From a virus, in the IMG/VR virus record IMGVR_UViG_3300047550_003635: a stretch of DNA of 64,000 bases; one strand, written 5' to 3'. The notes below the pieces were generated by a model, which saw only the letters and a program-made list of their open reading frames with translations, searched no databases and had not been told where the DNA came from. Shown piece by piece: positions 1 to 64,000 of the stretch; within the stretch, counting starts at the first letter, position 1; every line of letters starts with the position of its first letter. The position numbers and the translations under genes were made by a program.

Positions 1-2
1 AT

Positions 3-305
3 GAAATAATTGATTTGCAACATCTAATTATTTCATGGGAAGATACTGCTGCTGCAATTCATAATATGGATTTAGTGATTACATCATGCACAAGTATAGC
101 ACATTTATCTTCAGCGATGGGTAAACCAACATGGGTAATTGTTCCATTATTACCATATCATATTTGGGCTTATGGTGATAGACATTCTCCATGGTATCAA
201 AAAACAACAAAAGTTTTTCGTCAAAAAGAATTTGGTAATTGGAATGCAACATTTGAATTATTAGAAAAAGAATTTGTCGAACATTTTAATTTGAAAAAGG
301 AATAA
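3..305 (+). CDS. C-terminal part of a GT-B glycosyltransferase (GT9-like, often TPR-fused); truncated at window edge
   Basis: WEDTAAAIHNMDLVITSCTSIAHLSSAMGKPTW...W motif; frame is open from position 3. Confidence 0.7.
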   Translation, partial: EIIDLQHLIISWEDTAAAIHNMDLVITSCTSIAHLSSAMGKPTWVIVPLLPYHIWAYGDRHSPWYQKTTKVFRQKEFGNWNATFELLEKEFVEHFNLKKE

Positions 306-308
306 TTT

Positions 309-1103
309 ATGAGTGAATTATATTATGTTGCTGGACTCCCAAGGTCTGGTGCAACAATGATGATTAATATATTAAAACAAAATCCACAAATTCATGGCGA
401 AGCAGTAAGTTCATTGAGTTCTATTTTTAGTTCTGTTTTTTTTAATTGGGACAAAATAGAATTTAGTATTGAATATAATAATGAAAAAGCCAAGATAAAT
501 GTTCTCAAAAGTATTTTAAATAGTTATCACTCACATCACCAAAAACAATTTATTTTTGATAAAGATAGAATGTGGATAACAAGAATTGGTATTCTAGAAG
601 CACTATTTGAGAAGAAAGTCAAGATTTTATGCCCGGTAAGAAATCCAGCAGAGATACTCGCATCATTTGAAAAGATAAGAAAAAATAATCCTCTGCAATT
701 AACGATGACGGATGAGATATTGGCAGAATCATCATCCATCGCATCTAGAGCATTTCATTACGCTGGTCCAAATGGTGCTTTAGGATTAGCACATGCAGGA
801 ACACGTGATGCTGTTACGATGGGATATTTGGACAGATTGTTGTTTATTGACTATAATAGATTTTGTAATAGTCCAAAAAGTCAGTTAAAACGAATATATG
901 ATTTTTTTGAATTACCTTCTTTTGAGCATGATTTACAAAACATTGAGCAAACAGAAATTTACAATGATTTAGCATCAAAACTTCCTAATTTACATAAAAT
1001 AAAACCTAAACTTGACAAAACAACTGTAAATTGTGTTGAATATTTGGGATTAGATTTATATCAACAATACAATCGTGAAATATTTTGGGATGCTTGGATA
1101 TAA
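309..1103 (+). CDS. Sulfotransferase family protein
   Basis: PAPS-binding motifs AGLPRSGAT and VRNPAEILAS. Confidence 0.8.
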   Translation: MSELYYVAGLPRSGATMMINILKQNPQIHGEAVSSLSSIFSSVFFNWDKIEFSIEYNNEKAKINVLKSILNSYHSHHQKQFIFDKDRMWITRIGILEALFEKKVKILCPVRNPAEILASFEKIRKNNPLQLTMTDEILAESSSIASRAFHYAGPNGALGLAHAGTRDAVTMGYLDRLLFIDYNRFCNSPKSQLKRIYDFFELPSFEHDLQNIEQTEIYNDLASKLPNLHKIKPKLDKTTVNCVEYLGLDLYQQYNREIFWDAWI

Positions 1104-1838
1104 ATGTTTTTTATAGATAATCGTGTTCGTAGAAATGTTTTAGTTTCTACTGACCACGGAATGATGCTTGTAAACAGATTTGATTGTAATCATGAACAAG
1201 TTGGTCATGGTCAATGGCTATTAGACCATGGTAGCGCATCATCAGTTGAAGCGCAAGAGACTGTTTCATGTTTACAAAATATTTCAAGTCCTGTAATATT
1301 TGATGTGGGTTCAAATATAGGAACATATTCAACATGGCTTACAAAAATATTACCGCAAAGCAAAATATATTGTTTTGAACCACAACGAATAGTTTTTCAA
1401 ATGTTATGTGCAAATATGATGTTAAATAATTTCGATAATTGTTTTGCACATAACATAGCAATTGGAAATAAAGATGATTTTATCGTTATTGACGAACCTG
1501 ATTATGAAAAGCCAGAAGATTTTGGTATTTTTAGTTTGGTTGAAGATAAAATTTTTAATAAATCAAATAAAAAAACAGTAATACCTATAATGAAAATTGA
1601 TACGTTTATTGAAACATATCATATTGAAAAATTAAATTTTATAAAAATAGATGTTGAAGGTATGGATATGGATGTTTTAAAAGGCGCACAAAAAACAATT
1701 CAAAAATATAATCCATTTATATTCATTGAACACTCAGACAATAGAAAATCAATATTAAATGAAATAACTGATTATTTGAGTTTAACTAAGTATGAATTTA
1801 AAGTAATTGGGAATAACGTTTTAGCAAAACCTAAATGA
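1104..1838 (+). CDS. FkbM family SAM methyltransferase
   Basis: FDVGSNIG, FEPQ, IKIDVEGMD motifs. Confidence 0.85.
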   Translation: MFFIDNRVRRNVLVSTDHGMMLVNRFDCNHEQVGHGQWLLDHGSASSVEAQETVSCLQNISSPVIFDVGSNIGTYSTWLTKILPQSKIYCFEPQRIVFQMLCANMMLNNFDNCFAHNIAIGNKDDFIVIDEPDYEKPEDFGIFSLVEDKIFNKSNKKTVIPIMKIDTFIETYHIEKLNFIKIDVEGMDMDVLKGAQKTIQKYNPFIFIEHSDNRKSILNEITDYLSLTKYEFKVIGNNVLAKPK

Positions 1839-1848
1839 TGGAGATATA

Positions 1849-2457
1849 ATGATACCAGAACACACAAAATTAAATCTTGGTTGTGGATTTAAAAAATTAA
1901 ATGACCATTGGAATGTTGATGTTGAATCGAAATGTAATCCAGATGAAGTTGTTGATTTAGAAGTGACACCATGGCCATGGGCAGATAATTTTTTCGACAA
2001 AATAAATGCTGATAATATTCTTGAGCATTTAGGGCAAAATCCAAAAGTATTTACTAATATAATGAAAGAAATGTATCGTATTAGTAAAGATGGTGCAACA
2101 TGGTTTATAAATGTTCCTCATCATCGTTGTGATTTATACTGGGATGATTATACTCATGTAAGAATTTTGACACCAAAAACATTTAAAATGTTTGACCAAA
2201 AAACAAATGTCGAATCGATTAAAAAGAAATTAAGTGATAGCGTTTTTGGTCTTGTTCATGATATTGATATTGAAGTTACTGATGTTTCATATAACATCGT
2301 AAATTATTGGTTAAATCAGCAAGAAGATGGTATGCTTGCACCAAAACAATTAGACATAAATTTAAATACGCTGGCAAACGTTGCTGAATCTGTAAATATT
2401 TTTATTACTGTTCACAAACCAGGTAGACATTCTTCATTTTTACAGACTGGAAATTAA
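1849..2457 (+). CDS. Class I SAM methyltransferase (type 11-like)
   Basis: KLNLGCG, NVD, LEH...EMYRI..G....VPH. Confidence 0.75.
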   Translation: MIPEHTKLNLGCGFKKLNDHWNVDVESKCNPDEVVDLEVTPWPWADNFFDKINADNILEHLGQNPKVFTNIMKEMYRISKDGATWFINVPHHRCDLYWDDYTHVRILTPKTFKMFDQKTNVESIKKKLSDSVFGLVHDIDIEVTDVSYNIVNYWLNQQEDGMLAPKQLDINLNTLANVAESVNIFITVHKPGRHSSFLQTGN

Positions 2458-2458
2458 T

Positions 2459-3316
2459 ATGGCTATAAAAATTTTAATTATGGGTTTGCCTGGTTCAGGT
2501 AAAACAATCATGGCACAAGCATTAAAAAAGTATATTGAGAATAATCTATCATTCACAAATATGCCTGCTAATAAGTTACTGTCATTATCAGAATCATTTC
2601 CATTAGAATATAAACCTAAAGTTAAATGGTTCAACGCAGATGATATTCGTAAAGAATATAATGATTGGGATTTTAGTAAAGAGGGAAGAATCAGACAAAG
2701 TTTAAGAATGGCAAAATTTGCTATAGAAAGTCTAGCAGATTATGCAATATGTGATTTTGTTGCGCCTTTAGGAGAAATGCGTAATAATTTTAAAGCGGAC
2801 TGGACTATTTGGATGGATACCATTGATGAAGGACGATTTGAGGATACTAATAAAATGTTTGTTCCACCCACTGTTTATGATTTTCGTATAACCGAAAAAA
2901 ATGCTGATTTTTGGGCAAAATATGTTGGTGATAGAATCATTGCAGAAAAAAGACGACCTATATTTAATTGGCAAAAAGAAACTGTCCAAATGTTAGGTAG
3001 ATGGCAACCATGGCATAAAGGTCATCGTGCATTATTTGAGCGAGCAGTTGCTAAAACAGGTCAAGTTGTGATACAGATTCGTGATTGTCAAGGATGGAAT
3101 AAATCAAATCCATTTTCAATTGAACATGTAAAAAACATTATTAGAAAAGATTTGGACCCATTATATCAAGGACAATATGAAATTCAAATTGTTCCTAACA
3201 TAGTCAATATAACTTATGGACGTGATGTTGGATATAAAATTGAGCAAGAAGTTTTTGATGAAGAAATACACAGTATATCAGCAACGCAAATTCGGAAAGA
3301 GATGGGATTATCGTGA
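2459..3316 (+). CDS. Adenylylsulfate-kinase-like P-loop domain fused to HxGH nucleotidyltransferase domain
   Basis: GLPGSGKT, NADDIR, DFSKEGRIRQ (CysC-like); GRWQPWHKGH and ISATQIR in C-terminal domain. Confidence 0.75.
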   Translation: MAIKILIMGLPGSGKTIMAQALKKYIENNLSFTNMPANKLLSLSESFPLEYKPKVKWFNADDIRKEYNDWDFSKEGRIRQSLRMAKFAIESLADYAICDFVAPLGEMRNNFKADWTIWMDTIDEGRFEDTNKMFVPPTVYDFRITEKNADFWAKYVGDRIIAEKRRPIFNWQKETVQMLGRWQPWHKGHRALFERAVAKTGQVVIQIRDCQGWNKSNPFSIEHVKNIIRKDLDPLYQGQYEIQIVPNIVNITYGRDVGYKIEQEVFDEEIHSISATQIRKEMGLS

Positions 3317-3320
3317 TTTT

Positions 3321-3360
3321 TCTTTTGACTAAATAGTAAGATTACTAATAAGTCAAGAGG
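3321..3360 (+). promoter_or_regulatory. Late promoter-like ACTAAATA (3328-3335) inside a hairpin that pairs with the gp13 RBS
   Basis: TCTTTTGACT(3321-30) complements AGTCAAGAGG(3351-60); inner TAGTA/TACTA stem. Confidence 0.6.
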
Positions 3361-3365
3361 TTTTG

Positions 3366-4322
3366 ATGGCTATCCCAACCACAAGAAAAGAATTCAAAGA
3401 CTACTGTTTGCGTCGTTTAGGTCATCCAGTTGTTCAAATCAACGTTGATGATGACCAAGTAGAAGATAGAATTGACGATGCTTTAGCATTTTTTCATGAC
3501 TATCATTTTGATGGTTGCGAAAAAATCTATATGAAGCATAAATTTACGCAAGCGGATATTGATAGACGTTGGATTTATGTGCCAGACCCAGTAATTTTTG
3601 TTACTGGTGTTTTACCTTTTGACGATTCTAATTCATCAATCAATATGTTTGACTTGCGTTATCAGTTGCGTTTACATGATTTGTATGACTTTACATCAGT
3701 TTCATATGTTTCTTATGAAATCACGATGCAACACATTCGCACATTAAATTTATTATTTTCAGGTACACCACAATTCAGATTTAATCGTCATCAAAATAAA
3801 CTATTTCTTGATATTGATTGGAGTAGAGACCCAGAATCAAATCGTTATGTTATAGTTGAATGTTATCGTAAACTAAATCCTGATGTTATAGATTTAACTG
3901 GTACCATAACTTCAAACACTTCATCAAATACTGCAACTGGAACTGGAACTAAATTTGACCAAGAATTAGTAGAAAATGATTTTATTACTCTATCCGACGG
4001 TCAAAATGTTCAAGTTAGATACATCAATTCACCTACAGAAATAGTTTTTTCAAATGCTGTTTCGGCAAATGTCTCAAACGTTACTATGCAAAAAGCTGGC
4101 GTTTCTGATGTTTGGAATGATAGATTTTTGAAACAATATGCAACAGCAAAGATTAAAAAACAATGGGGTGAAAATCTTAAAAAGTTTGGTAATATTCAAA
4201 TGCCCGGTGGCGTTGTATTGAATGGTAAAGAGATTTGGGACGAAGCTGATGCTGAAATACAAAAAGTTGAAGAAGAAATGCAGAGTATGAACGTTTTACC
4301 CGGTGAATTTTACATGGGTTGA
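3366..4322 (+). CDS. gp13: Neck protein gp13
   Basis: YCLRRLGHPVVQINVDDDQVEDRID, QWGENLKKF, PGGVVLNG; synteny; ATG at 3366 after GAGG. Confidence 0.9.
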   Translation: MAIPTTRKEFKDYCLRRLGHPVVQINVDDDQVEDRIDDALAFFHDYHFDGCEKIYMKHKFTQADIDRRWIYVPDPVIFVTGVLPFDDSNSSINMFDLRYQLRLHDLYDFTSVSYVSYEITMQHIRTLNLLFSGTPQFRFNRHQNKLFLDIDWSRDPESNRYVIVECYRKLNPDVIDLTGTITSNTSSNTATGTGTKFDQELVENDFITLSDGQNVQVRYINSPTEIVFSNAVSANVSNVTMQKAGVSDVWNDRFLKQYATAKIKKQWGENLKKFGNIQMPGGVVLNGKEIWDEADAEIQKVEEEMQSMNVLPGEFYMG

Positions 4323-4326
4323 TTAA

Positions 4327-5238
4327 ATGCCAACAAATTTATACATAAACAATTTTCCCGCAAATCAAATAACAAATGAACAACTTTTAGTTGAAGATTT
4401 GGTTATTGAAGCGATGCAATTTTACGGCATGGATGTTTTTTATTTACCAAGGGAAAGTCGTGACCAAATAGATTACATATACGGTGAAGATACTCTAAAA
4501 ACATATACAAAAGCATACCCAATAGAAATGTATCTTGAAGATGTTACTGGCATGGAAGGTGAGGGAGATTTTGTATCTAAATTTGGTCTAGAAATTCGTG
4601 ATGAAATGACACTTCTAGTATCTCGTCGTAGATTTAAATATGCAACATCTGCTTCAAATCTTTTAAGACCACGTGAGGGTGATTTAATTTATATACCTCT
4701 GATTCAAAACTTTTTAGAAATAACATTTGTCGAGCATGAAAATAATCAAGCAATGTTTTATACATTAGGTCGAGGCAGAGATGCAAATGTATATGTGTAT
4801 GCTTTGAAATTAAAACAATATGTATTTTCGGAAGAAATTATTTCTACTGGTATCTCTGAAATCGATGACCAAATTCGTGACGAATACAAGAGAACACAAA
4901 TAATAATGGATTCTGGAACAGGCAATTATGCTAATGATGAAATAGTATTCCAAAGCGCAGATTTAACTTTAGCAAATGCATCAGCACGAGGTTATGTTTA
5001 TTCTTGGACACCATCAACGAAAAATCTTACAATTTATTCGGTGCAAGGAACTTTTGCAAATGCAACTAACATATATGGCAATACAAGTAATGCTGTTTAT
5101 TCGGTAGATGGTGGTGGAATAGATGATACTGCAAATGATAATAATGCATTTGAAGATATTGTCGATAATACAAGAATTCAAAGTGAAGCTAATTCTATAC
5201 TAGACTTTACAGAAATAAATCCTTTCGGTGAACCTTAA
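4327..5238 (+). CDS. gp14: Neck protein gp14
   Basis: YGMDVFYLPR, SKFGLEIRDE, RPREGDLIY, C-terminal DFTEINPFG. Confidence 0.9.
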   Translation: MPTNLYINNFPANQITNEQLLVEDLVIEAMQFYGMDVFYLPRESRDQIDYIYGEDTLKTYTKAYPIEMYLEDVTGMEGEGDFVSKFGLEIRDEMTLLVSRRRFKYATSASNLLRPREGDLIYIPLIQNFLEITFVEHENNQAMFYTLGRGRDANVYVYALKLKQYVFSEEIISTGISEIDDQIRDEYKRTQIIMDSGTGNYANDEIVFQSADLTLANASARGYVYSWTPSTKNLTIYSVQGTFANATNIYGNTSNAVYSVDGGGIDDTANDNNAFEDIVDNTRIQSEANSILDFTEINPFGEP

Positions 5239-6233
5239 TGTTAAAAAAAACGCATTTTTATAATAGAACGATTAGAAAAGTTGTTGTTGCATTTGGAACA
5301 ATTTTTAATGATATCTATTTGGTAAGATATACTAATGATGGATTAACTGCTAAAGAAAAATTTAAAGTTCCTTTGGCATATGGTGCAAAAGAAAAATGGT
5401 TAACAAGAATTACTTCAGACCCAACATTAACTAAATCAGTTGCAACAACAGTTCCCAGAATATCATTTGAATTGACATCGTTGGCATATGACCCAAACAG
5501 AAAACAGCAATCAACGATGCAAAATTTTGCGATTTCATCGAACACTTTTAAAAAACAATACGTTCCAACACCATATAATTTTGATTTTTCGCTTTCGATT
5601 TATGTTAGAAATACTGAAGATGGCACACAAATTTTAGAACAAATATTACCATTTTTCACACCAGATTTTAATGTGACGGTTGATTTTATACCGACAATGG
5701 ACCAAAAATATGATTTACCCATAATTTTAAATTCAGTAAATAGTCAGATTGAATATGAGGGTGATTTTATGAATACCCGACTGATTATTTGGAATTTAGA
5801 TTTTACAGTCAAAGGATATATTTGGCCCGCTGTTGTCGATGCTGATATTATTACTCAAGCAAATACAAATTTATATATTGATACGCAAACAAAAACATTA
5901 CAAAAAGTTTTTGTCGATTATGCAAATGGAAATGGAACATTTGCTCAATCAGAAACAATTCGCGTTGATGATAGGAATGTAACCGGGTCATTATATTATT
6001 TTAGTAATAATAATTTGGGTATTTTAATTGCCGAAGATTTGAACAAATTATTAGCTGTAGGTGACATAATTACAGGTGATGCAACAAACTCAAAATATAC
6101 AGTTACGTCTTTAGATGTATCACCCGTAAAATCTGTTGCGATTGTTACAACACCAGACCCATCAAATTCATTACCTGACGATGAATATGGTTTTTCAGAA
6201 AATATAACAGAGTATCCAAATACATTAACATGA
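5238..6233 (+). CDS. gp15: Tail sheath stabilizer / tail completion protein gp15
   Basis: FYNRTIRKVVVAFGTIFN, VPLAYG, PRISFE, QILEQILPFF. Confidence 0.9.
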   Translation: MLKKTHFYNRTIRKVVVAFGTIFNDIYLVRYTNDGLTAKEKFKVPLAYGAKEKWLTRITSDPTLTKSVATTVPRISFELTSLAYDPNRKQQSTMQNFAISSNTFKKQYVPTPYNFDFSLSIYVRNTEDGTQILEQILPFFTPDFNVTVDFIPTMDQKYDLPIILNSVNSQIEYEGDFMNTRLIIWNLDFTVKGYIWPAVVDADIITQANTNLYIDTQTKTLQKVFVDYANGNGTFAQSETIRVDDRNVTGSLYYFSNNNLGILIAEDLNKLLAVGDIITGDATNSKYTVTSLDVSPVKSVAIVTTPDPSNSLPDDEYGFSENITEYPNTLT

Positions 6234-6637
6234 GTAAATTAAATGACAATTTATCTGATATATTAGATGTTGAACCTATATCAGAATCAGAAATTATTGA
6301 TGATGAAAAAAATTTGCCAATAGAAGTGTCGTCAAGTGTTATTGAAGATGATACTAATTTTGCCAGAACAAATATTAAAGCAATAATTGAAAAAAGCAAT
6401 ACTGCACTTGATGATATTTTAAAAGTTGCTAAAGAGTCTGAACACCCAAGAGCATATGAAGTAGCTGCTAATTTTTTAAAAACTGTTTCAGACATGAATA
6501 AAGATTTGCTTGAATTGCAAAAAACGAAAAAAAGTCTTGAACCAAAAAGTGAATCCACAAAAAATATTAATGTAGATAAAGCAGTTTTTATTGGTTCAAC
6601 AGCCGAATTGTTAAAACAAATAAGAGAGAGTAAATAA
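6230..6637 (+). CDS. gp16: Terminase small subunit
   Basis: AKESEHPRAYEV and VFIGSTAEL motifs; synteny. Confidence 0.9.
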   Translation: MSKLNDNLSDILDVEPISESEIIDDEKNLPIEVSSSVIEDDTNFARTNIKAIIEKSNTALDDILKVAKESEHPRAYEVAANFLKTVSDMNKDLLELQKTKKSLEPKSESTKNINVDKAVFIGSTAELLKQIRESK

Positions 6638-7075
6638 ATGGAAACATTAATTCAACAGATGAAAGTTATTTTAGCAACAAATTTTGGTCTATATTTGAAA
6701 TCACACAATTATCATTGGAACATTGAGGGTTCTAATTTTCCACAATTTCATGATTTTTTAAATACATTTTATAGTGCTGTATGGGCACAAACAGATTTAA
6801 TCGCTGAACATATTAGAATGTTAGATTCATATGCACCGGGTTCATTTACAAGATTTTCAGAACTTTCAGACGTTCAAGAAGAATTGAATGTTCCAAATGC
6901 ATTGACAATGATGAGAAATTTAAAACAAGATAATGATACATTTATTATTCATCTTCGTGCTGGTATTGTTGCTGCTGAAAATGCTGATGAACCAGCAGTT
7001 TCAAATTTTCTTCAAGACCTTTTAGGTGCTCATCAAAAACAAGCATGGATGCTTCGTAGTATTATAAAAGAGTAA
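6638..7075 (+). CDS. dps: Dps family DNA-protecting ferritin-like protein
   Basis: HNYHWNIEGSNFPQFH, DLIAEHIRML, HQKQAWML ferroxidase signature. Confidence 0.9.
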   Translation: METLIQQMKVILATNFGLYLKSHNYHWNIEGSNFPQFHDFLNTFYSAVWAQTDLIAEHIRMLDSYAPGSFTRFSELSDVQEELNVPNALTMMRNLKQDNDTFIIHLRAGIVAAENADEPAVSNFLQDLLGAHQKQAWMLRSIIKE

Positions 7076-7077
7076 TA

Positions 7078-8712
7078 ATGGAAATTGATGGTTACATGGG
7101 GAATGCGCGGTTAAAACGCGCAGGTGTTGAGTTATCATTTACCGAAGAACAGACCAAAGAATTCATCAAATGTTCTTTAGACCCAGTTTATTTTATTAAG
7201 ACATATGTAAAGATTGTCAATGTTGACTTGGGTCTTGTGCCTTTTGATATGTGGCCATTTCAAGAAAAAATGGTTCAAGATTTCCATGCAAATCGTTTCT
7301 GTATATCAAAAATGCCACGCCAAGTTGGTAAAACAACTACAACAGTTGGCTATATGTTATGGTGTGCATTATTCATTGAAGAATACTCAATAGCCATTCT
7401 TGCCAATAAAGGTTCACTTGCACGTGAGATATTGAGCAGACTTCAAAAAGCATATGAATATTTACCATTATGGCTGCAACAAGGTATCATAACATGGAAC
7501 AAAGGTAATATTGAACTTGAAAATGGTTCAAAAGTATTTGCTTATTCAACATCAGCAGCAGGTGTTCGTGGAGGAACTTATAATCTGATATTTATGGATG
7601 AGTTTGCATTCGTTCCACAAAATATTGCTGCTGACTTTTTTCAATCAACATATCCAGTTATATCATCTGGTAAAACATCAAAGGTTATCATTGTTTCAAC
7701 ACCAAATGGATTGAATCAGTTTTATAAAATGTGGACTGACGCTATCGAAAAACGCTCAACATATGTACCTATTGAAGTTCATTGGTCAATGGTTCCTGGT
7801 CGTGATGAGAAATGGAAAGAAGAAACGATTCGTAACACAAGTGAAGAACAGTTCCGTGTCGAGTTTGAAACAGAATTTATTGGTTCATCTGCAACACTTA
7901 TCTCGGGTGCAAAACTTCGTGCATTAGCATTCCATAATCCAATATCTTCTGTTGAAGGTTTTGATGTCTATGAAGAACCAATCAAAGGGCATAGTTATGT
8001 TGCATCTGTTGATTGTTCAGAGGGTGTTGGACACGATTATTCAACTGTTAATGTTATTGATGTTACACAATTACCGTATCGACAGGTTGCAAAATATCGC
8101 AGCAATAAAGTCGCATTGATGATTTTTCCAACGATTATTTACTCAATATGCGTAAAATACAATCATGCATTCGCGCTGGTCGAAATCAATAATGTCGGTC
8201 AACAAGTTGTAGATATTCTCCATTTTGATTTGGAGTATGAAAACGTATTTAAGATTGAGATGAATCGTGTCAAAGGGCAAACAATTTCTGGTGGTTTCAA
8301 AAAAGCAGCAAAATTTGGTGTCAGAACAACTAAGTCAGTTAAAAAAATTGGTTGTGCTAACTTAAAAACATTAGTTGAAAATGATAAATTGATTATTAAT
8401 GATTTTGATACTATTGCTGAAATGAACACTTTTGCAAGGGTTCGTGATTCATATGCAGCCGAAGAAGGTAATAATGATGATTTAGTGATGGGGTTAGTTC
8501 TATTTTCGTGGTTATCAGCACAGACATATTTCCGTGATTCTACAAATATGGACATACGAAAATTGCTTGTGCAAGAGCAAGAAACATGGAATGAAGAAAA
8601 TTTGATGCCCGTGGGTATTGTTGATGATGGTCTTAAAGAAGAAGTAACTGTTGATTCACAGAATAATGATATTTGGACTGAGCGTGGCTATACAAATTCT
8701 TCAACTTTCTAA
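7078..8712 (+). CDS. gp17: Terminase large subunit
   Basis: PRQVGKTT Walker A, IFMDEFAF Walker B, VSTPNG, nuclease DDLVM. Confidence 0.95.
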   Translation: MEIDGYMGNARLKRAGVELSFTEEQTKEFIKCSLDPVYFIKTYVKIVNVDLGLVPFDMWPFQEKMVQDFHANRFCISKMPRQVGKTTTTVGYMLWCALFIEEYSIAILANKGSLAREILSRLQKAYEYLPLWLQQGIITWNKGNIELENGSKVFAYSTSAAGVRGGTYNLIFMDEFAFVPQNIAADFFQSTYPVISSGKTSKVIIVSTPNGLNQFYKMWTDAIEKRSTYVPIEVHWSMVPGRDEKWKEETIRNTSEEQFRVEFETEFIGSSATLISGAKLRALAFHNPISSVEGFDVYEEPIKGHSYVASVDCSEGVGHDYSTVNVIDVTQLPYRQVAKYRSNKVALMIFPTIIYSICVKYNHAFALVEINNVGQQVVDILHFDLEYENVFKIEMNRVKGQTISGGFKKAAKFGVRTTKSVKKIGCANLKTLVENDKLIINDFDTIAEMNTFARVRDSYAAEEGNNDDLVMGLVLFSWLSAQTYFRDSTNMDIRKLLVQEQETWNEENLMPVGIVDDGLKEEVTVDSQNNDIWTERGYTNSSTF

Positions 8713-8715
8713 AAA

Positions 8716-8723
8716 ACTAAATA
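8716..8723 (+). promoter_or_regulatory. T4-type late promoter variant ACTAAATA upstream of gp18
   Basis: Resembles TATAAATA consensus; intergenic position; same variant recurs at 12724, 46432, 50366. Confidence 0.65.
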
Positions 8724-8765
8724 GATAATAATTCAAATGAATCCTATAATAATAAGGAGAAATCC

Positions 8766-10448
8766 ATGGCATTTCAGTTATCACCTGGGGTAAATGTATC
8801 AGAAATTGACCTGACTACAGTAGTCCCTTCAGTTGCCACATCTATTGGCGCATTTGCTGGTCCATTTGTTTGGGGACCAGCGGAACAAATTACTACCATT
8901 TCAGACGAAGTTTTGTTAGCTTCTACGTTTGGAAAACCAGATTCAACAAATTATGAATATTGGTTTTCAGCAGCAAACTTCCTATCATATACAAATAATC
9001 TTAAAGTAGTTCGTTCAGTTAATATAGCTTCAACTTTTACTGCAACAGCAAACGGTGCACCAAATGTCTTAATAAAAAATGATAATGATTGGGCAGAAAA
9101 TTTTAGTGGTGGTGCAAATACATATGGAACATTTGCTGCTCGTTATCCTGGTGCTATTGGTAACTCATTAAAAGTTTCAGTAGCAGATGCAAATACTTAC
9201 GGTAATTGGTCTTTTTCAACATCTTTCACTTCAGCACCAGGAACATCAACCTATGTATCAAATAAAGGTGGTGCAAATGATGAAATTCACATCGTTGTTA
9301 TTGATGAAGATGGTTTATTTACTGGTACCAGAAATACTGTCCTTGAAAAATTTGGGTTTGTTTCAAAAGCATCTGATGCAAAAGATGATTCTGGAAACAG
9401 TAATTATTACAAAAACGTTATTGCATCTAAATCAAAATACATAAATTGGATGTCACATCCGGAAACAGTTTCAGGAAATATCGCATGGGGTTCAGCAGCT
9501 ACAGCAAATACATTTAAGCTATTGACTGCAAATGTTACTGTATCTTTAAGTGCTGGTGCAGATGGAACAGTATCCACAGCAAACGTAGTAACTTCTTATG
9601 ATTCGTTTGACCCCGCAGAATCAGTTGACATTTCATTAGTTGTTTCTGGACCAGCAAATCAAACAGTTGCAGATAGTTTGATTTCAATGTGTGAAACACG
9701 TAAAGATTGCGTTGTGTTCTTATCTCCAGAAAAAGCTGACGTTGTTGATAATGGTGGCTCAGAAGTTACCGATACAAGAGCATATCGTGATACACTAACA
9801 AGTTCATCATACGCAGTATTGGATAGTAATTGGAAATATCAATATGACAAATATAACGATGTTTATCGTTGGGTTCCACTAAATGGTGATATAGCAGGTC
9901 TATGTGCAAGAACAGATTTGGAACGTGACCCATGGTATTCACCAGGTGGATTAAATCGCGGTATTATCAAAAATGTAATTAAATTGGCATATAATCCAAC
10001 AAAAACAAATCGTGATGATTTGTATGTAAAAGGTATTAATCCTGTTGTTGCTTTCCCAGGCGAAGGAACTATATTGTTCGGTGATAAAACAATGCAATCT
10101 AAACCTAGTGCATTTGACCGTATCAATGTTCGTCGTTTGTTTATTGTTCTTGAAAAAGCAATTGCACGTGCTGCACGTTACTCATTGTTTGAATTCAATG
10201 ACCAATTTACAAGAGCGCAGTTTGTATCATTAGTTGAACCATTCTTGCGCGATGTTCAAGGTCGTCGTGGAATTACTGATTATCGTGTTGTTTGTGATGA
10301 GACAAACAATACTGGTGAAGTAATTGACCGCAATGAATTTGTTGGCGATATTTACATTAAACCTGCTCGTTCAATTAACTTTATCCAACTTAACTTCGTT
10401 GCAGTTCGCACAGGTGTAAGTTTCGATGAAGTTGTTGGGAAATTTTAA
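8766..10448 (+). CDS. gp18: Tail sheath protein
   Basis: MAFQLSPGV, SAFDRINVRRLF, IKPARSINFI. Confidence 0.95.
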   Translation: MAFQLSPGVNVSEIDLTTVVPSVATSIGAFAGPFVWGPAEQITTISDEVLLASTFGKPDSTNYEYWFSAANFLSYTNNLKVVRSVNIASTFTATANGAPNVLIKNDNDWAENFSGGANTYGTFAARYPGAIGNSLKVSVADANTYGNWSFSTSFTSAPGTSTYVSNKGGANDEIHIVVIDEDGLFTGTRNTVLEKFGFVSKASDAKDDSGNSNYYKNVIASKSKYINWMSHPETVSGNIAWGSAATANTFKLLTANVTVSLSAGADGTVSTANVVTSYDSFDPAESVDISLVVSGPANQTVADSLISMCETRKDCVVFLSPEKADVVDNGGSEVTDTRAYRDTLTSSSYAVLDSNWKYQYDKYNDVYRWVPLNGDIAGLCARTDLERDPWYSPGGLNRGIIKNVIKLAYNPTKTNRDDLYVKGINPVVAFPGEGTILFGDKTMQSKPSAFDRINVRRLFIVLEKAIARAARYSLFEFNDQFTRAQFVSLVEPFLRDVQGRRGITDYRVVCDETNNTGEVIDRNEFVGDIYIKPARSINFIQLNFVAVRTGVSFDEVVGKF

Positions 10449-10475
10449 TAAATAGAGAAAACAGGAGAATATTCA

Positions 10476-11021
10476 ATGGCATTTTCAGTAAACGAGTTTA
10501 GAAGTCAATTAACTGGAGACGGTGCACGTCCCAATTTATTTGAAGTTTCTCTGCCTTTCCCTGCGTTCTCAGCACCAGGAAATGCTCAAACTAAATTTAC
10601 ATTCATGTGTAAGACAGCACAATTGCCAGGTTCTACTCTTGGAGTAGTTCCTGTGCAGTATTTTGGTCGTGAACTAAAGTTTGTTGGCAATAGAACTTTT
10701 GCCGATTGGACAGTAACAATAATCAACGATGAAGATTTCGTTATCCGCAATGCTTTTGAGCGTTGGATGAACGGTATCAATAGTCATAATCTTAATGTTC
10801 GTAATCCAGCAGCATTAGCACCTTTGGGTTACACAGTTGACGGTGATGTTACTCAATTTGGTAAAAATGGTAACACTTTGAAAAAATATAAATTTGTTGG
10901 TTTATTCCCAACAGACATTACTCCAATTGATGTTGATTGGGGTTCAAATGATACAATTGAAGAATTTTCTGTTAGCCTATCTTACCAATGGTGGGAATCG
11001 GTAGCAGATGGTGTGGTCTAA
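10476..11021 (+). CDS. gp19: Tail tube protein
   Basis: GARPNLFEV, GRELKFVGNRTFADWTVTIINDEDF. Confidence 0.95.
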   Translation: MAFSVNEFRSQLTGDGARPNLFEVSLPFPAFSAPGNAQTKFTFMCKTAQLPGSTLGVVPVQYFGRELKFVGNRTFADWTVTIINDEDFVIRNAFERWMNGINSHNLNVRNPAALAPLGYTVDGDVTQFGKNGNTLKKYKFVGLFPTDITPIDVDWGSNDTIEEFSVSLSYQWWESVADGVV

Positions 11022-11045
11022 GAAAGGGGACTTCGGTCCTCTTTC
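11022..11045 (+). terminator. cUUCGg hairpin after gp19 (terminator or stabilizer)
   Basis: GAAAGGGGAC-TTCG-GTCCTCTTTC. Confidence 0.7.
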
Positions 11046-11071
11046 AAAATTTTTTATAGGATGATTTATTA

Positions 11072-12739
11072 ATGGCAATTAAACTTTTCGGCTTCACGCT
11101 CGGAAAACCAGACGTAACTCAGGTTCAAAACCCTGACCAAAGGTCTTTTGTTCCTCCAACAAGCACGATTGATGATGGTGCTGTTACCATTACTCAAAAT
11201 GCGTATTATGGAACATATGTTGACCTTGAAGGTGCAGTTAGAAATGAAATAGAACTCATTACACGATATCGTGAAATGGCTAATCACCCAGAATTGGAAA
11301 TGGCTATTGATGATATCGTTAATGAAGCTATTTCTCACGATGATACTGGTCGAACAGTAAATCTAGTTCTTGACAAACTAAAACAACCAGAATCAATTAA
11401 AAAGAAAATATTAGAAGAATTTGAAAACATTCTAAAAATGCTGAATTTCAGTAATTTGGCAGATGACCTTTTCAAACGTTGGTATATTGATGGACGAATT
11501 TATTATCATGTTCTTGTTGATGAATCAAATCCAAAATTAGGAATTCAAGAACTTCGTTTTATTGACCCAAGAAAGATTCGTAAAGTTCGTGAAATAAAGA
11601 AAATGCGCGACCCTAAAACTGGCGCTAATATTATTGAATCGATGGCAGAATACTATGTTTACAATGATAAGGGTCAACCAACACAAACATATACCAGTAA
11701 TATCAATGCTGGTTTAAGAATTGCACCAGAATCCATCATCAATGTCAATTCAGGATTGATGGACGCTAAAAACACTTTTGTAATTTCATATCTTCATAAA
11801 GCAATTAAGCCACTCAATCAACTTCGTATGATTGAAGATGCTGTTGTTATTTACCGTTTATCACGCGCACCAGAACGTCGTATATTTTATATTGACGTAG
11901 GTAATTTACCAAAAGGTAAAGCTGAACAATACTTGCGTGATATCATGATTAAGTATAAAAATAAAATGGTTTATGATGCAAATACTGGTGAATTACGCGA
12001 TGACCGTAAACATATGTCAATGCTTGAGGATTTTTGGTTGCCTCGTCGTGAAGGTGGTAAAGGAACTGAAATTACTACTTTACCCGCAGGTCAAAATCTT
12101 GGTGAAATGGAAGATGTCAAATATTTCCGTCAAAAACTTTTAAATTCATTGAACGTTCCAATTTCACGTTTGGAACAACAACAAGGTGGTATGATTGGTG
12201 TTGGTAGAACTGCCGAAGTTACCCGTGATGAAGTTAAATTTACCAAATTCATTATGAGATTGCGTAATAAATTCTCACAAATTTTCGACAATGCATTACG
12301 AATACAACTCGTATTGAAAGGTATTTGCACCTCAGAAGAATGGGATGAATTTAAAGAAAGTATTTACTATGATTATATTCGTGATAATCACTTTACAGAA
12401 TTAAGAGATACTGAATTATTACGCGAAAGAATCTCAACACTAAATGTAGTTGACCCATATATTGGAAGATTCTATTCTGCAAATTGGGTTAAAAGAAATG
12501 TTCTAAGATTCTCAACAGAAGAAATAGAACAGATGCAAAAAGAAAACGAAGAAGAAGAAAAACAAGGTATTGGTGGACCAACTCAAATGATGCTTCAACA
12601 GCAACAAGAAAATCAACAAATGCAACAACAATATCCACCAGAAGATAATACTCAAGATGATAGTGATTCACAAGAAACAAAAACGCCACAGTTAGATGCA
12701 CAAGTAATTAACTACTCTAACAGACTAAATAGAAAATAA
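11072..12739 (+). CDS. gp20: Portal protein
   Basis: RAPERRIFYIDVGNLPK, EDFWLPRREGGKGTEITTLP. Confidence 0.95.
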   Translation: MAIKLFGFTLGKPDVTQVQNPDQRSFVPPTSTIDDGAVTITQNAYYGTYVDLEGAVRNEIELITRYREMANHPELEMAIDDIVNEAISHDDTGRTVNLVLDKLKQPESIKKKILEEFENILKMLNFSNLADDLFKRWYIDGRIYYHVLVDESNPKLGIQELRFIDPRKIRKVREIKKMRDPKTGANIIESMAEYYVYNDKGQPTQTYTSNINAGLRIAPESIINVNSGLMDAKNTFVISYLHKAIKPLNQLRMIEDAVVIYRLSRAPERRIFYIDVGNLPKGKAEQYLRDIMIKYKNKMVYDANTGELRDDRKHMSMLEDFWLPRREGGKGTEITTLPAGQNLGEMEDVKYFRQKLLNSLNVPISRLEQQQGGMIGVGRTAEVTRDEVKFTKFIMRLRNKFSQIFDNALRIQLVLKGICTSEEWDEFKESIYYDYIRDNHFTELRDTELLRERISTLNVVDPYIGRFYSANWVKRNVLRFSTEEIEQMQKENEEEEKQGIGGPTQMMLQQQQENQQMQQQYPPEDNTQDDSDSQETKTPQLDAQVINYSNRLNRK

Positions 12740-12750
12740 TTGGAGATAAT

Positions 12751-12954
12751 ATGGATATTGGTCAATTTTTAAATAATGTTGCAGCAGGAAATGCAAACGA
12801 TGCTAAAGAAAATATAAATGATATTCTTTCTGCAAAAGCATTTGAAGCATTAGATGCACAGAAAGAAGAATTAGCAAAAACAATGTTCAATCATAATGAA
12901 CAAGAATTGGAAAATACTAACGAAGTTGAAACGGAATCAGATACAGAACAATAA
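12751..12954 (+). CDS. Prohead core protein, gp67-like
   Basis: Small acidic protein directly after portal. Confidence 0.55.
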   Translation: MDIGQFLNNVAAGNANDAKENINDILSAKAFEALDAQKEELAKTMFNHNEQELENTNEVETESDTEQ

Positions 12955-13595
12955 TGAAACTATTAAAAGAATTTAAAAATTCAAATAAATTAGAAGAAAA
13001 AGTTGTTGATATAACAACATCTGATTTTAAAATTGAACCATCGGGAAGAAAAGCTAGAGCCCATAGATTTAAAGTTGGTGAAAAGCCATCTATTAATGCT
13101 AATGTAGCAAATACTATGGCAACAACGGCTACTTCTCCTAATATGTCAAATTTCAATCAAAGTTATCCTATCACTGAAGTTTTGGCTAATGCTGAACCTG
13201 ACCCGCCTTATGTTTTATTGTTGAAAAGAACAGCAATTAGACTTTATCCAAATGAGATGAGAGTTGCTTTATATTACAATAAACAATTAGATAAACATTT
13301 TTCTGTTCCTTATGGTTTAAAAGGTTCAGCGGGTGTTATACAAGCAGAAGAAATTGAGCCGATTGAAGAATCTGTGATGGACCAATTACATAAAATTGTC
13401 GATAACAAGTCAGCACAAAGAGTTAAATTTGCATCAGGAGAAACGAGAAAAGTTGACCATTTTACGGCTTCGGCTATTACTCAAGTTCACAAAGCACTGA
13501 ATGATGAAAATAAAAAGAAATTTTCAGATATGGTGCACAAATCTCCACAACATTTAATGAAAGCTGCCGATTTTGCTTTTAAACATGTCAAATGA
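12954..13595 (+). CDS. Hypothetical head-cluster protein, modular with L/I-x-E linkers
   Basis: Coupled ORF between gp67-like and gp68-like genes; KLEE, ITE, EEIEPIEE segments. Confidence 0.6.
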   Translation: MKLLKEFKNSNKLEEKVVDITTSDFKIEPSGRKARAHRFKVGEKPSINANVANTMATTATSPNMSNFNQSYPITEVLANAEPDPPYVLLLKRTAIRLYPNEMRVALYYNKQLDKHFSVPYGLKGSAGVIQAEEIEPIEESVMDQLHKIVDNKSAQRVKFASGETRKVDHFTASAITQVHKALNDENKKKFSDMVHKSPQHLMKAADFAFKHVK

Positions 13596-14026
13596 ACTTT
13601 TTAAAATTAATAACAGAAAATAAACTTGATGAAGCAAAGCAAAAATTATTTGAAAAGTTGGAACTTAAAATTGTTGAGAAGTTGATTGAATTAAAAAAAG
13701 ATATTGTTGACATGACATATAATTTGGACGAAGCAGTTAAACGAAATCCAAATATAGTGAAGATGGGAAGAATCACAAGAATTAGAAGAAGAATTAGAAG
13801 AAATGCTAAGGGTCAAATTGTTATTCAAAGAAACAGAAAAAGAAGTAATATAAAAGGATATAGAATACAAGGTTCTTCGATAAGACGAATATCAGCAGTT
13901 GATAGATTGCATAAAGCAAGATTGCTCAAACGTTCTTGGAGAACAACTAGAAAAGGTAAACTTCGCCGTTCATTGATGAGAAGAACCATGTCAATGCGTA
14001 GGCGTCAATCAATGGGAATAAGATAA
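13592..14026 (+). CDS. gp68: Prohead core protein, gp68-like
   Basis: Acidic N-half, LDE site, then very Arg-rich tail ending RRRQSMGIR; position. Confidence 0.65.
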   Translation: MNFLKLITENKLDEAKQKLFEKLELKIVEKLIELKKDIVDMTYNLDEAVKRNPNIVKMGRITRIRRRIRRNAKGQIVIQRNRKRSNIKGYRIQGSSIRRISAVDRLHKARLLKRSWRTTRKGKLRRSLMRRTMSMRRRQSMGIR

Positions 14027-14027
14027 A

Positions 14028-14375
14028 ATGTCATTCGAAATTATAAACTCAGTTAGAACACCTTCGATTATTAATATCGTTAATCCTGGAACAACAACGA
14101 TTTTCTTGGCTAATCTTTCAGCTAATGCTAATGAAACCGTTAATTATGCCAATATCAGAAAATTAAATTGGTCAACAAACGGTAATATTACTATTACAAG
14201 AAATTCAGTTCCAATCATTACGCTTCACAATGCTGGTGAATTGCGTTGTGATGATTTTGGATTTAGTTTTGCAAATAATAATACTCAAAGTATTGTCGTA
14301 ACAATCAATACAGGTGGTTCTTTGGTCATGGAAGTAACAAAAGATTGTAACTATGCAACTGCTCTTATAGGATAA
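14028..14375 (+). CDS. Hypothetical beta-rich probable virion protein
   Basis: Coupled ORF before gp21; Asn/Thr-rich. Confidence 0.6.
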   Translation: MSFEIINSVRTPSIINIVNPGTTTIFLANLSANANETVNYANIRKLNWSTNGNITITRNSVPIITLHNAGELRCDDFGFSFANNNTQSIVVTINTGGSLVMEVTKDCNYATALIG

Positions 14376-14379
14376 TTCC

Positions 14380-15030
14380 ATGAAATTAATACGAGAACAT
14401 ATTGAATCAGTAAAACATATTACCGAAGCGACAGAAAACGGTAAAAAACACATGTATATTGAAGGAACTTTTCTTGTTGGAGATAGAGTAAACAAGAATA
14501 ATCGCATGTATCGTATGGATACTTTGCGTAATGAAGTCACTCGGTATACAAAAGAATTGATTGAAACAAATCGTGCTTTAGGTGAATTGGGTCATCCAGA
14601 CACACCTAGTATTAATTTGGACCGCGCATGTATTAGAATTGTTTCTCTCAAAGAAAATGACAATACTTTTACAGGTAAAGCACTGATTCTTGATACTCCA
14701 AACGGTAATATTGTTAAAAATTTACTTGATGGCGGTGTTAATTTGGGTGTTTCATCAAGAGCATTAGGTTCTGTTTCTATGACCAAAGAAGGATATAATT
14801 TGGTACAAGATGACCTAAGACTTGCAACTGCCGCTGATGTTGTTGCTGACCCGTCTGCACCAGGCGCATTTGTAAACGGAATAATGGAAAACAAAGAGTG
14901 GATGATGATTGATGGTAAATTTGTCGAAGAAGATTTTGATAATTATAAAAGAATTATTAAGAGTGCGCCTAAATCACAAATCGAACAAACAGCATTAAAA
15001 CTCTTTGAAAACTATTTACGAAAACTTTGA
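14380..15030 (+). CDS. gp21: Prohead protease
   Basis: ALGELGHP, GVSSRALGS, DVVADPSAPGAFV. Confidence 0.95.
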   Translation: MKLIREHIESVKHITEATENGKKHMYIEGTFLVGDRVNKNNRMYRMDTLRNEVTRYTKELIETNRALGELGHPDTPSINLDRACIRIVSLKENDNTFTGKALILDTPNGNIVKNLLDGGVNLGVSSRALGSVSMTKEGYNLVQDDLRLATAADVVADPSAPGAFVNGIMENKEWMMIDGKFVEEDFDNYKRIIKSAPKSQIEQTALKLFENYLRKL

Positions 15031-15034
15031 AATT

Positions 15035-15042
15035 TATAAATA
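15035..15042 (+). promoter_or_regulatory. T4 late promoter TATAAATA (gp22/gp23)
   Basis: Exact consensus in intergenic gap. Confidence 0.8.
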
Positions 15043-15064
15043 AGAAATCATAAGGAGAAATCTA

Positions 15065-16153
15065 ATGGCAACAAATAAACTTATGGAAGCTGCGGCAGAT
15101 ATTCTTTCTCAAAGCAAGAAAGCTGCTCCTGCTATGCCCATGCAAAAACCCGAAGATTCTACTTCAGTAGATTTGGGTGGTCCAAAACAAGATGTAGGTT
15201 CAAATAAAGTTGCAACATCGATTGATGATATCTACAATCATTATAAGATGGATGCAGCAAAAGCAGCTAAAAGTGCTACTGCACCAACAACCAAACCATC
15301 AAATGCTTCACCTGATAAACAAGATACTTTGAAAAAAGTATCAGAAGAAGAAGAAATTGATGATGAAGTAATTGCAGAAGAAGAAGTTTCAGAAGAACAA
15401 GAAAATATTGTTGAAGCATGGAAAAAGAAAATGAAAGAAGATGTTGATGCATTGTTCTCAGATGATTCAACAATTTCTGAAGATTTCAAATCCAAAGCAG
15501 CAACAATTTTTGAAGCACGTGTTACAGACCGTGTTCAACAAATCGAAGAAGAAATTGATGCCAAATATGCTGAAATGTTAGAAGAAGCTGTTGGTGCAAT
15601 TCAAGCAGATTTAACTGAAAAAGTTGACGATTATCTTAACTACGTTGTTGAACAATGGATGGAAGAAAATCAAATTGCAATCGAATCATCACTACGCTCA
15701 GAATTGACCGAAGAATTTATTGGTGGATTACGTGACTTATTTGTTGAACATTATATCGATGTTCCAGAAGATAAAGTTGATTTGGTTGACGAATTGGCTG
15801 GTCAAGTTGAAGAACTAGAAACCAAGTTGAATGAAGAAATTGAACGTGGTATCGAAATTAGAAAACAACTAATTGAATCAGTCAAAACAGAAATTACTTA
15901 TGAAGTTTGCGATGGTTTAACCGATACTCAAGTTGAAAAAATCAAATCACTTGCAGAAAGTGTTGAATTCTCCACAGAGGACGAATACAGAACAAAACTT
16001 GAAACTATCCGTGAAAACTATTTCCCATCAGGTGTTAAAAAAGCTGATGAACAACAACTTCATGAGGAAATTGAAACCGACGAGAAAGTAGTTGCAACCG
16101 ACGCTTTCGTTGCCGCTGTTTCAAAAGCAATAACAAGAACAACAGTAAAATAA
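15065..16153 (+). CDS. gp22: Prohead scaffolding/core protein
   Basis: Acidic coiled coil; FKSKAATIFEA, VDDYLNYVVEQW; synteny. Confidence 0.9.
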   Translation: MATNKLMEAAADILSQSKKAAPAMPMQKPEDSTSVDLGGPKQDVGSNKVATSIDDIYNHYKMDAAKAAKSATAPTTKPSNASPDKQDTLKKVSEEEEIDDEVIAEEEVSEEQENIVEAWKKKMKEDVDALFSDDSTISEDFKSKAATIFEARVTDRVQQIEEEIDAKYAEMLEEAVGAIQADLTEKVDDYLNYVVEQWMEENQIAIESSLRSELTEEFIGGLRDLFVEHYIDVPEDKVDLVDELAGQVEELETKLNEEIERGIEIRKQLIESVKTEITYEVCDGLTDTQVEKIKSLAESVEFSTEDEYRTKLETIRENYFPSGVKKADEQQLHEEIETDEKVVATDAFVAAVSKAITRTTVK

Positions 16154-16173
16154 TAATTTAGGAGAAAATAAAC

Positions 16174-17496
16174 ATGTATTTGTCCGAATCACTACAAAAA
16201 AAATGGGAATCAGTTCTAGACCATCCAGAACTCCCAAAAATTTCTGACCCATATCGTAAAGCAGTTACAGCAGTTGTATTGGAAAACCAAGCTGCTGAAA
16301 TGATTAAATCAGGTCAGATGTTGCAAGAAGCTACTCCAGCAAACGCTGCCGGCACAGGTGGTTTTGGTGGTGGTGCAGCAGCAGGCGGTCCAGTTGCTGG
16401 TTTTGACCCAATTCTAATCAGCTTGGTTCGTCGTTCATTGCCAAATCTTATCGCTTATGACATCTGCGGCGTTCAGCCAATGACTGGTCCTACCGGTTTG
16501 ATTTTTGCAATGCGTTCAACCTATGGCACAGCAAACGTAACTGCTGGCGCAGCAGAAACATTCTACAACGAAGTTAATACTGGCTTTGGTGGTATTGCTG
16601 GTGCACAACAAGCATTGACTGTTGGTTCTGCCGCAGCTAACACTTTCGTTGCTAACGCAGCAGCTTGCACAGCAATGACAACTGCAACAGCAGAAAACTT
16701 GACTTTCAACGAAATGGCATTCAGCATTGAGAAAGTTACTGTAACTGCTGGTACACGTGCATTGAAAGCTGAATACTCAATCGAACTTGCACAAGACTTG
16801 AAAGCAGTTCATGGTCTTGACGCAGAAACCGAATTGGCAAACATTCTTTCAGCAGAAATTCTTTCTGAAATTAACCGTGAAGTTGTTCGCACAATTTACG
16901 GTACCGCAGTAACTGGTTGCCAAACTGGTACAACAACTGCTGGTAAGTTTGACTTGGATACCGATTCAAACGGTCGTTGGATGGTTGAGAAAATCAAAGG
17001 TCTTGCATTCCAACTAGAACGTGAAGCTAATGCAATTGCAAAAACCACTCGTCGTGGTAAAGGTAACATTGTAATTTGCTCAAGCGATGTTGCTTCTGCA
17101 TTTGCAATGGCTGGATTGCTTGACTATAATTCAGCATTGAAAGACCAAGTTAACCTAACCGTTGACGATACTGGTAACACTTTTGCTGGTACCATGTTCG
17201 GTCGTATCAAAGTTTATATCGACCCATTTTCAACCACAAATGCATCGCAAGAATTTGCAGTTGTTGGTTACAAAGGAACAAACGCTTATGACGCAGGTCT
17301 TTTCTACTGCCCATACGTTCCTCTACAAATGGTTCGTGCAGTTGATACAACCAACTTCCAACCAAAGATTGGCTTCAAGACTCGTTACGGTCTAGTTGCA
17401 AATCCATTCGCTCAAGGTACCACAGCAGGTCTTGGTGCATTGAACGTATTGAGCAATTACTACTATCGCGCATTCAAAATTGCGAATATTATGTAA
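16174..17496 (+). CDS. gp23: Major capsid protein
   Basis: DICGVQPMTGPTGLIFAMR, ELAQDLKAVHGLDAE, FQPKIGFKTRYG. Confidence 0.97.
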   Translation: MYLSESLQKKWESVLDHPELPKISDPYRKAVTAVVLENQAAEMIKSGQMLQEATPANAAGTGGFGGGAAAGGPVAGFDPILISLVRRSLPNLIAYDICGVQPMTGPTGLIFAMRSTYGTANVTAGAAETFYNEVNTGFGGIAGAQQALTVGSAAANTFVANAAACTAMTTATAENLTFNEMAFSIEKVTVTAGTRALKAEYSIELAQDLKAVHGLDAETELANILSAEILSEINREVVRTIYGTAVTGCQTGTTTAGKFDLDTDSNGRWMVEKIKGLAFQLEREANAIAKTTRRGKGNIVICSSDVASAFAMAGLLDYNSALKDQVNLTVDDTGNTFAGTMFGRIKVYIDPFSTTNASQEFAVVGYKGTNAYDAGLFYCPYVPLQMVRAVDTTNFQPKIGFKTRYGLVANPFAQGTTAGLGALNVLSNYYYRAFKIANIM

Positions 17497-17526
17497 TATA
17501 AAACCACCATCAAGAGTGGTCTTAGA

Positions 17527-17555
17527 AAGGGGAGTAGAAATACTCCCCTTTTTTT
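17527..17555 (+). terminator. Rho-independent terminator after gp23
   Basis: AAGGGGAGTA-GAAA-TACTCCCCTT followed by T run. Confidence 0.9.
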
Positions 17556-17560
17556 ATGCT

Positions 17561-17568
17561 TATAAATA
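17561..17568 (+). promoter_or_regulatory. T4 late promoter TATAAATA (gp3)
   Basis: Exact consensus. Confidence 0.75.
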
Positions 17569-17594
17569 GTAGATAAACAACAGATTGTAAATCT

Positions 17595-18134
17595 ATGACA
17601 GCTATCTCAAGAAATCCTTCAAATCCAAATCTATTACAAGTTAATAAGTATGTGTTGACATTTGCCAGATGTCCGAATATGCAATATTTTTGTCAATCGG
17701 TAAATGTTCCTGGTGTATCTAAAGTAGAAATACAACAAACAACACCATTTGTTGATAGATATGTTCCAGGTGAAAAAGCGATTTATGATTTACTAAACGT
17801 AACATTTATGGTAGATGAAGAATTGACTGCTTGGTTAGAAATTCACGATTGGATTCGCGCAATGACATTCCCAGAAAATTTTCAAGAATATCGTGATTTG
17901 TCAAAATTAACAAAATTCACGGGTGCTTTATCATCAATGGGACCTCAATATACTGATGGCTCTTTATTACTATTATCATCATCAAATAAACCATATTATA
18001 AATTTAAATTTTATGATATGTTTCCCACAAGTATTTCTTCTTTTATAATGAATTCTTCTGATAGCCCCGAAAATATTATAACCGCCGATGCTTCTTTTAG
18101 ATATTCTTATTTCGATGTAGAAAAGTTGTTTTGA
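17595..18134 (+). CDS. gp3: Tail completion / sheath terminator protein
   Basis: YFCQSVNVPG, FMVDEE..WLEIHDW, FPTSI, ASFRY; position after gp23. Confidence 0.85.
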   Translation: MTAISRNPSNPNLLQVNKYVLTFARCPNMQYFCQSVNVPGVSKVEIQQTTPFVDRYVPGEKAIYDLLNVTFMVDEELTAWLEIHDWIRAMTFPENFQEYRDLSKLTKFTGALSSMGPQYTDGSLLLLSSSNKPYYKFKFYDMFPTSISSFIMNSSDSPENIITADASFRYSYFDVEKLF

Positions 18135-18154
18135 TGTTTTTTTTGTGATATAAT
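18126..18154 (+). promoter_or_regulatory. Sigma70-like promoter for uvsY
   Basis: TTGTTT-17nt-TATAAT with TG extension. Confidence 0.5.
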
Positions 18155-18162
18155 AATATATT

Positions 18163-18609
18163 ATGGAGATTAATATGTTAGTTTTAGATGAACTATTAGA
18201 AATGTGGAATAAAGATTCGGTAATTGATAGAACTGAACCTGGCAATGCATTAATTGATATACCAAAACTGCACAGTAAATATTTAAACATTCTATCAAAA
18301 CATAGACTGTTTTCTAAAGAAGCTGAGTTCAAGTATAATCAATTACGCAGAGTTAAATGGGAATATTATACTGGAAAATTGGATGAGACAACTCTAAAAC
18401 AAAGAGGATGGGAACCATTTCCTTATGTTTTAAAATCGGAAGTTAATTCGTATATTGAAAGTGATGAAGATTTAAACAAATTATTGGCAAGAAAAATAAT
18501 GCATGATGAAATTGTTGATGTTTGCACTTCAATTCTCAAAGAACTAAATTCCAGAACTTTTCAGTTGAGAGACTTTATAGCATGGGAAAGGTTTATACAG
18601 GGTGCCTGA
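18163..18609 (+). CDS. uvsY: Recombination mediator UvsY
   Basis: IPKLHSKYL, KWEYYTGK, YIESDED; synteny. Confidence 0.9.
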   Translation: MEINMLVLDELLEMWNKDSVIDRTEPGNALIDIPKLHSKYLNILSKHRLFSKEAEFKYNQLRRVKWEYYTGKLDETTLKQRGWEPFPYVLKSEVNSYIESDEDLNKLLARKIMHDEIVDVCTSILKELNSRTFQLRDFIAWERFIQGA

Positions 18610-20068
18610 TTTAGTTCTACATAAAAAAAACGAAGCATTTATTTCAATTGAATGTGAAGAATCGATAGCCCGCGAGTTATCAGATTTTTTCACTTTTTTT
18701 GTCCCCGGTTATAGATTCATGCCAGCCTATAAAAATAGATTATGGGATGGCAAAATTCGATTACTCAATTTAAAAAATAATACCATATATCACGGATTAT
18801 TACCTCATATTCAAAAATTCTGTATCGATAGAAACTATACTATTATTGTATCACCAGCAATCAATTCTACACGAAATTTCTCGGTAATAGAAGCAAAAGA
18901 TTTCATTTCTACTCTTAGTTTGCCATTTGAACCTCGTGATTACCAAATAAATTCTTTTGTTCGTGCTATTCGTGATAAAAGAATTCTTATTCTATCGCCG
19001 ACAGCATCGGGTAAATCATTAATCATATATCTTATACTGAGATATTTACAAAGTTTAGATTTCAAAAGAGGTCTTTTGATTGTTCCAACAACTTCTCTTG
19101 TTGAGCAAATGTTCACTGATTTCAAATCTTATGGTTATGATTCGGACAAGTATTGCCATCGGCAGTATTCAGGAAAAGAAAAACATACTAATAATCTTTT
19201 GACTATCACAACATGGCAATCAATTTATAAGAATCCAAATAGTTATTTTGAACAATTTGATTTTGTTATGGGTGATGAAGCACATCAATTCAAAGCAAAA
19301 TCATTAACAACAATATTATCAGGTTGCACGAATGCATCTTATCGTATTGGCACAACAGGAACACTTGATGGAACTTTAACACATAAGCTAGTCCTCGAAG
19401 GTTTATTTGGTCCAGAATATAAAGCAACAACAACAAAAGAATTGATGGACAAAAAACAGTTAGCAGACTTGAAAATCAAATGTTTGATATTAAAATATCC
19501 CGAAGAAGTTTGCAAGTTATCCAGAAAATGGACATATGATTTAGAAAAAGAATACATAGTTAGTAACAGGGCAAGAAACATATTTGTGAGAAATCTTACG
19601 TTATCATTAGAAGGTAATACATTGGTTCTTTTTCAATTAGTGGAAAAACACGGAAAAGATTTATATTCATTCATAAAAGAAAAAGCTGTTAATAGAAAAG
19701 TTTTTTTCGTGCATGGTGGAACTGATGCTGAATTTCGTGAATCTGTTCGTGAAATTACAGAAAAAGAATCAAATGCCGTCATTGTTGCCAGTTATGGAAC
19801 TTTCTCAACAGGAATTAATATTAGAAATCTACATAATGTAATTTTTGCATCGCCATCAAAATCCAAAGTTAGAAATTTACAATCAATTGGTCGTGGATTG
19901 CGATTGAGCGAAACCAAATCAGATGCTACATTATTTGATATAGCAGATGATTTCAGAACAGGTAAACATGTCAATTTTACATTAAATCATTTTATTGAAA
20001 GAGTAAAAATTTATGATGGAGAAAAATTCAACTACAAGTTCTATAACATCGACCTTAAAGATGAATGA
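18602..20068 (+). CDS. uvsW: SF2 helicase UvsW (GTG start)
   Basis: WDGKIRL, SPTASGKS, DEAH, LQSIGRGLR. Confidence 0.95.
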   Translation: MPDLVLHKKNEAFISIECEESIARELSDFFTFFVPGYRFMPAYKNRLWDGKIRLLNLKNNTIYHGLLPHIQKFCIDRNYTIIVSPAINSTRNFSVIEAKDFISTLSLPFEPRDYQINSFVRAIRDKRILILSPTASGKSLIIYLILRYLQSLDFKRGLLIVPTTSLVEQMFTDFKSYGYDSDKYCHRQYSGKEKHTNNLLTITTWQSIYKNPNSYFEQFDFVMGDEAHQFKAKSLTTILSGCTNASYRIGTTGTLDGTLTHKLVLEGLFGPEYKATTTKELMDKKQLADLKIKCLILKYPEEVCKLSRKWTYDLEKEYIVSNRARNIFVRNLTLSLEGNTLVLFQLVEKHGKDLYSFIKEKAVNRKVFFVHGGTDAEFRESVREITEKESNAVIVASYGTFSTGINIRNLHNVIFASPSKSKVRNLQSIGRGLRLSETKSDATLFDIADDFRTGKHVNFTLNHFIERVKIYDGEKFNYKFYNIDLKDE

Positions 20069-20450
20069 TATAAAAATTGTTCGGTTAAACAGCGGTGAAG
20101 ATATCATTGCTGAATATACACTTGATAAAAAAGGTAAAAATGTATTATTGAACAATCCTATGCATATCATTTTCAAAAGAACACCTTCAGGAAGTATTAT
20201 GATGATTCTTCCTTGGTTGCCTGTTGAATTATTAAAAGAAAATGTTGCCCTTATTGAAGCTAAAAATATATTGACTATTGCTGAACCTAAAGATGATTTG
20301 ATTACTTATTATCATAAACTATTGGAACAAGCAAAAGAAACATTACTCAATCAACCAGATATTCTAAGTCAGTTTGAAGAAATAGAAGAAGATGATGATT
20401 ATGAAACAGAACCAGAAATTGTTGATAAGAAAGTTAATACAATTCATTAG
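20061..20450 (+). CDS. Conserved T4-like hypothetical protein (Sm-like N-terminus)
   Basis: IKIVRLNSGEDIIA...PW; ATG at 20061 overlaps the uvsW end. Confidence 0.65.
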   Translation: MNDIKIVRLNSGEDIIAEYTLDKKGKNVLLNNPMHIIFKRTPSGSIMMILPWLPVELLKENVALIEAKNILTIAEPKDDLITYYHKLLEQAKETLLNQPDILSQFEEIEEDDDYETEPEIVDKKVNTIH

Positions 20451-20483
20451 AATAGTATTGTAATCTTCATTCTGGACACAGTC

Positions 20484-20512
20484 ATTGTAGCAGTTGTCAA
20501 GTGGTTTGTAAA
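20484..20512 (-). promoter_or_regulatory. Antisense sigma70-like promoter
   Basis: Minus strand TTTACA-17nt-TACAAT with TGn extension. Confidence 0.5.
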
Positions 20513-20537
20513 GAAAATAATGATGGAGAAACGGAAA

Positions 20538-21068
20538 ATGAGTGAAAAAAAAGAGAAGCACTATGTAAACAACGAGGATTTTCTAAAAGCATTAATTCAG
20601 TATAAGAAAGAATGCAAAAAAGCAGAAAAAGAAAATCTTCCTGAACCAAAGATACCGAATTATATCGGCGAATGTTTTCTGAAAATAGCTGACCATTTAT
20701 CAAGAAAACCAAATTTCGTGTCATATTCATTTCGTGATGAGATGATATCAGATGGAATAGAAAACTGTTTAATGTATTTTCGAAATTTTGACCCTAAAAA
20801 GTCAAAAAATCCATTTGCATATTTCACACAAATAATCTACTATGCATTTTTGAGAAGAATTACCCGTGAGAAAAAACAGTTATATGTAAAATATAAAGCA
20901 ACCGAGCAAATTGGTTTATTGGATGAATTTGAGATGTTTGTTGATGAAAACGGTAATGTTCGTCAATTTGAATTGTATGACAACATATCGGAATTTATCC
21001 AGAATTTTGAAAACAGTAAAAAAGAGAAAAAGAAAAAATCAAAAAACTTAGACAAGTTTATCGAATAA
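20538..21068 (+). CDS. gp55: Late-transcription sigma factor
   Basis: HYVNNEDFL, YIGECFLKIA, NPFAYFTQI; likely start 20538 after GGAG. Confidence 0.95.
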   Translation: MSEKKEKHYVNNEDFLKALIQYKKECKKAEKENLPEPKIPNYIGECFLKIADHLSRKPNFVSYSFRDEMISDGIENCLMYFRNFDPKKSKNPFAYFTQIIYYAFLRRITREKKQLYVKYKATEQIGLLDEFEMFVDENGNVRQFELYDNISEFIQNFENSKKEKKKKSKNLDKFIE

Positions 21069-21072
21069 CTTG

Positions 21073-21101
21073 TTGACACCCTTTATTTTGTAGTATATAA
21101 T
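21073..21101 (+). promoter_or_regulatory. Sigma70 early promoter (gp47)
   Basis: Perfect TTGACA-17-TATAAT. Confidence 0.85.
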
Positions 21102-21107
21102 TATCTA

Positions 21108-22184
21108 ATGAAAATTTGTATATTAGGCGACACGCACTTTGGAATGCGTGGTGATTCTCTTGAATTTCACCAGTATTGTTCCAAATTTTACACGAACGTA
21201 TTTTTTCCGTATATATTGGAAAACAATATTGATACTGTTTTTCAATTGGGAGATTTGTTTGACCGCAGAAAATTCATAAATTTCCAGTCACTTTATTTGT
21301 GCCGTGAATATTTTTTTGATAAGTTGCGCGATAACAATATTAAATTCCATACGCTATTAGGCAATCATGATATTGCTTTTAAGAATACGTTGAAAGTAAA
21401 TTCAACCAGTTTATTGTTGCAGGATTATAAGAACATTATCATTCATAATTCATTTGGCACTTTAGAATTTGATGATGTTCCTATTGATATTATTCCTTGG
21501 ATTTGTTCTGAAAACGAAGAATCAATTCTTGCTTCTATAAATCAATATAGTTCACCTGCACAGATTTGTTTTGGTCATTTTGAACTTGATGGATTTGAAA
21601 TGGACCGTGGAAATATTTGTGTCGGTGGTATGAGTAAAAATATTCTAAAAAGATATGATGTAGTTCTGTCAGGTCATTTTCATCATAAATCAACGAATGA
21701 TAATATTCATTATGTTGGAACACCCAATGAAATGACATGGGCTGATTATAATGACCCTCGCGGATTTCATATCTTTGATACTGCAACAAGAGAATTAGAA
21801 TTCATAGAAAATCCATATAGAATGTTTCATAAACTGTTTTATGATGATGGAAAAACAGATTTTGAATATTGGAAAAAGTTTAATTATGGGCAATTCAAAG
21901 ATACTTATTTGAAAGTTATTGTAGTATCAAAACAAAATCCCTATTTGTTTGATAACATGCTGGATAATTTATATAAAGCCGGTGTAACAGATATCTCTAT
22001 TGTTGAAGATTATTCTGATATTAATGTTGATATTGATGATGATATGGTAAATCAGGCTGAAGATACTATAACTGTTCTTTCAAACTATATCGATAATCTT
22101 CCCCTAGATGTAAATGGTGAAAAATTAAAATCATTAATGCGCGAACTATATGTTGAAGCGTCAAATATGGAAAGAGTTGAATGA
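21108..22184 (+). CDS. gp47: Recombination endonuclease subunit (Mre11/SbcD-like)
   Basis: DTHFG, LGDLFD, GNHD, SGHFH. Confidence 0.95.
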   Translation: MKICILGDTHFGMRGDSLEFHQYCSKFYTNVFFPYILENNIDTVFQLGDLFDRRKFINFQSLYLCREYFFDKLRDNNIKFHTLLGNHDIAFKNTLKVNSTSLLLQDYKNIIIHNSFGTLEFDDVPIDIIPWICSENEESILASINQYSSPAQICFGHFELDGFEMDRGNICVGGMSKNILKRYDVVLSGHFHHKSTNDNIHYVGTPNEMTWADYNDPRGFHIFDTATRELEFIENPYRMFHKLFYDDGKTDFEYWKKFNYGQFKDTYLKVIVVSKQNPYLFDNMLDNLYKAGVTDISIVEDYSDINVDIDDDMVNQAEDTITVLSNYIDNLPLDVNGEKLKSLMRELYVEASNMERVE

Positions 22185-23893
22185 TTGTTTTTAGGACTAT
22201 ACGCTGGAAAAATCTATTAAGCACTGGTAATACATTTACAGAGATTAAATTAGATTCTGCTGCAAATACACTTGTTGTTGGTAAAAATGGTTCAGGTAAA
22301 AGCACGATGCTTGATGCATTATGTTTTGGATTATTTGGCAAAGCATTTAGAAATGTGAATAAACCAAATCTACTGAATTCAATAAACGATAAAGATTGCC
22401 TTGTTGAAATTGAATTTGACAGCGAAGGTAAATCATATAAGGTTGTTCGTGGTATAAAACCTAATCTGTTTGAAATTTACTGTAATAAAAAACTATTGAA
22501 TCAGGAAGCATCATCAAGAGATTATCAAGATTATTTTGAAAGATTCATTCTAAAGCTAAACTATAAATCTTTCACACAGATTGTTATTCTTGGTTCTGCT
22601 TCATTTACTCCTTTTATGCAATTATCTGCTGCCGATAGGAGAGCAATTATTGAAGATTTGTTGGATATACAAATATTTTCAGTAATGAATAATCTTGTTA
22701 AAGACAGACTTTCAAACAATAAAGATTCTATCAGTTCAAAGAAATATGAAATAGAACTTGCACAACAGAAATATGATATTCATGAAAATCATATAAAAGA
22801 AAAGCAGCAAAATGTTGATGAAAGGATAAAACAGTATGATAGTGAGATATCAATCAGCCTCAATCTTATACAAGAAACACATGCCAAAAATTCCGACATC
22901 ACTGAAAAAACAAACGAAAAATTACAATCCATCAGTGATAAGGATGCAATATCGTCTAAACTCAAGAAGATTACAAAACTTGAATCGCAAATTGAAAGCA
23001 ACTTATCCAAATATAGAAAAGATATCAGTTTTTTTCAACATAATGACAATTGTCCAACCTGTAAGCAAGAAATTGCCTTGGGGTTTAAAGAACAAGAATT
23101 GCATTCCTTATCAGAAAAGGTGGGAGAGTGTGAAAAAGGATTAAAAGAACTTGGTGAAAAAGTTTTAGATGAACAGAATAAACTGAATAATATTTCTGAA
23201 ATTCAAAAAGAAATACAAAAATTACAGATAGAATTAGCTACAAATCAAACATTGATTTCAGAAAATGAAAAATATATTGCCAAAGTTAAAAAGCAAATCG
23301 ATGAATTAAAAAATACCAACATTGCTTCCGAAAAAGATAAACAAGAATTAGTAAAAATGAAAGAGATTTTGACTAATCTTGAAAATGAATCCAAGAAATT
23401 GATAGAAGAAAAGCAATATTATGAAGTAGCAACAACTTTACTGAAAGATACTGGCATTAAAACCAAAATCATCAAACAGTATCTTCCAATTATCAATAAA
23501 CTTGTCAACAAATACTTGACTTCGCTCGATTTCTTTGTTAATATAAACTTAGATGAATCGTTTAAAGAGTCTATTAAATCACGACACAGGGATGAATTCT
23601 CTTATAACAATTTTTCTGAAGGTGAAAAACAGAGAATTGACATGGCTCTGATGTTGACATGGAGAGCAGTCGCAAAGTTAAAGAATTCTGCCAATACAAA
23701 TTTGTTGATATTGGATGAAATATTTGATGCATCATTAGACGCAACAGGAACAGAAGAATTGATGAAGATTCTTCAATTGCTTGAGGGTGTAAATTTGTTT
23801 GTTATATCACATCGCGGTGATATTCTACAAGATAAATTTGCGAATGTAATTAAATTTGAAAAAATTAGAAACTTTTCAAGGATAGTAAAATGA
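22181..23893 (+). CDS. gp46: Recombination ATPase subunit (Rad50/SbcC-like)
   Basis: GKNGSGKS, CPTC hook, FSEGE, LILDE, ISH. Confidence 0.95.
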   Translation: MIVFRTIRWKNLLSTGNTFTEIKLDSAANTLVVGKNGSGKSTMLDALCFGLFGKAFRNVNKPNLLNSINDKDCLVEIEFDSEGKSYKVVRGIKPNLFEIYCNKKLLNQEASSRDYQDYFERFILKLNYKSFTQIVILGSASFTPFMQLSAADRRAIIEDLLDIQIFSVMNNLVKDRLSNNKDSISSKKYEIELAQQKYDIHENHIKEKQQNVDERIKQYDSEISISLNLIQETHAKNSDITEKTNEKLQSISDKDAISSKLKKITKLESQIESNLSKYRKDISFFQHNDNCPTCKQEIALGFKEQELHSLSEKVGECEKGLKELGEKVLDEQNKLNNISEIQKEIQKLQIELATNQTLISENEKYIAKVKKQIDELKNTNIASEKDKQELVKMKEILTNLENESKKLIEEKQYYEVATTLLKDTGIKTKIIKQYLPIINKLVNKYLTSLDFFVNINLDESFKESIKSRHRDEFSYNNFSEGEKQRIDMALMLTWRAVAKLKNSANTNLLILDEIFDASLDATGTEELMKILQLLEGVNLFVISHRGDILQDKFANVIKFEKIRNFSRIVK

Positions 23894-24483
23894 GTGAAAT
23901 TTTAACAATTAATACAGAAGCGGGTATTAAAACAGAAGAACAATATAAACCATTGCCATTGTATGATGAAACATTACCTATGTTGGAATCTGAAATTCCA
24001 ATGTATAATCTTCGTTTGCCAAATCCACAGATGACCAAACTCGTCAGTGAAATGAAAATGACGATGAAACAATTTGGTGGGATTGGTCTTTCAGCAAATC
24101 AATGTGGTGTATATGAACGTGTTTTTGTTATTGGGACAGACCAGTTTCAGATTGCATGTATTAATCCAAAGATTATTGAATCATCTGATAACAAAATCAA
24201 AGCAGAAGAAGGTTGTCTTTCATATCCAGGTTTGTATTTAAAGATTGAACGCCCTGAATGGATTGTTGCAGAATTTACAGATGAAAATGGTGAAACGAAA
24301 CAGATGCGATTTGATGGTGTTACTGCAAGATGTTATCAGCACGAATTGGACCATATGAATGGTAAAAAGTTTGTTGATTATGCAGGACCAGTAGCACTCC
24401 ATATGGCAAGAAAGAAACAAAAGAAAATAGTCAAGAAAGTTTCGAGAAATAGTAAGAAAAATCTAGGAGCAATTTATGGCTGA
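23890..24483 (+). CDS. def: Peptide deformylase
   Basis: GIGLSANQ, EGCLS, QHELDH. Confidence 0.92.
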   Translation: MSEILTINTEAGIKTEEQYKPLPLYDETLPMLESEIPMYNLRLPNPQMTKLVSEMKMTMKQFGGIGLSANQCGVYERVFVIGTDQFQIACINPKIIESSDNKIKAEEGCLSYPGLYLKIERPEWIVAEFTDENGETKQMRFDGVTARCYQHELDHMNGKKFVDYAGPVALHMARKKQKKIVKKVSRNSKKNLGAIYG

Positions 24484-24775
24484 AAAAAATAAAGAAAAAA
24501 ATATGATTTTTGATTTTATGGATTTAAACGATGAAGAACGTGATTTATTAATTAATGATGATAATGATTGGGAAAATCATTGGATTTCAATGCCTGAATT
24601 TGTTCAGGAAGATAATCCACCATTTAAAAAAATATTTGTGAGTTTTAGAAGTGAGAGTGATTATAATGAATTTGCTAAATTAATTGGACAAAATTTATCT
24701 GAAAAAACAAAATCTATTTGGTATCCAGTTTTAGACCGCGAAGCTAATTCATTATTGCGTTGGATTGAAGAATGA
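24476..24775 (+). CDS. Hypothetical protein of a type I recall adjacent to TAGT-type glycosyltransferases
   Basis: W..MPEFVQE...F....D...FA.LIGQ.L..KTKSIWYP. Confidence 0.6.
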   Translation: MAEKNKEKNMIFDFMDLNDEERDLLINDDNDWENHWISMPEFVQEDNPPFKKIFVSFRSESDYNEFAKLIGQNLSEKTKSIWYPVLDREANSLLRWIEE

Positions 24776-25824
24776 TAGAACCAAAAATAATAATGCCTTT
24801 CTTATCACACCATCAAAATTATGGATTAATCAGTAATCAAATATTTGGGGGTATTGAACGATTTAAAAAACTTGTTTATGAACATATTCCAAATGTTTTA
24901 CCTGTAGAAATAACAAAAGAACAAAGAAAGAAAAGAATTGGTAAAAGCATATTTCATTTTGAATATTGGCAATATCAGCCTGATATTATTTTTGTTAATG
25001 ATGCGTCAAAAGTTTTTAGTTCTGGATTGATTGATTATAATGTTCCTGTTGTATGGGTTTGTCATGAACCTTTAGAGAGAACTATCCAAAATATTGAAAT
25101 GATGAAAAGATTCAATCCATTTATTGATAGAGGTGGACATTTATATTTCGTATCTCAAATTCAGCATGAATTTTTTGACAATATGAGTAAAAGAATACTT
25201 GGATATCCAATTAAAAATATAATGGGATATGTAAATCCATCATGTTGTTTAGGAACTGAACAGGTATATACAGGCAACAGAGAATATGATGCTGTAACTA
25301 TAGGAAGAACAATACGAAGTAAAGACCCTTTTTGGTTGCATAGAAAACTGGAAAATACTAATTTGAAATCCGCAGTAATTACGGGAAAAATAAATTTACT
25401 CAAAAATGATAAAGAACATGAATATTTTAATTTTAATTACAAATGGGTAGAACCGAGATACACTTTTAGAGGATTATCACATGAAGAAACATTATATGAA
25501 ATGTCCAAAGGTGGCGTATTTGTTTCTACATGGGCATCTGAAAGTTGGGGGATTACTGCTTTAGAAGCATTAAGTTATGGTTTACCTCTATTACTAATTA
25601 CATCATCAATGAATAAACATGCTAGTCAATATATAGCAGGAAATGAAAATCATTTTAGGCATATAAAAAAAGGAATAAAATCAGAAAATTTATTGGATAT
25701 AATTAAAGAAATGAATACTATAAGTTTAGATGATAGAATGGAAATCGCTAAAATAACGCAAGAAAATCATAGCTTACAAAATTTTAAGAATATGATGAAT
25801 TCAATTTTTAGAAAAGCATTATGA
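24772..25824 (+). CDS. GT-B (GT4-like) glycosyltransferase
   Basis: ESWGITALEALSYGLP (E-x7-E motif), IFGGIE. Confidence 0.75.
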   Translation: MIEPKIIMPFLSHHQNYGLISNQIFGGIERFKKLVYEHIPNVLPVEITKEQRKKRIGKSIFHFEYWQYQPDIIFVNDASKVFSSGLIDYNVPVVWVCHEPLERTIQNIEMMKRFNPFIDRGGHLYFVSQIQHEFFDNMSKRILGYPIKNIMGYVNPSCCLGTEQVYTGNREYDAVTIGRTIRSKDPFWLHRKLENTNLKSAVITGKINLLKNDKEHEYFNFNYKWVEPRYTFRGLSHEETLYEMSKGGVFVSTWASESWGITALEALSYGLPLLLITSSMNKHASQYIAGNENHFRHIKKGIKSENLLDIIKEMNTISLDDRMEIAKITQENHSLQNFKNMMNSIFRKAL

Positions 25825-26705
25825 CAAATCCAATATATCCAATTTATATTCCTTCTAAAGGTCGTTATGAATCAATGATTACTTCAAAATCGTTGACTCG
25901 TATGAAAGTTCCACATAATATTGTTGTAGAACCACAAGAGTTTGATGATTATAAAAAAGCCGTCAAAATTTTTAATTTGGAAAATTATGCAACAGTTTTA
26001 GAATTACCTTTTAGTAATTTGGGTTTAGGTTCATATCCAGCCAGAAATTGGGCATGGGACCATTCTAAATCAATAGGTGCAAAAAAACATTGGTGCATAG
26101 ATGACAACATTTCAGATTTTTATAGGTTAAATAAAAATTTTAGAATTCGCGTAGAATCTGGTATTATTTTTAAAATAGCTGAAGATTTTGTTGATAGATA
26201 TGATAATGTTCCTGTATCTGGATTCAACTATAGATTTTTTATTGCACCAAATACAAAATATCCCCCATATTATTTAAATACGAAAGTTTACTCAACCATT
26301 TTAATTCAGAATGATTGTCCATATCGTTGGAGATTAAAATATAATGAAGATGTTGATTTGTGTTTACAAGTTTTAAAAGCTGGGTATTGCACAATTCAAT
26401 TTAATGCGTTTCTTGCTGGTAAATGCGCGACACAGACAGTTGATGGTGGAAATACTGGAGAATTATATGGTAAAAAAGGAAATGTAAAAGACCCTAAAGG
26501 AACACTACAAAAATCACAAATGTTAGTTGATTATCATCCTGATGTCGCTAAAGTCGTTTGGAAATACAATAGAGTTCATCATTATGTTGATTATCGTCCG
26601 TTTAAAAAAAATAAATTAAAATATAAAGATGATTTTATAAAACCTAAAAATATTATTAATAATTATGGAATGAAATTAATAACAAATTTTAAAAATACTA
26701 TTTAA
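25821..26705 (+). CDS. TET-associated (TAGT)/GREB1-like GT-A glycosyltransferase
   Basis: [38 protein letters not shown]. Confidence 0.7.
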
Positions 26706-26726
26706 TTTATAGAGGAATATTTTATT

Positions 26727-27665
26727 ATGAAAAAAATATTAGTAACTGGTGGTTCGGGATTTTTAGGCAGCCATTTGTGTGAACGTTTATTAACAGAAGG
26801 ACATCATATTTTATGTGTGGACAATTATTTTACAGGTTCAAGGACAAATATAAGTCATTTGTTAAATTATAAAAATTTTGAAATTATGAGACATGACATT
26901 TGTTTTCCTTTATATGTCGAAGTTGATGAAATTTATAATTTGGCATGTCCCGCAAGTCCAATCCACTATCAGTTGGATCCAATTCAAACTATGAAAACTA
27001 GTATTTTAGGTGCATATAATTTATTAGGACTCGCTAAACGCACAAAAGCAAAAATTTTACAAACAAGCACTTCAGAAATTTATGGCAATCCTATAGAACA
27101 TCCTCAATCAGAAGAATATTGGGGTAATGTTAACCCTATAGGAATTCGTAGTTGTTATGATGAGGGAAAACGTGCTGCCGAAACATTATTTATGGATTAT
27201 AATCGTATGCACAAAGTTGATATAAGAATAGCGAGGATTTTTAATACATACGGTCCAAAGATGTCAAAAAATGATGGTCGCGTTATTAGTAATTTTATTA
27301 TACAAGCATTAAATAATGAAAATATTACATTATATGGAAACGGTAATCAAACAAGGTCTTTTTGTTATGTTGATGATATGATTACAGCACTTATAACTCT
27401 TATGAATACTAATATGCAATATGTTGGTCCTATTAATTTAGGTAATCCAGAAGAATTTACAATTTTAGAATTAGCTGAAAAAATCATCAAAATGACTAAT
27501 TCCAAAAGTCAAATACAACAAAAAGAATTACCTAAAGATGACCCACAACAACGAAAACCTAATATAGAAAAAGCCAATAAAATTTTAAACTGGAATCCAA
27601 AAATTGGATTAAACGAAGGTCTATTTAAAACAATAGAATATTTTAATAAAATCAACAACTTATAG
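26727..27665 (+). CDS. uxs: UDP-glucuronate decarboxylase (UDP-xylose synthase)
   Basis: [50 protein letters not shown]. Confidence 0.9.
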
Positions 27666-27669
27666 ACGC

Positions 27670-27698
27670 TTGACATTTATTCAACGGTTTGCTATAAT
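27670..27698 (+). promoter_or_regulatory. Sigma70 early promoter
   Basis: TTGACA-17-TATAAT with TGn extension. Confidence 0.85.
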
Positions 27699-27726
27699 AT
27701 AGTTTCTTTCATAGATAATCTATATT

Positions 27727-30120
27727 ATGTTTACCGTTGAATCCAAATCGCAACTAGCCAAGCTGATGGCTACTGAAAATCTGATTATTCAGCACCAAAA
27801 ACTTCGCACAGCAAAATTTGACCCAGTTAATCGTATTTTGTATTTGCCCATTTGGCAAAACATGACTGGATTTGTTTATGACCTGCTTTGTGGTCATGAA
27901 GTCGGTCATGCACTTTATACTCCGCCACAAGGTTGGCATGATGCTGTTGTTGATAAATCTAAACCTAAATCATATAAACATTTTCTAAATGTTGTTGAGG
28001 ATGCTCGGATTGAAAAGAAAATCCAACGACGTTATCCTGGACTTCGGTCATGTTTTAAACAAGCATATGAAAAATTCTTTGATGAAGATTTTTTCGGTGT
28101 TGCTGGTCGCAATATTAACAATCTTCCTTTTATTGACCGTTTGAATCTTTTTACAAAAAGTCAATATACCAAAAATATTACGTTCAATGATGTTGAATTG
28201 GATTTTATCAGTGAAGTTAAAAATGCTGAATCATGGGAAAACGTTGTTGATATTACTGATAGAATTTTTCAGTATTCTAAAAATGAACAATATGAATTAG
28301 AACATCAAAACGATTTTTCTTTTTCGGATAATCAAACTTATGATGAATCTGGTGATGGTGACCCAGATGAATGTGATTTTGATGAAATTGAAGATGAAAC
28401 TGAAAATTCAAGTGGCAAATCTAAAAAAGTTTCAAAACAGTCACAAGAAAAATCGGATGATGGTGATGAATCAGAAGAATCTGAAACACAATCTGGTAAA
28501 TCCGACAAAGAATCTGATTCCGACAAATCTGAAGAAAAATCGGATGATAAGGAAAATGATAATAAATCAGATGATAAGAAAGAACATGATGATGAAAAAT
28601 CGAATAGCATCAATCGTGATAAAGAATCTAATGAATCAGACCGTGACCAATTTGTTCCGAATTGTCAAACTGATGAAACATATCGTCAAAAAGAAAATCT
28701 TTTGCTTGATGTAAAATCAAAAGATTATCATTATATTAATATTCCAAAACCTATTCTTGAAGATATTGTGACCCCGTGGAAACGTGTGCAAGAACAGATG
28801 ACCGAACATTGGAATAAAGTTTTTGATATTAAAAATTATGATACTCAAGCTAAAAGATATTATTATCCAAAAGTTAATCCCACTGAATTGGTAAACAGTT
28901 TTAAACTGAAGAACGAGAAATATATCACACTTTTGGCTAAAGAATTTGAAATGCGAAAAGCTGCAAAATCTTATGCTAAAAATAAAATCTCAACAACGGG
29001 TGATTTGAACATCAACAAACTCGCACAATACAAGGTTGATGATAATATCTTTCGGAAAATCATGACTGTTCCTAAAGGTAAAAAACATGGTCTAATATTG
29101 CTTCTGGATTATTCTGGTTCAATGAGTGATAAAATGGACGGCTCAATTGAACAGATTCTTGTTCTTGCGATGTTTTGTCGTAAAGTAAATATTCCTTTCC
29201 GTGTGTATGCTTTTGGTGATTCGGTAAAAGTATATTCTTTGGATAGAAATATTGTTAATAATCCGTTAGCAGCAAAAACATCCCGTCCTAATTGCAGTTG
29301 TTTCACTACAAATGCAGATGAATTGGCATTAAAAACTGTTCAATTGCGTGAATATTTGAACAACGAAATGACAAACTCTGAATTTACCAAAAGTGTTCGT
29401 AATATGATTTTGTTGAAACAATCTTTTGATAGAAATAGCTATGGTGTTAATCAATTAGAAAAACCTAATAGTGAAGAATTGACTAATACCCCATTGATTC
29501 AAGGTATTTTTGCAATGACTGAAGTTATGAAACAATTTAAAAAAGTAAATAATTTGGATTTTACCAGTTTGATTATTGTGCATGATGGTGATGCTGATGC
29601 AAATCCAAACTATTATGATGGACGTTATCATAATTCACAAACATATTTTAATGAAATCAAAGATAATGTAATTATTACTAATAAAAAGAGTAAATTCCAA
29701 TATCTTTTGAGGTCAGAAAAAACAAACAATAATCCATCATTGTTGACTGCTGCTTTGCGCTATTTCAGACATGAAACTAAATCTAAAATTTTTGGTTTCT
29801 TTATTCTTGAAAATCGTTCATATGCTATAAAAAATAGTCTGTTTAGACGTTATCTGGATAAAAATGGTAATTCTGTCGATTATGATGCTATTAAAGACAA
29901 AATAAAAGAACTTCGGTCAGAAAAATATTTGCAATCGAATATCGTCGGCTATGATGATTTCTATATGTTGTCGAATGACATTATTATTGATGATGAAGAA
30001 TTGGAAATTGCTGAAACAGCATCACAGAAAACAATCATCAAAGCGTTCATCAAATTTAATAAAAAACGCCAAGTAAATCGTGTTCTCGTCAACAAGTTTA
30101 TCCAAGGTATTGCTGCATAA
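27727..30120 (+). CDS. Metallopeptidase-like (HExxH) + vWA domain protein, CobT-like partner of CobS
   Basis: HEVGHAL, NVVEDARIE, acidic linker, MIDAS LDYSGSM, TPL, HDGD. Confidence 0.8.
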   Translation: MFTVESKSQLAKLMATENLIIQHQKLRTAKFDPVNRILYLPIWQNMTGFVYDLLCGHEVGHALYTPPQGWHDAVVDKSKPKSYKHFLNVVEDARIEKKIQRRYPGLRSCFKQAYEKFFDEDFFGVAGRNINNLPFIDRLNLFTKSQYTKNITFNDVELDFISEVKNAESWENVVDITDRIFQYSKNEQYELEHQNDFSFSDNQTYDESGDGDPDECDFDEIEDETENSSGKSKKVSKQSQEKSDDGDESEESETQSGKSDKESDSDKSEEKSDDKENDNKSDDKKEHDDEKSNSINRDKESNESDRDQFVPNCQTDETYRQKENLLLDVKSKDYHYINIPKPILEDIVTPWKRVQEQMTEHWNKVFDIKNYDTQAKRYYYPKVNPTELVNSFKLKNEKYITLLAKEFEMRKAAKSYAKNKISTTGDLNINKLAQYKVDDNIFRKIMTVPKGKKHGLILLLDYSGSMSDKMDGSIEQILVLAMFCRKVNIPFRVYAFGDSVKVYSLDRNIVNNPLAAKTSRPNCSCFTTNADELALKTVQLREYLNNEMTNSEFTKSVRNMILLKQSFDRNSYGVNQLEKPNSEELTNTPLIQGIFAMTEVMKQFKKVNNLDFTSLIIVHDGDADANPNYYDGRYHNSQTYFNEIKDNVIITNKKSKFQYLLRSEKTNNNPSLLTAALRYFRHETKSKIFGFFILENRSYAIKNSLFRRYLDKNGNSVDYDAIKDKIKELRSEKYLQSNIVGYDDFYMLSNDIIIDDEELEIAETASQKTIIKAFIKFNKKRQVNRVLVNKFIQGIAA

Positions 30121-30134
30121 AGGGTTTTTATCGC

Positions 30135-30163
30135 TTGACATTTGGTGTATTTGGTAGTATAAT
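30135..30163 (+). promoter_or_regulatory. Sigma70 early promoter
   Basis: TTGACA-17-TATAAT. Confidence 0.85.
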
Positions 30164-30196
30164 ATTATTATATTGTGAATAAGGAGTTTTTATATT

Positions 30197-31384
30197 ATGA
30201 GTAGTCGTTCTGAAAAACGTGCTGATTTTTTCAAACATCTTGAATCAATTGGTAAGTCTACCGTTACAAAACAAGAAATTAATGAAATTTGTAAAAAGGT
30301 CGGCATTTCTTGTGCGCCATGGTTCACAAATGACCCAACGAATCGCGTATCACATGGAATTTATTGGGTGCCGTCAAATAAATCCGCTGAAACAATCAAC
30401 ATGGAAGCACAGGTTATTCCTATTGAGAATAAAAAATTGACAGACAAAAAAATCAAAAATGTATCGACCGATTTGGAAGATGCAGACCTTGTTCCTAAAA
30501 CATATAAGAATTATGTGCCTTTTGGTAATTTTGATGATATTCTGTCAATCATCAAATCAAATCGGTTCTTTCCGACTTTTATTACGGGTCATTCTGGTAA
30601 TGGTAAAACGATGTCAATTGAACAGGCTTGTGCAAAAGCAAAGCGCAAGTTTGTCTGTATTTCAATGACACCCGAAACTGATGAATCTGATTTGCTTGGT
30701 AATTACGTTCTAATTGATGGTAATATGGAATGGCGTGATGGTCCTGTTACTATTGCTGCTCGTCAGGGTGCTGTTTTGTGTATTGACGAAATCGATTATG
30801 GTGCACAAAATCTTTCATGTCTCCAACGTGTCCTTGAAGGTAAACCGTTCATGCTGAAGAAAAAAGCTGAATTGGTTGTTCCCGCTGAAGGTTTTACAAT
30901 CTTCGCTACTGCTAATACTAAAGGTAAAGGTAGTGAAGATGGTCGTTATATGTTTACCAACGTTTTGAATGAAGCGTTCCTTGAACGTTTTCGGAATACA
31001 TATGAACAAGATTGGCCGTCTAATACCGTTGAAAAGAAAATCATCAAGAAAGAATTGGAATCTGTTGGTCGTTCTGATGATGAATTTGCAGAAAATCTTG
31101 TCAATTGGGCAGATGCTATTCGTAAAACGTTTGCAGATGGTGGATGCGATGAATTGATTTCTACTCGCCGTCTTGTTCATATTGTCGAAACGCATGGTAT
31201 TTTTAATAATAGAATGAAAGCGATTGGTCTATGTTTGAATCGGTTTGATGCTGATACCAAAATGTCGTTTCTTGATTTGTATACCAAGATTGATGTTAAA
31301 ACTAAAATGGACTCAGATTTAAATACAGTGACTACCGCTACTGATTCAAATATGAGTAATGTTTCTAATGAAGTGCCTTTTTAA
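30197..31384 (+). CDS. cobS: CobS/MoxR-like AAA+ ATPase
   Basis: GHSGNGKT, CIDEID, ATANTKGKG, EAFLERF, STRRL. Confidence 0.88.
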   Translation: MSSRSEKRADFFKHLESIGKSTVTKQEINEICKKVGISCAPWFTNDPTNRVSHGIYWVPSNKSAETINMEAQVIPIENKKLTDKKIKNVSTDLEDADLVPKTYKNYVPFGNFDDILSIIKSNRFFPTFITGHSGNGKTMSIEQACAKAKRKFVCISMTPETDESDLLGNYVLIDGNMEWRDGPVTIAARQGAVLCIDEIDYGAQNLSCLQRVLEGKPFMLKKKAELVVPAEGFTIFATANTKGKGSEDGRYMFTNVLNEAFLERFRNTYEQDWPSNTVEKKIIKKELESVGRSDDEFAENLVNWADAIRKTFADGGCDELISTRRLVHIVETHGIFNNRMKAIGLCLNRFDADTKMSFLDLYTKIDVKTKMDSDLNTVTTATDSNMSNVSNEVPF

Positions 31385-31406
31385 TGCACATTTACCAATA
31401 AAAGTA

Positions 31407-31435
31407 TTGACATGCATATCATAATAAGTCATAAT
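31407..31435 (+). promoter_or_regulatory. Sigma70-like promoter
   Basis: TTGACA-17-CATAAT. Confidence 0.75.
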
Positions 31436-31506
31436 GGTATGTGTGTCTGAGAGAAGAATCACCTCTCTGAAATAAGAGTGATTCAAATTTATGGAGTTTT
31501 TATATA

Positions 31507-31782
31507 ATGAAGTCAGCTAAACAAAAGATGTTAAATTTTCTTAGCAAAGATGGCAAATACAATACCTTTACCGTAGCACAGGCTCGCGCACGTTGGGGAA
31601 TCAGCAATGTTACCGCCCGTGTTAATGAACTACGTGATGAAGGTCATGCAATTTATACCAATCGTAAGACTCTTACCGATGGTCGTAAAATTACATTTTA
31701 TCGTTTGGGCACTCCTACCAAGCAAGTTATTGCTGCTGGTATCGCTGCTCTCCGTGAGCAGGGTGTTCGCGCTTTTGCCTAA
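31507..31782 (+). CDS. Small winged-helix DNA-binding protein
   Basis: TVAQARARWGISNVTARVNELRDEGHAI...YRLG. Confidence 0.7.
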   Translation: MKSAKQKMLNFLSKDGKYNTFTVAQARARWGISNVTARVNELRDEGHAIYTNRKTLTDGRKITFYRLGTPTKQVIAAGIAALREQGVRAFA

Positions 31783-31802
31783 TATTCATTAGGTAAACGC
31801 AT

Positions 31803-31840
31803 AGAGGAGTGATATATAATAGTATCACTCCTCTTTTTTT
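31803..31840 (+). terminator. Rho-independent terminator
   Basis: AGAGGAGTGATA/TATCACTCCTCT 12-bp stem + T run; loop TATAATAG. Confidence 0.85.
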
Positions 31841-31856
31841 ATAGAATGGAAATATT

Positions 31857-32672
31857 ATGGAAATACAAGTCAAAGTTGAAGAATTGAGAAAGAATAAAGT
31901 TTTCGTTGCTACACCCATGTATGGTGGAATGGCCCATGGTCTTTATGTAAAATCATGTCTTGACCTTCAGGGAACAATGAGCAAATATGGTGTTGATACC
32001 AAGTTCTCATTTCTTTTCAATGAATCTTTAATTACTCGCGCAAGAAATTATCTTGTTGACGAGTTCCTACGCACAGATTACACACACTTACTTTTTATTG
32101 ATTCTGATATTCATTATAATCCACAAGATGTTGTTGCATTACTTGCCTTGGATAAAGATGTTATCGGTGGACCTTATCCAAAAAAATCTATTAATTGGAA
32201 TAATGTTGCGATGGCAGCGAGAAGTCATCCCAAACTTGAACCAAAAGAATTGGAAACATTGGTTGGTGAATATGTTTTCAATATCGTAAAGGGAACACAA
32301 TCATTTCAAGTTACCGAACCTCTTGAAGTTATGGAAATTGGTACGGGATATATGTTGATTAAACGACATGTATTTGAAAAGATGGCAGAATCATATCCAA
32401 ATATCAAATATAAACCTGACCATGTTGGGCAACAGCATTTTGATGGGTCACGTTATATTCATGCATATTTTGATACTGTTATTGATACCAAAGATTCAAT
32501 GACTGGTGGTGGTTCAGAACGTTATTTGTCTGAAGATTATATGTTCTGTCAGATGTGGCGCAAGATTGGTGGAAAAATCTTTTTGTGTCCATGGATGAAA
32601 ACACAACATATCGGAACATATGCATTTACTGGTAATATGCCAGCAGTTGCAAACTATACAGGTAAGCTATGA
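31857..32672 (+). CDS. GT-A fold glycosyltransferase-like protein
   Basis: VATPMYGG, LITRARN, FIDSDI (DxD), GTGYMLI, SEDYMFC. Confidence 0.75.
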   Translation: MEIQVKVEELRKNKVFVATPMYGGMAHGLYVKSCLDLQGTMSKYGVDTKFSFLFNESLITRARNYLVDEFLRTDYTHLLFIDSDIHYNPQDVVALLALDKDVIGGPYPKKSINWNNVAMAARSHPKLEPKELETLVGEYVFNIVKGTQSFQVTEPLEVMEIGTGYMLIKRHVFEKMAESYPNIKYKPDHVGQQHFDGSRYIHAYFDTVIDTKDSMTGGGSERYLSEDYMFCQMWRKIGGKIFLCPWMKTQHIGTYAFTGNMPAVANYTGKL

Positions 32673-33280
32673 TTATTGGTCTCGTTGGTTTTATCGGCTC
32701 CGGCAAAGGAACTGTTGGTGATATCCTTGAACAAAAAGGATTCAACAAAGATTCTTTTGCCAAGCCCTTAAAAGATGCAGTATCAATTATCTTTGGATGG
32801 CCCAGAGAATTACTTGAAGGTGATACAGAAGTTTCCAGAAAATGGCGTGAACAAGTAGATTCTTTTTGGACTGAGAAATTTCAAAAAGAATTTTCGCCTA
32901 GAATGGCTTTACAATTAATGGGAACAGAAGCTGGTCGTGATGTGTTTGATAAAGATATTTGGGTTATTTCTTTATTGAATCGCGCAAATGGTAAGAATGT
33001 TGTTGTTACTGATGTAAGATTTCAAAACGAAATTAAATACATTCAACAAAATAACGGTATTATTATTCGCGTTAAACGTGGTCCTGAACCTGAATGGTAT
33101 GAAATGTTGAAAACCATTACCGATTTTCGTTTGAGAAAAACGACCATGTCATTTTGGAATATACATCAATCAGAATGGGATTGGGTAGGTTGTAATTTTG
33201 ATTATGAAATTGATAATAACGGTAGCCTTCAAGATTTGAGTAATAAAGTAGAAGAAGTATTGCAACAGATTCAAAAGTAG
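32669..33280 (+). CDS. gp1: dNMP kinase
   Basis: GFIGSGKGT, SFAKPLKD, PRMALQLMGTE, DVRFQNE. Confidence 0.9.
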   Translation: MIIGLVGFIGSGKGTVGDILEQKGFNKDSFAKPLKDAVSIIFGWPRELLEGDTEVSRKWREQVDSFWTEKFQKEFSPRMALQLMGTEAGRDVFDKDIWVISLLNRANGKNVVVTDVRFQNEIKYIQQNNGIIIRVKRGPEPEWYEMLKTITDFRLRKTTMSFWNIHQSEWDWVGCNFDYEIDNNGSLQDLSNKVEEVLQQIQK

Positions 33281-33288
33281 TGTATAAT
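33260..33288 (+). promoter_or_regulatory. Sigma70-like promoter (gp45)
   Basis: TTGCAA-17-TATAAT. Confidence 0.6.
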
Positions 33289-33313
33289 TATATTATTATT
33301 TGTGAGGTAATTT

Positions 33314-33994
33314 ATGAAACTTTCTAGTGAAACACTTTCGATTCTAAAAAACTTTGGTGCAATCAATCAAGGAATTCTTTTCAAAAAAGGTAAGAAACTC
33401 AGGACTGTTTCTTCGCAGAGAAACATTCTTGCAGAAGTTGATTTGAATGAAGAAATTCCTGCTGAGTTTGGTGTATATGATTTGAATAATTTTCTTTCTA
33501 TTCTTTCATTGCACAAAGATGACCCATCGTTTGAATTTGGTGAAACTCAAATGACAATCGTTGGTAACAATGGTCGTAGTAAAATGAAGTATCGCTATTG
33601 TGCATCAAACATGATTGTAACACCACCTGAAAAACCAATTACGATGCCTGACCCAGAAATTTCTTTTGAATTGACATCAGAAGATTTTGAATGGATTCTT
33701 CGTTTCGCTTCTGTTCTTGGTTCACCAGATATCGCTATTGAATCTGATGGTGACACAGTGAATATTGTAACATTGGATGTTACAAACGATTCCGCAAGCA
33801 CTGAATCACTTCAAGTTTGTAATGGAACAGGTATGAAGTATCGTATTTTGTTCAAGACAGAAAATATTACAAAGATGCTTAATGGTTCTTATGATGTAAA
33901 AATTTCTTCAAAAGGAATTGCTTACTTCAAACATAAGACAATCAATCTTCAGTATTGGATTAGCACTGAAACTGGTTCGAACGTTAGCAAGTAA
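33314..33994 (+). CDS. gp45: Sliding clamp
   Basis: MKLSSETLSILKNF..IN, FGVYDLNNFL, YWI. Confidence 0.95.
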   Translation: MKLSSETLSILKNFGAINQGILFKKGKKLRTVSSQRNILAEVDLNEEIPAEFGVYDLNNFLSILSLHKDDPSFEFGETQMTIVGNNGRSKMKYRYCASNMIVTPPEKPITMPDPEISFELTSEDFEWILRFASVLGSPDIAIESDGDTVNIVTLDVTNDSASTESLQVCNGTGMKYRILFKTENITKMLNGSYDVKISSKGIAYFKHKTINLQYWISTETGSNVSK

Positions 33995-34023
33995 TTATTT
34001 TCTTTTTATTATGGAGTTTGTGA

Positions 34024-34953
34024 ATGGAACATTTATTGTGGGTAGAGAAGTATCGGCCACAAAAGGTAGCTGATTGTATTCTTCCTGAAAGGCTTAAAAC
34101 ACCTTTTCAAGAATATGTCAATCAAAATCATATCCCCAATCTTTTGCTTAGTGGTTCTGCTGGTGTTGGTAAAACGACAGTAGCAAAAGCACTTTGCAAA
34201 GAGATTGGTTGTGATTATATGGTTCTCAACGGTTCTGATGAGAATGGTGTCGATACGATTCGGACTAAAATCAAGTCCTATGCATCATCAATGTCTTTTT
34301 CTGGTGGTCGTAAAGTAATCATTCTTGATGAAGCTGATTATCTGACACCAAACGCACAAGCAATTCTGCGAAATGCGATTGAAGAATTTGAAACGAATTG
34401 TTCATTTATTTTTACTTGTAATTTCAAAGCAAAGATTATGGACGCGCTTCATTCTCGGTGTGCTGTAATTGATTTTACTTTGAAGAATGAAGAAAAAGAA
34501 GAAATGGCAGCATCGTTCTTCAAGAGAATCATTGGTATTCTTCAAACAGAAAAGATTGAATATGAACAAAAAGTAGTTGCAGAAATCGTCAAGAAACATT
34601 TTCCTGATTTTCGTAGAACGATTAATGAACTACAACGATTCTCTCAATTCGGTAAAATTGATATTGGTGTTCTTGCCCAAGTTACTGATGTTTCTCTTTC
34701 TGATGTTACAAAATTTCTCAAAGAAAAAGATTTCAAAAACATCAGGAAGTGGGTTGCAAGTAATCAAATTGATTCGCAGACTATTTTCAGAAAATTATAT
34801 GATAGTCTGTATGATATTTTGGTACCGCAAAGCGTCCCTCAAGCAGTAATTATTCTTGCCGATTATCAGTATAAAGCTGCTTTTGTTGCTGATGCTGAAA
34901 TTAATATTGTTGCTTGTCTGACAGAATTGATGGTAAATTTGGAATTTAAATGA
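34024..34953 (+). CDS. gp44: Clamp loader ATPase subunit
   Basis: LWVEKYRP, GVGKTT, DEAD, SRC. Confidence 0.95.
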   Translation: MEHLLWVEKYRPQKVADCILPERLKTPFQEYVNQNHIPNLLLSGSAGVGKTTVAKALCKEIGCDYMVLNGSDENGVDTIRTKIKSYASSMSFSGGRKVIILDEADYLTPNAQAILRNAIEEFETNCSFIFTCNFKAKIMDALHSRCAVIDFTLKNEEKEEMAASFFKRIIGILQTEKIEYEQKVVAEIVKKHFPDFRRTINELQRFSQFGKIDIGVLAQVTDVSLSDVTKFLKEKDFKNIRKWVASNQIDSQTIFRKLYDSLYDILVPQSVPQAVIILADYQYKAAFVADAEINIVACLTELMVNLEFK

Positions 34954-35213
34954 TTGAATGGATAGTCGATGACTATAGAACTAATCGCATACGTTTCATT
35001 GGTGAGTTTATCGCTTGGTTACTTAGTATATCGTGTAGTCTTATTATGGCATTCACTGTGCCACAACCGCCCTTACTATTATTATATCCTTTATGGATTA
35101 GCGGGTGTATCTTGTTTGGCTGTGCTGCATATAGTAGGCGTTCTTTTGGTCTCATGGCTAACTACATTCTCCTGAGTAGTATTGATTTGATAGCATTGAT
35201 TAGATTATTATGA
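34950..35213 (+). CDS. Small multi-pass membrane protein
   Basis: About three hydrophobic helices; 4-nt overlaps with gp44 and gp62. Confidence 0.65.
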   Translation: MIEWIVDDYRTNRIRFIGEFIAWLLSISCSLIMAFTVPQPPLLLLYPLWISGCILFGCAAYSRRSFGLMANYILLSSIDLIALIRLL

Positions 35214-35617
35214 GCAATCCATTTGATTATGTAAACGAGATTCTTCAGGGTAAAAAGAATATTATTGTTGATGAACAGACAGAGAAAGAATATCTGCCGT
35301 TTATAACAAATCGTAGTCTTTCTTACCAGCAAGATTGTGTATATTTTGCTAATGAAATGAATATCAGGCATCATCTTGATAAAAAGTTACAATTTGATTT
35401 TTTAATAAATACTATACGGTCTAAGAAAAGACCTTTTGCAAAGTGGGTAAAAGCTGAAAAAAGTGAAGATTTGGAATGTATTAAAAAGGTCTATGGCTAT
35501 TCCAACTCAAAAGCTGAAGAAGTTTACCGATTACTGAGCAAAGACCAAATCCAACAATTAAAAGAACAAACCGATATCGGTGGATTGAAAGGACCAAAAA
35601 ATGGTAGACTTGACTAA
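35210..35617 (+). CDS. gp62: Clamp loader small subunit
   Basis: Y.PF..NRSLS, ANEMN, QFDFLIN, YGYS..KA. Confidence 0.9.
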   Translation: MSNPFDYVNEILQGKKNIIVDEQTEKEYLPFITNRSLSYQQDCVYFANEMNIRHHLDKKLQFDFLINTIRSKKRPFAKWVKAEKSEDLECIKKVYGYSNSKAEEVYRLLSKDQIQQLKEQTDIGGLKGPKNGRLD

Positions 35618-36002
35618 ATTTATTGAAATAAAATTAAACGAGCAGGATGATTTTTTAAAAGTTAGAGAAACGCTTACACGCATCGGAGTTTCATCACGTA
35701 AAGACAAGATTCTTTATCAATCTTGTCACATTTTACATAAACAAGGGCATTATTATCTTGTGCATTTTAAAGAATTATTTGCACTGGATGGCAAACCCTC
35801 AAACATTTCCGATAATGATATTCAGCGTAGGAATGCAATTGCCAAATTATTATCTGAATGGGGCTTGATTACTGTCTTAAATCCTGCTATAATGAAAGAT
35901 AACATTGCACCACTTCATCAAATTAAAATCATTTCATTTAAAGAAAAGGATGATTGGGATTTGGTTGCAAAGTATAATATCGGTAAAAAAATTAACAGGT
36001 AA
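35601..36002 (+). CDS. regA: Translational repressor RegA
   Basis: DDFLKVRETLTRIG, LYQSCHILHKQG.YY.VHFKELF. Confidence 0.95.
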   Translation: MVDLTKFIEIKLNEQDDFLKVRETLTRIGVSSRKDKILYQSCHILHKQGHYYLVHFKELFALDGKPSNISDNDIQRRNAIAKLLSEWGLITVLNPAIMKDNIAPLHQIKIISFKEKDDWDLVAKYNIGKKINR

Positions 36003-36016
36003 GCATCAAATATATT

Positions 36017-36196
36017 ATGAAAAATTTGAAAGTAAAAAAGCTGAAAAATAGATACACAAACGAAGTTGTTTATACTAAAAATATAAATGAAACGGTTGTG
36101 AATGGGGAAACTACCTTCATAAAAGTATATCGTGAAGGTATGCCTCATAGAGAATTTCTGGTTAACAAGGACTCATTTGAAATCCTTGCTAAATAG
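36017..36196 (+). CDS. Small hypothetical protein (59 aa, not in ORF track)
   Basis: MKNLKVKKLKNRYTNEVV...FEILAK; fills the regA-hsp20 gap. Confidence 0.6.
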   Translation: MKNLKVKKLKNRYTNEVVYTKNINETVVNGETTFIKVYREGMPHREFLVNKDSFEILAK

Positions 36197-36199
36197 GAA

Positions 36200-36254
36200 T
36201 GTGATGCCTTCGGGGTCACAATTTTATAAACTCGCTTAATAGGAGAACTATATG
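36200..36254 (+). promoter_or_regulatory. Structured hsp20 leader: UUCG hairpin plus ROSE-like SD-occluding hairpin
   Basis: TGTGATGCC-TTCG-GGGTCACA; CTCGCT-TAAT-AGGAG with bulged G opposite the SD. Confidence 0.6.
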
Positions 36255-36743
36255 ACACAGATAGGTCGTATTTCATTTGCACCACTTACCCATTCAACAC
36301 TAGGTTTTGACCGTTTTTTTCAAGATGTCGAACGCCTACTTGAAATGGATGCATCAAAAACCATATCTAATTTTCCTCCACATAACATTCTTAAACTAGC
36401 AGATAATCTCTATGTTGTTGAGATGGCTATTGCTGGATTTTCAAAAGATGAAATTCAAATCACTGTTGAAGATGGTGAATTGATTATTCAGGGTGAGAAG
36501 AAAGAAAAGGAAGTTGGTACATATCTACACAAAGGTATTGGTACCCGTTCTTTTACTAAAACACTTCACATCGCTGAAACTGTTGAAGTTCGTGGAGCAG
36601 AATTTAAAGATGGTATTTTGAAAATCGGTTTGGAAAATGTTATTCCAGAACATAAAAAACCTCGTAAGATTGAGATTGGTTCTGAATTGACATTGCCTAA
36701 ATCAGAAACACAACTTCTCAATGAAACCAAAAAAGTAGCCTAA
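36252..36743 (+). CDS. hsp20: Small heat-shock protein Hsp20 (IbpA-like)
   Basis: FPPHNI, EMAIAGF, YLHKGI.TRSF, PEHKKPRKIEI. Confidence 0.93.
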   Translation: MTQIGRISFAPLTHSTLGFDRFFQDVERLLEMDASKTISNFPPHNILKLADNLYVVEMAIAGFSKDEIQITVEDGELIIQGEKKEKEVGTYLHKGIGTRSFTKTLHIAETVEVRGAEFKDGILKIGLENVIPEHKKPRKIEIGSELTLPKSETQLLNETKKVA

Positions 36744-36751
36744 TACTTTTT

Positions 36752-36779
36752 AGGAAGGGCGCAATGCCCTTCCTTTTTT
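36752..36779 (+). terminator. Rho-independent terminator after hsp20
   Basis: AGGAAGGGC/GCCCTTCCT stem + T run. Confidence 0.9.
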
Positions 36780-36798
36780 AGCAAATTATGGAGTTATT

Positions 36799-36975
36799 AT
36801 GAAAAGAGACAAGAGTTTTAGATTGAAACAAAGTGTGAAAAGAATGTTGACTAATCTAGAAGGTGAAGAACGAACATTCTATAAGAATATTATGATTGAA
36901 GCACAATTAATTGCAGCACGTCCAGCACCACGTGATAAACAAGCGAAAAATAATGACTCAGATGCAGCAGAATAA
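36799..36975 (+). CDS. Small hypothetical protein (58 aa, not in ORF track)
   Basis: GGAG RBS; MKRDKSFRLKQSVKRML...MIEAQL. Confidence 0.6.
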   Translation: MKRDKSFRLKQSVKRMLTNLEGEERTFYKNIMIEAQLIAARPAPRDKQAKNNDSDAAE

Positions 36976-37390
36976 ATGGCATTCAAGATTTGTTGATTTA
37001 GCAAAACATATTTCTGAATGGAGTAAAGACCCTAGCACAAAAGTCGGTGCAGTTATTGTTGATGAAAAACGCAGAATTATTAGCACTGGCTATAATGGGT
37101 TTTCTATTGGCGTTGAAGATACTGATGATAGATTATTTAATCGTGATATAAAATATGAAATGATTGTTCATGGTGAAATCAATGCGATTGTTTTTGCTAG
37201 ACAAGATTTGACAAACACAACACTTTATACATATCCATTTATGCCATGTAGTCGTTGTGCTTCCATTGTAATTCAGAGTGGAATCAAAACTGTCGTTGCA
37301 CCAGAAAATCATAATCCTCGTTGGGCAGAAAGTTTTGCTCTTTCAACTAAGTTGTTTAATGAATCTAACGTAAAGTTAATTTTATTATGA
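36953..37390 (+). CDS. cd: dCMP deaminase
   Basis: WSKDPSTKVGAVI, GYNG, HGEINAI, PCSRC; start 36953 or 36962. Confidence 0.9.
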   Translation: MTQMQQNKWHSRFVDLAKHISEWSKDPSTKVGAVIVDEKRRIISTGYNGFSIGVEDTDDRLFNRDIKYEMIVHGEINAIVFARQDLTNTTLYTYPFMPCSRCASIVIQSGIKTVVAPENHNPRWAESFALSTKLFNESNVKLILL

Positions 37391-37563
37391 AAAAAGTATA
37401 TACATCAGAAGTTTTGGAAATACTTGAAAATGGTGATGCTGTCATAGGTTTACCAGAAGATTTATTGAAGGAAGTTTGCTGGTATACAGGTGACCTTTTA
37501 GAATTTACCGAAAAAGATGGCTCTGTTTTTATTCATAATTTAACAAAAGAGAAGGATAGATAA
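37387..37563 (+). CDS. AbrB/MazE-like small protein (58 aa, not in ORF track)
   Basis: NGDAVIGLPEDLLKEVCWYTGDLLEF pattern; overlaps both neighbours. Confidence 0.65.
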   Translation: MKKVYTSEVLEILENGDAVIGLPEDLLKEVCWYTGDLLEFTEKDGSVFIHNLTKEKDR

Positions 37564-38039
37564 TGCTAGTATTACCTGATGAAATGGTTGGAAAGCCAAT
37601 TGGATTTACATGTTCAACATTTGATTTACTTCATGCAGGACATATTCTTATGTTAGCTGAAGCAAAATCTATTTGTGATTATCTTATTGTTGCACTTCAA
37701 AGCGACCCGACAATTGATAGACCTAAAACGAAGAATAGACCCGTTCAATCAATTGTTGAAAGACATGTTCAGCTTGAGGCAGTAAAATTTGTCGATGAAA
37801 TTATTGTATATAATACCGAAAAAGATTTGGAAGATTTGTTAATGTTTCTTCCAATTACTATTAGAATTATCGGTGAAGAATATCGTGATAAAGATTTTAC
37901 AGGTAAAACAATATGTGAAGAACGCGGTATAAAGATTTTTTATAACTCGCGTAAGCACCGCTTCAGTTCTACCGAATTGCGTAAGAGAACTTACCAATCA
38001 GAATTGGAAAAGAATGCTGTTGCTATTGAAATTGGTTGA
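37563..38039 (+). CDS. Cytidylyltransferase (TagD / glycerol-3-phosphate cytidylyltransferase-like)
   Basis: FDLLHAGH, SIVER, VDEI, FSSTELR. Confidence 0.85.
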   Translation: MLVLPDEMVGKPIGFTCSTFDLLHAGHILMLAEAKSICDYLIVALQSDPTIDRPKTKNRPVQSIVERHVQLEAVKFVDEIIVYNTEKDLEDLLMFLPITIRIIGEEYRDKDFTGKTICEERGIKIFYNSRKHRFSSTELRKRTYQSELEKNAVAIEIG

Positions 38040-38054
38040 TTTTTCTGTTATAAT
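38026..38054 (+). promoter_or_regulatory. Sigma70-like promoter upstream of the gp43 operon
   Basis: TTGAAA-17-TATAAT with TGn extension. Confidence 0.65.
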
Positions 38055-38081
38055 ATATTTTTAAACTCAAAAAGGAAACAA

Positions 38082-38303
38082 ATGAACATTACTGAACTTG
38101 CTAAAAAAATCGCTATCGAAAACAAACTTCCTAAGGCTGAGAAGTATGATATGGAACTTAGGCATGATGATATGATAGAACTTATTGGGCTTGTTCCTGA
38201 CCCGACTTTGGATATGAATGAATTCCGAGGTCGAGAAATGTTGTTCCCTAAACGCTGGCTAACACTAGAAGTTCTTGCACCCGAAACTGAAGTGAATGTA
38301 TAA
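38082..38303 (+). CDS. Hypothetical protein
   Basis: AAGGA RBS; coupled to gp43. Confidence 0.65.
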   Translation: MNITELAKKIAIENKLPKAEKYDMELRHDDMIELIGLVPDPTLDMNEFRGREMLFPKRWLTLEVLAPETEVNV

Positions 38304-40843
38304 TGTCGCGTTATTATACCAATGTCGTTTGCTTTGGTAATAAAATTCTTTATCGAGGTGTAAATAATCGTCAACGTGTAAAGAATAAAATTGATTATTC
38401 ACCAACAATGTTTGTTCCGTCAAAAAAGAAATCGGAATATAAATCATTGTTTGGTGAAAATCTTGAACCTATTGAAATGGGTGATATTCGTGAAGGTCGT
38501 GACTTTCTTAAAAAATACAGTGACGTTGAAAACTTCAAGATTTACGGTAATGAAAAGTTTGAATACTCTTTTATTGCTGACCATTTCAAAGGTATGATTG
38601 ATTGGGCAATTGATGAAATTTCAATTGCTATTATTGATATTGAGGTTGGTTCTGAAAATGGTTTTCCTGACCCATATATTGCATCAGAACCAATCACGGC
38701 AATCGGTATAAAAAGACTTGGTCAAAATACTATTGTATATGCTTGCGGTGATTACAATAATCATCGTGAAGATGTAACATATATCAAATGTCGTGACGAA
38801 TATACTTTATGTAAAAGATTTCTTGAAGATTGGAGTGATGACCATCCTGATATAGTTTCTGGTTGGAACGTCAAGTTTTTTGATATTCCATATATCGTCA
38901 ATAGATTTACTAGAATTCTTGGTGAAAGCGAAGTTAAAAAACTTTCACCATGGAATTATATTGGTAATCGTAAAACTAATGTCATGATGAAAGAATTGAT
39001 AGTTTATGATTTTTTGGGTATAACAACACTAGATTATCTTGAAGCATATAAGTGGTTTGCTCCTTCGGGTAAATCACAAGAAAGTTATCGTCTTGATAAT
39101 ATTGCACAAGTTGAATTGGGTGAGGGTAAGTTATCATATGATGAATATGAAAATCTTCATGAATTGTATAAATTAGATTTTCAAAAATTTATTGATTATA
39201 ATATCAAAGACGTTGAACTAATTTTAAAGTTAGAAGATAAACTTAAACTTTTTGATTTGTGTTTGACACTTGCCTATGATACTAAATGTAATTTCGGTGA
39301 TGTGTTTACTCAAACGAGAATGTGGGATGCTCTAATCTATAATTATCTTTTGGAAAGAAAAATAATAGTTCCACCAAAAGAAATGAAATTCAAAGATGGT
39401 GCTTTTGAAGGTGCATATGTCAAAGAACCTCAATTGGGTATTCAAGCATTCGTAGCCAGTTTTGACTTGAATAGCATGTATCCACATTTGATGATGCAGT
39501 ATAATCTAAGTCCTGAAACACTTGTTGACCCAAAAGATTATACAGATGAAATGCGTGAAATTTTAAATCAGAATGTGACGATTGAAAAGTTACTTGAGCA
39601 GAAAATTGATTTGTCTAAACTTGATAAGAGATTTACGATAACTCCGAATGGTGAATTTTTTCGCACAGACATTCAGGGTTTTCTTCCCAAGATGTTGGAA
39701 GAAATGTATGAAGATAGAAGTAAATTCAAGAAAATGATGATTGATGCGAAAAAGAAATATGAAGTTGAAACAGATAAGCAATTAAAGTATGACCTTGAAA
39801 AGAAAATTTCTCGGTATAATAATCTACAACTAGCAAAGAAAGTGTCGTTGAATTCAGCATATGGTGCATTAGGTTCTAAATATTTCAGATTTTATGATTT
39901 AAGAATTGCACTTGCTGTAACTCTTTCTGGTAAACTTTCCATTCGTTGGATTGAAAATCATATAAATCAATATATGAATCATATTTTGAAAACAAATGGA
40001 AAAGATTATGTTATTGCATCGGATACAGATTCGATTTATTTGCGTCTTGGTGACCTTGTTAATAAAGTGTATTCGGAAAAGACAGGCACTGAACATGTCA
40101 TTGCCTTCATGGACCGCGTGTGTGAACAGAAAATACAACCATTTATTGATGAAAGTTATCAGAAACTTGCTGCATATGTCAATGCCTATGCACAGAAAAT
40201 GCAAATGAAGCGTGAAAGCCTTGCTGATAAGGGCATCTGGACTGCAAAGAAAAGATATATCATGAATGTCTATAACAATGAGGGTGTTCAATATAAGACG
40301 CCAAAGATGAAAGTTATGGGTCTTGAAATGGTAAAATCTTCAACACCTGCGGCAATTCGTGAGAAAATGAAACAGTCTATTGAATTAATTTTGCGTGGTA
40401 ATGAAGATGAAGTTCAAAAATTTATCAATGACTTTAAAGAACAGTTCTTCAAATTGCCAGCAGAAGAAATCTCATTTCCGCGTGGTGTAAATGGTCTTGC
40501 TGAATATTCTGATTCATCAACACTGTATAAAAAAGGCACACCCATTCATGTCAAGGGTGCAATTCTGTATAATCACAATCTCAAGAAATTGAAATTGGAA
40601 AAGAAATATCCCATGATTCAAGAGGGTGAAAAGTTGAAGTTTACTTATTTGAAAAAGCCAAATCCTTTTATGGATACTGTTATATCGTATCCTAATAGAT
40701 TGCCTAAAGAATTTGGACTTCAAGATTATATAGATTATGAAACACAGTTTGAGAAAGCATTTTTGGACCCGATTCGTATCATTCTTGATAGTATCGGTTG
40801 GTCAACAGAAAAGAAAAGCACATTAGATAGTTTTTTTGGATAA
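38303..40843 (+). CDS. gp43: Family B DNA polymerase
   Basis: DIEV exonuclease, SFDLNSMYP, K..LNSAYG, DTDS; no intron or intein evident. Confidence 0.97.
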   Translation: MSRYYTNVVCFGNKILYRGVNNRQRVKNKIDYSPTMFVPSKKKSEYKSLFGENLEPIEMGDIREGRDFLKKYSDVENFKIYGNEKFEYSFIADHFKGMIDWAIDEISIAIIDIEVGSENGFPDPYIASEPITAIGIKRLGQNTIVYACGDYNNHREDVTYIKCRDEYTLCKRFLEDWSDDHPDIVSGWNVKFFDIPYIVNRFTRILGESEVKKLSPWNYIGNRKTNVMMKELIVYDFLGITTLDYLEAYKWFAPSGKSQESYRLDNIAQVELGEGKLSYDEYENLHELYKLDFQKFIDYNIKDVELILKLEDKLKLFDLCLTLAYDTKCNFGDVFTQTRMWDALIYNYLLERKIIVPPKEMKFKDGAFEGAYVKEPQLGIQAFVASFDLNSMYPHLMMQYNLSPETLVDPKDYTDEMREILNQNVTIEKLLEQKIDLSKLDKRFTITPNGEFFRTDIQGFLPKMLEEMYEDRSKFKKMMIDAKKKYEVETDKQLKYDLEKKISRYNNLQLAKKVSLNSAYGALGSKYFRFYDLRIALAVTLSGKLSIRWIENHINQYMNHILKTNGKDYVIASDTDSIYLRLGDLVNKVYSEKTGTEHVIAFMDRVCEQKIQPFIDESYQKLAAYVNAYAQKMQMKRESLADKGIWTAKKRYIMNVYNNEGVQYKTPKMKVMGLEMVKSSTPAAIREKMKQSIELILRGNEDEVQKFINDFKEQFFKLPAEEISFPRGVNGLAEYSDSSTLYKKGTPIHVKGAILYNHNLKKLKLEKKYPMIQEGEKLKFTYLKKPNPFMDTVISYPNRLPKEFGLQDYIDYETQFEKAFLDPIRIILDSIGWSTEKKSTLDSFFG

Positions 40844-40854
40844 TTGGAGAATAT

Positions 40855-41913
40855 ATGTCATTACTTGAAAAATTGAAAAAGAACAGCACTATTAAAGATA
40901 CAGCAATATTGGAAAAATCAGTTTTCTTCACTGAAAAAGATGTTATTCCAACTTCTGTTCCTATGTTGAACGTGGCACTATCAGCAAAACTTGATGGCGG
41001 TTTTATTCCTGGACTTACAATGTTTGCAGGTCCATCAAAGCACTTTAAAACTTTGTTCAGTTTGATTCTTGCAAAATCTTATATGGACAAATATAAAGAT
41101 GCTATTCTATTGTTCTATGATTCAGAATTTGGAACTCCTATCAAATATTTTGAGACACTTGAAATTGATAAAGAGCGTGTTTTACACACACCAATTACTG
41201 ATGTAGAACAATTAAAGTTTGATATCATGAAACAATTAAATGATATTCAGCGTGGTGATAAATTGATTATTATTCTTGATTCGATTGGTAATCTGGCATC
41301 AAAGAAAGAAGTTGAAGATGCGCTTGACCAAAAATCTGTTGCAGATATGTCACGTGCAAAACAATTAAAGTCATTGTTCCGTATGGTAACCCCACATTTG
41401 ACGATGAAAGATATTCCTTTGATTGTTGTTAATCACACTTACAAAGAAATTGGTCTGTTTCCAAAAGATATCGTCGGTGGTGGCACTGGTTCTTACTATT
41501 CTTCTGACAACATTTTTATCATTGGTCGTCAACAAGAAAAAGATGGAACAGAAATCACTGGTTATAACTTCATCATCAATGTTGAGAAGTCACGTTATGT
41601 TCGTGAAAAATCAAAGATACCGATTTCTGTGACATTTGAAGGTGGTATTGAAAAGTATTCTGGATTGATGGATGTTGCTCTTGAAGGCAATTTCGTATCT
41701 AAGCCAAAGAATGGTTGGTATGCAACTGTTGACCGTAAGACTGGAGAATTTGGTAAGAATATGAGATTGGCAGAAACGATGAATGCTCAATTTTGGAATC
41801 CTATTCTAAATGATTCAGAATTTAAAACCTATATTGAAAGTAAATATGGAATTGCATATGGAAACATTATGGAAAAAACTCCAGTTTTGGAAGAAGAAGC
41901 CGATGAATCCTGA
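40855..41913 (+). CDS. uvsX: RecA-like recombinase
   Basis: AGPSKHFKT, YDSEFG, DSIGNLASKKE. Confidence 0.95.
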   Translation: MSLLEKLKKNSTIKDTAILEKSVFFTEKDVIPTSVPMLNVALSAKLDGGFIPGLTMFAGPSKHFKTLFSLILAKSYMDKYKDAILLFYDSEFGTPIKYFETLEIDKERVLHTPITDVEQLKFDIMKQLNDIQRGDKLIIILDSIGNLASKKEVEDALDQKSVADMSRAKQLKSLFRMVTPHLTMKDIPLIVVNHTYKEIGLFPKDIVGGGTGSYYSSDNIFIIGRQQEKDGTEITGYNFIINVEKSRYVREKSKIPISVTFEGGIEKYSGLMDVALEGNFVSKPKNGWYATVDRKTGEFGKNMRLAETMNAQFWNPILNDSEFKTYIESKYGIAYGNIMEKTPVLEEEADES

Positions 41914-42226
41914 AGATTATATCGAAGGTAAACATTTCCGTTTCGTTGATTCTGATGATGGTAAATTTACGGGAATACATTTACTTTTAGATAATTATGT
42001 GGATGTCCTCTATCACTATTATGGTGCGCGAGTGGTAGAGGACAACGGCATAGCAAAGTTACAATTTGCATATAACATTGTCAGTCCCGGCAAACATGAC
42101 ATAGATGACTTGTCAAAAGACGAGGAATTTAGTAAAATAATGGGTGACATACTTTCAAAAATCTTGATGGAGAAACAACAATATGAAGCGACTAGAGAAT
42201 ATAATCCTGAGGAACTTGATTCATAA
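41903..42226 (+). CDS. Hypothetical protein, positional gp40-like
   Basis: Between uvsX and gp41; ATG at 41903. Confidence 0.5.
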   Translation: MNPEDYIEGKHFRFVDSDDGKFTGIHLLLDNYVDVLYHYYGARVVEDNGIAKLQFAYNIVSPGKHDIDDLSKDEEFSKIMGDILSKILMEKQQYEATREYNPEELDS

Positions 42227-43586
42227 TGACGAATATACACGAAAAGTTCTTCCGTTCATCAAACCGGATTATTTTTCTACCAACTCCGAAAAGACACTTT
42301 TCAAAGAAATCTTCGGTTTCATTGATGAATATAAAAATCTTCCGACACACGAAGCACTTACTATCAATATCACGGAAAAAAGAAATCTAAATGAAGAAGT
42401 AGTAAAAGATGTTGTTGAAATTCTGAATGATATTGAAACTGAAAAGAATGAACCTGTTGAAACACCGTGGTTAATTGACCAGACTGAAAAATTCTGTCAA
42501 GATAAGGCGTTGTTTAATGCCATAACAGAATCAGTAACAATTCTTGAGGGTCAGAGTAAATCAAAGACCAAAGGTGAAATACCTAAATTATTGAGTGATG
42601 CGCTTGGGGTATCATTTGATAATAATGTCGGTCATGATTATATGAACGATACTGAAAATCGATATGAAGCATATCATCGTGTAGAATCTCGCATCAAATT
42701 TGACCTGGACATTTTCAACAAGATTACTAAAGGCGGTTTGCCAATCAAGACGTTGAATGTTGCATTGGCTGGCACTGGTGTTGGTAAATCTTTGTTCATG
42801 TGTCATGTTGCTGCTGGTTGTTTATCGCAGGGTTTGAATGTTCTTTATATTACCATGGAAATGGCAGAAGAAAAGATTGCCGAGCGTATTGATGCAAATC
42901 TTTTGAACATGAATATCAATGAACTTCATACACTTTCAAAAGATGATTATTTGAGAAAGTTTTCATCATTGCGAAATAAGACACAAGGTAAACTGATTAT
43001 CAAAGAATATCCAACGGCATCTGCTTCAACATTGCATTTTCGTGCTTTGTTAAATGACCTTGCATTAAAAAAGACATTTCGACCAGATATCATTTTTGTT
43101 GATTATCTGAATATTTGTTGTTCGGCTAGATTAAAACCAGGTGCAAATGTCAATAGTTACATGTATATTAAATCTATTGCTGAAGAACTTCGTGGTCTTG
43201 CTGTTGAATTCTGTTTGCCAATCGTGACTGCGACACAGACGAACAGGACAGGTTTTACTAACAGTGACCCCGGTTTGGAAGATACCAGTGAATCGTTTGG
43301 TTTGCCAGCGACAGCAGACTTCATGTTTGCTCTGGTAACAAATGAACAGTTAGAAGGTCTAAATCAGATTCTTGTAAAACAGTTGAAAAATCGGTATTCT
43401 GACCCAAATCACTATAAAAGATTCGTTTTGGGTATTGACAAAGCCAAGATGAGACTGTATGATGTTGAACAATCAGCACAGAAAGACATTATAGATTCTG
43501 GACAAGATGAGGATAAGCCTATTAACACATTTGGAATGAGGGAGAGGCGTGATATTGGTAATAAATTTGACAAAATAAAGGTATAA
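42183..43586 (+). CDS. gp41: Replicative DNA helicase
   Basis: AGTGVGKS, VDYLNI, ATQTNR, SESFGLPATAD, QLKNRY. Confidence 0.96.
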   Translation: MKRLENIILRNLIHNDEYTRKVLPFIKPDYFSTNSEKTLFKEIFGFIDEYKNLPTHEALTINITEKRNLNEEVVKDVVEILNDIETEKNEPVETPWLIDQTEKFCQDKALFNAITESVTILEGQSKSKTKGEIPKLLSDALGVSFDNNVGHDYMNDTENRYEAYHRVESRIKFDLDIFNKITKGGLPIKTLNVALAGTGVGKSLFMCHVAAGCLSQGLNVLYITMEMAEEKIAERIDANLLNMNINELHTLSKDDYLRKFSSLRNKTQGKLIIKEYPTASASTLHFRALLNDLALKKTFRPDIIFVDYLNICCSARLKPGANVNSYMYIKSIAEELRGLAVEFCLPIVTATQTNRTGFTNSDPGLEDTSESFGLPATADFMFALVTNEQLEGLNQILVKQLKNRYSDPNHYKRFVLGIDKAKMRLYDVEQSAQKDIIDSGQDEDKPINTFGMRERRDIGNKFDKIKV

Positions 43587-43592
43587 TATTAT

Positions 43593-43621
43593 TATAAATA
43601 CTCTAAAAACAGGAGTATTTA
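43593..43621 (+). promoter_or_regulatory. Late promoter TATAAATA forming the 5' arm of an RBS-sequestering hairpin
   Basis: TAAATACTC(43595-603) pairs with GAGTATTTA(43613-621) over the AGGAG SD. Confidence 0.8.
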
Positions 43622-43622
43622 A

Positions 43623-44405
43623 ATGGCAGGTTCAGCCAAAGTGCATGGTCTTCTTTATAAATTTAAAAGTTTAGATAATTCATATGTGTTAAATTTACCA
43701 ACTCCAACAGAACGCGGTGAATTGGCTGTTCTTCAGCAGATAAATGGATACATTTCTAAGATTGGTTCACCTATAACCATAGTGACAGGAAAACACACAT
43801 TCAAAGAAATTTATGGTGCAAACAAAGTTGAAGGTACTCCAAAAGCAGATATTGCATTAGTAACTTATGATGGCAAGTTAAAAAAATTTGTAGATGTATG
43901 TTTTATTTCACATAAGATGGGAAAAGATGCTGGTGCTTTTCAACAGTATAGTGGTATAACAGACAAAGCGGATGGAAGAAAACCAGGTTCAATATCAAAA
44001 GATAAAACTGTAATAGAGTTTCTTAGAGCAATTTCAAAAATACAAAAAATTATTGTTGAAAAGAAAGAAAGATTTTATAGAATCATAAAAGATAAAAAAC
44101 TTATTGGTAAGGCTATTTATGGTCCGGAATTTGGAACATCTCAATATAACATTGATAATATACATGTTATAGGACAAGGTGATGCTAAACTCACAAAAAA
44201 CGGAAATAAACATATTCTGGATTTTACTACACATGCTAGTTACAATCCAGATGTTTCGGAATTTATGGAAAGAGATTATACTGCAATAATTGCTGCTAGA
44301 TATACAGCGGGTAGAAATTATCAAGTGGATGGAAAAACATATAGCGGAGCTAGAATACTAATACTGCCTAGAAAAGTTATTGGCGGAAAAGCAAAAGAAA
44401 TATAA
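43623..44405 (+). CDS. Putative PD-(D/E)xK-type endonuclease
   Basis: GELAVL...TPKADIALV...FISHK pattern. Confidence 0.5.
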   Translation: MAGSAKVHGLLYKFKSLDNSYVLNLPTPTERGELAVLQQINGYISKIGSPITIVTGKHTFKEIYGANKVEGTPKADIALVTYDGKLKKFVDVCFISHKMGKDAGAFQQYSGITDKADGRKPGSISKDKTVIEFLRAISKIQKIIVEKKERFYRIIKDKKLIGKAIYGPEFGTSQYNIDNIHVIGQGDAKLTKNGNKHILDFTTHASYNPDVSEFMERDYTAIIAARYTAGRNYQVDGKTYSGARILILPRKVIGGKAKEI

Positions 44406-44432
44406 AAATGAACTTTAAAAAAGAAAAAAACT

Positions 44433-44873
44433 ATGATAAACTTTAAAACATTTCTAATAGAATCAGAAGAAGATGATGGTAAACTCAAGCATATCACACA
44501 TGCTGAGGACCATCCTTTAATTGATGGTCATAAGGGATTTGAACATGCTTATGGTGCATTGATGAAAACACATCAGCACATGGTTGAAAAAAAGAAAAAC
44601 AGTAATCTAACGATGAAATATGATGGTTCACCTTCTGTAGTATTTGGTCATCATCCAAAAACTGGTAAATTTTTTGTCGCATCAAAATCTGCTTTCAACA
44701 AGAATCCCAAGATAAATTATTCAGATAAAGATATTGACGCTAATCATGGTCATTCTCCGGGACTAGCACATAAACTAAAAGCTGCGCTTAAACATTTTCC
44801 TAAAGTTACACCAAAGAAAGGTGTATATCAGGGAGATATGATGTATACCCACGAGGATTTAAAACATGAGTAA
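44433..44873 (+). CDS. N-terminal half of a ligase-like (KxDG) protein with capsid-targeting-like N-terminus
   Basis: MINFKTFLIE; TMKYDGSP, FFVASKS, YQGD. Confidence 0.65.
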   Translation: MINFKTFLIESEEDDGKLKHITHAEDHPLIDGHKGFEHAYGALMKTHQHMVEKKKNSNLTMKYDGSPSVVFGHHPKTGKFFVASKSAFNKNPKINYSDKDIDANHGHSPGLAHKLKAALKHFPKVTPKKGVYQGDMMYTHEDLKHE

Positions 44874-45615
44874 AGTATCTTTCACTCCAAATACAATCAC
44901 TTATACTGCTCATGGCAAACAAGCAGATAAAATAAAGAAATCAAAAGTTGGTGTTGTCGTTCATCAACAATATCATGGTGACGATTTATCAACAATGAAA
45001 GCATCACCACATACAGACCATGCTACTGCATTCAAAGAGCATCCAGATGTTTATCATCATTCTGCTGAACATGATACAAGCAAAGTAGATTATTCACATC
45101 ATGCACAGCAAGATTTTCAAAAACATATGGCAGCAGCAAAACATATCCATGATACATATGGGCATAAGATGTATGCTGCTACAGCAAAACATCAAGGTGA
45201 TGGTGGACATCTAACGACATATATCAATCATACTGTCAGAACAGGTGAAGCACCAACATCTGAAGGTCTAAAAAAACACGTTAAAGAAAAATATGGTAAA
45301 TTGATTGATAAAGCAAAATCAGAAAAAGGTAAAAAAGCAAAAGAAGCTGAATCAGAAGAACATGTCAATCATATTGAGAAACATAAAGAACATTACGACC
45401 ATTTACTAACAATGCATCATCATCTTCAGCAAGCAAAAGATACACTTGTAAAACATCTTGAACATCATGAAGGTGGTTATGAACACCATATTGATGATAC
45501 AAAATCAAAGCCCGAAGGTTTTGTCGTAAGTCATGAAGATAAACCAACTAAACTTGTAAATCGTAAAGAATTTGCACGTGCTAATCTTCTGAAAGTAAAA
45601 GCATGGAAAAAGTAA
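44866..45615 (+). CDS. C-terminal half of the same ligase-like protein; His-rich
   Basis: FTPNTITY, KPEGFVV (motif IV-like), TKLVNR (motif V-like). Confidence 0.65.
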   Translation: MSKVSFTPNTITYTAHGKQADKIKKSKVGVVVHQQYHGDDLSTMKASPHTDHATAFKEHPDVYHHSAEHDTSKVDYSHHAQQDFQKHMAAAKHIHDTYGHKMYAATAKHQGDGGHLTTYINHTVRTGEAPTSEGLKKHVKEKYGKLIDKAKSEKGKKAKEAESEEHVNHIEKHKEHYDHLLTMHHHLQQAKDTLVKHLEHHEGGYEHHIDDTKSKPEGFVVSHEDKPTKLVNRKEFARANLLKVKAWKK

Positions 45616-46253
45616 ATGTTTTAGATTTTCTTATCGAAGATATGGACCGTAAAGACCCAAAGTCTAAAACGCTCCATGCCTTCGATATGGACGATACTCT
45701 ATTTCATTACAAAAAGAAGAATGAAGCAAAAATTCACGTTGTCAATAAGTCTGGTAAAAGAGTGCAATCATTGACAAACCGCGAATATAATACGCACAAA
45801 TTACCTGCTGGTCACAAATACGATTTTAGTGATTTCAGGTCAACAAAAGTATTTAAAAAATCTGCACAACCAATACACAAAATGGTTCGCAAGATGAAAG
45901 CTATTCATCACAATAATAAGAACGTTGAAATTTTGACAGCACGTTCTAATATGGATAGCAAAAAGAATTTCACAAAAGCGATGCGTGGACATGGAATTGA
46001 TATCAATAAAATACATTTTCGTCGTGCAGGAGAAACTGGAGAAGAAACACCTGCAAAAGCAAAGCATAAAGTTATTGATGGATTAATTCGTAAACATGGA
46101 TACACAAAAGTCCATCTGTATGACGATTCACATGCAAATCTTGAACATTTCAAAAAGTTAAAAGAAAAACATCCAAACGTGGAGTTTCATGCACATCACG
46201 TCCATCATGATGAAAAAACAGGTAAAGTAACAGTAACGACTACGAAAGCATAA
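45603..46253 (+). CDS. HAD-superfamily phosphatase (polynucleotide 3'-phosphatase-like)
   Basis: FDMDDTLF, ILTARS, K, LYDDSHAN; N-terminal LDFLIE. Confidence 0.75.
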   Translation: MEKVNVLDFLIEDMDRKDPKSKTLHAFDMDDTLFHYKKKNEAKIHVVNKSGKRVQSLTNREYNTHKLPAGHKYDFSDFRSTKVFKKSAQPIHKMVRKMKAIHHNNKNVEILTARSNMDSKKNFTKAMRGHGIDINKIHFRRAGETGEETPAKAKHKVIDGLIRKHGYTKVHLYDDSHANLEHFKKLKEKHPNVEFHAHHVHHDEKTGKVTVTTTKA

Positions 46254-46254
46254 A

Positions 46255-46440
46255 ATGTTAAAATTAAAAGAACATATTATAAAAAATATAAGTGAAGAAA
46301 AAAAAGTTCCTCATCCCGATATTCTTCCACCATCAGGTGCAGGTAATGATGCTTCAGATGAATTGGTTCATTCATATACCAGAGATACACCAGGTCAAAA
46401 AGTAAGAAAGATAAAGTCGTTTAAAGAACATACTAAATAA
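46255..46440 (+). CDS. Small hypothetical protein, probable internal head protein
   Basis: ISEE site; YTRDTPGQ; C-terminal IKSFKEH. Confidence 0.55.
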   Translation: MLKLKEHIIKNISEEKKVPHPDILPPSGAGNDASDELVHSYTRDTPGQKVRKIKSFKEHTK

Positions 46441-46458
46441 TTTTTTTGTGGAGTTGTT

Positions 46459-47310
46459 ATGGATATAGTGATTGGTTGCATTACAGGATATGATTTTGAT
46501 AAAATAAAACCTTGGGTAAATTCGCTTGACCGTTCCGGTTTCCAAGGTACCAAAGCGATGATGTGTTATAATGTTTCTTTTGACACCGTTGAAGAATTGG
46601 TCAAAAGAGACTATTCTGTTCTCACATTTAACAAAAACGAAAATCTAAAAAGATTTGAATATAAAGAAAATTTCTCAATCGTCGTTGAGAGATTTTTTCA
46701 TCTATGGTATTTTCTACGACAGCTTAAAGGTGAATATCGATATATCGTTACAACAGATGTTAAAGATGTTGTGTTCCAAAGTAATCCAATTGACTGGCTT
46801 GAAAATAATATTGGTAATAAACAAATCAACGTCGGTTGTGAATCTATTACATATGAAAATGAAGAATGGGGTAAAAATAATCTTCAAAAAGCATATGGAA
46901 CAGTATTATATGAACACAATAAAAACAATTTAATTTATAACGCAGGAACAATTTCTGGTAAATTTGATACAATGATTGATTTCTTTTTGAACATCTATAT
47001 GCTATGTCAGGGAACAAATCATTATATCGAAGGTGGTGGTGGACCTGACCAAGCAGCATTGAATATTCTTTTGAATATGAAACCATATAAAGATATTACT
47101 AATTTTGCTATGTCGGAGAGTGGTTATGCAGCGCAGTTAGGAACAACAGGACCTCAGGTTAGAAATACAGTAAAACATAAATTAGTTGAAAATTGTCCAG
47201 TTATGATAAATGATACTGTCTGCACTTCTACTGAAAAACCATTTGCAATTGTCCACCAATATGATAGAATAACAGAATGGAAAGAAATAATTGAGAGGAA
47301 ATATGGATAA
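46459..47310 (+). CDS. GT-A-like nucleotide-sugar transferase
   Basis: TTDVKDVVFQSNP, NAGTISG, DQAALN, VHQYDR; ACTAAATA upstream at 46432. Confidence 0.7.
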   Translation: MDIVIGCITGYDFDKIKPWVNSLDRSGFQGTKAMMCYNVSFDTVEELVKRDYSVLTFNKNENLKRFEYKENFSIVVERFFHLWYFLRQLKGEYRYIVTTDVKDVVFQSNPIDWLENNIGNKQINVGCESITYENEEWGKNNLQKAYGTVLYEHNKNNLIYNAGTISGKFDTMIDFFLNIYMLCQGTNHYIEGGGGPDQAALNILLNMKPYKDITNFAMSESGYAAQLGTTGPQVRNTVKHKLVENCPVMINDTVCTSTEKPFAIVHQYDRITEWKEIIERKYG

Positions 47311-47944
47311 AATTATTATTAATACAGAACAAGAAACCTTTACATCACAACAATATAATGATGTAGAGGTAAAAAATAATATGAATGGTAATGAGTGGAT
47401 TGATTATCAACTGTCACAGGGTGAATATATTTCAGGAAAAGGTTTAGTCAATGTTTTAAAAAAACATTTTTCGACAAATATTATTGGTTGTGAGATAGGC
47501 GTTTGTTTGGGTGTTACAAGTGAGTATTTATTAAGTGAAATAAAAAACTTAACGAAATTATATTGTGTTGATAATTATCCTACATACACTGATTGGACTG
47601 GTGTTATTATGAATGATGTTAAACAAAATGCCATGAGAGAACATGCATTCAACAGATTAAAAAAATTTAATGAGAGGGTTGAATTTGTTTATGAATCAAG
47701 TGTAGATTTTTCTAAAAAAAATCCAGAAAAAACTTTAGATTTTATTTTTATTGATGGTGACCATAGTTATGATGGCGCTTTCAGAGACTTTCAAAATTAT
47801 TTTCCATTAATAAAAGATGGTGGTATATTTGCAGGACATGACTTTACATTAAAAGATGTAAATATTGCTCTGAGAAATTTTCTCGGTAAAAGAATAAATG
47901 AAGTCATACCTTTAGAAAATAATGCTTGGTATATAATAAAATGA
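47303..47944 (+). CDS. Class I SAM methyltransferase (Methyltransf_24-like)
   Basis: EIGVCLG, DFIFIDGDHSY, GGIFAGHDF; ATG at 47303. Confidence 0.8.
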   Translation: MDKIIINTEQETFTSQQYNDVEVKNNMNGNEWIDYQLSQGEYISGKGLVNVLKKHFSTNIIGCEIGVCLGVTSEYLLSEIKNLTKLYCVDNYPTYTDWTGVIMNDVKQNAMREHAFNRLKKFNERVEFVYESSVDFSKKNPEKTLDFIFIDGDHSYDGAFRDFQNYFPLIKDGGIFAGHDFTLKDVNIALRNFLGKRINEVIPLENNAWYIIK

Positions 47945-48672
47945 GTAATGTAATTTTTTGTCCTGTTGGAATTCCTTTAAATTATCATGATGCATATGAT
48001 AAAGATAATCACTGGAGAATGAAAAAAGATGGTCGAAATTATGAAACCATTTTGTGTCGATATAATGATTATGTTCCAGATTCAAACACATATGATTATA
48101 TTATAGAAAAATCTGGATATAAATGGAATCTTGTTAAATGTTTTTTGGAACTAATTGATTATACTAAGTATGCATATATTGGGTTTTGGGATGACGATTT
48201 GGTCACAGATATACAAAGCGTAAATAGAGCATTAGAAATTGCGACAGAAAAGAATTTAAAACTGTTTCAACTATCAACAATTTCTGGTTCAGAATCGACA
48301 CATAGAATACTTCATCAAAAACCAGAATTAAAATATGCAGTAACAAATTTTAATGAAGGTATGGGTCAATTTATACATTCATCATTAATGCCTATAATTT
48401 TAGAATTTTTTAAAATGCATGATGTAAAGAGTGGATGGGGATTCGACTTAATTTTGTCAGCAATCACAAAAGAGAAGTGTGGAGTGATACATGAAGTTTC
48501 AATGTATCATCCAGGAAAACCAAGCTATTATGATAAGAGTGATGCATTTGAAGAAATGTATCATATATTAAATGATGTATATCCAAAATTCATGAAAGAA
48601 TATTATAATGAAGATGTTGGACCATACAATCAAAATCAAACAGAATATGAATTGACATTTAGGGGTATATAA
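47941..48672 (+). CDS. DUF707-like putative glycosyltransferase
   Basis: KW, YIGFWDDDL, LFQ, SGWGFD. Confidence 0.6.
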   Translation: MSNVIFCPVGIPLNYHDAYDKDNHWRMKKDGRNYETILCRYNDYVPDSNTYDYIIEKSGYKWNLVKCFLELIDYTKYAYIGFWDDDLVTDIQSVNRALEIATEKNLKLFQLSTISGSESTHRILHQKPELKYAVTNFNEGMGQFIHSSLMPIILEFFKMHDVKSGWGFDLILSAITKEKCGVIHEVSMYHPGKPSYYDKSDAFEEMYHILNDVYPKFMKEYYNEDVGPYNQNQTEYELTFRGI

Positions 48673-49739
48673 TGGAAGAAAAAGTTCAAGGAAGAAGTTA
48701 CACAAGCAATCATGTCAAATTATTAAAACATCTTGACAGATTAAAAATAATTCAAGATGGTGGCAGACCTAAACCTGTTATGTTTCATATGTCACCATGT
48801 AATCCATGTAATCTCACATGTTCATTTTGCTGCTTTGCTAATCGTAGCATGAAAGAAATGTTGACTGTCGAACAGATGAAAAAAGCCATAGATTCATTTG
48901 CTGAATTGGGTGTAAAAGGTATGGAGTTTACTGGTGGTGGTGAACCAACGCTCCATCCAAAACTTGATGAAGTAATTGAATATGCTCATAACAAAGGTTT
49001 TAAAATAGGTATCTGCACTAACGGTTCAAAACTCAGAAAAGTTAAAAATTGGCATATGATATCATGGGTTCGTCTTGGTATGTATTCTTGGGACGAAAAG
49101 AAACCATATGAATATCATCTTGATGTGTTTGATGGATTAGATATTGAAATTTCAGCAGCATATGTTTGGGATGGTGCAACAGAAACTTCAACAAATCCAA
49201 ATATTACTGGTAAATGGAATGACCCAAAAGCTAAAAAATTAGCATCAAATGAATACAAAGAAGAAAATTTTCTTAAAATGCTTTCGTGGGTAGAAGAAAA
49301 GAAAATACCTTGCCGTATAGCATTCAATGCAATTAAAGATACAAAGATAGTTCAGCAAGACATTGAGAGTATTAAAAGATTAATTGCAAAACATGAATCG
49401 GAAAATGGTCCATTAAAATATGCTTTTTTGTCAGATTTTAATTTCAAAGGCGTTCGTCGTAATACAAATTGTTATATGCACATGGTAAAACCTTGCGTGT
49501 TTACAGACGGTAACGTGTATGTTTGTCCTTCAGCAGAATTAGCACCAGAAAATAATTATCATGTAAATGACCAATTTAAATTGTGTGATATTGATGGAAT
49601 ATTAGATTTCTATAATTCGCAAGTTGGTGGTCCTAATGTAACACGCAGAACACATGATTGTAGTTTTTGTAAATATGCATATCAAAATGAATTAATTGAT
49701 GATGTTTTAACTGAAACAAAACACAATGAGTTTGCATAA
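48672..49739 (+). CDS. Radical SAM enzyme with SPASM/twitch-like C-terminus
   Basis: CNLTCSFC, TGGGEPTLH, TNG, DGNVYVC, CSFC. Confidence 0.88.
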   Translation: MEEKVQGRSYTSNHVKLLKHLDRLKIIQDGGRPKPVMFHMSPCNPCNLTCSFCCFANRSMKEMLTVEQMKKAIDSFAELGVKGMEFTGGGEPTLHPKLDEVIEYAHNKGFKIGICTNGSKLRKVKNWHMISWVRLGMYSWDEKKPYEYHLDVFDGLDIEISAAYVWDGATETSTNPNITGKWNDPKAKKLASNEYKEENFLKMLSWVEEKKIPCRIAFNAIKDTKIVQQDIESIKRLIAKHESENGPLKYAFLSDFNFKGVRRNTNCYMHMVKPCVFTDGNVYVCPSAELAPENNYHVNDQFKLCDIDGILDFYNSQVGGPNVTRRTHDCSFCKYAYQNELIDDVLTETKHNEFA

Positions 49740-50353
49740 TGAATAATATATTTGATGAAAAATATTTTGAAGATGGTGTAAGAAATCGTGTCAGCGCATA
49801 TGAAAATTATCGTTGGATGCCTGAAAGAACGATTCGTGAAGCATCATCTATTATTAATAATATAAAATTTGATACTGTTTTGGATTATGGATGCGCTAAA
49901 GGATTCATGGTTTATGCTATGCGACTTTTAGGTAAAGAAGCACATGGCGTTGACATTTCCGAATATGCTGTCAATAATTGTCATCCCAAAGTCCAAGGTT
50001 ATCTTTCGGTAATTAATACACCAGAAGATATAAAAGGTGGATGGGATTTGATTATAGCAAAAGATGTTTTAGAACATATACCAAAAGAAAATATAGCTGA
50101 TACTCTATCTTCATTTAGAAGGCGTTGTAAAAATATTTTCATAGCAGTTCCTTTGGGTGATGGAACAAGATATAGAATTCGTGAATATGAAATGGATGTA
50201 ACACATATCATAAGAGAACCAGAAGAATGGTGGTTAACTACAATTGTTCAAGCTGGTTTTAAAATCAAATATTTCGACTATCAATTTGGACATCTAAAAG
50301 AAAACTGGACAACAAATCATCCTCATGGAAATGCTTTTATAGTAGCTGAATAA
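49739..50353 (+). CDS. Class I SAM methyltransferase
   Basis: VLDYGCAKG, GVDISEYA, DVLEHI. Confidence 0.85.
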   Translation: MNNIFDEKYFEDGVRNRVSAYENYRWMPERTIREASSIINNIKFDTVLDYGCAKGFMVYAMRLLGKEAHGVDISEYAVNNCHPKVQGYLSVINTPEDIKGGWDLIIAKDVLEHIPKENIADTLSSFRRRCKNIFIAVPLGDGTRYRIREYEMDVTHIIREPEEWWLTTIVQAGFKIKYFDYQFGHLKENWTTNHPHGNAFIVAE

Positions 50354-50403
50354 AGAATAAAAAATACTAAATACATCATTAACTGCTATAGAGGCGGAAA
50401 AAG

Positions 50404-52818
50404 ATGAATTTTATAGACTTTTTGCAAGAAAAAGAAGAAAAACACGGTGTCCTAGCTTTTGGACGAATGAATCCACCCACAACTGGTCATGAAAAGCTAG
50501 TCAATAAAGTCAAAGATGTTGCAAAAGAGCATAACGCATCCCATCATATCGTAGTTTCCCACACTCAAGATAAAAAGAAAAATCCTCTAACAGCAGAACA
50601 AAAGCAGAAACACGCTAAAAGATTCTTTCCTGGTGCAAATATTACTACTGCCAGCAAAGAAGAACCTACAATCCTTCACCATGCTGCAAGACTACACAAA
50701 CAAGGTATTACCCATCTTCATGTAGTTGGTGGTTCAGATAGAACTGAAGAATATCATAAACTTTTACAACAATATAATGGTGTTAAAAGTGGACATGGTC
50801 ATTATAATTTCAAAAAAATAACAGTCCATTCATCAGGTGAACGTGACCCTGATGCCGAAGGAACAGAAGGTATGTCAGCATCCAAAATGCGTAAACATGC
50901 ATCCGAAAACAATTATAAAGAATTCAAAAAAGGTGTTCCAAAACACGTTTCTGATGAACATGCAAGAGAACTATTCCATGATGTCCGTAAAGGTATGCAA
51001 GTAAAAGAATCAGAAGATATTAATGATTCATTTGAAATGTTGATGGAAGGTGTTCATGACCAAGGTATCTTCAAAGCAGTATTTCTTGCAGGTGGACCAG
51101 GTTCAGGCAAAGATTATGTCATGAATAAAACATTGGATGGTCATGGCTTGACTGAAATCAATTCAGACAAAGCACTTGAATATCTGATGGACAAACATAA
51201 TCTGAATAAAAAAATGCCCAAGAAGGAAGAAGAACAAAGAAATATCATTCGTGGTCGTGCAAAGAATATGACAGAACTTCGTCAAAGATTAGCTATTGAA
51301 GGTCGTAATGGACTGATTATCAATGGCACTGGTGAAGATTTAGATAAAGTAAAAAAAATTAAAAGTGAACTTGAGAAAATTGGTTATGGTTCTAAGATGG
51401 TAATGGTTCATTCAAGCGATGAAGTATCAAAGCAAAGAAATATCGCACGTGGTAAACGTGGTGGTAGAACAATACCTGAAAAGATTCGGAAAGAAAAATG
51501 GCAAGGCGCACAAAATAATCGTTCTGAATTTGCGAAAATGTTCGGCAACGATTATCATGAATATGACAATTCACATGATGCAATGACTGCACATCCTACA
51601 ATTCGTGCAGCAAAGGAACAAGAACTTCTTGATTTACATAAACATGTCAAAGATTTTGTTGCGAACCCAACAGACAATGAAAAAGCACAAAAATGGATTG
51701 CTGGTGAATTACAGAAAAAAGATACAGAACCAGTAAAGAGAAGTGGTGCCGAAAGAACGCCCCACCCAGATTCACAAGCAGCAAAAGAAGCATCTGAAAA
51801 AGGTCTCAAATTTTATGGTCATGGTCGTTATGGACAAAAAGGGCAAGTTACGCATCGTGCAATACAAGATAAACTTGTCGAGATACCAAAAGAAAAACCA
51901 CAACAACCAAAAGTTCCAACACAAGGTTCAAGTTATTCACATACATCAACACCATTAACACCAAAACAAAAGAAAAAATTGAAAACTATACAAAAACAAA
52001 GTAAGTTACCAAAAGATATCAAAAAAGTTAATGAAGAATTTGAAGAATTTTTATCAGAACAAATTTCAATAACGATTTCTGGTGATACACCCGAAGAAGT
52101 TAAAAGTGCATTAAAATTATTAAAGAATACAGAATCGGATGTTGATGAATCATATTCATTATCTGATGTGGATGCAATGTCAGTTCTTACTTTAGGTAAA
52201 GGTCTGATGAAAGAAGAAAATGAAAATTATATTAAAGATATGAGTGGTAAACCAAGAATTTTCCATCTTCGAACATCTGCTGCAAAAGAAGCGCATCAGA
52301 AAAATGGCACAATTGTTCCACATCCAAGTGGAAAAGGTTATATTGTTAAAATAAAGGAGAAGCAAAATGTTCAAGAAGCTATGGGAATTTCTAACACAAC
52401 CAGTAATCAAGGAAACAAAACCAGTGGAAGTAAAACAGGAAGTTCAAGAACCAATTCCAACACAACAGATACCAGAAGCGACGGAATTGCCAGTTCAGCC
52501 ATTGGAGAGCAATTTACCAGTAACAGAACCAGTAAAAAAATCACGCTCAAAGAAATCAGGGAAAAACAGAAAACAGTGATTGAGTCTATAGACCAAGGCA
52601 TTGAGCCAGGACTTTCAATGGCAGGTGCTGGAGAAAGTCCTGCGCGTGACACAGGTGAAAAAATAGACAAAAAGAAATTTGGTAAAGCATCACAAGTTGC
52701 TGAAACAATTGGTGCTGGTGGAGAAGATGCTTCGTCAATGAGCGATTTCAATCAAGAAACATTGAAGCAAAAAGGCATTAATCTAAAAACATTTAAATCT
52801 AAAAAGTTTGTAGGATAA
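50404..52818 (+). CDS. Multidomain protein: TxGH nucleotidyltransferase + P-loop (Zeta/PNK-like) kinase + low-complexity modules
   Basis: MNFIDFLQE; FGRMNPPTTGHEKL, GSDR, MSASKMR; LME linker; FLAGGPGSGKD; ACTAAATA at 50366. Confidence 0.8.
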   Translation: MNFIDFLQEKEEKHGVLAFGRMNPPTTGHEKLVNKVKDVAKEHNASHHIVVSHTQDKKKNPLTAEQKQKHAKRFFPGANITTASKEEPTILHHAARLHKQGITHLHVVGGSDRTEEYHKLLQQYNGVKSGHGHYNFKKITVHSSGERDPDAEGTEGMSASKMRKHASENNYKEFKKGVPKHVSDEHARELFHDVRKGMQVKESEDINDSFEMLMEGVHDQGIFKAVFLAGGPGSGKDYVMNKTLDGHGLTEINSDKALEYLMDKHNLNKKMPKKEEEQRNIIRGRAKNMTELRQRLAIEGRNGLIINGTGEDLDKVKKIKSELEKIGYGSKMVMVHSSDEVSKQRNIARGKRGGRTIPEKIRKEKWQGAQNNRSEFAKMFGNDYHEYDNSHDAMTAHPTIRAAKEQELLDLHKHVKDFVANPTDNEKAQKWIAGELQKKDTEPVKRSGAERTPHPDSQAAKEASEKGLKFYGHGRYGQKGQVTHRAIQDKLVEIPKEKPQQPKVPTQGSSYSHTSTPLTPKQKKKLKTIQKQSKLPKDIKKVNEEFEEFLSEQISITISGDTPEEVKSALKLLKNTESDVDESYSLSDVDAMSVLTLGKGLMKEENENYIKDMSGKPRIFHLRTSAAKEAHQKNGTIVPHPSGKGYIVKIKEKQNVQEAMGISNTTSNQGNKTSGSKTGSSRTNSNTTDTRSDGIASSAIGEQFTSNRTSKKITLKEIREKQKTVIESIDQGIEPGLSMAGAGESPARDTGEKIDKKKFGKASQVAETIGAGGEDASSMSDFNQETLKQKGINLKTFKSKKFVG
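52367..52579 (+). CDS. Nested out-of-frame small protein
   Basis: AAGGAG SD 7 nt before ATG; amphipathic N-terminus, P/E linker, basic tail. Confidence 0.55.
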   Translation: MFKKLWEFLTQPVIKETKPVEVKQEVQEPIPTQQIPEATELPVQPLESNLPVTEPVKKSRSKKSGKNRKQ

Positions 52819-52823
52819 TAAAA

Positions 52824-53855
52824 ATGAAAACATTCAAATCATTTATTGTTGAAGGTCGACCATCACAACAACATGCATTAGAAGGTCACGATTATCATAA
52901 AAAAACAGATAATGAATTGCGTTATGTCATGAAAGATGCAGGAGAAGCTGCAAAAGCGATGCGTGGACACAATGAAAAAGCTGAAAACAAATATATGGAC
53001 CAAGTGAATGATGCATCAACTGTTTTATATTTTAGAAAAACTCATGGTATGCCCGATTGGTATAAAAAGAAATATGGTCATATAAAAGAAGAAGTAGAAC
53101 AGATTGATGAACTTTCTGTTAAAAAATATTCTGAAGTATATAAAGTAGCATCGAAAAAAGATGGACAGAAACATATAGATGCACAACGTCGTGCATATAT
53201 GGCAGTAAAAAGAAAAGCAAAAGAAACATCAGAAAGAATGTATGAATCGTCCGATAAAGGACTTGCTGCTGCTCATTCTAAAGCAAAAGAAATAAGCAAA
53301 AGAGAAGGTGTTGTCCAGCATATTGAAAAAGACCCTAAAACTGGCCAACATACAGTTAGTGATTGGTATGATTCGGATAGAACTGTTGCAACATATAATA
53401 ACGGGAAACTAAGAGAAGATGTTGACCATATAGCAGAAGGTTCTAGTGCATCGAAATACAAAGTAAAAAGTATTGGTACCGACAAAAACGGTGATTACTA
53501 TATCAGTCCAAATACAGGCAAAAAAGTATATAAAAAAGTCAAAGTTGGCTCACATGAAACTCCAAGTGGTGAAATAAAAGAAAGTGCTGCATGGCAACGC
53601 TCAGAAGGTAAAAATCCAGAAGGTGGTTTGAATCGCAAAGGTATTGAATCTTATCGTCGTGAACATCCTGGTTCAAAACTATCAATGGCAGTTACAACAA
53701 AACCTTCTAAATTGAAAAAAGGTTCTAAGGCTGCAAAACGCCGTAAGTCATTTTGCGCTAGGATGTCTGGCATGAAGCGTAGATTGACTTCTGCAAAGAC
53801 TGCAAATGACCCAAATAGCCGTATTAACAAATCATTGAGAAAATGGAATTGCTAA
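52824..53855 (+). CDS. Modular internal-head-type protein with CTS-like N-terminus and basic C-terminal domain
   Basis: MKTFKSFIVE; IKEEVEQIDE, HIAE, IKE linkers; AAWQRSEGKNPEGGLN...RRKSFCARM...LRKWNC. Confidence 0.75.
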   Translation: MKTFKSFIVEGRPSQQHALEGHDYHKKTDNELRYVMKDAGEAAKAMRGHNEKAENKYMDQVNDASTVLYFRKTHGMPDWYKKKYGHIKEEVEQIDELSVKKYSEVYKVASKKDGQKHIDAQRRAYMAVKRKAKETSERMYESSDKGLAAAHSKAKEISKREGVVQHIEKDPKTGQHTVSDWYDSDRTVATYNNGKLREDVDHIAEGSSASKYKVKSIGTDKNGDYYISPNTGKKVYKKVKVGSHETPSGEIKESAAWQRSEGKNPEGGLNRKGIESYRREHPGSKLSMAVTTKPSKLKKGSKAAKRRKSFCARMSGMKRRLTSAKTANDPNSRINKSLRKWNC

Positions 53856-56800
53856 GTGGCACAATTTAGAACTGACTTAAAAAAGATAGATTCAGGACAA
53901 GTATTTACTCGGTATGAAGTGAATATGTTTTCTGACCGTCTTACACCATCTGGTACTATGACAGATGCGTTTGGTCGTTTGCGTATTGTAAATCCTTTTA
54001 CTTTGTTTGAAAGCACACATCGTTTTTCTGATAATGGGTTATGGGCAACATCAAATACAGCAGGAAATAGTTCATATACTTTTGTTGAAAACCAAAGTTT
54101 AATTGAGATGACTGTTGGTACAACCGCAAATGCTGAAGTTGCCCGAGAAACGACAAAAGTTATGTCTTATCAACCAGGTAAATCATTGTTGATAATGAGC
54201 ACCTTTGTTATGAATCAACCTAAACAAAATGTTCGTCAAAGAGTAGGTTATTTTGGTCGTGATAATGGCATTTTTTTTGAAAATGATGGCACAACAAATT
54301 ATTTTGTATTGAGAAGTAACACATCCGGAACAATTACCGAAACAAGAACTGCACAAACGGATTGGAATGTAGATAAATTTGATGGAACAGGTTACTCAAC
54401 ACAAAGTGGTGGCACAGAACACGCTTCCGGTATTGATGTGAGTAAATCAAATATTTTTTGGACGGATGTTGAATGGTTGGGTGTTGGTGATGTTCGTTGT
54501 GGTTTTGTAATTGATGGTAAAATGATACCTGCACACATATTCCACAACGATAATAAAAATATAGCTCCTTACATGACAACGGCTTCTTTGCCATTAAGAT
54601 ATGAAATAAAGAATACAGGAATTACAACAAGCAATTCAACATTAAAACAAATATGTTCAACAGTCATTTCTGAGGGTGGTTATGAACTATATGGTACTCA
54701 GCAAGCTATTCAGACAACAATTGGGTCCCCTGTTAATTTACCAACGTCTGGAACATATTATCCAGTTATTTCATTGAGATTAAAATCAAATCGTTTAGAA
54801 GCAATCGTAATTCTTACTGCACTATCAATTTTAGGTATTACAAATAACTCAGTTTATAATTGGCAAGTAAGGTCAAGTGCTAACACTTCTGGAGGTGGGA
54901 CTTGGACAGATGCTGGCACTAACTCTGCTGTTGAATATAAAATTGATGGTGGTTCAGTCACTGGCGGACGAATATTAGCATCAGGTTTTACTGGTGCAAC
55001 AGTTAGTGCGACGCCAGTTGATATTCTTAAAGAAGCATTATTCAAATTTCAATTAGAAAGAAACAGTTTTACCAACACTCCATATGAACTAACATTATGT
55101 GCCTCTGCTACCTTAAACGGTTCAGACATTTATGCATCAATGGATTGGGAAGAAATAACAAGATAACTTTTATTAATAAAGGAAAAAAACTATGTTTTCA
55201 GATAAAAAAACAAAAAGTGTAGCAGATGCAGTAGCTAAAATTATGAGCGAAGAACTAAAAGGTATGCAACACAAAATTGATGTTGCAGAACCAAAAGGTA
55301 AATTGACCGGTGCAGATTTCAAAAAACTTCGTTCTATGAAAAAAGAAGAAGCTGAACAAATTAATGAATTGAGTAGTAATACATTAAAAAATTATCAAGC
55401 TAAGAATATGGAAGCTGGTCAAATAGCAATGATTAGAGGTGATAAAAAAACTCTAGCAAAACGCACAGCAGGAAAACATGCTGTAGAAAAGAAACTCGCG
55501 GGATTACAGGGTGAAGAAGTTGAAAATCTTGATGAAGTCAAACTAGCAGATTTGCCAAAACGCACTGTTAAAGGTAAATCTTATGGTGCAGATTATGAGG
55601 ACCCAGAAGGAAAAGACGATGCTGATGAAAAACCAGCAGAACCAGTAAAACGCGGTCGTGGACGTCCAAAAGGAACTTTCAAACGTCGTTTCAATACCAA
55701 ATTGTATAAAGAATCGTTCACTGAAATGATGCAAAATTTGGACCAAAGAGGTCTTGATTTTGTTTCAGAAATGCTTGTTGTTGAAGAACCAACAAATGAC
55801 GAATATACTGCCGAAGTAAAAGATGCACAAGAAAAATCAGAAGGCAAAGGTAAAAAAGCAGAAGTTGCAAAACCAGCAGTTCAAGCTGTCAAGAATGAAG
55901 AAGTTGAACAGATTCTTGAAGGTAAAATGGATAAAATGTCACTTTCACATTTATGGAATTCTCATGCAGAGCATTCATATATGGCAGACCAAGGTTATGG
56001 TCATGGTGGTGCTAATCCAAATTTAAATCATCACGCAGCTACCGCAATTGAAAATCATGTTCGCAAACATTATGGAAATAAAGTGGCTGATGATATGGTA
56101 TCACATTCTGACCATCATGTGATTGCAGGCGAATATGCTGGACCAGATGATGCAGATTATCATGAAAAAGAAATGGAAAAATTGAAAAAGAAACATAATA
56201 TAAAAGAAGAGGTTGAACAGATTGATGAAGAAATTTTAAATGAAGTATCATTACAAACTAAAATAAAAGCATATGCTCAACATTCAAATGCCGCTTATGA
56301 AGCAGGTGATTATGGTAATGAAGATGATGAAGAAAAACATACAAAAAAAGCAGATAAACTATATGCTCACATTTTAAAACATCATGGACCTGAAGCTGCT
56401 GCACATGCTGAAAAAGCTGCTAATTCCGCTACATTTGGTACAGAAAAAAGTCGTAATCGTGGAAATGATAAACTTTCTGGTGGATTGCGTAAACACTTAT
56501 CAACACAAGTAACAAAATCAGGAAAAATCCCCAAATCAACACAAAAAGCAATGAAGAACGTTAGTTCAAGAATCACTGGTCCAAAAGGAAAATTACCAGA
56601 AGAAGTTGAACAGATTTTTGAAGGCAGAATCATTGGCCGTCGTGCAAGTAATTATCATAAAGAAACTGATTATTCTATGCCCAGACATCTAAGTATGTAT
56701 AATTATAGTCTAAAAGATTTACATCATGGACATGCATTTCACTCTTATGTCCGTGATGCAGAAGAACCTAAATATGGTGGTGGTCCACACGGCGCTGCTG

Positions 56801-57036
56801 CCGATACAGTGCATCGCATAGAAAAACATGTTCATGATGAATATGGACCAGAAGCAGCTAAACAGTTACATCATTCCGGCGGCGCCCGCGGCGGACCTGA
56901 TGGTGATGATGAAAATTATGAAAAAACTAAAAAATTAGCCCAAGCACATTACAAAAAATTGAAAGATGAAGAAAAAGTATTCACTAAGGCACCTATACAA
57001 AAAACGAAAAATGAAGAAGTTGAACAAATTGATGAA
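53088..57036 (+). repeat. Dispersed coding repeat GAAGAAGTTGAACAGATT(GATGAA), i.e. EEVEQI(DE)
   Basis: At least 7 degenerate copies in the 52824 and 55192 ORFs; looser variants in the 57183 ORF. Confidence 0.8.
53856..55166 (+). CDS. Beta-rich putative virion structural protein (GTG start)
   Basis: DAFGRLR, YQPGKS, EWLGVGDVRCGF, LPLRYEI; Thr/Ser/Gly-rich. Confidence 0.65.
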   Translation: MAQFRTDLKKIDSGQVFTRYEVNMFSDRLTPSGTMTDAFGRLRIVNPFTLFESTHRFSDNGLWATSNTAGNSSYTFVENQSLIEMTVGTTANAEVARETTKVMSYQPGKSLLIMSTFVMNQPKQNVRQRVGYFGRDNGIFFENDGTTNYFVLRSNTSGTITETRTAQTDWNVDKFDGTGYSTQSGGTEHASGIDVSKSNIFWTDVEWLGVGDVRCGFVIDGKMIPAHIFHNDNKNIAPYMTTASLPLRYEIKNTGITTSNSTLKQICSTVISEGGYELYGTQQAIQTTIGSPVNLPTSGTYYPVISLRLKSNRLEAIVILTALSILGITNNSVYNWQVRSSANTSGGGTWTDAGTNSAVEYKIDGGSVTGGRILASGFTGATVSATPVDILKEALFKFQLERNSFTNTPYELTLCASATLNGSDIYASMDWEEITR

Positions 57037-57186
57037 CGTCATTTAACATCAGCAGAAACCAAAAAGAAAGAGGAAGTTGTTAAAAGCATGAAGAAGAAAC
57101 TTTCTGGTTTCCGTGAACGTTATGGCAAACGTGCAAAAGAAGTGATGTATGCGACCGCTACCAAAGTTGCTAAAGGTAGCAAATGA
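55192..57186 (+). CDS. His/Lys-rich modular protein with six EE(V/A)E(Q/N)(I/L)xE linkers
   Basis: Linkers near 55345, 55513, 55897, 56205, 56599, 57013; AT-hook-like KRGRGRPK; paralogous modules. Confidence 0.75.
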   Translation: MFSDKKTKSVADAVAKIMSEELKGMQHKIDVAEPKGKLTGADFKKLRSMKKEEAEQINELSSNTLKNYQAKNMEAGQIAMIRGDKKTLAKRTAGKHAVEKKLAGLQGEEVENLDEVKLADLPKRTVKGKSYGADYEDPEGKDDADEKPAEPVKRGRGRPKGTFKRRFNTKLYKESFTEMMQNLDQRGLDFVSEMLVVEEPTNDEYTAEVKDAQEKSEGKGKKAEVAKPAVQAVKNEEVEQILEGKMDKMSLSHLWNSHAEHSYMADQGYGHGGANPNLNHHAATAIENHVRKHYGNKVADDMVSHSDHHVIAGEYAGPDDADYHEKEMEKLKKKHNIKEEVEQIDEEILNEVSLQTKIKAYAQHSNAAYEAGDYGNEDDEEKHTKKADKLYAHILKHHGPEAAAHAEKAANSATFGTEKSRNRGNDKLSGGLRKHLSTQVTKSGKIPKSTQKAMKNVSSRITGPKGKLPEEVEQIFEGRIIGRRASNYHKETDYSMPRHLSMYNYSLKDLHHGHAFHSYVRDAEEPKYGGGPHGAAADTVHRIEKHVHDEYGPEAAKQLHHSGGARGGPDGDDENYEKTKKLAQAHYKKLKDEEKVFTKAPIQKTKNEEVEQIDERHLTSAETKKKEEVVKSMKKKLSGFRERYGKRAKEVMYATATKVAKGSK

Positions 57187-58685
57187 GCAGGATAAGAAAA
57201 ATTCTGGAACAACATCGTGAGAAGGGCAGGTTCAAACCTGTTCTTCCACGAATGGTTCAGAATAACCCAGGCGTGTCACCTAGGGACGAATTCTCTCAAA
57301 ATGTTAAATCAAAAAGTAAAATGAAATACGATATTCATCAAGAGGAAAACATAAAAGAAGATTTGCGTAATTGGTTCAATCCTAATCATCCCGAAGGTGG
57401 TTGGAAAAGAATCAATAGTAAAGGTGAGGCAATTGGTCCTTGTGCAAGAGAACCAGGAGAAGCTAAACCTAAATGTATGTCAAATGCTAAACGAGCAAGT
57501 CTTACGAAAGACGAAAGAGCATCGGCAGTTAAAGCAAAAAGAAAACATGACCCTAATCCAGAAAGAAAAGGCAAACCTATAAATGTCTCTAATTATGGAA
57601 AAGGTAAATTAGGAGAAAGTATGGAACAATTAGATGAAAAAAATGCTCCAACAAACCCAAAACTTTGGGCAAGAGCAAAATCACTCGCTAGGTCTAAGTT
57701 TGATGTTTATCCATCAGCTTATGCAAATGGATGGGCAGCAAAATGGTATAAATCTAAAGGTGGTGGTTGGAAAACGATTAGTGAAGAAGTTGAAATTACT
57801 GAAATGGCAGGCGCAAATATGAATACACGCGATATTCATCATCATCTTAAAAAAACTGGTTGGAACTTATCAAGAACTGCCGGTGGACATGATGTATATA
57901 CTCATCCTAAATCAAGTGAACATATTTCAGTTCCACGTCATAAACAGTTAAAAGCACCGCTTGTTTTAGGTATTTTAAAAGCATCAAAAAAGATTCAAGA
58001 AGAAAACATTACTGAATCTGATTTACCAAAAACAACATCAAAAACCGAAAAAGTCGTGACAGTTCGACACAAAACTTCTGGTAAAGAATTATCTGTTGTT
58101 CATACTGCTGTTCCTGAATATGAAAAACGTGGATATGAACAAGTAAAAGAAGAAGTTGATGAGAACCCAATGGAAGTTCCCATTAGTGTTCGTTCATTAT
58201 ATGCAAAGACTTATGGTAAACATGCTAAAACTATAAGACATTCTGATGAAGCAAAACAAAAGGCTTATTCAGAAGTTGAGAAGAAGCATGGAAAAGATAT
58301 GATGAATCGTTTAAAGAATTATCATAATAAAAACATGCAGGAATCAAAAACAGCATCGATTGCACGTGGTATTCTTATGCGTAAACTTGATACAATGAAA
58401 TTAATCAAAGCATCAAAACCTGTGCAACCAAAAATGCCAGCAAATCCAACACCACCATTTACACCTGACCCTCCAAAAAGTAATCTTGGCGTAACTGTTG
58501 GTAAAAGACCTGCTGGTATGTCTGTTGCAAAACATTTGGCTAAAACTGCGATTAGAAATCAAATGAAAACTGAAGCTGTTTCAAAAAAAGCAGATATAGT
58601 TAAAAAAGCTGCTAAAAAAGGTAAAGAAAAGTTTATAGCTGACCCTGTTATTACACAAACTTATGTAAAAACAGAGAATAACTGA
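57183..58685 (+). CDS. Modular protein containing a HicA-like domain and other small basic modules
   Basis: Linkers IKE, MEQLDE, EEVEITE, EENITE, VKEEVDE; HicA-like LKKTGW...GGHDVYTHP...VPRH. Confidence 0.75.
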   Translation: MSRIRKILEQHREKGRFKPVLPRMVQNNPGVSPRDEFSQNVKSKSKMKYDIHQEENIKEDLRNWFNPNHPEGGWKRINSKGEAIGPCAREPGEAKPKCMSNAKRASLTKDERASAVKAKRKHDPNPERKGKPINVSNYGKGKLGESMEQLDEKNAPTNPKLWARAKSLARSKFDVYPSAYANGWAAKWYKSKGGGWKTISEEVEITEMAGANMNTRDIHHHLKKTGWNLSRTAGGHDVYTHPKSSEHISVPRHKQLKAPLVLGILKASKKIQEENITESDLPKTTSKTEKVVTVRHKTSGKELSVVHTAVPEYEKRGYEQVKEEVDENPMEVPISVRSLYAKTYGKHAKTIRHSDEAKQKAYSEVEKKHGKDMMNRLKNYHNKNMQESKTASIARGILMRKLDTMKLIKASKPVQPKMPANPTPPFTPDPPKSNLGVTVGKRPAGMSVAKHLAKTAIRNQMKTEAVSKKADIVKKAAKKGKEKFIADPVITQTYVKTENN

Positions 58686-58724
58686 TAACATAAATAATCA
58701 ATAACAATAATTAGGAGAAACACA

Positions 58725-59084
58725 ATGTCTCTATGGTCAAATACTGACGCTAACACAAGTGTGCCAAAATTCGCACCATCTTTGGTAAATCTTACAAATA
58801 CACAAGCTAATTCAAATCTTTTGTATGGTAATACAACAACAAGCGCATTTATTACAGGTGCAAACGTTGGTGTATTTGGTGTTGATACAAATGAAATGGC
58901 AAACACCGCTGCAAGTAGCGTAGCAAGTCGTCCTGCACATGCGGGTTGGGTAATCAGAACTGGTGGCACAGGTGGTCGTGCTGGTCGTGTTCAAACTGAA
59001 GTTCTTGTTGCTATGGGTTCAATGACAGGTGACGGTTCTGCTTCAGCGAACGATGACGTAATCTATCAAGATACTGCAAATTAA
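58725..59084 (+). CDS. Small probable virion protein
   Basis: CATAAATA late promoter at 58689, AGGAG SD; MSLWSNTD...HAGWV...GRVQTEVLVAM. Confidence 0.7.
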   Translation: MSLWSNTDANTSVPKFAPSLVNLTNTQANSNLLYGNTTTSAFITGANVGVFGVDTNEMANTAASSVASRPAHAGWVIRTGGTGGRAGRVQTEVLVAMGSMTGDGSASANDDVIYQDTAN

Positions 59085-59096
59085 TTTTGAAAAATA

Positions 59097-59124
59097 TTCA
59101 TAGGGTGTTTCGGCATCCTATGAA
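59097..59124 (+). terminator. UUCG-loop hairpin (12 bp, no U tract)
   Basis: TTCATAGGGTGT-TTCG-GCATCCTATGAA. Confidence 0.6.
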
Positions 59125-59146
59125 TTATTATGATTTGATTGAATAA

Positions 59147-59542
59147 ATGAATCCATTTGATGATTTGAATAATGAAAATTTCTTGTTATATGCAACAAAA
59201 GCATATGAAAAGCCAAATTGTATCATGAGCGAATTTATTGAAGATATGAAGCGATTTAATTATATAAAAAGATTATTTCGTAGATATCGTAAATATGGTG
59301 AAACTAAAGAGAGATTGGTTTTAAATCATCTTATGGTTTTATATAATGTGTTTGGACCAGAAGCAGTTTCAAGATTGTTATTTTTTAGAATGTCGAATGA
59401 AGATTATTCAGTATTAAAAACGTATATGATATTTTTAAACATTATGCCGGAAAGAATCCGAGGTATTAAAGGAAATGACATAATATCGTCAGACATTCCT
59501 GTTGACATGAAAATAGCAAATATACTCAGGGAAATAAAATGA
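59147..59542 (+). CDS. Conserved T4-like hypothetical protein
   Basis: FDDLNNENFLLYA.KAY, EF.ED.KRF.YIKRL, ERLVLNH. Confidence 0.75.
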   Translation: MNPFDDLNNENFLLYATKAYEKPNCIMSEFIEDMKRFNYIKRLFRRYRKYGETKERLVLNHLMVLYNVFGPEAVSRLLFFRMSNEDYSVLKTYMIFLNIMPERIRGIKGNDIISSDIPVDMKIANILREIK

Positions 59543-59706
59543 AGCAAAAGCTAAAAGAAGATGGTATTGCAGTAGTTCCAGCAAACAACGCAGGACAAGG
59601 TAATATTGCTGGAATTGGTGTAGGTAAACAAGGTGAACCTGGTATTAATAAAAAGAAAAAGCTAACACCTTTTATGGGATTTATTCGCAGAAAGGCACCT
59701 AATTAA
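59539..59706 (+). CDS. Small hypothetical protein (55 aa, not in ORF track)
   Basis: MKQKLKEDG...PANNAGQGNIAGIG...EPG; overlaps both neighbours. Confidence 0.6.
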   Translation: MKQKLKEDGIAVVPANNAGQGNIAGIGVGKQGEPGINKKKKLTPFMGFIRRKAPN

Positions 59707-60296
59707 TGTGGATACTGAGTTTTATTCCTTCAGAGTTATTACAAAAAGTAATTCATGGTATTGTAATATTCTCAATTCTTCTTTATGTTGGTGCATATTT
59801 TCTTGTTAGACCCTATTCGGATTTAGCTAAATTTGTTGCAATGGTATTATTAGCAGCAGGTTTATATTTTGAAGGTGGTTATTTTGTTGAAAAACAGTGG
59901 CGTGATAAAGTCGAAGAATATAAACAAAAAGTAAAAGAAGCCGAAGAAAAATCTGAGAAAGTAAATACAGTCATTCAAACTAAGTATGTTGAAAAGATAA
60001 AATATATTGATAGAGTAAAGGAAGGCAATGTTCAAATCGTTGAAAAAATTGTTACAAAGTATGATAATCTTTGCACTTTGTCTAATGCTGCAATCGTGCT
60101 CCACAACAGTGCCAGTCAAAATGTCTTGGCCCCAAGTTCCGGAACCGCTATTGAAGGAACCTCCAATGTTAAAGCCAGTGAACTCATCGGAACAGTCGTT
60201 GACAACTACTCAACCTACTACAAAGTAAAAGAGCAATTAACTGGTTGGCAAGAATGGTATAAAGAACAAAAGAAAATTTATGAGAGTGTAAAATGA
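59706..60296 (+). CDS. Inner-membrane spanin (Rz-like)
   Basis: N-terminal TM helices, coiled coil, single Cys; embedded lipoprotein ORF; near endolysin. Confidence 0.6.
   Translation: MWILSFIPSELLQKVIHGIVIFSILLYVGAYFLVRPYSDLAKFVAMVLLAAGLYFEGGYFVEKQWRDKVEEYKQKVKEAEEKSEKVNTVIQTKYVEKIKYIDRVKEGNVQIVEKIVTKYDNLCTLSNAAIVLHNSASQNVLAPSSGTAIEGTSNVKASELIGTVVDNYSTYYKVKEQLTGWQEWYKEQKKIYESVK
60028..60228 (+). CDS. Embedded outer-membrane lipoprotein spanin (Rz1-like)
   Basis: +1 frame inside the Rz-like gene; signal peptide, LQSC lipobox, Pro-rich mature part. Confidence 0.6.
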   Translation: MFKSLKKLLQSMIIFALCLMLQSCSTTVPVKMSWPQVPEPLLKEPPMLKPVNSSEQSLTTTQPTTK

Positions 60297-60553
60297 AATC
60301 ATTCGGTATTTTTATTCTTGAAGAAAGAGATTCTTTTGAATATCATTTAAATAAATTACATAAAACAGAAAAATCAATTCAAAATCATGTGAAGCGTGGT
60401 GGACATGCGAATACACAAAAGGGATATGAATTGATAGATAGATATGATAATCATCTAAAACAAATAAAACAAAAACATTATGATGATTGGAAATCTCACT
60501 GTAAAACAAAAAATATAGACCCTTTACATAGTGGAATTGATTTATATGCTTAA
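60293..60553 (+). CDS. Small His/Lys-rich protein with CTS-like N-terminus
   Basis: MKSFGIFILEE. Confidence 0.55.
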   Translation: MKSFGIFILEERDSFEYHLNKLHKTEKSIQNHVKRGGHANTQKGYELIDRYDNHLKQIKQKHYDDWKSHCKTKNIDPLHSGIDLYA

Positions 60554-60968
60554 ATTTATAATCACAGCATTTGCATTAATAAGCATTTCTGGTTGTTCAG
60601 TTATTCAACCATTTATTGATAGATTCATGATTGCACCATATGATAATAATGAATATGGTATTGTCAATAAAATAAGAACAACAGCACAGTTATCAAAAAA
60701 AGATTGCACCGATAAAAGTGTAATGAAAAATAATTCAGAATCTATTTTTTATTCAGTCAGTGAACTAAAAAATTTCAGTCAATATCTTCCTAAAAATGAC
60801 CAGACATTAAAACCTGTTTCACAACTATATACGATGGCTGAAGAATTGCATAAGAGATATCAAGCAGAAGGTAATGTGAGCAAAACATATTGTGAATTGA
60901 AACTAACATCAATCGAAGAATCATCTGAAATGATTCAAAAAGCAATAGGAAAGAGACCACGTCCATGA
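60546..60968 (+). CDS. Lipoprotein
   Basis: MLKFIITAFALISISGC lipobox; ATG at 60546. Confidence 0.7.
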   Translation: MLKFIITAFALISISGCSVIQPFIDRFMIAPYDNNEYGIVNKIRTTAQLSKKDCTDKSVMKNNSESIFYSVSELKNFSQYLPKNDQTLKPVSQLYTMAEELHKRYQAEGNVSKTYCELKLTSIEESSEMIQKAIGKRPRP

Positions 60969-61171
60969 CTATAGAACAATTAGCACTTCAAGCACAACAA
61001 CTTCAAGCAGATTTACAAGCTGGTAATATATCAAATGATGAATACAAAGAACTTGTTGCAAATATTGGTTTGATGCAGGCAATACAAAGTGAAACTGCAC
61101 AATTAGAAGAAAACATTATGTATCGTGATATTATCGTCAATGCAATCAATCTAGCATCTGCTCTAGCTTAA
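60965..61171 (+). CDS. Hypothetical protein
   Basis: ATGA-coupled ORF. Confidence 0.6.
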   Translation: MTIEQLALQAQQLQADLQAGNISNDEYKELVANIGLMQAIQSETAQLEENIMYRDIIVNAINLASALA

Positions 61172-61182
61172 AGGATAATAAC

Positions 61183-61803
61183 ATGGAATTGACTTTACAA
61201 CAATTAAAACTGCTTCTACCTAAAAATCCATATGTTGAAAATTGGCATCACGCTCTTTCAATATTATTACCTGATTATGAAATTAATACAGCAAAACGAA
61301 TTGCTGGTTTTATAGCACAATGCGCTCATGAATCTGGTGGATTTTTGTTTCTCAAAGAAAATCTCAATTATAAAGCAGAAACACTAACAAGAATCTGGCC
61401 AAAATATTTTCCACCTGATGTAGCAAGAGATTATGCATCACGCCCTAATAAACAAGAAGCAATCGCAAATCGCGCATATGCCAATCGTATGGGTAATGGT
61501 GATGAAGCATCAGGTGACGGTTACAGATTTTGTGGACGTGGTTTGATTCAATTAACTGGTCGAACAAACTATTCTTTCTTTGCAGGTTCATTGAATATAT
61601 CTGTCGAAGAAGCGTCCGAATATCTACAGACATTTGAGGGTGCTGCACAATCAGCATGTTGGTTTTGGGAAACAAATAATCTAAACAAATACGCAGACAA
61701 TGATGATATCGTTGGTATGACAAAAGTTATCAATGGTGGCACATTGGGTATTGAGGACCGTAAAAAACATTATGAACATGCGCTTCATATATTAGGTGCT
61801 TAA
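61183..61803 (+). CDS. GH19 family endolysin
   Basis: AQCAHESGG, ENLNY, GRGLIQLTGR.NY, INGG..G..DR. Confidence 0.9.
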   Translation: MELTLQQLKLLLPKNPYVENWHHALSILLPDYEINTAKRIAGFIAQCAHESGGFLFLKENLNYKAETLTRIWPKYFPPDVARDYASRPNKQEAIANRAYANRMGNGDEASGDGYRFCGRGLIQLTGRTNYSFFAGSLNISVEEASEYLQTFEGAAQSACWFWETNNLNKYADNDDIVGMTKVINGGTLGIEDRKKHYEHALHILGA

Positions 61804-62073
61804 ATGACTGACCATAAATTAGCAAAAGGTCTTTTTATACTATTGCTTATACCCGTGGGACTGGCAACATGCAGCGGAGACAGATTCCGTTATCCATGTC
61901 AAGACCCGGAAAATTGGAATAAACAAATGTGTCAACTTCCATATTGTGATGTGACAAGAACATGTCCTGAACAGATTTTCAAAGGACAACGTGACCCAAG
62001 ACAAGGTCCACCACCACCTGAAAATAATAATATAACAAAAGGAATTCCACCAACAGGAGTGAATTGCAAATGA
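61804..62073 (+). CDS. Cys-rich exported protein or lipoprotein
   Basis: Hydrophobic leader, LATC, RYPCQDP..W...C..P.C.....CP. Confidence 0.65.
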   Translation: MTDHKLAKGLFILLLIPVGLATCSGDRFRYPCQDPENWNKQMCQLPYCDVTRTCPEQIFKGQRDPRQGPPPPENNNITKGIPPTGVNCK

Positions 62074-62561
62074 GCATACTTAATTTTGCCAAACAAGAAG
62101 AAAAAGAACAAGGATATATCTATACCGATGACCAACTGATGGCAAGGTTGAGATTTTTTATTGGTATATGTCTATCTCTAACATTAACTGGTATTGTATT
62201 CGTCGTATTATATTCTTTAATTTTCGTAACACAACCACTTAATGCTATTTCACCAATTGACCAGAAATTCTTTGAATTGATTGTTCCTATCGCAACATTT
62301 TTAACGGGAACATTGTCGGGTATTATGTTAGCGGGTAATGATAAAGAAGCACAAAAGATAGCATTACAAGCAGCAAATCGTCCAACACCTGTATCACCAG
62401 CACCAGTAACACCACAAACATCGGGTCCATCAAGCAGTTGGACAGCAGCACCAATAGTGTCACTTTCAACATCAACACCTGTTGCAAGTTTTACACCACA
62501 AATTCTAACATCATCAACAGGTAAACCAATGCCTGTTCAACCACCTCAACCGGAGATTTAA
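62070..62561 (+). CDS. Two-TM membrane protein (holin candidate)
   Basis: Two hydrophobic helices + Pro/Ser/Thr tail; in lysis cluster. Confidence 0.55.
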   Translation: MSILNFAKQEEKEQGYIYTDDQLMARLRFFIGICLSLTLTGIVFVVLYSLIFVTQPLNAISPIDQKFFELIVPIATFLTGTLSGIMLAGNDKEAQKIALQAANRPTPVSPAPVTPQTSGPSSSWTAAPIVSLSTSTPVASFTPQILTSSTGKPMPVQPPQPEI

Positions 62562-62735
62562 ATGAAAAAGATTCTAACTGCTGTTTTGTTTGCTTTTCTT
62601 GCAACATCTTTTAGTGTCCAAGCTGAGACAAAAAAAGTTTGTGTAAAAGATGAAAAAACCAAAAAAGAAACATGCAAAGTAATGAAAGTTCATGAAAAAC
62701 TTGAAGGCACAAAAGTTCCTGAAAAGAAAAAATAA
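62562..62735 (+). CDS. Small secreted basic protein (57 aa, not in ORF track)
   Basis: GGAG SD; MKKILTAVLFAFLATSFSVQA signal peptide; two Cys. Confidence 0.65.
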   Translation: MKKILTAVLFAFLATSFSVQAETKKVCVKDEKTKKETCKVMKVHEKLEGTKVPEKKK

Positions 62736-63031
62736 TGACTAATAAGAACTTATCAGAAAGAATGGGTGTTGTAGAAACCAAAGTTGAAAATCTCAATGAA
62801 AAACTTGATGATTTAAAAGACCATGTTTGTGCATCGAAAGATGAATTAAAAACGCAATTGGAAAACATGGCAAAATCAGCCGAACAAGCACATGATGTTT
62901 TAACTGAAAAGATTACCGAATTAGAAAAAATAAAAGATAAATGGTTTTGGGTTTTAACGGGTGCTGTTGCTGCTATATCATGGGCAATTGGTCATTGGGG
63001 TCTATTAGTAAAGATGCTCGGAGAAGGTTGA
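62735..63031 (+). CDS. Coiled-coil protein with C-terminal TM (XhlA/holin-like topology)
   Basis: Heptad pattern followed by KWFWVLTGAVAAISWAIG. Confidence 0.55.
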   Translation: MTNKNLSERMGVVETKVENLNEKLDDLKDHVCASKDELKTQLENMAKSAEQAHDVLTEKITELEKIKDKWFWVLTGAVAAISWAIGHWGLLVKMLGEG

Positions 63032-63056
63032 TTAAGAATATGAAGTGGTGTATAAT
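63028..63056 (+). promoter_or_regulatory. Sigma70-like promoter for primase
   Basis: TTGATT-17-TATAAT. Confidence 0.55.
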
Positions 63057-63062
63057 GTTTAT

Positions 63063-64000
63063 ATGTCACTTCATATCGATATCAAATACGTCCGTCTTAT
63101 TTCTTCCCGTTTAAGAAACTTTAAACAGAAGAATAATTACCTTTTCAATTTCTCCTGTCCTTTTTGTGGAGATTCTAAAAAGAAACTCACGAAGGCAAGA
63201 GGATATGTTTTCTGTAAAAAAGGTGGTTTATTTTATACTTGCCATAATTGTGGAATGGGAACAAATGCTGGTAACCTTATCAAACACATTGATGCATCAT
63301 TACATAAAGAATACATCCTTGAACGATACAAAGCGGGTGAATCCGGTGTGTCCAATTTTAAAGCACCCACTTTTGATATCCCGTCACCAAAATTCGGAAA
63401 ACTTCAAAAACAAAAAATCTTTGAACATGCAGAATGGTGTGACAAACTGCCAAGTGGACATTTCTGTTTAAATTATCTTGAAAACAGAAAAATACCCAAA
63501 GAACAGTATAAAAATCTACTGTTCGTCAATAAATACAAGACATTCATTGATACTCTGATTCCCAATCATGGTAAAGAATTATTGAACGATGCTCGTTTGG
63601 TTATTCCTTTTTATGATGAAAATGATGAATTGATTGCTATGTCTGGTAGAGCATTAGAAACAAGTGATTTTAAATTGAAATATATAACTGTTCGCATGAA
63701 AGAAAGTGAAAAGAAATTGATTTTTGGCATGAACACAGTCAACACAAAACTCCCCGTAAAAATCGTTGAAGGTCCAATCGATAGTATGTTCCTGAGTAAT
63801 TGTATTGCATCAAGTGATTCAAATCTTGAAGGAACTGCAAAAGCAATTTATGCTGAAAATAAAATATTAATCTATGACAATGAAAAAAGAAATAAAGAAA
63901 TTGTTGGATTGATGAAGAAAGCTATCAAACATGAAAACAATGTTGTTATTTGGCCAGATGATATTCCATATAAAGATATCAATGAAATGGTTCAGAACGG
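63063..64000 (+). CDS. gp61: DNA primase, truncated at window end (not in ORF track)
   Basis: NFSCPFCGDS, CHNCG zinc finger, RLVIPF, VEGPIDSMF, YDNE, KDINEM. Confidence 0.93.
   Translation, partial: MSLHIDIKYVRLISSRLRNFKQKNNYLFNFSCPFCGDSKKKLTKARGYVFCKKGGLFYTCHNCGMGTNAGNLIKHIDASLHKEYILERYKAGESGVSNFKAPTFDIPSPKFGKLQKQKIFEHAEWCDKLPSGHFCLNYLENRKIPKEQYKNLLFVNKYKTFIDTLIPNHGKELLNDARLVIPFYDENDELIAMSGRALETSDFKLKYITVRMKESEKKLIFGMNTVNTKLPVKIVEGPIDSMFLSNCIASSDSNLEGTAKAIYAENKILIYDNEKRNKEIVGLMKKAIKHENNVVIWPDDIPYKDINEMVQN

Follow-up and report, generated by a model that had tools for sequence, protein, structure and literature searches.

An early glycosylation cassette with a helper-associated TAGT-family enzyme in a freshwater T4-like phage, and its possible role in DNA glycosylation

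Here we describe a gene cassette of an uncultured freshwater T4-like phage, carried on a stretch of 64,000 nucleotides (IMG/VR record IMGVR_UViG_3300047550_003635) that is called the window below. The features of the locus are as follows.

21073..21101, + strand: sigma-70-type promoter (TTGACA, 17 nt, TATAAT), 12/12 consensus, 7 nt before the gp47 start
21108..24483, + strand: gp47 (SbcD-like), gp46 (SbcC-like) and peptide deformylase, PDF (phrog_100, phrog_77, PF01327)
24476-24775, + strand: orf99, 99 aa, pI 4.5, accessory module of a TAGT subfamily
24772-25824, + strand: GT4-like GT-B glycosyltransferase, 350 aa, pI 9.0, weak Glycos_transf_1 match
25821-26705, + strand: TAGT-family GT-A glycosyltransferase, 294 aa, pI 9.4 (PF20691, phrog_842)
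26727-27665, + strand: UDP-glucuronate decarboxylase (UXS), 312 aa, full-length match to human UXS1
27670-27698, + strand: sigma-70-type promoter, perfect 12/12, after UXS and preceding the CobT-like and CobS genes
27727-30120: CobT-like gene, downstream of the 27670-27698 promoter

All four open reading frames of the cassette, orf99 to UXS, are present on the plus strand at the coordinates that an earlier note on this DNA had given. It had described them as closely spaced and ending in a full UDP-glucuronate decarboxylase, which is indeed the case; their order, given in its title with the TAGT first, is helper, GT-B, TAGT and UXS. From gp47 through TAGT, each gene is linked to the next by an ATGA start/stop overlap, and UXS follows 21 nt downstream of TAGT with its own AGAGGA ribosome-binding site; the predicted early unit reads gp47-gp46-PDF-orf99-GT-B-TAGT-UXS. 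Since a perfect site precedes gp47 and no further 12/12 sigma-70 site occurs between it and the one after UXS, the claim of an early gp47/46 promoter upstream of the cassette holds. Promoters were called by match to the sigma-70 consensus only and transcription is predicted; read in this way, UXS is the last gene of the early unit begun at 21073-21101, and the promoter at 27670-27698 marks the end of that unit. The peptide deformylase and the CobT/CobS genes belong to the same gene string, and adjacency here is thus no guarantee of shared function.

An identical four-gene arrangement was found on contigs of four other samples, which shows that it is not an assembly chimera. The four genes have a GC3 of 0.15-0.17, as compared with 0.22-0.27 in the flanks. 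The 55-47-46...45-44-62-regA block of T4 is syntenic with the window, comparison with T4 confirmed that its alpha-gt lies beside gene 47, as had been stated, and in all T4-like relatives the cassette occupies the gap between genes 46 and 45. In small phages its place is the recombination-to-terminase region, where N6/N4 DNA methylases are at times its neighbours, and among the TAGT loci examined it was never found in structural modules. Within one operon and inside the DNA replication module, glycosyltransferases here stand beside a nucleotide-sugar-modifying enzyme, which is the arrangement by which phage DNA-glycan clusters are recognized.

The first gene, orf99, has no match in Pfam, PHROG or NCBIfam. 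Instead of standing for a function of its own, it is the accessory module that goes with a very large subfamily of TAGT enzymes: the gene immediately precedes TAGT in 22 of the first 24 loci and in most of 80 further ones, its family comprises 3265 cluster representatives, and the orf99:TAGT pair occurs in at least 595 IMG/VR stretches, including phages of 33-37 kb that carry no other glycan genes. The module exists as a free protein, fused once or twice to TAGT, or fused behind a ParB_N domain, which is absent from the orf99 of the window. When modelled alone with AF2 it gave no compact fold (pTM 0.38), and in the fused forms it is predicted to be a beta-alpha-beta unit. Altogether, these data show that the TAGT enzyme consists of two separate pieces, the small accessory module and the catalytic GT-A subunit. 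Longer orf99 fusions were represented, in a set of 5.8 billion proteins, by a single 960-bp contig that is probably chimeric. We also considered orf99 as a glycosylation acceptor through its TKS motif, which is unlikely, given that the fused forms do not conserve the serine and that one or two copies of the module are built into the enzyme in such forms.

The catalytic subunit itself is a member of its family, matching PF20691 with an E value of 6e-43 (147.6 bits, where the cut-off is 27.5, over 204 of the 205 positions of the model) and phrog_842 with an E value of 1.5e-43. The R...DD(D/N)...ED active-site motifs are intact, and R75, D94-D95-N96 and N175-E176-D177 are invariant across 20 sequences. 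A GT-A fold is predicted for a fused relative (AF2 pTM 0.77), whose Foldseek matches are GT-A enzymes; the best of them (Mimivirus R699, COLGALT1, GnT-I and TarP) are generic GT-A matches. The subfamily is too distant from the TAGT of T6 to be detected by tblastn at 1e-5. Between orf99 and TAGT, T4-like relatives have a variable slot, which is occupied by a second TAGT, by methyltransferases (FkbM and class-I) or by the GT-B of the window, and some TAGT loci adjoin sulfotransferase and GT25 genes. Such neighbourhoods resemble protein or lipid glycan pathways.

The GT-B has been shown to occupy this slot between orf99 and TAGT, and about 11 loci have it coupled to TAGT. Its Glycos_transf_1 match is weak (E 1e-4, 22 bits, under the cut-off of 26.4); among its 55 homologues, a precomputed PF00534 match is present for many of those listed, and ESWGITALEA, examined as the counterpart of the C-terminal E-x7-E region of such enzymes, is conserved. 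No significant homology to T4 alpha-gt (PF11440, GT72) was detected with a 30-sequence profile (hhalign probability 3%, E 0.014). A sister clade lies in gp42-type clusters in 4 of 12 sampled contexts (L278, L280, L282 and L284), with the order gp43, PRA-PH, Tmk-like, ThyA homologue, dCMP deaminase, an optional UGD, DNA-MTase-like, GT-B, 372-aa protein, C5-MTase and gp45. There, the GT-B is two genes away from a gp42-type dCMP hydroxymethylase, with dCTPase-like and C5-methylase genes nearby; the ThyA homologue has 55-57% identity to annotated dCMP hydroxymethylases and carries the cytosine-type N177D change. Furthermore, in locus L036 this gp42-linked GT-B clade and orf99-TAGT are joined. According to a quick tree, the GT-B of the window belongs to a different clade from the gp42-coupled enzymes, to which it is about 35% identical.

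The last gene, UXS, aligns over residues 2-308 with the structures of the human UDP-glucuronate decarboxylase (4gll, 2b69; 403 bits, the next best family reaching 140 bits), is about 60% identical to human UXS1 over its full length, and falls under the cut-offs of the ArnA and UDP-4-keto-pentose synthase models. The Rossmann GxxGxxG NAD-binding motif, the STSE motif and the S/T...YxxxK triad are kept, with [17 protein letters not shown] and CYDEGKR aligning with the human enzyme, as do the [22 protein letters not shown] and RIFNTYGP motifs. Judged by these features, it is shown to be a true UDP-xylose synthase closing the predicted transcript. The phage has no match to UGD (PF03721), so that UDP-glucuronate must come from the host. 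UDP-xylose is an inhibitor of UDP-glucose dehydrogenase. With viral relatives the identity is 70-75%, a level found in at least 185 viral stretches, and with bacterial ones it is 70% at most; unlike the human and bacterial enzymes, the phage UXS falls in a viral clade whose other members are auxiliary genes standing alone.

UXS might be an independent auxiliary metabolic gene lodged in a hypervariable island, where it drains UDP-glucuronate and makes UDP-xylose while the glycosyltransferases use ordinary host donors, a reading with almost an even chance of being right and compatible with either a DNA or a non-DNA target. No TAGT, orf99 or GT-B was found within 8 kb of UXS in any of 80 viral UXS loci, where the recurrent neighbours are UvdE, PTPS, ClpP and CTP_transf_like, and a true UXS is likewise lacking from all 103 other TAGT loci. 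TAGT-UXS adjacency is thus confined to this genotype, and even the closest GT-B/TAGT relatives (L001, L002, L041, L287) are devoid of UXS. Moreover, the transcript already mixes unrelated functions, such as peptide deformylase, and virome surveys list UXS as a viral auxiliary metabolic gene (PMC11183165). Nevertheless, here it would be the final cistron of the cassette transcript, close behind TAGT and sharing its low GC3, and genes of the UDP-glucuronate pathway stand beside such cassettes on three separate occasions: UXS in the window, UGD in L282, and UGD plus an SDR in L072. UDP-xylose also needs a xylosyltransferase, for which the two enzymes of the cassette are the nearest candidates, and both DNA glycosyltransferases dependent on a partner enzyme and hexuronate-modified cytosine are documented. 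The recurrence of uronate-sugar genes and the GC3 common to all four genes speak for a DNA-glycan cassette.

A modified base would call for an acceptor, and the gene generating it might have lain outside the window. The phage's own 133 kb (76% complete by CheckV) contain no PF00303 (ThyA homologue), PF12851 (TET/JBP) or PF00145 (C5-methylase) gene; for the same genotype there is also a longer assembly, of 145.7 kb. PF12851 is reported to overlook about 17% of the phage contigs with 5mYOX (PMC13229309). ThyA homologue and TET/JBP are also absent from seven near-complete relatives carrying the orf99:TAGT pair, one complete of 149.6 kb and six small that are 97-100% complete (among the seven, the complete G017 and the small G005, G007, G012, G013 and G033), and C5-methylase is absent from the three relatives checked (G017, G033, G005). 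Within 8-10 kb of 103 TAGT loci, i.e., about 1.2 Mb of flanks, there is no gp42-like, C5-MTase or PRA-PH gene. TAGT was therefore found together neither with gene 42 plus alpha/beta-gt nor with C5-MTase plus TET/JBP, and Aeromonas phage Aeh1 and phage 65, which have the fused orf99-TAGT form, lack genes 42 and 56 (PMC2993671). Another cultured carrier of the fused form is Tenacibaculum phage PTm1. The neighbouring 797-aa “peptidase” was considered as a U32-type pyrimidine hydroxylase and rejected, since the protein resembles CobT and has a VWA domain; a search of five genomes found no Peptidase_U32 gene. As far as these gene contents indicate, the acceptor would not be made by the known routes (ThyA-type hydroxymethylase/hydroxylase, TET/JBP, C5-methylase): its maker would be an enzyme not yet recognised, unless the sugar is attached elsewhere than to a hydroxylated pyrimidine.

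Such absence in the near-complete genomes speaks for a target other than DNA, in which case the slot would tailor a protein- or lipid-linked glycan and the enzymes would act on a host or phage protein (for early takeover or self-protection) or on another molecule. This is a possibility to which we give a rather low probability. GREB1, whose GT-A catalytic domain is related, O-GlcNAcylates ER-alpha (PMC7968844), and the enzymes that Foldseek ranks highest for the GT-A domain, although generic matches, are protein- or teichoic-acid-directed. The FkbM-type and class-I SAM methyltransferases of the slot, and the sulfotransferase with two GT25 at L069, point in the same direction, as do a further glycan-type cluster of this phage at 44433-52818 and, in the fibre region, a 2OG oxygenase resembling P4H. 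However, the cassette is early, with gp47/46, and virion proteins are late; it keeps away from structural modules, and the pair is also found in the small phages devoid of other glycan genes. DNA as target is indicated by the ParB_N fusions, by the DNA methylases next to some loci and by the gp42-type surroundings in which the GT-B family occurs.

For TAGT-type GT-A and GT-B enzymes, a role as phage DNA glycosyltransferases has been shown experimentally (bioRxiv 10.1101/2023.12.21.572611; PMC13216743), which bears out the link to DNA glycosylation drawn in the earlier note. The T2/T6 TAGT adds a second glucose on glucosyl-hmC DNA (PMC13216743, PMC13390438, PMC2993671), and 5hmC DNA is glycosylated by GT-B enzymes of metagenomic phages and by their GT-A enzymes, which bear R...DDD...EDY/F motifs; these work either as sequential pairs or in strict dependence on a partner sugar epimerase (bioRxiv 10.1101/2023.12.21.572611). 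This literature and the gp42-type context of the GT-B sister clade favour DNA as target, as do the basic character of both enzymes, the single early sigma-70 unit shared with gp47/46 in the replication/recombination module, and the ParB_N-orf99 fusions. On the other side stand the position of the GT-B outside the gp42-coupled clade, the distance of the TAGT subfamily from T6 TAGT, the methyltransferases and sulfotransferase/GT25 genes of the slot and its surroundings, and the solitary UXS at 80/80 other viral loci. Altogether, we consider it most likely that the cassette puts a short glycan on the phage's own DNA. The fuller proposal, that the four genes constitute an early-expressed modular cassette whose glycosyltransferases modify replicating phage DNA, is held tentatively, at somewhat less than an even chance.

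In such a cassette, the basic GT-A and GT-B would act in sequence, by analogy with the enzyme pairs known from T2/T6 and from clusters in metagenomic phages, building a mono- to disaccharide on replicating phage DNA that would shield it from host nucleases. orf99 would dock onto TAGT and aid substrate engagement, a ParB_N domain carrying the module in some phages. As a less certain step, UXS would turn host UDP-glucuronate into UDP-xylose as one donor. The earlier proposal of a xylose-containing base modification thus stands as regards two early glycosyltransferases with their own UDP-xylose source, but not as regards an acceptor gene, absent from the genome, its relatives and the 103 TAGT loci, nor a general UXS-TAGT link, which is genotype-specific; DNA xylosylation is for these reasons possible but unproven and rather doubtful. 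It would be improbable, though conceivable, that the orf99:TAGT pair, guided by its helper or by the helper's ParB_N-fused version, glycosylates DNA with no prior hydroxymethylation or hydroxylation, at a canonical base or another position, with GT-B and UXS extending the product to a xylose-containing glycan.

Several known systems resemble parts of this arrangement. The T2/T6 beta-glucosyl-HMC-alpha-glucosyltransferase shares with the TAGT of the window the PF20691 family, the GT-A fold and a DxD-type motif, as well as the pairing with a GT-B and, in a T4-like genome, an early location close to genes 46/47; it is the second enzyme of a two-step glycosylation. Unlike it, the TAGT of the window has a conserved accessory module, undescribed in the cited TAGT literature, and the phage lacks alpha-gt, beta-gt, gene 42 and gene 56. 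The metagenomic DNA-glycan clusters (bioRxiv 10.1101/2023.12.21.572611; Cell Rep 2024;43:114631) have sequential GT-A/GT-B enzymes, transferases dependent on a neighbouring SDR sugar-nucleotide enzyme, and comparable neighbours (gp45, DNA polymerase, ParB-like proteins, terminase, methyltransferases). They were selected for C5-MTase plus 5mYOX or for a ThyS homologue, i.e., makers of 5hmC, none of which is present in the window phage; their adducts include hexuronate (hexuronic acid), heptose and Kdo, and the paper mentions no pentose, xylose included (bioRxiv 10.1101/2023.12.21.572611).

A DNA pentose, a phage-encoded NDP-pentose supply and several GT-B transferases in series, in a T4-like genome, are found in the arabinosyl-5-hydroxycytosine clusters of RB69/DLP3. 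In these, however, 5hodCMP, the acceptor, is the product of a ThyA homologue (D169N), ribulose-5-phosphate instead of UDP-glucuronate is the source of the arabinofuranose donor, and there is no TAGT (PMC13326640). ParB-dependent phage thymine dioxygenases combine a DNA-modifying enzyme with a small partner of ParB N-terminal-domain type, and ParB homologues activate the dioxygenase (PMC13229309), which recalls the occasional fusion of orf99 to ParB_N; here, in contrast, orf99 lacks that domain and the enzyme is a glycosyltransferase. GREB1 differs in acting on a protein and in its eukaryotic multidomain context (PMC7968844).

“Solitary” TAGT homologues of undefined function were described in 288 of 753 glycosyltransferase-encoding phage genomes (PMC13216743). 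The window belongs to this group, and adds to it a conserved helper module which, together with the enzyme, frames a hypervariable slot of sugar-tailoring genes. Furthermore, complete genomes with a solitary TAGT show no known acceptor-making enzyme among those searched, and the inserted GT-B family ties these enzymes to true hmC clusters. If the target were protein, the cassette would represent a novel type of modification used early to take over the host. If it were DNA, both the chemistry at the acceptor and the presence of xylose, as a sugar in DNA, would be novel, which would be relevant both to the biology of phage defence and to enzymatic tools for DNA labelling.

The window corresponds, in reverse complement, to positions 790-64789 of an IMG/VR record of 133 kb that CheckV puts at 76% complete and that comes from an uncultured T4-like phage whose gp46 is closest, at about 49% identity, to those of Methylophilales phage Melnitz and cyanomyoviruses. 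Measured against the relative G017, which is complete, the record seems to lack just a few kb, about 15 kb at most. The genes run 55, 47, 46, peptide deformylase (PDF), orf99, GT-B, TAGT, UXS, followed by CobT-like, CobS, a small HTH gene, an Anp1-like GT-A, dNMP kinase, 45, 44, 62 and regA, a block syntenic with 55, a-gt, 47, 46, 45, 44, 62, regA of T4. The four-gene cassette observed in the earlier note was confirmed, and all four members recur in the same order in four other samples:

24476-24775, + strand: orf99, 99-aa TAGT accessory module
24772-25824, + strand: GT-B glycosyltransferase
25821-26705, + strand: TAGT, a PF20691 GT-A glycosyltransferase
26727-27665, + strand: UXS, UDP-glucuronate decarboxylase

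Neighbouring genes from gp47 to TAGT overlap at their stop and start codons, UXS follows after 21 nt with its own ribosome-binding site, and 12/12 matches to the sigma-70 promoter consensus lie ahead of gp47 and immediately 3' of UXS. Judging from these overlaps and flanking promoters, the four genes are the 3' end of a single predicted early transcript. Four intergenic promoters in the window (21073, 27670, 30135 and 31407) match the E. coli consensus at 12/12 or 11/12 positions with 17-nt spacers, unusually perfect for a freshwater phage of 30% GC. Further downstream, at 31857-33280 just ahead of gp45, the conserved Anp1-like gene (phrog_1574; weakly matching PF03452) and the gene for the T4 gp1-type dNMP kinase are translationally coupled; since the Anp1-like gene is common to TAGT-type and gp42-type relatives (47-49% identity), it is considered a core gene.

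TAGT is a strong PF20691 member, and its invariant R75, DDN94-96 and NED175-177 fit the R...DDD...EDY/F pattern seen in phage GT-A enzymes whose action on DNA was validated by experiment (bioRxiv 10.1101/2023.12.21.572611). orf99, for which no profile library searched gave a match, lies immediately 5' of TAGT in 22 of the 24 IMG/VR loci retrieved by searching with the TAGT protein, and the pair recurs among the 80 loci retained from a profile search that yielded at least 595 further stretches. The module is also fused to TAGT, either once (contigs L016 and L095, Aeromonas phage Aeh1, Tenacibaculum phage PTm1) or twice in tandem, in proteins of 470-519 aa, and it stands behind a ParB N-terminal domain in L020, L021, protein P0126 and one Atlas cluster, where ParB_N is present in 82% of 60 members. 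Its profile matches 3265 cluster representatives. A phage DNA dioxygenase activated by a ParB homologue has been described (PMC13229309), which speaks for a DNA target. Modelled alone, orf99 shows no compact fold (pTM 0.38); in a natural orf99-TAGT fusion (whole-protein pTM 0.77) every repeat is a confident beta-alpha-beta unit. orf99 belongs to the TAGT enzyme, of which it would be a docking or substrate-engagement module. Two other contexts were observed: on a viral contig of 115 kb, three tandem radical-SAM/SPASM-type genes (419-430 aa; L086:3645-7496) stand directly 5' of orf99-TAGT, and there is, in the 960-bp JGI contig L031, a protein (P0001) whose first 78 residues are orf99 and the rest a GDP-mannose-4,6-dehydratase-like fragment, probably an assembly chimera or recombination junction.

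The T4-like lineage keeps the order 46, PDF, orf99, slot, TAGT, slot, CobT, CobS, and slot contents differ between relatives: a second, divergent TAGT (14 loci), a class-I SAM methyltransferase (12), an FkbM methyltransferase (6), an unknown 354-aa protein (6) or GT-B (about 11, own locus counted). The latter has a weak Glycos_transf_1 match and 55 clear homologues, many among those listed matching PF00534. In the contig of its closest relative, L287, a CTP_transf_like gene and a PfkB kinase gene (1392-2499) lie just 5' of orf99-GT-B-TAGT and resemble a split HldE of the type used in heptose activation; a further CTP_transf_like gene lies at window 37563-38039. A second clade of the GT-B family sits in a cytosine-hypermodification cluster of textbook type in four independent contigs (L278, L280, L282 and L284) of aquatic T4-like phages from metagenomes. 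This compact cluster reads DNA polymerase, PRA-PH (dCTPase-like), thymidylate-kinase-like gene, ThyA homologue, dCMP deaminase, DNA-methyltransferase-like protein, GT-B, unknown 372-aa protein (phrog_14998), C5 DNA methylase, gp45. Its gp42-type ThyA homologue shares 55-57% identity with annotated dCMP hydroxymethylases and carries the cytosine-type Asn177-to-Asp change. A UDP-glucose dehydrogenase (UGD) is also present in L282. The cluster may direct glucuronate-type hmC modification. One locus, L036, unites the second clade with orf99-TAGT.

The identity of UXS is unambiguous (403 bits against human UXS1, full length, catalytic motifs aligned). Whether it serves the cassette is another matter. 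As a common gene of viruses, UXS could be independent of the cassette: copies 70-75% identical to it occur in at least 185 viral stretches and are closer than any bacterial copy found, TAGT, orf99 and GT-B were near it in none of the 80 viral loci examined, among TAGT loci it adjoins TAGT in the own genotype only, and the own gene string also includes the unrelated PDF and CobT/CobS. Nevertheless, UXS lies on the cassette transcript, the four genes have a common low GC3, L282 and L072 have uronate-pathway genes next to related cassettes, and certain phage DNA glycosyltransferases require a partner SDR sugar enzyme (bioRxiv 10.1101/2023.12.21.572611). Altogether, UXS is as likely as not to supply the cassette. 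In the viral UXS clade (L118-L197), on large phage contigs reaching 350 kb, the gene neighbours UvdE endonuclease, PTPS (QueD-like), ClpP and CTP_transf_like genes, with no glycosyltransferase nearby. A second, 312-aa NAD-dependent sugar epimerase/dehydratase is encoded in the own early region (G000, reverse complement 21084-22022; about 47.3 to 46.3 kb 5' of the window start), 25% identical to the SDR adjoining UGD in L072.

Phage GT-A and GT-B enzymes modify DNA directly, hexuronate, heptose and Kdo being known adducts, and their usual neighbours are ParB-like, gp45, polymerase and terminase genes (bioRxiv 10.1101/2023.12.21.572611). Early expression, basic pI and position in the replication module agree with a DNA target, which we moderately favour. 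The main rival, early glycosylation of protein or another non-DNA target, draws support from GREB1, from the methyltransferase and sulfotransferase neighbours and from the phage's other glycan clusters, and is rather unlikely. One such glycan-type cluster (44433-52818), 3' of a TATAAATA late-promoter motif at 43593, encodes DUF6267, a GT (phrog_1579), two methyltransferases, a radical SAM enzyme and an 804-aa cytidylyltransferase fusion, and may be a late, virion-directed pathway. Xylose on DNA requires both a DNA target and supply by UXS; combining the two estimates, it is unlikely.

As the earlier note had asked, acceptor-making genes were sought across the own 133 kb, and no ThyA homologue, Tet_JBP or C5-methylase was found; the phage uses ThyX, its gene cut by the contig end. 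The same three were not found in complete G017 (149.6 kb, terminal repeats), which has orf99-X-TAGT and ThyX. Five phages of 33-37 kb (G005, G007, G012, G013 and G033; 97-100% complete) have no ThyA homologue or TET/JBP, nor was a C5-methylase found in the two checked for it, G005 and G033, and the 8-10 kb flanks of 103 TAGT loci contain no gp42-like, C5-methylase or PRA-PH gene. Likewise, Aeh1 and phage 65 have the fused enzyme and lack genes 42 and 56 (PMC2993671), the Aeh1 enzyme being recorded as modifier of an "unknown base" (PMC8056088). A P4H-like 2OG-Fe(II) oxygenase (PF13640, E 3e-13; G000:C1:75410-75688) lies in the tail-fibre region about 11 kb 5' of the window start, with a counterpart in G017.

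The DNA xylosylation proposed in that note thus gains from the GT-B clade of hmC clusters and from published DNA glycosyltransferases, but is weakened by the missing acceptor gene and the confinement of UXS-TAGT to one genotype. Since acceptor enzymes were not found in the helper-coupled TAGT genomes and loci examined, this subfamily and the gp42 route look like alternatives, either of which the GT-B family can join. A more novel but improbable reading would be that DNA is glycosylated without prior hydroxylation.

Follow-up and report, generated by a model that had tools for sequence, protein, structure and literature searches.

In T-even phages, the internal proteins IPI, IPII, IPIII and Alt are single proteins that undergo one N-terminal cut, with a C-terminal cut as well in Alt, which T4 gp21 cleaves at ITE-6 and LTE-619 (PMC5694885). 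In the T4 leader, targeting depends on residues 4 and 7 and processing on residues 8 and 10 (PMC9026906), and the T-even internal proteins, which turn over, have been tied to conflict with host defences (PMC3012670). The inner-body or ejection proteins of phiKZ, 201phi2-1 and SPN3US are substrates of a gp21-related protease that cleaves after Glu, possibly at several sites in one protein, but the additional sites belong to propeptides, which are discarded. The polyvalent proteins (Iyer et al. 2017) join many unrelated domains in one polypeptide encoded in a neighbourhood of virion genes; their delivery with the DNA has been proposed, either whole or with processing by an embedded peptidase (MPTase) (PMC5512222). 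For cyanophage T4-GC119 (S-SM1 SSM1_115, Syn19_101), descriptions so far go no further than a hypothetical or structural protein encoded in a mobile cassette.

The window analysed here is a stretch of 64,000 nucleotides from an uncultured marine relative of T4 (IMG/VR record IMGVR_UViG_3300047550_003635; genome record of 133 kb, ~76% complete). Three of its genes, ORFs B, D and E, hold modules of different families, adjoin the virion structural gene ORF C and together carry eight copies of an acidic octapeptide of the EEVEQIDE type, here called the linker (Table 1); a motif scan of ORF C found zero linkers. The three ORFs are as the initial annotation described them, including the MKTFKSFIVE start of ORF B, and each linker that it named was recovered in ORFs B, D and E. 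The start of ORF E overlaps the stop of ORF D (ATGA), and its N-terminus, MSRIRKILE, closes with I-L-E. The related upstream gene, ORF A, begins with the leader MNFIDFLQE, and its homologues in related contigs begin with MKFREFIAE or MKFSQFFQE; a late-promoter-like CTAAATA lies ~30 nt 5' of this gene.

Table 1. Positions in the window of the putative polyprotein genes, their linkers and domains, and the associated head genes.
Feature	Position	Strand	Residues	Remarks
gp67-like prohead core protein	12751..12954	+	67 aa	Counterpart of the N-terminal domain that carries D4 in other phages
Prohead-core-region protein	12954..13595	+		Holds EEIEPIEE at 13347-13370
gp21-type prohead protease (Peptidase_S77)	14380..15030	+		PF03420, 2.5e-34
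ORF A	50404..52818	+	804 aa	Related gene upstream; cytidylyltransferase and Zeta-toxin-like P-loop kinase
ORF B	52824..53855	+	343 aa	N-terminus MKTFKSFIVE
ORF B T4-type capsid-targeting leader	52824-52853	+	10 residues	Compared with T4 IPII/IPIII leaders
ORF B strict linker	53088-53111	+	aa 89-96	
ORF B relaxed linker	53415-53438	+		EDVDHIAE
ORF B IKE site	ends 53582	+		
ORF B DUF6321	53607-53846	+	aa 262-341	
ORF C	53856..55166	+	436 aa	Virion structural protein (phrog_1645), between the putative polyprotein genes
ORF D	55192..57186	+	664 aa	Seven modules, D1-D7; six strict linkers
ORF D linkers 1-3	55345-55368, 55513-55536, 55897-55920		aa 52-59, 108-115, 236-243	
ORF D linkers 4-6	56206-56229, 56599-56622, 57013-57036		aa 339-346, 470-477, 608-615	
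ORF E	57183..58685	+	500 aa	
ORF E strict linker	57615-57638	+	aa 145-152	
ORF E shorter I-T-E linkers	57783-57803, 57999-58016		aa 201-207, 273-278	EEVEITE and EENITE, respectively
ORF E HicA domain	57828-57983		aa 216-267	Between the two I-T-E linkers
His-rich protein	60293..60553	+	86 aa	Leader MKSFGIFILE

A relaxed form of the linker motif occurs nine times in the six frames of the 133-kb genome, and eight of these occurrences fall in ORFs B, D and E. The ninth, EEIEPIEE, is the sole outside copy and belongs to the prohead-core protein that adjoins the protease gene. Strict linkers in ORF D number six against 0.011 expected from residue shuffles, and the corresponding expectations are 0.001 in ORF B and 0.003 in ORF E. 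The excess of E-x-[IL]-x-E is greatest in ORF D (z 8.3), ORF E (z 5.7) and the scaffold gp22 (z 3.0). At its C-terminal end the linker reads (I/L)-x-E, the rule of T4 gp21, and the earlier proposal that the linkers suit the gp21-type protease of this genome is thus consistent with the motif. That protease shares 37% identity with T4 gp21 and keeps the His, Ser and Asp catalytic motifs, and gp23 of the source phage has MLQE ahead of the Gly-rich start of the mature protein; the LTE cut of T4 lies in that region too.

The leader of T4 IPII and IPIII, MKTYQEFIAE, is matched by that of ORF B at positions 1-3, 7, 8 and 10, and Tyr at position 4 is replaced by Phe; both the targeting (4, 7) and the processing (8, 10) residues are kept. 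Similar leaders are present in ORF A and in the His-rich protein encoded downstream of ORF E; this His-rich protein looks like a stand-alone internal protein. Comparison of the N-termini found no T4-type leader in ORFs D and E. The linker represents the processing half of the leader only, with a hydrophobic residue at P3 and Glu at P1, plus Glu at P5.

The modules were originally regarded as basic or His-rich units of roughly 40-140 aa. The size holds for ORF D (49-138 aa), in which D4 and D6 are His-rich four-helix bundles, but segments in ORFs B and E are longer and reach 222 aa if cutting spares the weaker (I/L/V)xE sites, and module pI spans 5.3-10.4, not every module being basic. The three paralogous modules proposed for ORF D reduce to D4 and D6 (blastp 7e-11), the paralogy of D5 being weak. 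D1 and D7 are the conserved N-terminal and C-terminal modules of this protein. The predicted structure of D4 is a compact four-helix bundle (pLDDT 82) with an unstructured linker tail (pLDDT <50). Foldseek searches with the full ORF D and D4 models returned generic helical bundles only, at E-values of ~1 or higher, and an ESM Atlas query with D4 gave no usable match. The best VIA match, at Z 7.1 to the T6SS immunity proteins Rap2a and Tai4, was rejected as below the level that is meaningful for helical bundles; polyubiquitin, the only match of the PDB sequence search, was dismissed as chance level. The HicA module matched PF07927 with 38.8 bits when isolated and 38.3 bits in the genome search (cut-off 27), and a search with a single HicB antitoxin model, PF15919, had no match in the 133-kb record (~76% complete). 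HicA is the sole module with an effector-like annotation and the others are orphan helical domains, so the suggestion that the modules are effectors inhibiting host defences was not supported for the set. The HicA RNase, an AT-hook-like stretch in D3 and the conserved-His four-helix bundles are leads to function.

Hundreds of metagenomic relatives, in which modules were assigned by mapping the reference modules, have a mosaic structure: module order is permuted and homology stops at linkers. Internal HSP ends lay within 12 aa of a linker in 140 of 163 cases at the 3' side and 143 of 191 at the 5' side, against 30% expected, with binomial P values that exaggerate the significance because the homologues are related. 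The pattern [ILVMF]xE ended within 2 aa of the module start in 111 of 116 distinct starts, also where the EEVEQ part was gone, and it was found at the module start in 20 of 20 cases in a second locus set. Linker frequency in the homologue sets is biased upward because their collection used shared words that include the linker; this bias bears less on the test of junctions with degenerate linkers. The Glu preceding the start of D4 is conserved at 90% or more. In a near relative (P0139), flanks 97% and 94% identical to ORF D enclose another piece in place of D4-D6, and both breakpoints of this swap are inside linkers. Module boundaries in relatives therefore fall at linkers, as the initial annotation had predicted.

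Related contigs show the same gene order, with T4-type leaders present; these viral contigs are fragments without gp23. A tblastn comparison of ORF D with cultured phages gave no match, and cyanophage matches were limited to modules of ORFs E and B and to D7. S-SM1 SSM1_115 (T4-GC119) contains homologues of D7, E1, E2a and the DUF6321 module. T4-GC119 was detected with 13 peptides in purified S-SM1 virions (Sullivan 2010, Table S8) and was not found in a second proteome whose phage has the gene annotated. A 61-aa gene on another contig (L036) was left out of the evidence: it may encode D7 on its own, preceded by a leader, but where it begins is ambiguous and its contig appears chimeric.

The fit of the linker to the rule of the phage's own head-maturation protease implies that the strings probably enter the capsid and are cleaved into separate small proteins, and packaging with proteolytic release of the modules is the best reading of these sequences and a probable one. 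ORFs B, D and E, and probably A, would be precursors of capsid-internal proteins that are synthesised late and enter the prohead core, ORF B by its T4-type N-terminal targeting leader and ORFs D and E by conserved end modules or by association. In the prohead, the gp21-type serine protease would cut after the Glu of each (I/L/V)-x-E that ends an acidic linker and free single modules of roughly 50-140 residues, which may stay with the DNA and then be ejected into the host. Because cutting would need only the short linker, modules could be gained, lost or swapped at linkers with loading and release unaffected, which would explain the mosaic relatives. Injection and anti-defence roles of the modules are what we only infer.

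The modules may instead be packaged and cut as parts of the core or scaffold or as DNA counter-ions; they would then help to build the prohead or neutralise DNA, and be degraded, expelled or inert afterwards. This would suit the prevalence of small orphan helical domains without an enzyme signature, the AT-hook-like stretch and the commonest relative, a simple D1-D3-D7 protein conserved like a structural gene. It would also suit the fusion of D4 behind a gp67-like prohead-core domain in seven proteins, a weak assignment to phrog_1064 (E-values 1e-4 to 3e-3, against 1.7e-30 for T4 gp67 with the same profile), and gp22, gp67 and gp68 of the T4 core are also processed to fragments (PMC5694885). 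The fusion to a core domain speaks equally for packaging with proteolytic release. Nevertheless, the modules include a HicA toxin domain that scores over the Pfam cut-off, ORF A contains enzymes, and the fast exchange of cassettes between near-identical relatives resembles the turnover of T-even internal proteins. Moreover, D4 keeps 64-74% identity and nine His residues in 39 homologues, which suggests a specific activity. A core or scaffold role in place of injected effectors is thus considered unlikely.

Still more doubtful is that the proteins escape cutting altogether, as multi-domain virion or polyvalent proteins in which the octapeptide is a flexible spacer or a repeated contact with the scaffold or capsid interior. 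In favour of this, two of the six linkers are placed within continuous helices in the full-length ORF D model, and phage polyvalent proteins are often delivered whole or self-processed by their own peptidase domain (PMC5512222). However, a spacer would not need an exact hydrophobic P3 and Glu P1 at module starts after the rest of the motif has decayed, the linker is without the aromatic residues by which the T4 leader is directed to the core, and the same motif recurs in the core protein beside the protease gene. Hardly any weight is given to the view that the linker is conserved mainly as DNA, a short patch of recombination homology with no role in proteolysis. Breakpoints do lie in linkers, and the copies are ~81% identical in DNA, with up to 18 identical bases common to some of them; the initial annotation had noted conservation at the DNA level in proposing a recombination joint. 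However, the synonymous variants among copies (CAA/CAG, GTT/GTA, GAA/GAG) match the codon usage of the genome, and distant relatives preserve the peptide rule and not the codons. The similarity results from a conserved peptide and codon bias (GAA 90%), and additional conservation at the DNA level was rejected. Microhomology may still aid swapping as a by-product, which is compatible with packaging and proteolytic release.

A broader form of the packaging-and-release reading is put forward tentatively, as conceivable rather than probable: aquatic T4-like phages may share a general plug-in cargo system, in which linker-flanked domains are loaded, released by the protease, injected and swapped at linkers. 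A small domain between two linkers, behind a core-binding leader or end module, would suffice; one gene could deliver a changeable set of early-acting proteins, including the HicA RNase and the conserved-His four-helix bundles, and cassette exchange at linkers would bring new cargo. If the cuts are real, tailed phages use for capsid cargo a polyprotein strategy that is otherwise typical of RNA viruses. This would account for the ability of T4-like phages in oceans and lakes to carry many small internal proteins and exchange them rapidly, and would open up a large pool of candidate injected proteins without prior knowledge of their functions. Leader plus linker would be a simple rule for finding such proteins in metagenomes, and the system would be a natural multi-cargo counterpart of the T4 packaging tag for engineering.

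Among known systems, the T-even internal proteins resemble this locus in the gp21-type protease encoded by the source genome, the predicted cut after (I/L)xE and the variable, fast-changing cargo behind a constant signal; a leader with the T4 targeting and processing residues is shared, among ORFs B, D and E, by ORF B alone. Unlike in T4, one polypeptide contains up to seven modules, the internal sites are repeated, each within a conserved acidic octapeptide, and the leader is missing from two of the three proteins (D and E). The Pfam and PHROG families matched by ORFs B, D and E include none with an internal-protein annotation. The polyvalent proteins are similar in their domain composition, gene neighbourhood and proposed delivery with DNA, and a Zeta-toxin-like kinase is encoded in the neighbouring ORF A. 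However, MPTase, MuF and ArdC-N had no Pfam match in ORFs A, B, D and E, and release would depend on the prohead protease, acting in trans at the repeated linkers. The substrates of phiKZ, 201phi2-1 and SPN3US share cleavage after Glu with the predicted products, but they are not strings of exchangeable modules with one conserved linker. A literature search of incomplete coverage found no paper with the linker string or with prohead-protease polyproteins. Cyanophage T4-GC119 shows true homology, through the modules named above, and was detected in virions; compared with the ORFs of the window, it has another module order and combination and more degenerate junctions.

The three large ORFs B, D and E, and every linker (the acidic octapeptide of the EEVEQIDE type between modules) listed in the initial annotation, were present as described. 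ORF D contains six strict linkers, compared with 0.011 expected from residue shuffles. The relaxed motif occurs nine times in the six frames of the whole genome: eight copies fall within ORFs B, D and E, and the ninth, EEIEPIEE, lies in a core-region protein adjoining the protease gene. Over-representation of E-x-[IL]-x-E is highest in ORF D (z 8.3), ORF E (z 5.7) and the scaffold protein gp22 (z 3.0). A second (I/L)xE is found six or seven residues upstream of many linkers (e.g., IKE followed by EVEQIDE); counted from the site list, 8 of the 13 junctions in ORFs B, D and E have this doubled site, so that the acidic hexa- or heptapeptide in between could be excised as a separate piece.

The form of the linker is that expected for a substrate of the prohead protease. 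T4 gp21 cleaves after the Glu of (I/L)-x-E, for instance in Alt at ITE-6 and LTE-619 (PMC5694885). In the T4 leader, the N-terminal capsid-targeting sequence, residues 4 and 7 serve targeting and residues 8 and 10 processing (PMC9026906); IPII and IPIII of T4 both start with MKTYQEFIAE, and the N terminus of ORF B, MKTFKSFIVE, retains all four positions. Among 202 distinct sites in relatives, the linker consensus is K-E-E-V-E-Q-[IVL]-[DE]-E, with G, L, R or A as the next residue. Linker and leader have the processing half in common (P5 Glu, P3 hydrophobic, P1 Glu, counted back from the cut), and the linker is devoid of the aromatic targeting residues, which argues for a putative cutting site and not a targeting element. 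It had also been suggested that the linker is conserved at the DNA level as a recombination joint. Linker DNA identity is about 81%, but since GAA accounts for 90% of the Glu codons and the copies include synonymous variants, DNA conservation adds nothing beyond the peptide, and that part of the proposal was not supported. Packaging followed by proteolytic release is the most likely explanation of the arrangement, and we consider it probable.

Comparison with metagenomic relatives of ORF D (more than 740 of similar length and 661 shorter) revealed proteins that match only parts of ORF D, with high identity. When the seven modules D1–D7 were mapped onto these relatives, D1 was usually N-terminal and D7 usually C-terminal, while the intervening content was variable and permuted. 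Among the short forms, D1-D3-D7 is the most frequent (71 out of 120); thus, from its sequence, ORF D looks like this core with D2, D4, D5 and D6 inserted at linkers. The initial annotation would have been contradicted by module boundaries falling elsewhere than at linkers, and they were found to coincide with them. Internal HSP ends lie at most 12 residues from a linker in 140 of 163 (3') and 143 of 191 (5') cases, against 30% expected, although the corresponding P values are overstated because the relatives are not independent. At module starts, [ILVMF]-x-E ends within two residues in 111 of 116 distinct starts, also where the EEVEQ part has decayed. In another 62 metagenome loci, with lakes as a frequent source, the triplet directly precedes all 20 distinct D7-type starts, and the Glu ahead of the D4 start is conserved in at least 90%. 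The near relative P0139 is 97% identical to residues 179–241 of ORF D and 94% identical to residues 613–664, and carries about 100 unrelated residues in place of D4–D6 (372 residues), with both breakpoints inside linkers.

The module family and its linkers were also observed in many lake metagenome contigs (L012–L073, e.g., L052) and in a 351-kb contig; therefore, the system is confined neither to marine phages nor to genomes of 130–180 kb. In the marine contig L036 (741-4062), a bacterial ClpB-like gene is joined to phage polyprotein genes, which implies that the assembly may be chimeric; in the same contig, a leader ending in IQE precedes what may be a stand-alone D7 module of 61 aa.

The window belongs to an IMG/VR record of 133 kb that derives from an uncultured T4-like myovirus and is about 76% complete; the G+C content is about 32%. 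At about 60% identity, the major capsid protein of this phage matches the counterparts from cyanophages, Pelagibacter phage HTVC008M and Methylophilales phage Melnitz. The gp21-type protease aligns with T4 gp21 at the His, Ser and Asp motifs. In gp23, MLQE immediately precedes the Gly-rich start of the mature protein, in the region where T4 has its LTE cut. The gp67-like ORF is missing from default ORF lists, being too short. ORFs A to E are closely packed downstream of a late-promoter-like CTAAATA. Copies of the late-promoter core ATAAATA are far fewer in window 1-64000 than shuffles predict (11 vs 37.5 expected), consistent with selection against stray late promoters.

Coordinates of the features (positions in the window)
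Feature	Coordinates	Details
Head module	11072-17496	Portal, 67-aa gp67-like ORF, two core-region proteins, gp21-type protease, scaffold gp22, capsid protein gp23
gp67-like prohead core ORF	12751-12954	67 aa; phrog_683 at 2.9e-7; between portal and core-region protein
Core-region protein	12954-13595	EEIEPIEE
gp21-type protease	14380-15030	PF03420 at 2.5e-34; 37% identity to T4 gp21
ORF A	50404-52818	Cytidylyltransferase and Zeta-toxin-like kinase
ORF B	52824-53855	343 aa
ORF C	53856-55166	
ORF D	55192-57186	664 aa
D1	55192-55344	
AT-hook-like stretch of D3	55648-55674	KRGRGRPKG
D4	55921-56205	
ORF E	57183-58685	500 aa
Doubled-site junctions	53078-53111, 56196-56229, 56589-56622, 57605-57638, 57773-57803, 57989-58016	
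Protein with leader MKSFGIFILE	60293-60553	
Other leader proteins	44433, 13592, about 61.7 kb upstream of window start	
ATAAATA, + strand	10448, 15036, 17562, 43594, 58690	Just 5' of genes, as are most + strand copies

Several relatives connect the modules with the head. Cyanophage T4-GC119 proteins (S-BM3, Syn19 and S-SM1) contain homologues of D7, of the ORF E pieces E1 and E2a, and of the DUF6321 module of ORF B, in a different order. The S-SM1 member was found in purified virions with 13 peptides, and T4-GC119 went undetected in a second proteome despite an annotated gene (Sullivan et al. 2010, Table S8). In seven metagenomic proteins, D4 stands behind a domain matching the gp67 prohead-core family (phrog_1064, E-values 1e-4 to 3e-3; T4 gp67 itself scores 1.7e-30), and the joint of these fusions is V-E-E-L-T-E. 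Gene order is retained in related viral contigs, whose leaders include MKFREFIAE and MKTFKEFITE. The cultured cyanophage RN05-S encodes a cytidylyltransferase that has a T4-type leader and is followed by a gene with a D7-type module after V-Q-E, and in DSL-LC02 such a module follows a leader ending in L-Q-E. Further T4-type leaders in the uncultured phage are MKSFGIFILE, MINFKTFLIE, MNFLKLITE and MTLWNDFLIE; a wider protein set is probably targeted to its head.

The AlphaFold2 model of ORF D is all-helical (mean pLDDT 64.7); two of its six linkers fall within helices and the other four within segments of low confidence. In a model of D4 alone, this module, which has nine conserved His, forms a four-helix bundle (pLDDT 82, pTM 0.72) whose linker tail is unstructured. 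Three modules of ORF D had been described as paralogous; this holds for D4 and D6 (7e-11), while the similarity of D5 is weak. Fold searches with the models of full-length ORF D and of D4 returned generic bundle matches only. The closest structural neighbours of D4 were the T6SS immunity proteins Rap2a, Rap2b and Tai4, at Z 6.3–7.1, under the meaningful level for helical bundles, and the modelled likeness is only a lead. ORF E harbors a HicA module (38.8 bits) and a weak DUF5872-like piece; a search of the 133-kb, about 76% complete record with the HicB model PF15919 gave no match. An AT-hook-like stretch in D3, with a similar stretch kept in relatives, hints at DNA binding. D1 is EF-hand-like in relatives P0034, P0071 and P0126 (precomputed or weak PF13499 hits), where its consensus has a D-x-N-x-N loop; the D1 of the uncultured phage is degenerate. 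Because annotations are limited and fold matches generic, effector or anti-defence roles of the modules are only plausible, by analogy with T4 (PMC3012670), and we regard their injection and effector function as a tentative proposal, on the doubtful side.

No published description of a linker-joined prohead-protease polyprotein arrangement was found in a literature search. The T-even internal proteins also carry a capsid targeting sequence, but here one polypeptide can hold many modules, the internal linker is repeated and conserved, and two of the proteins have no leader. In phiKZ-like ejection proteins, the extra prohead-protease cuts lie in removed propeptides, whereas here they would lie between exchangeable modules. 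Polyvalent proteins are proposed to be processed by an embedded peptidase or delivered whole (PMC5512222), while release in the present system would occur in trans, by the head protease.
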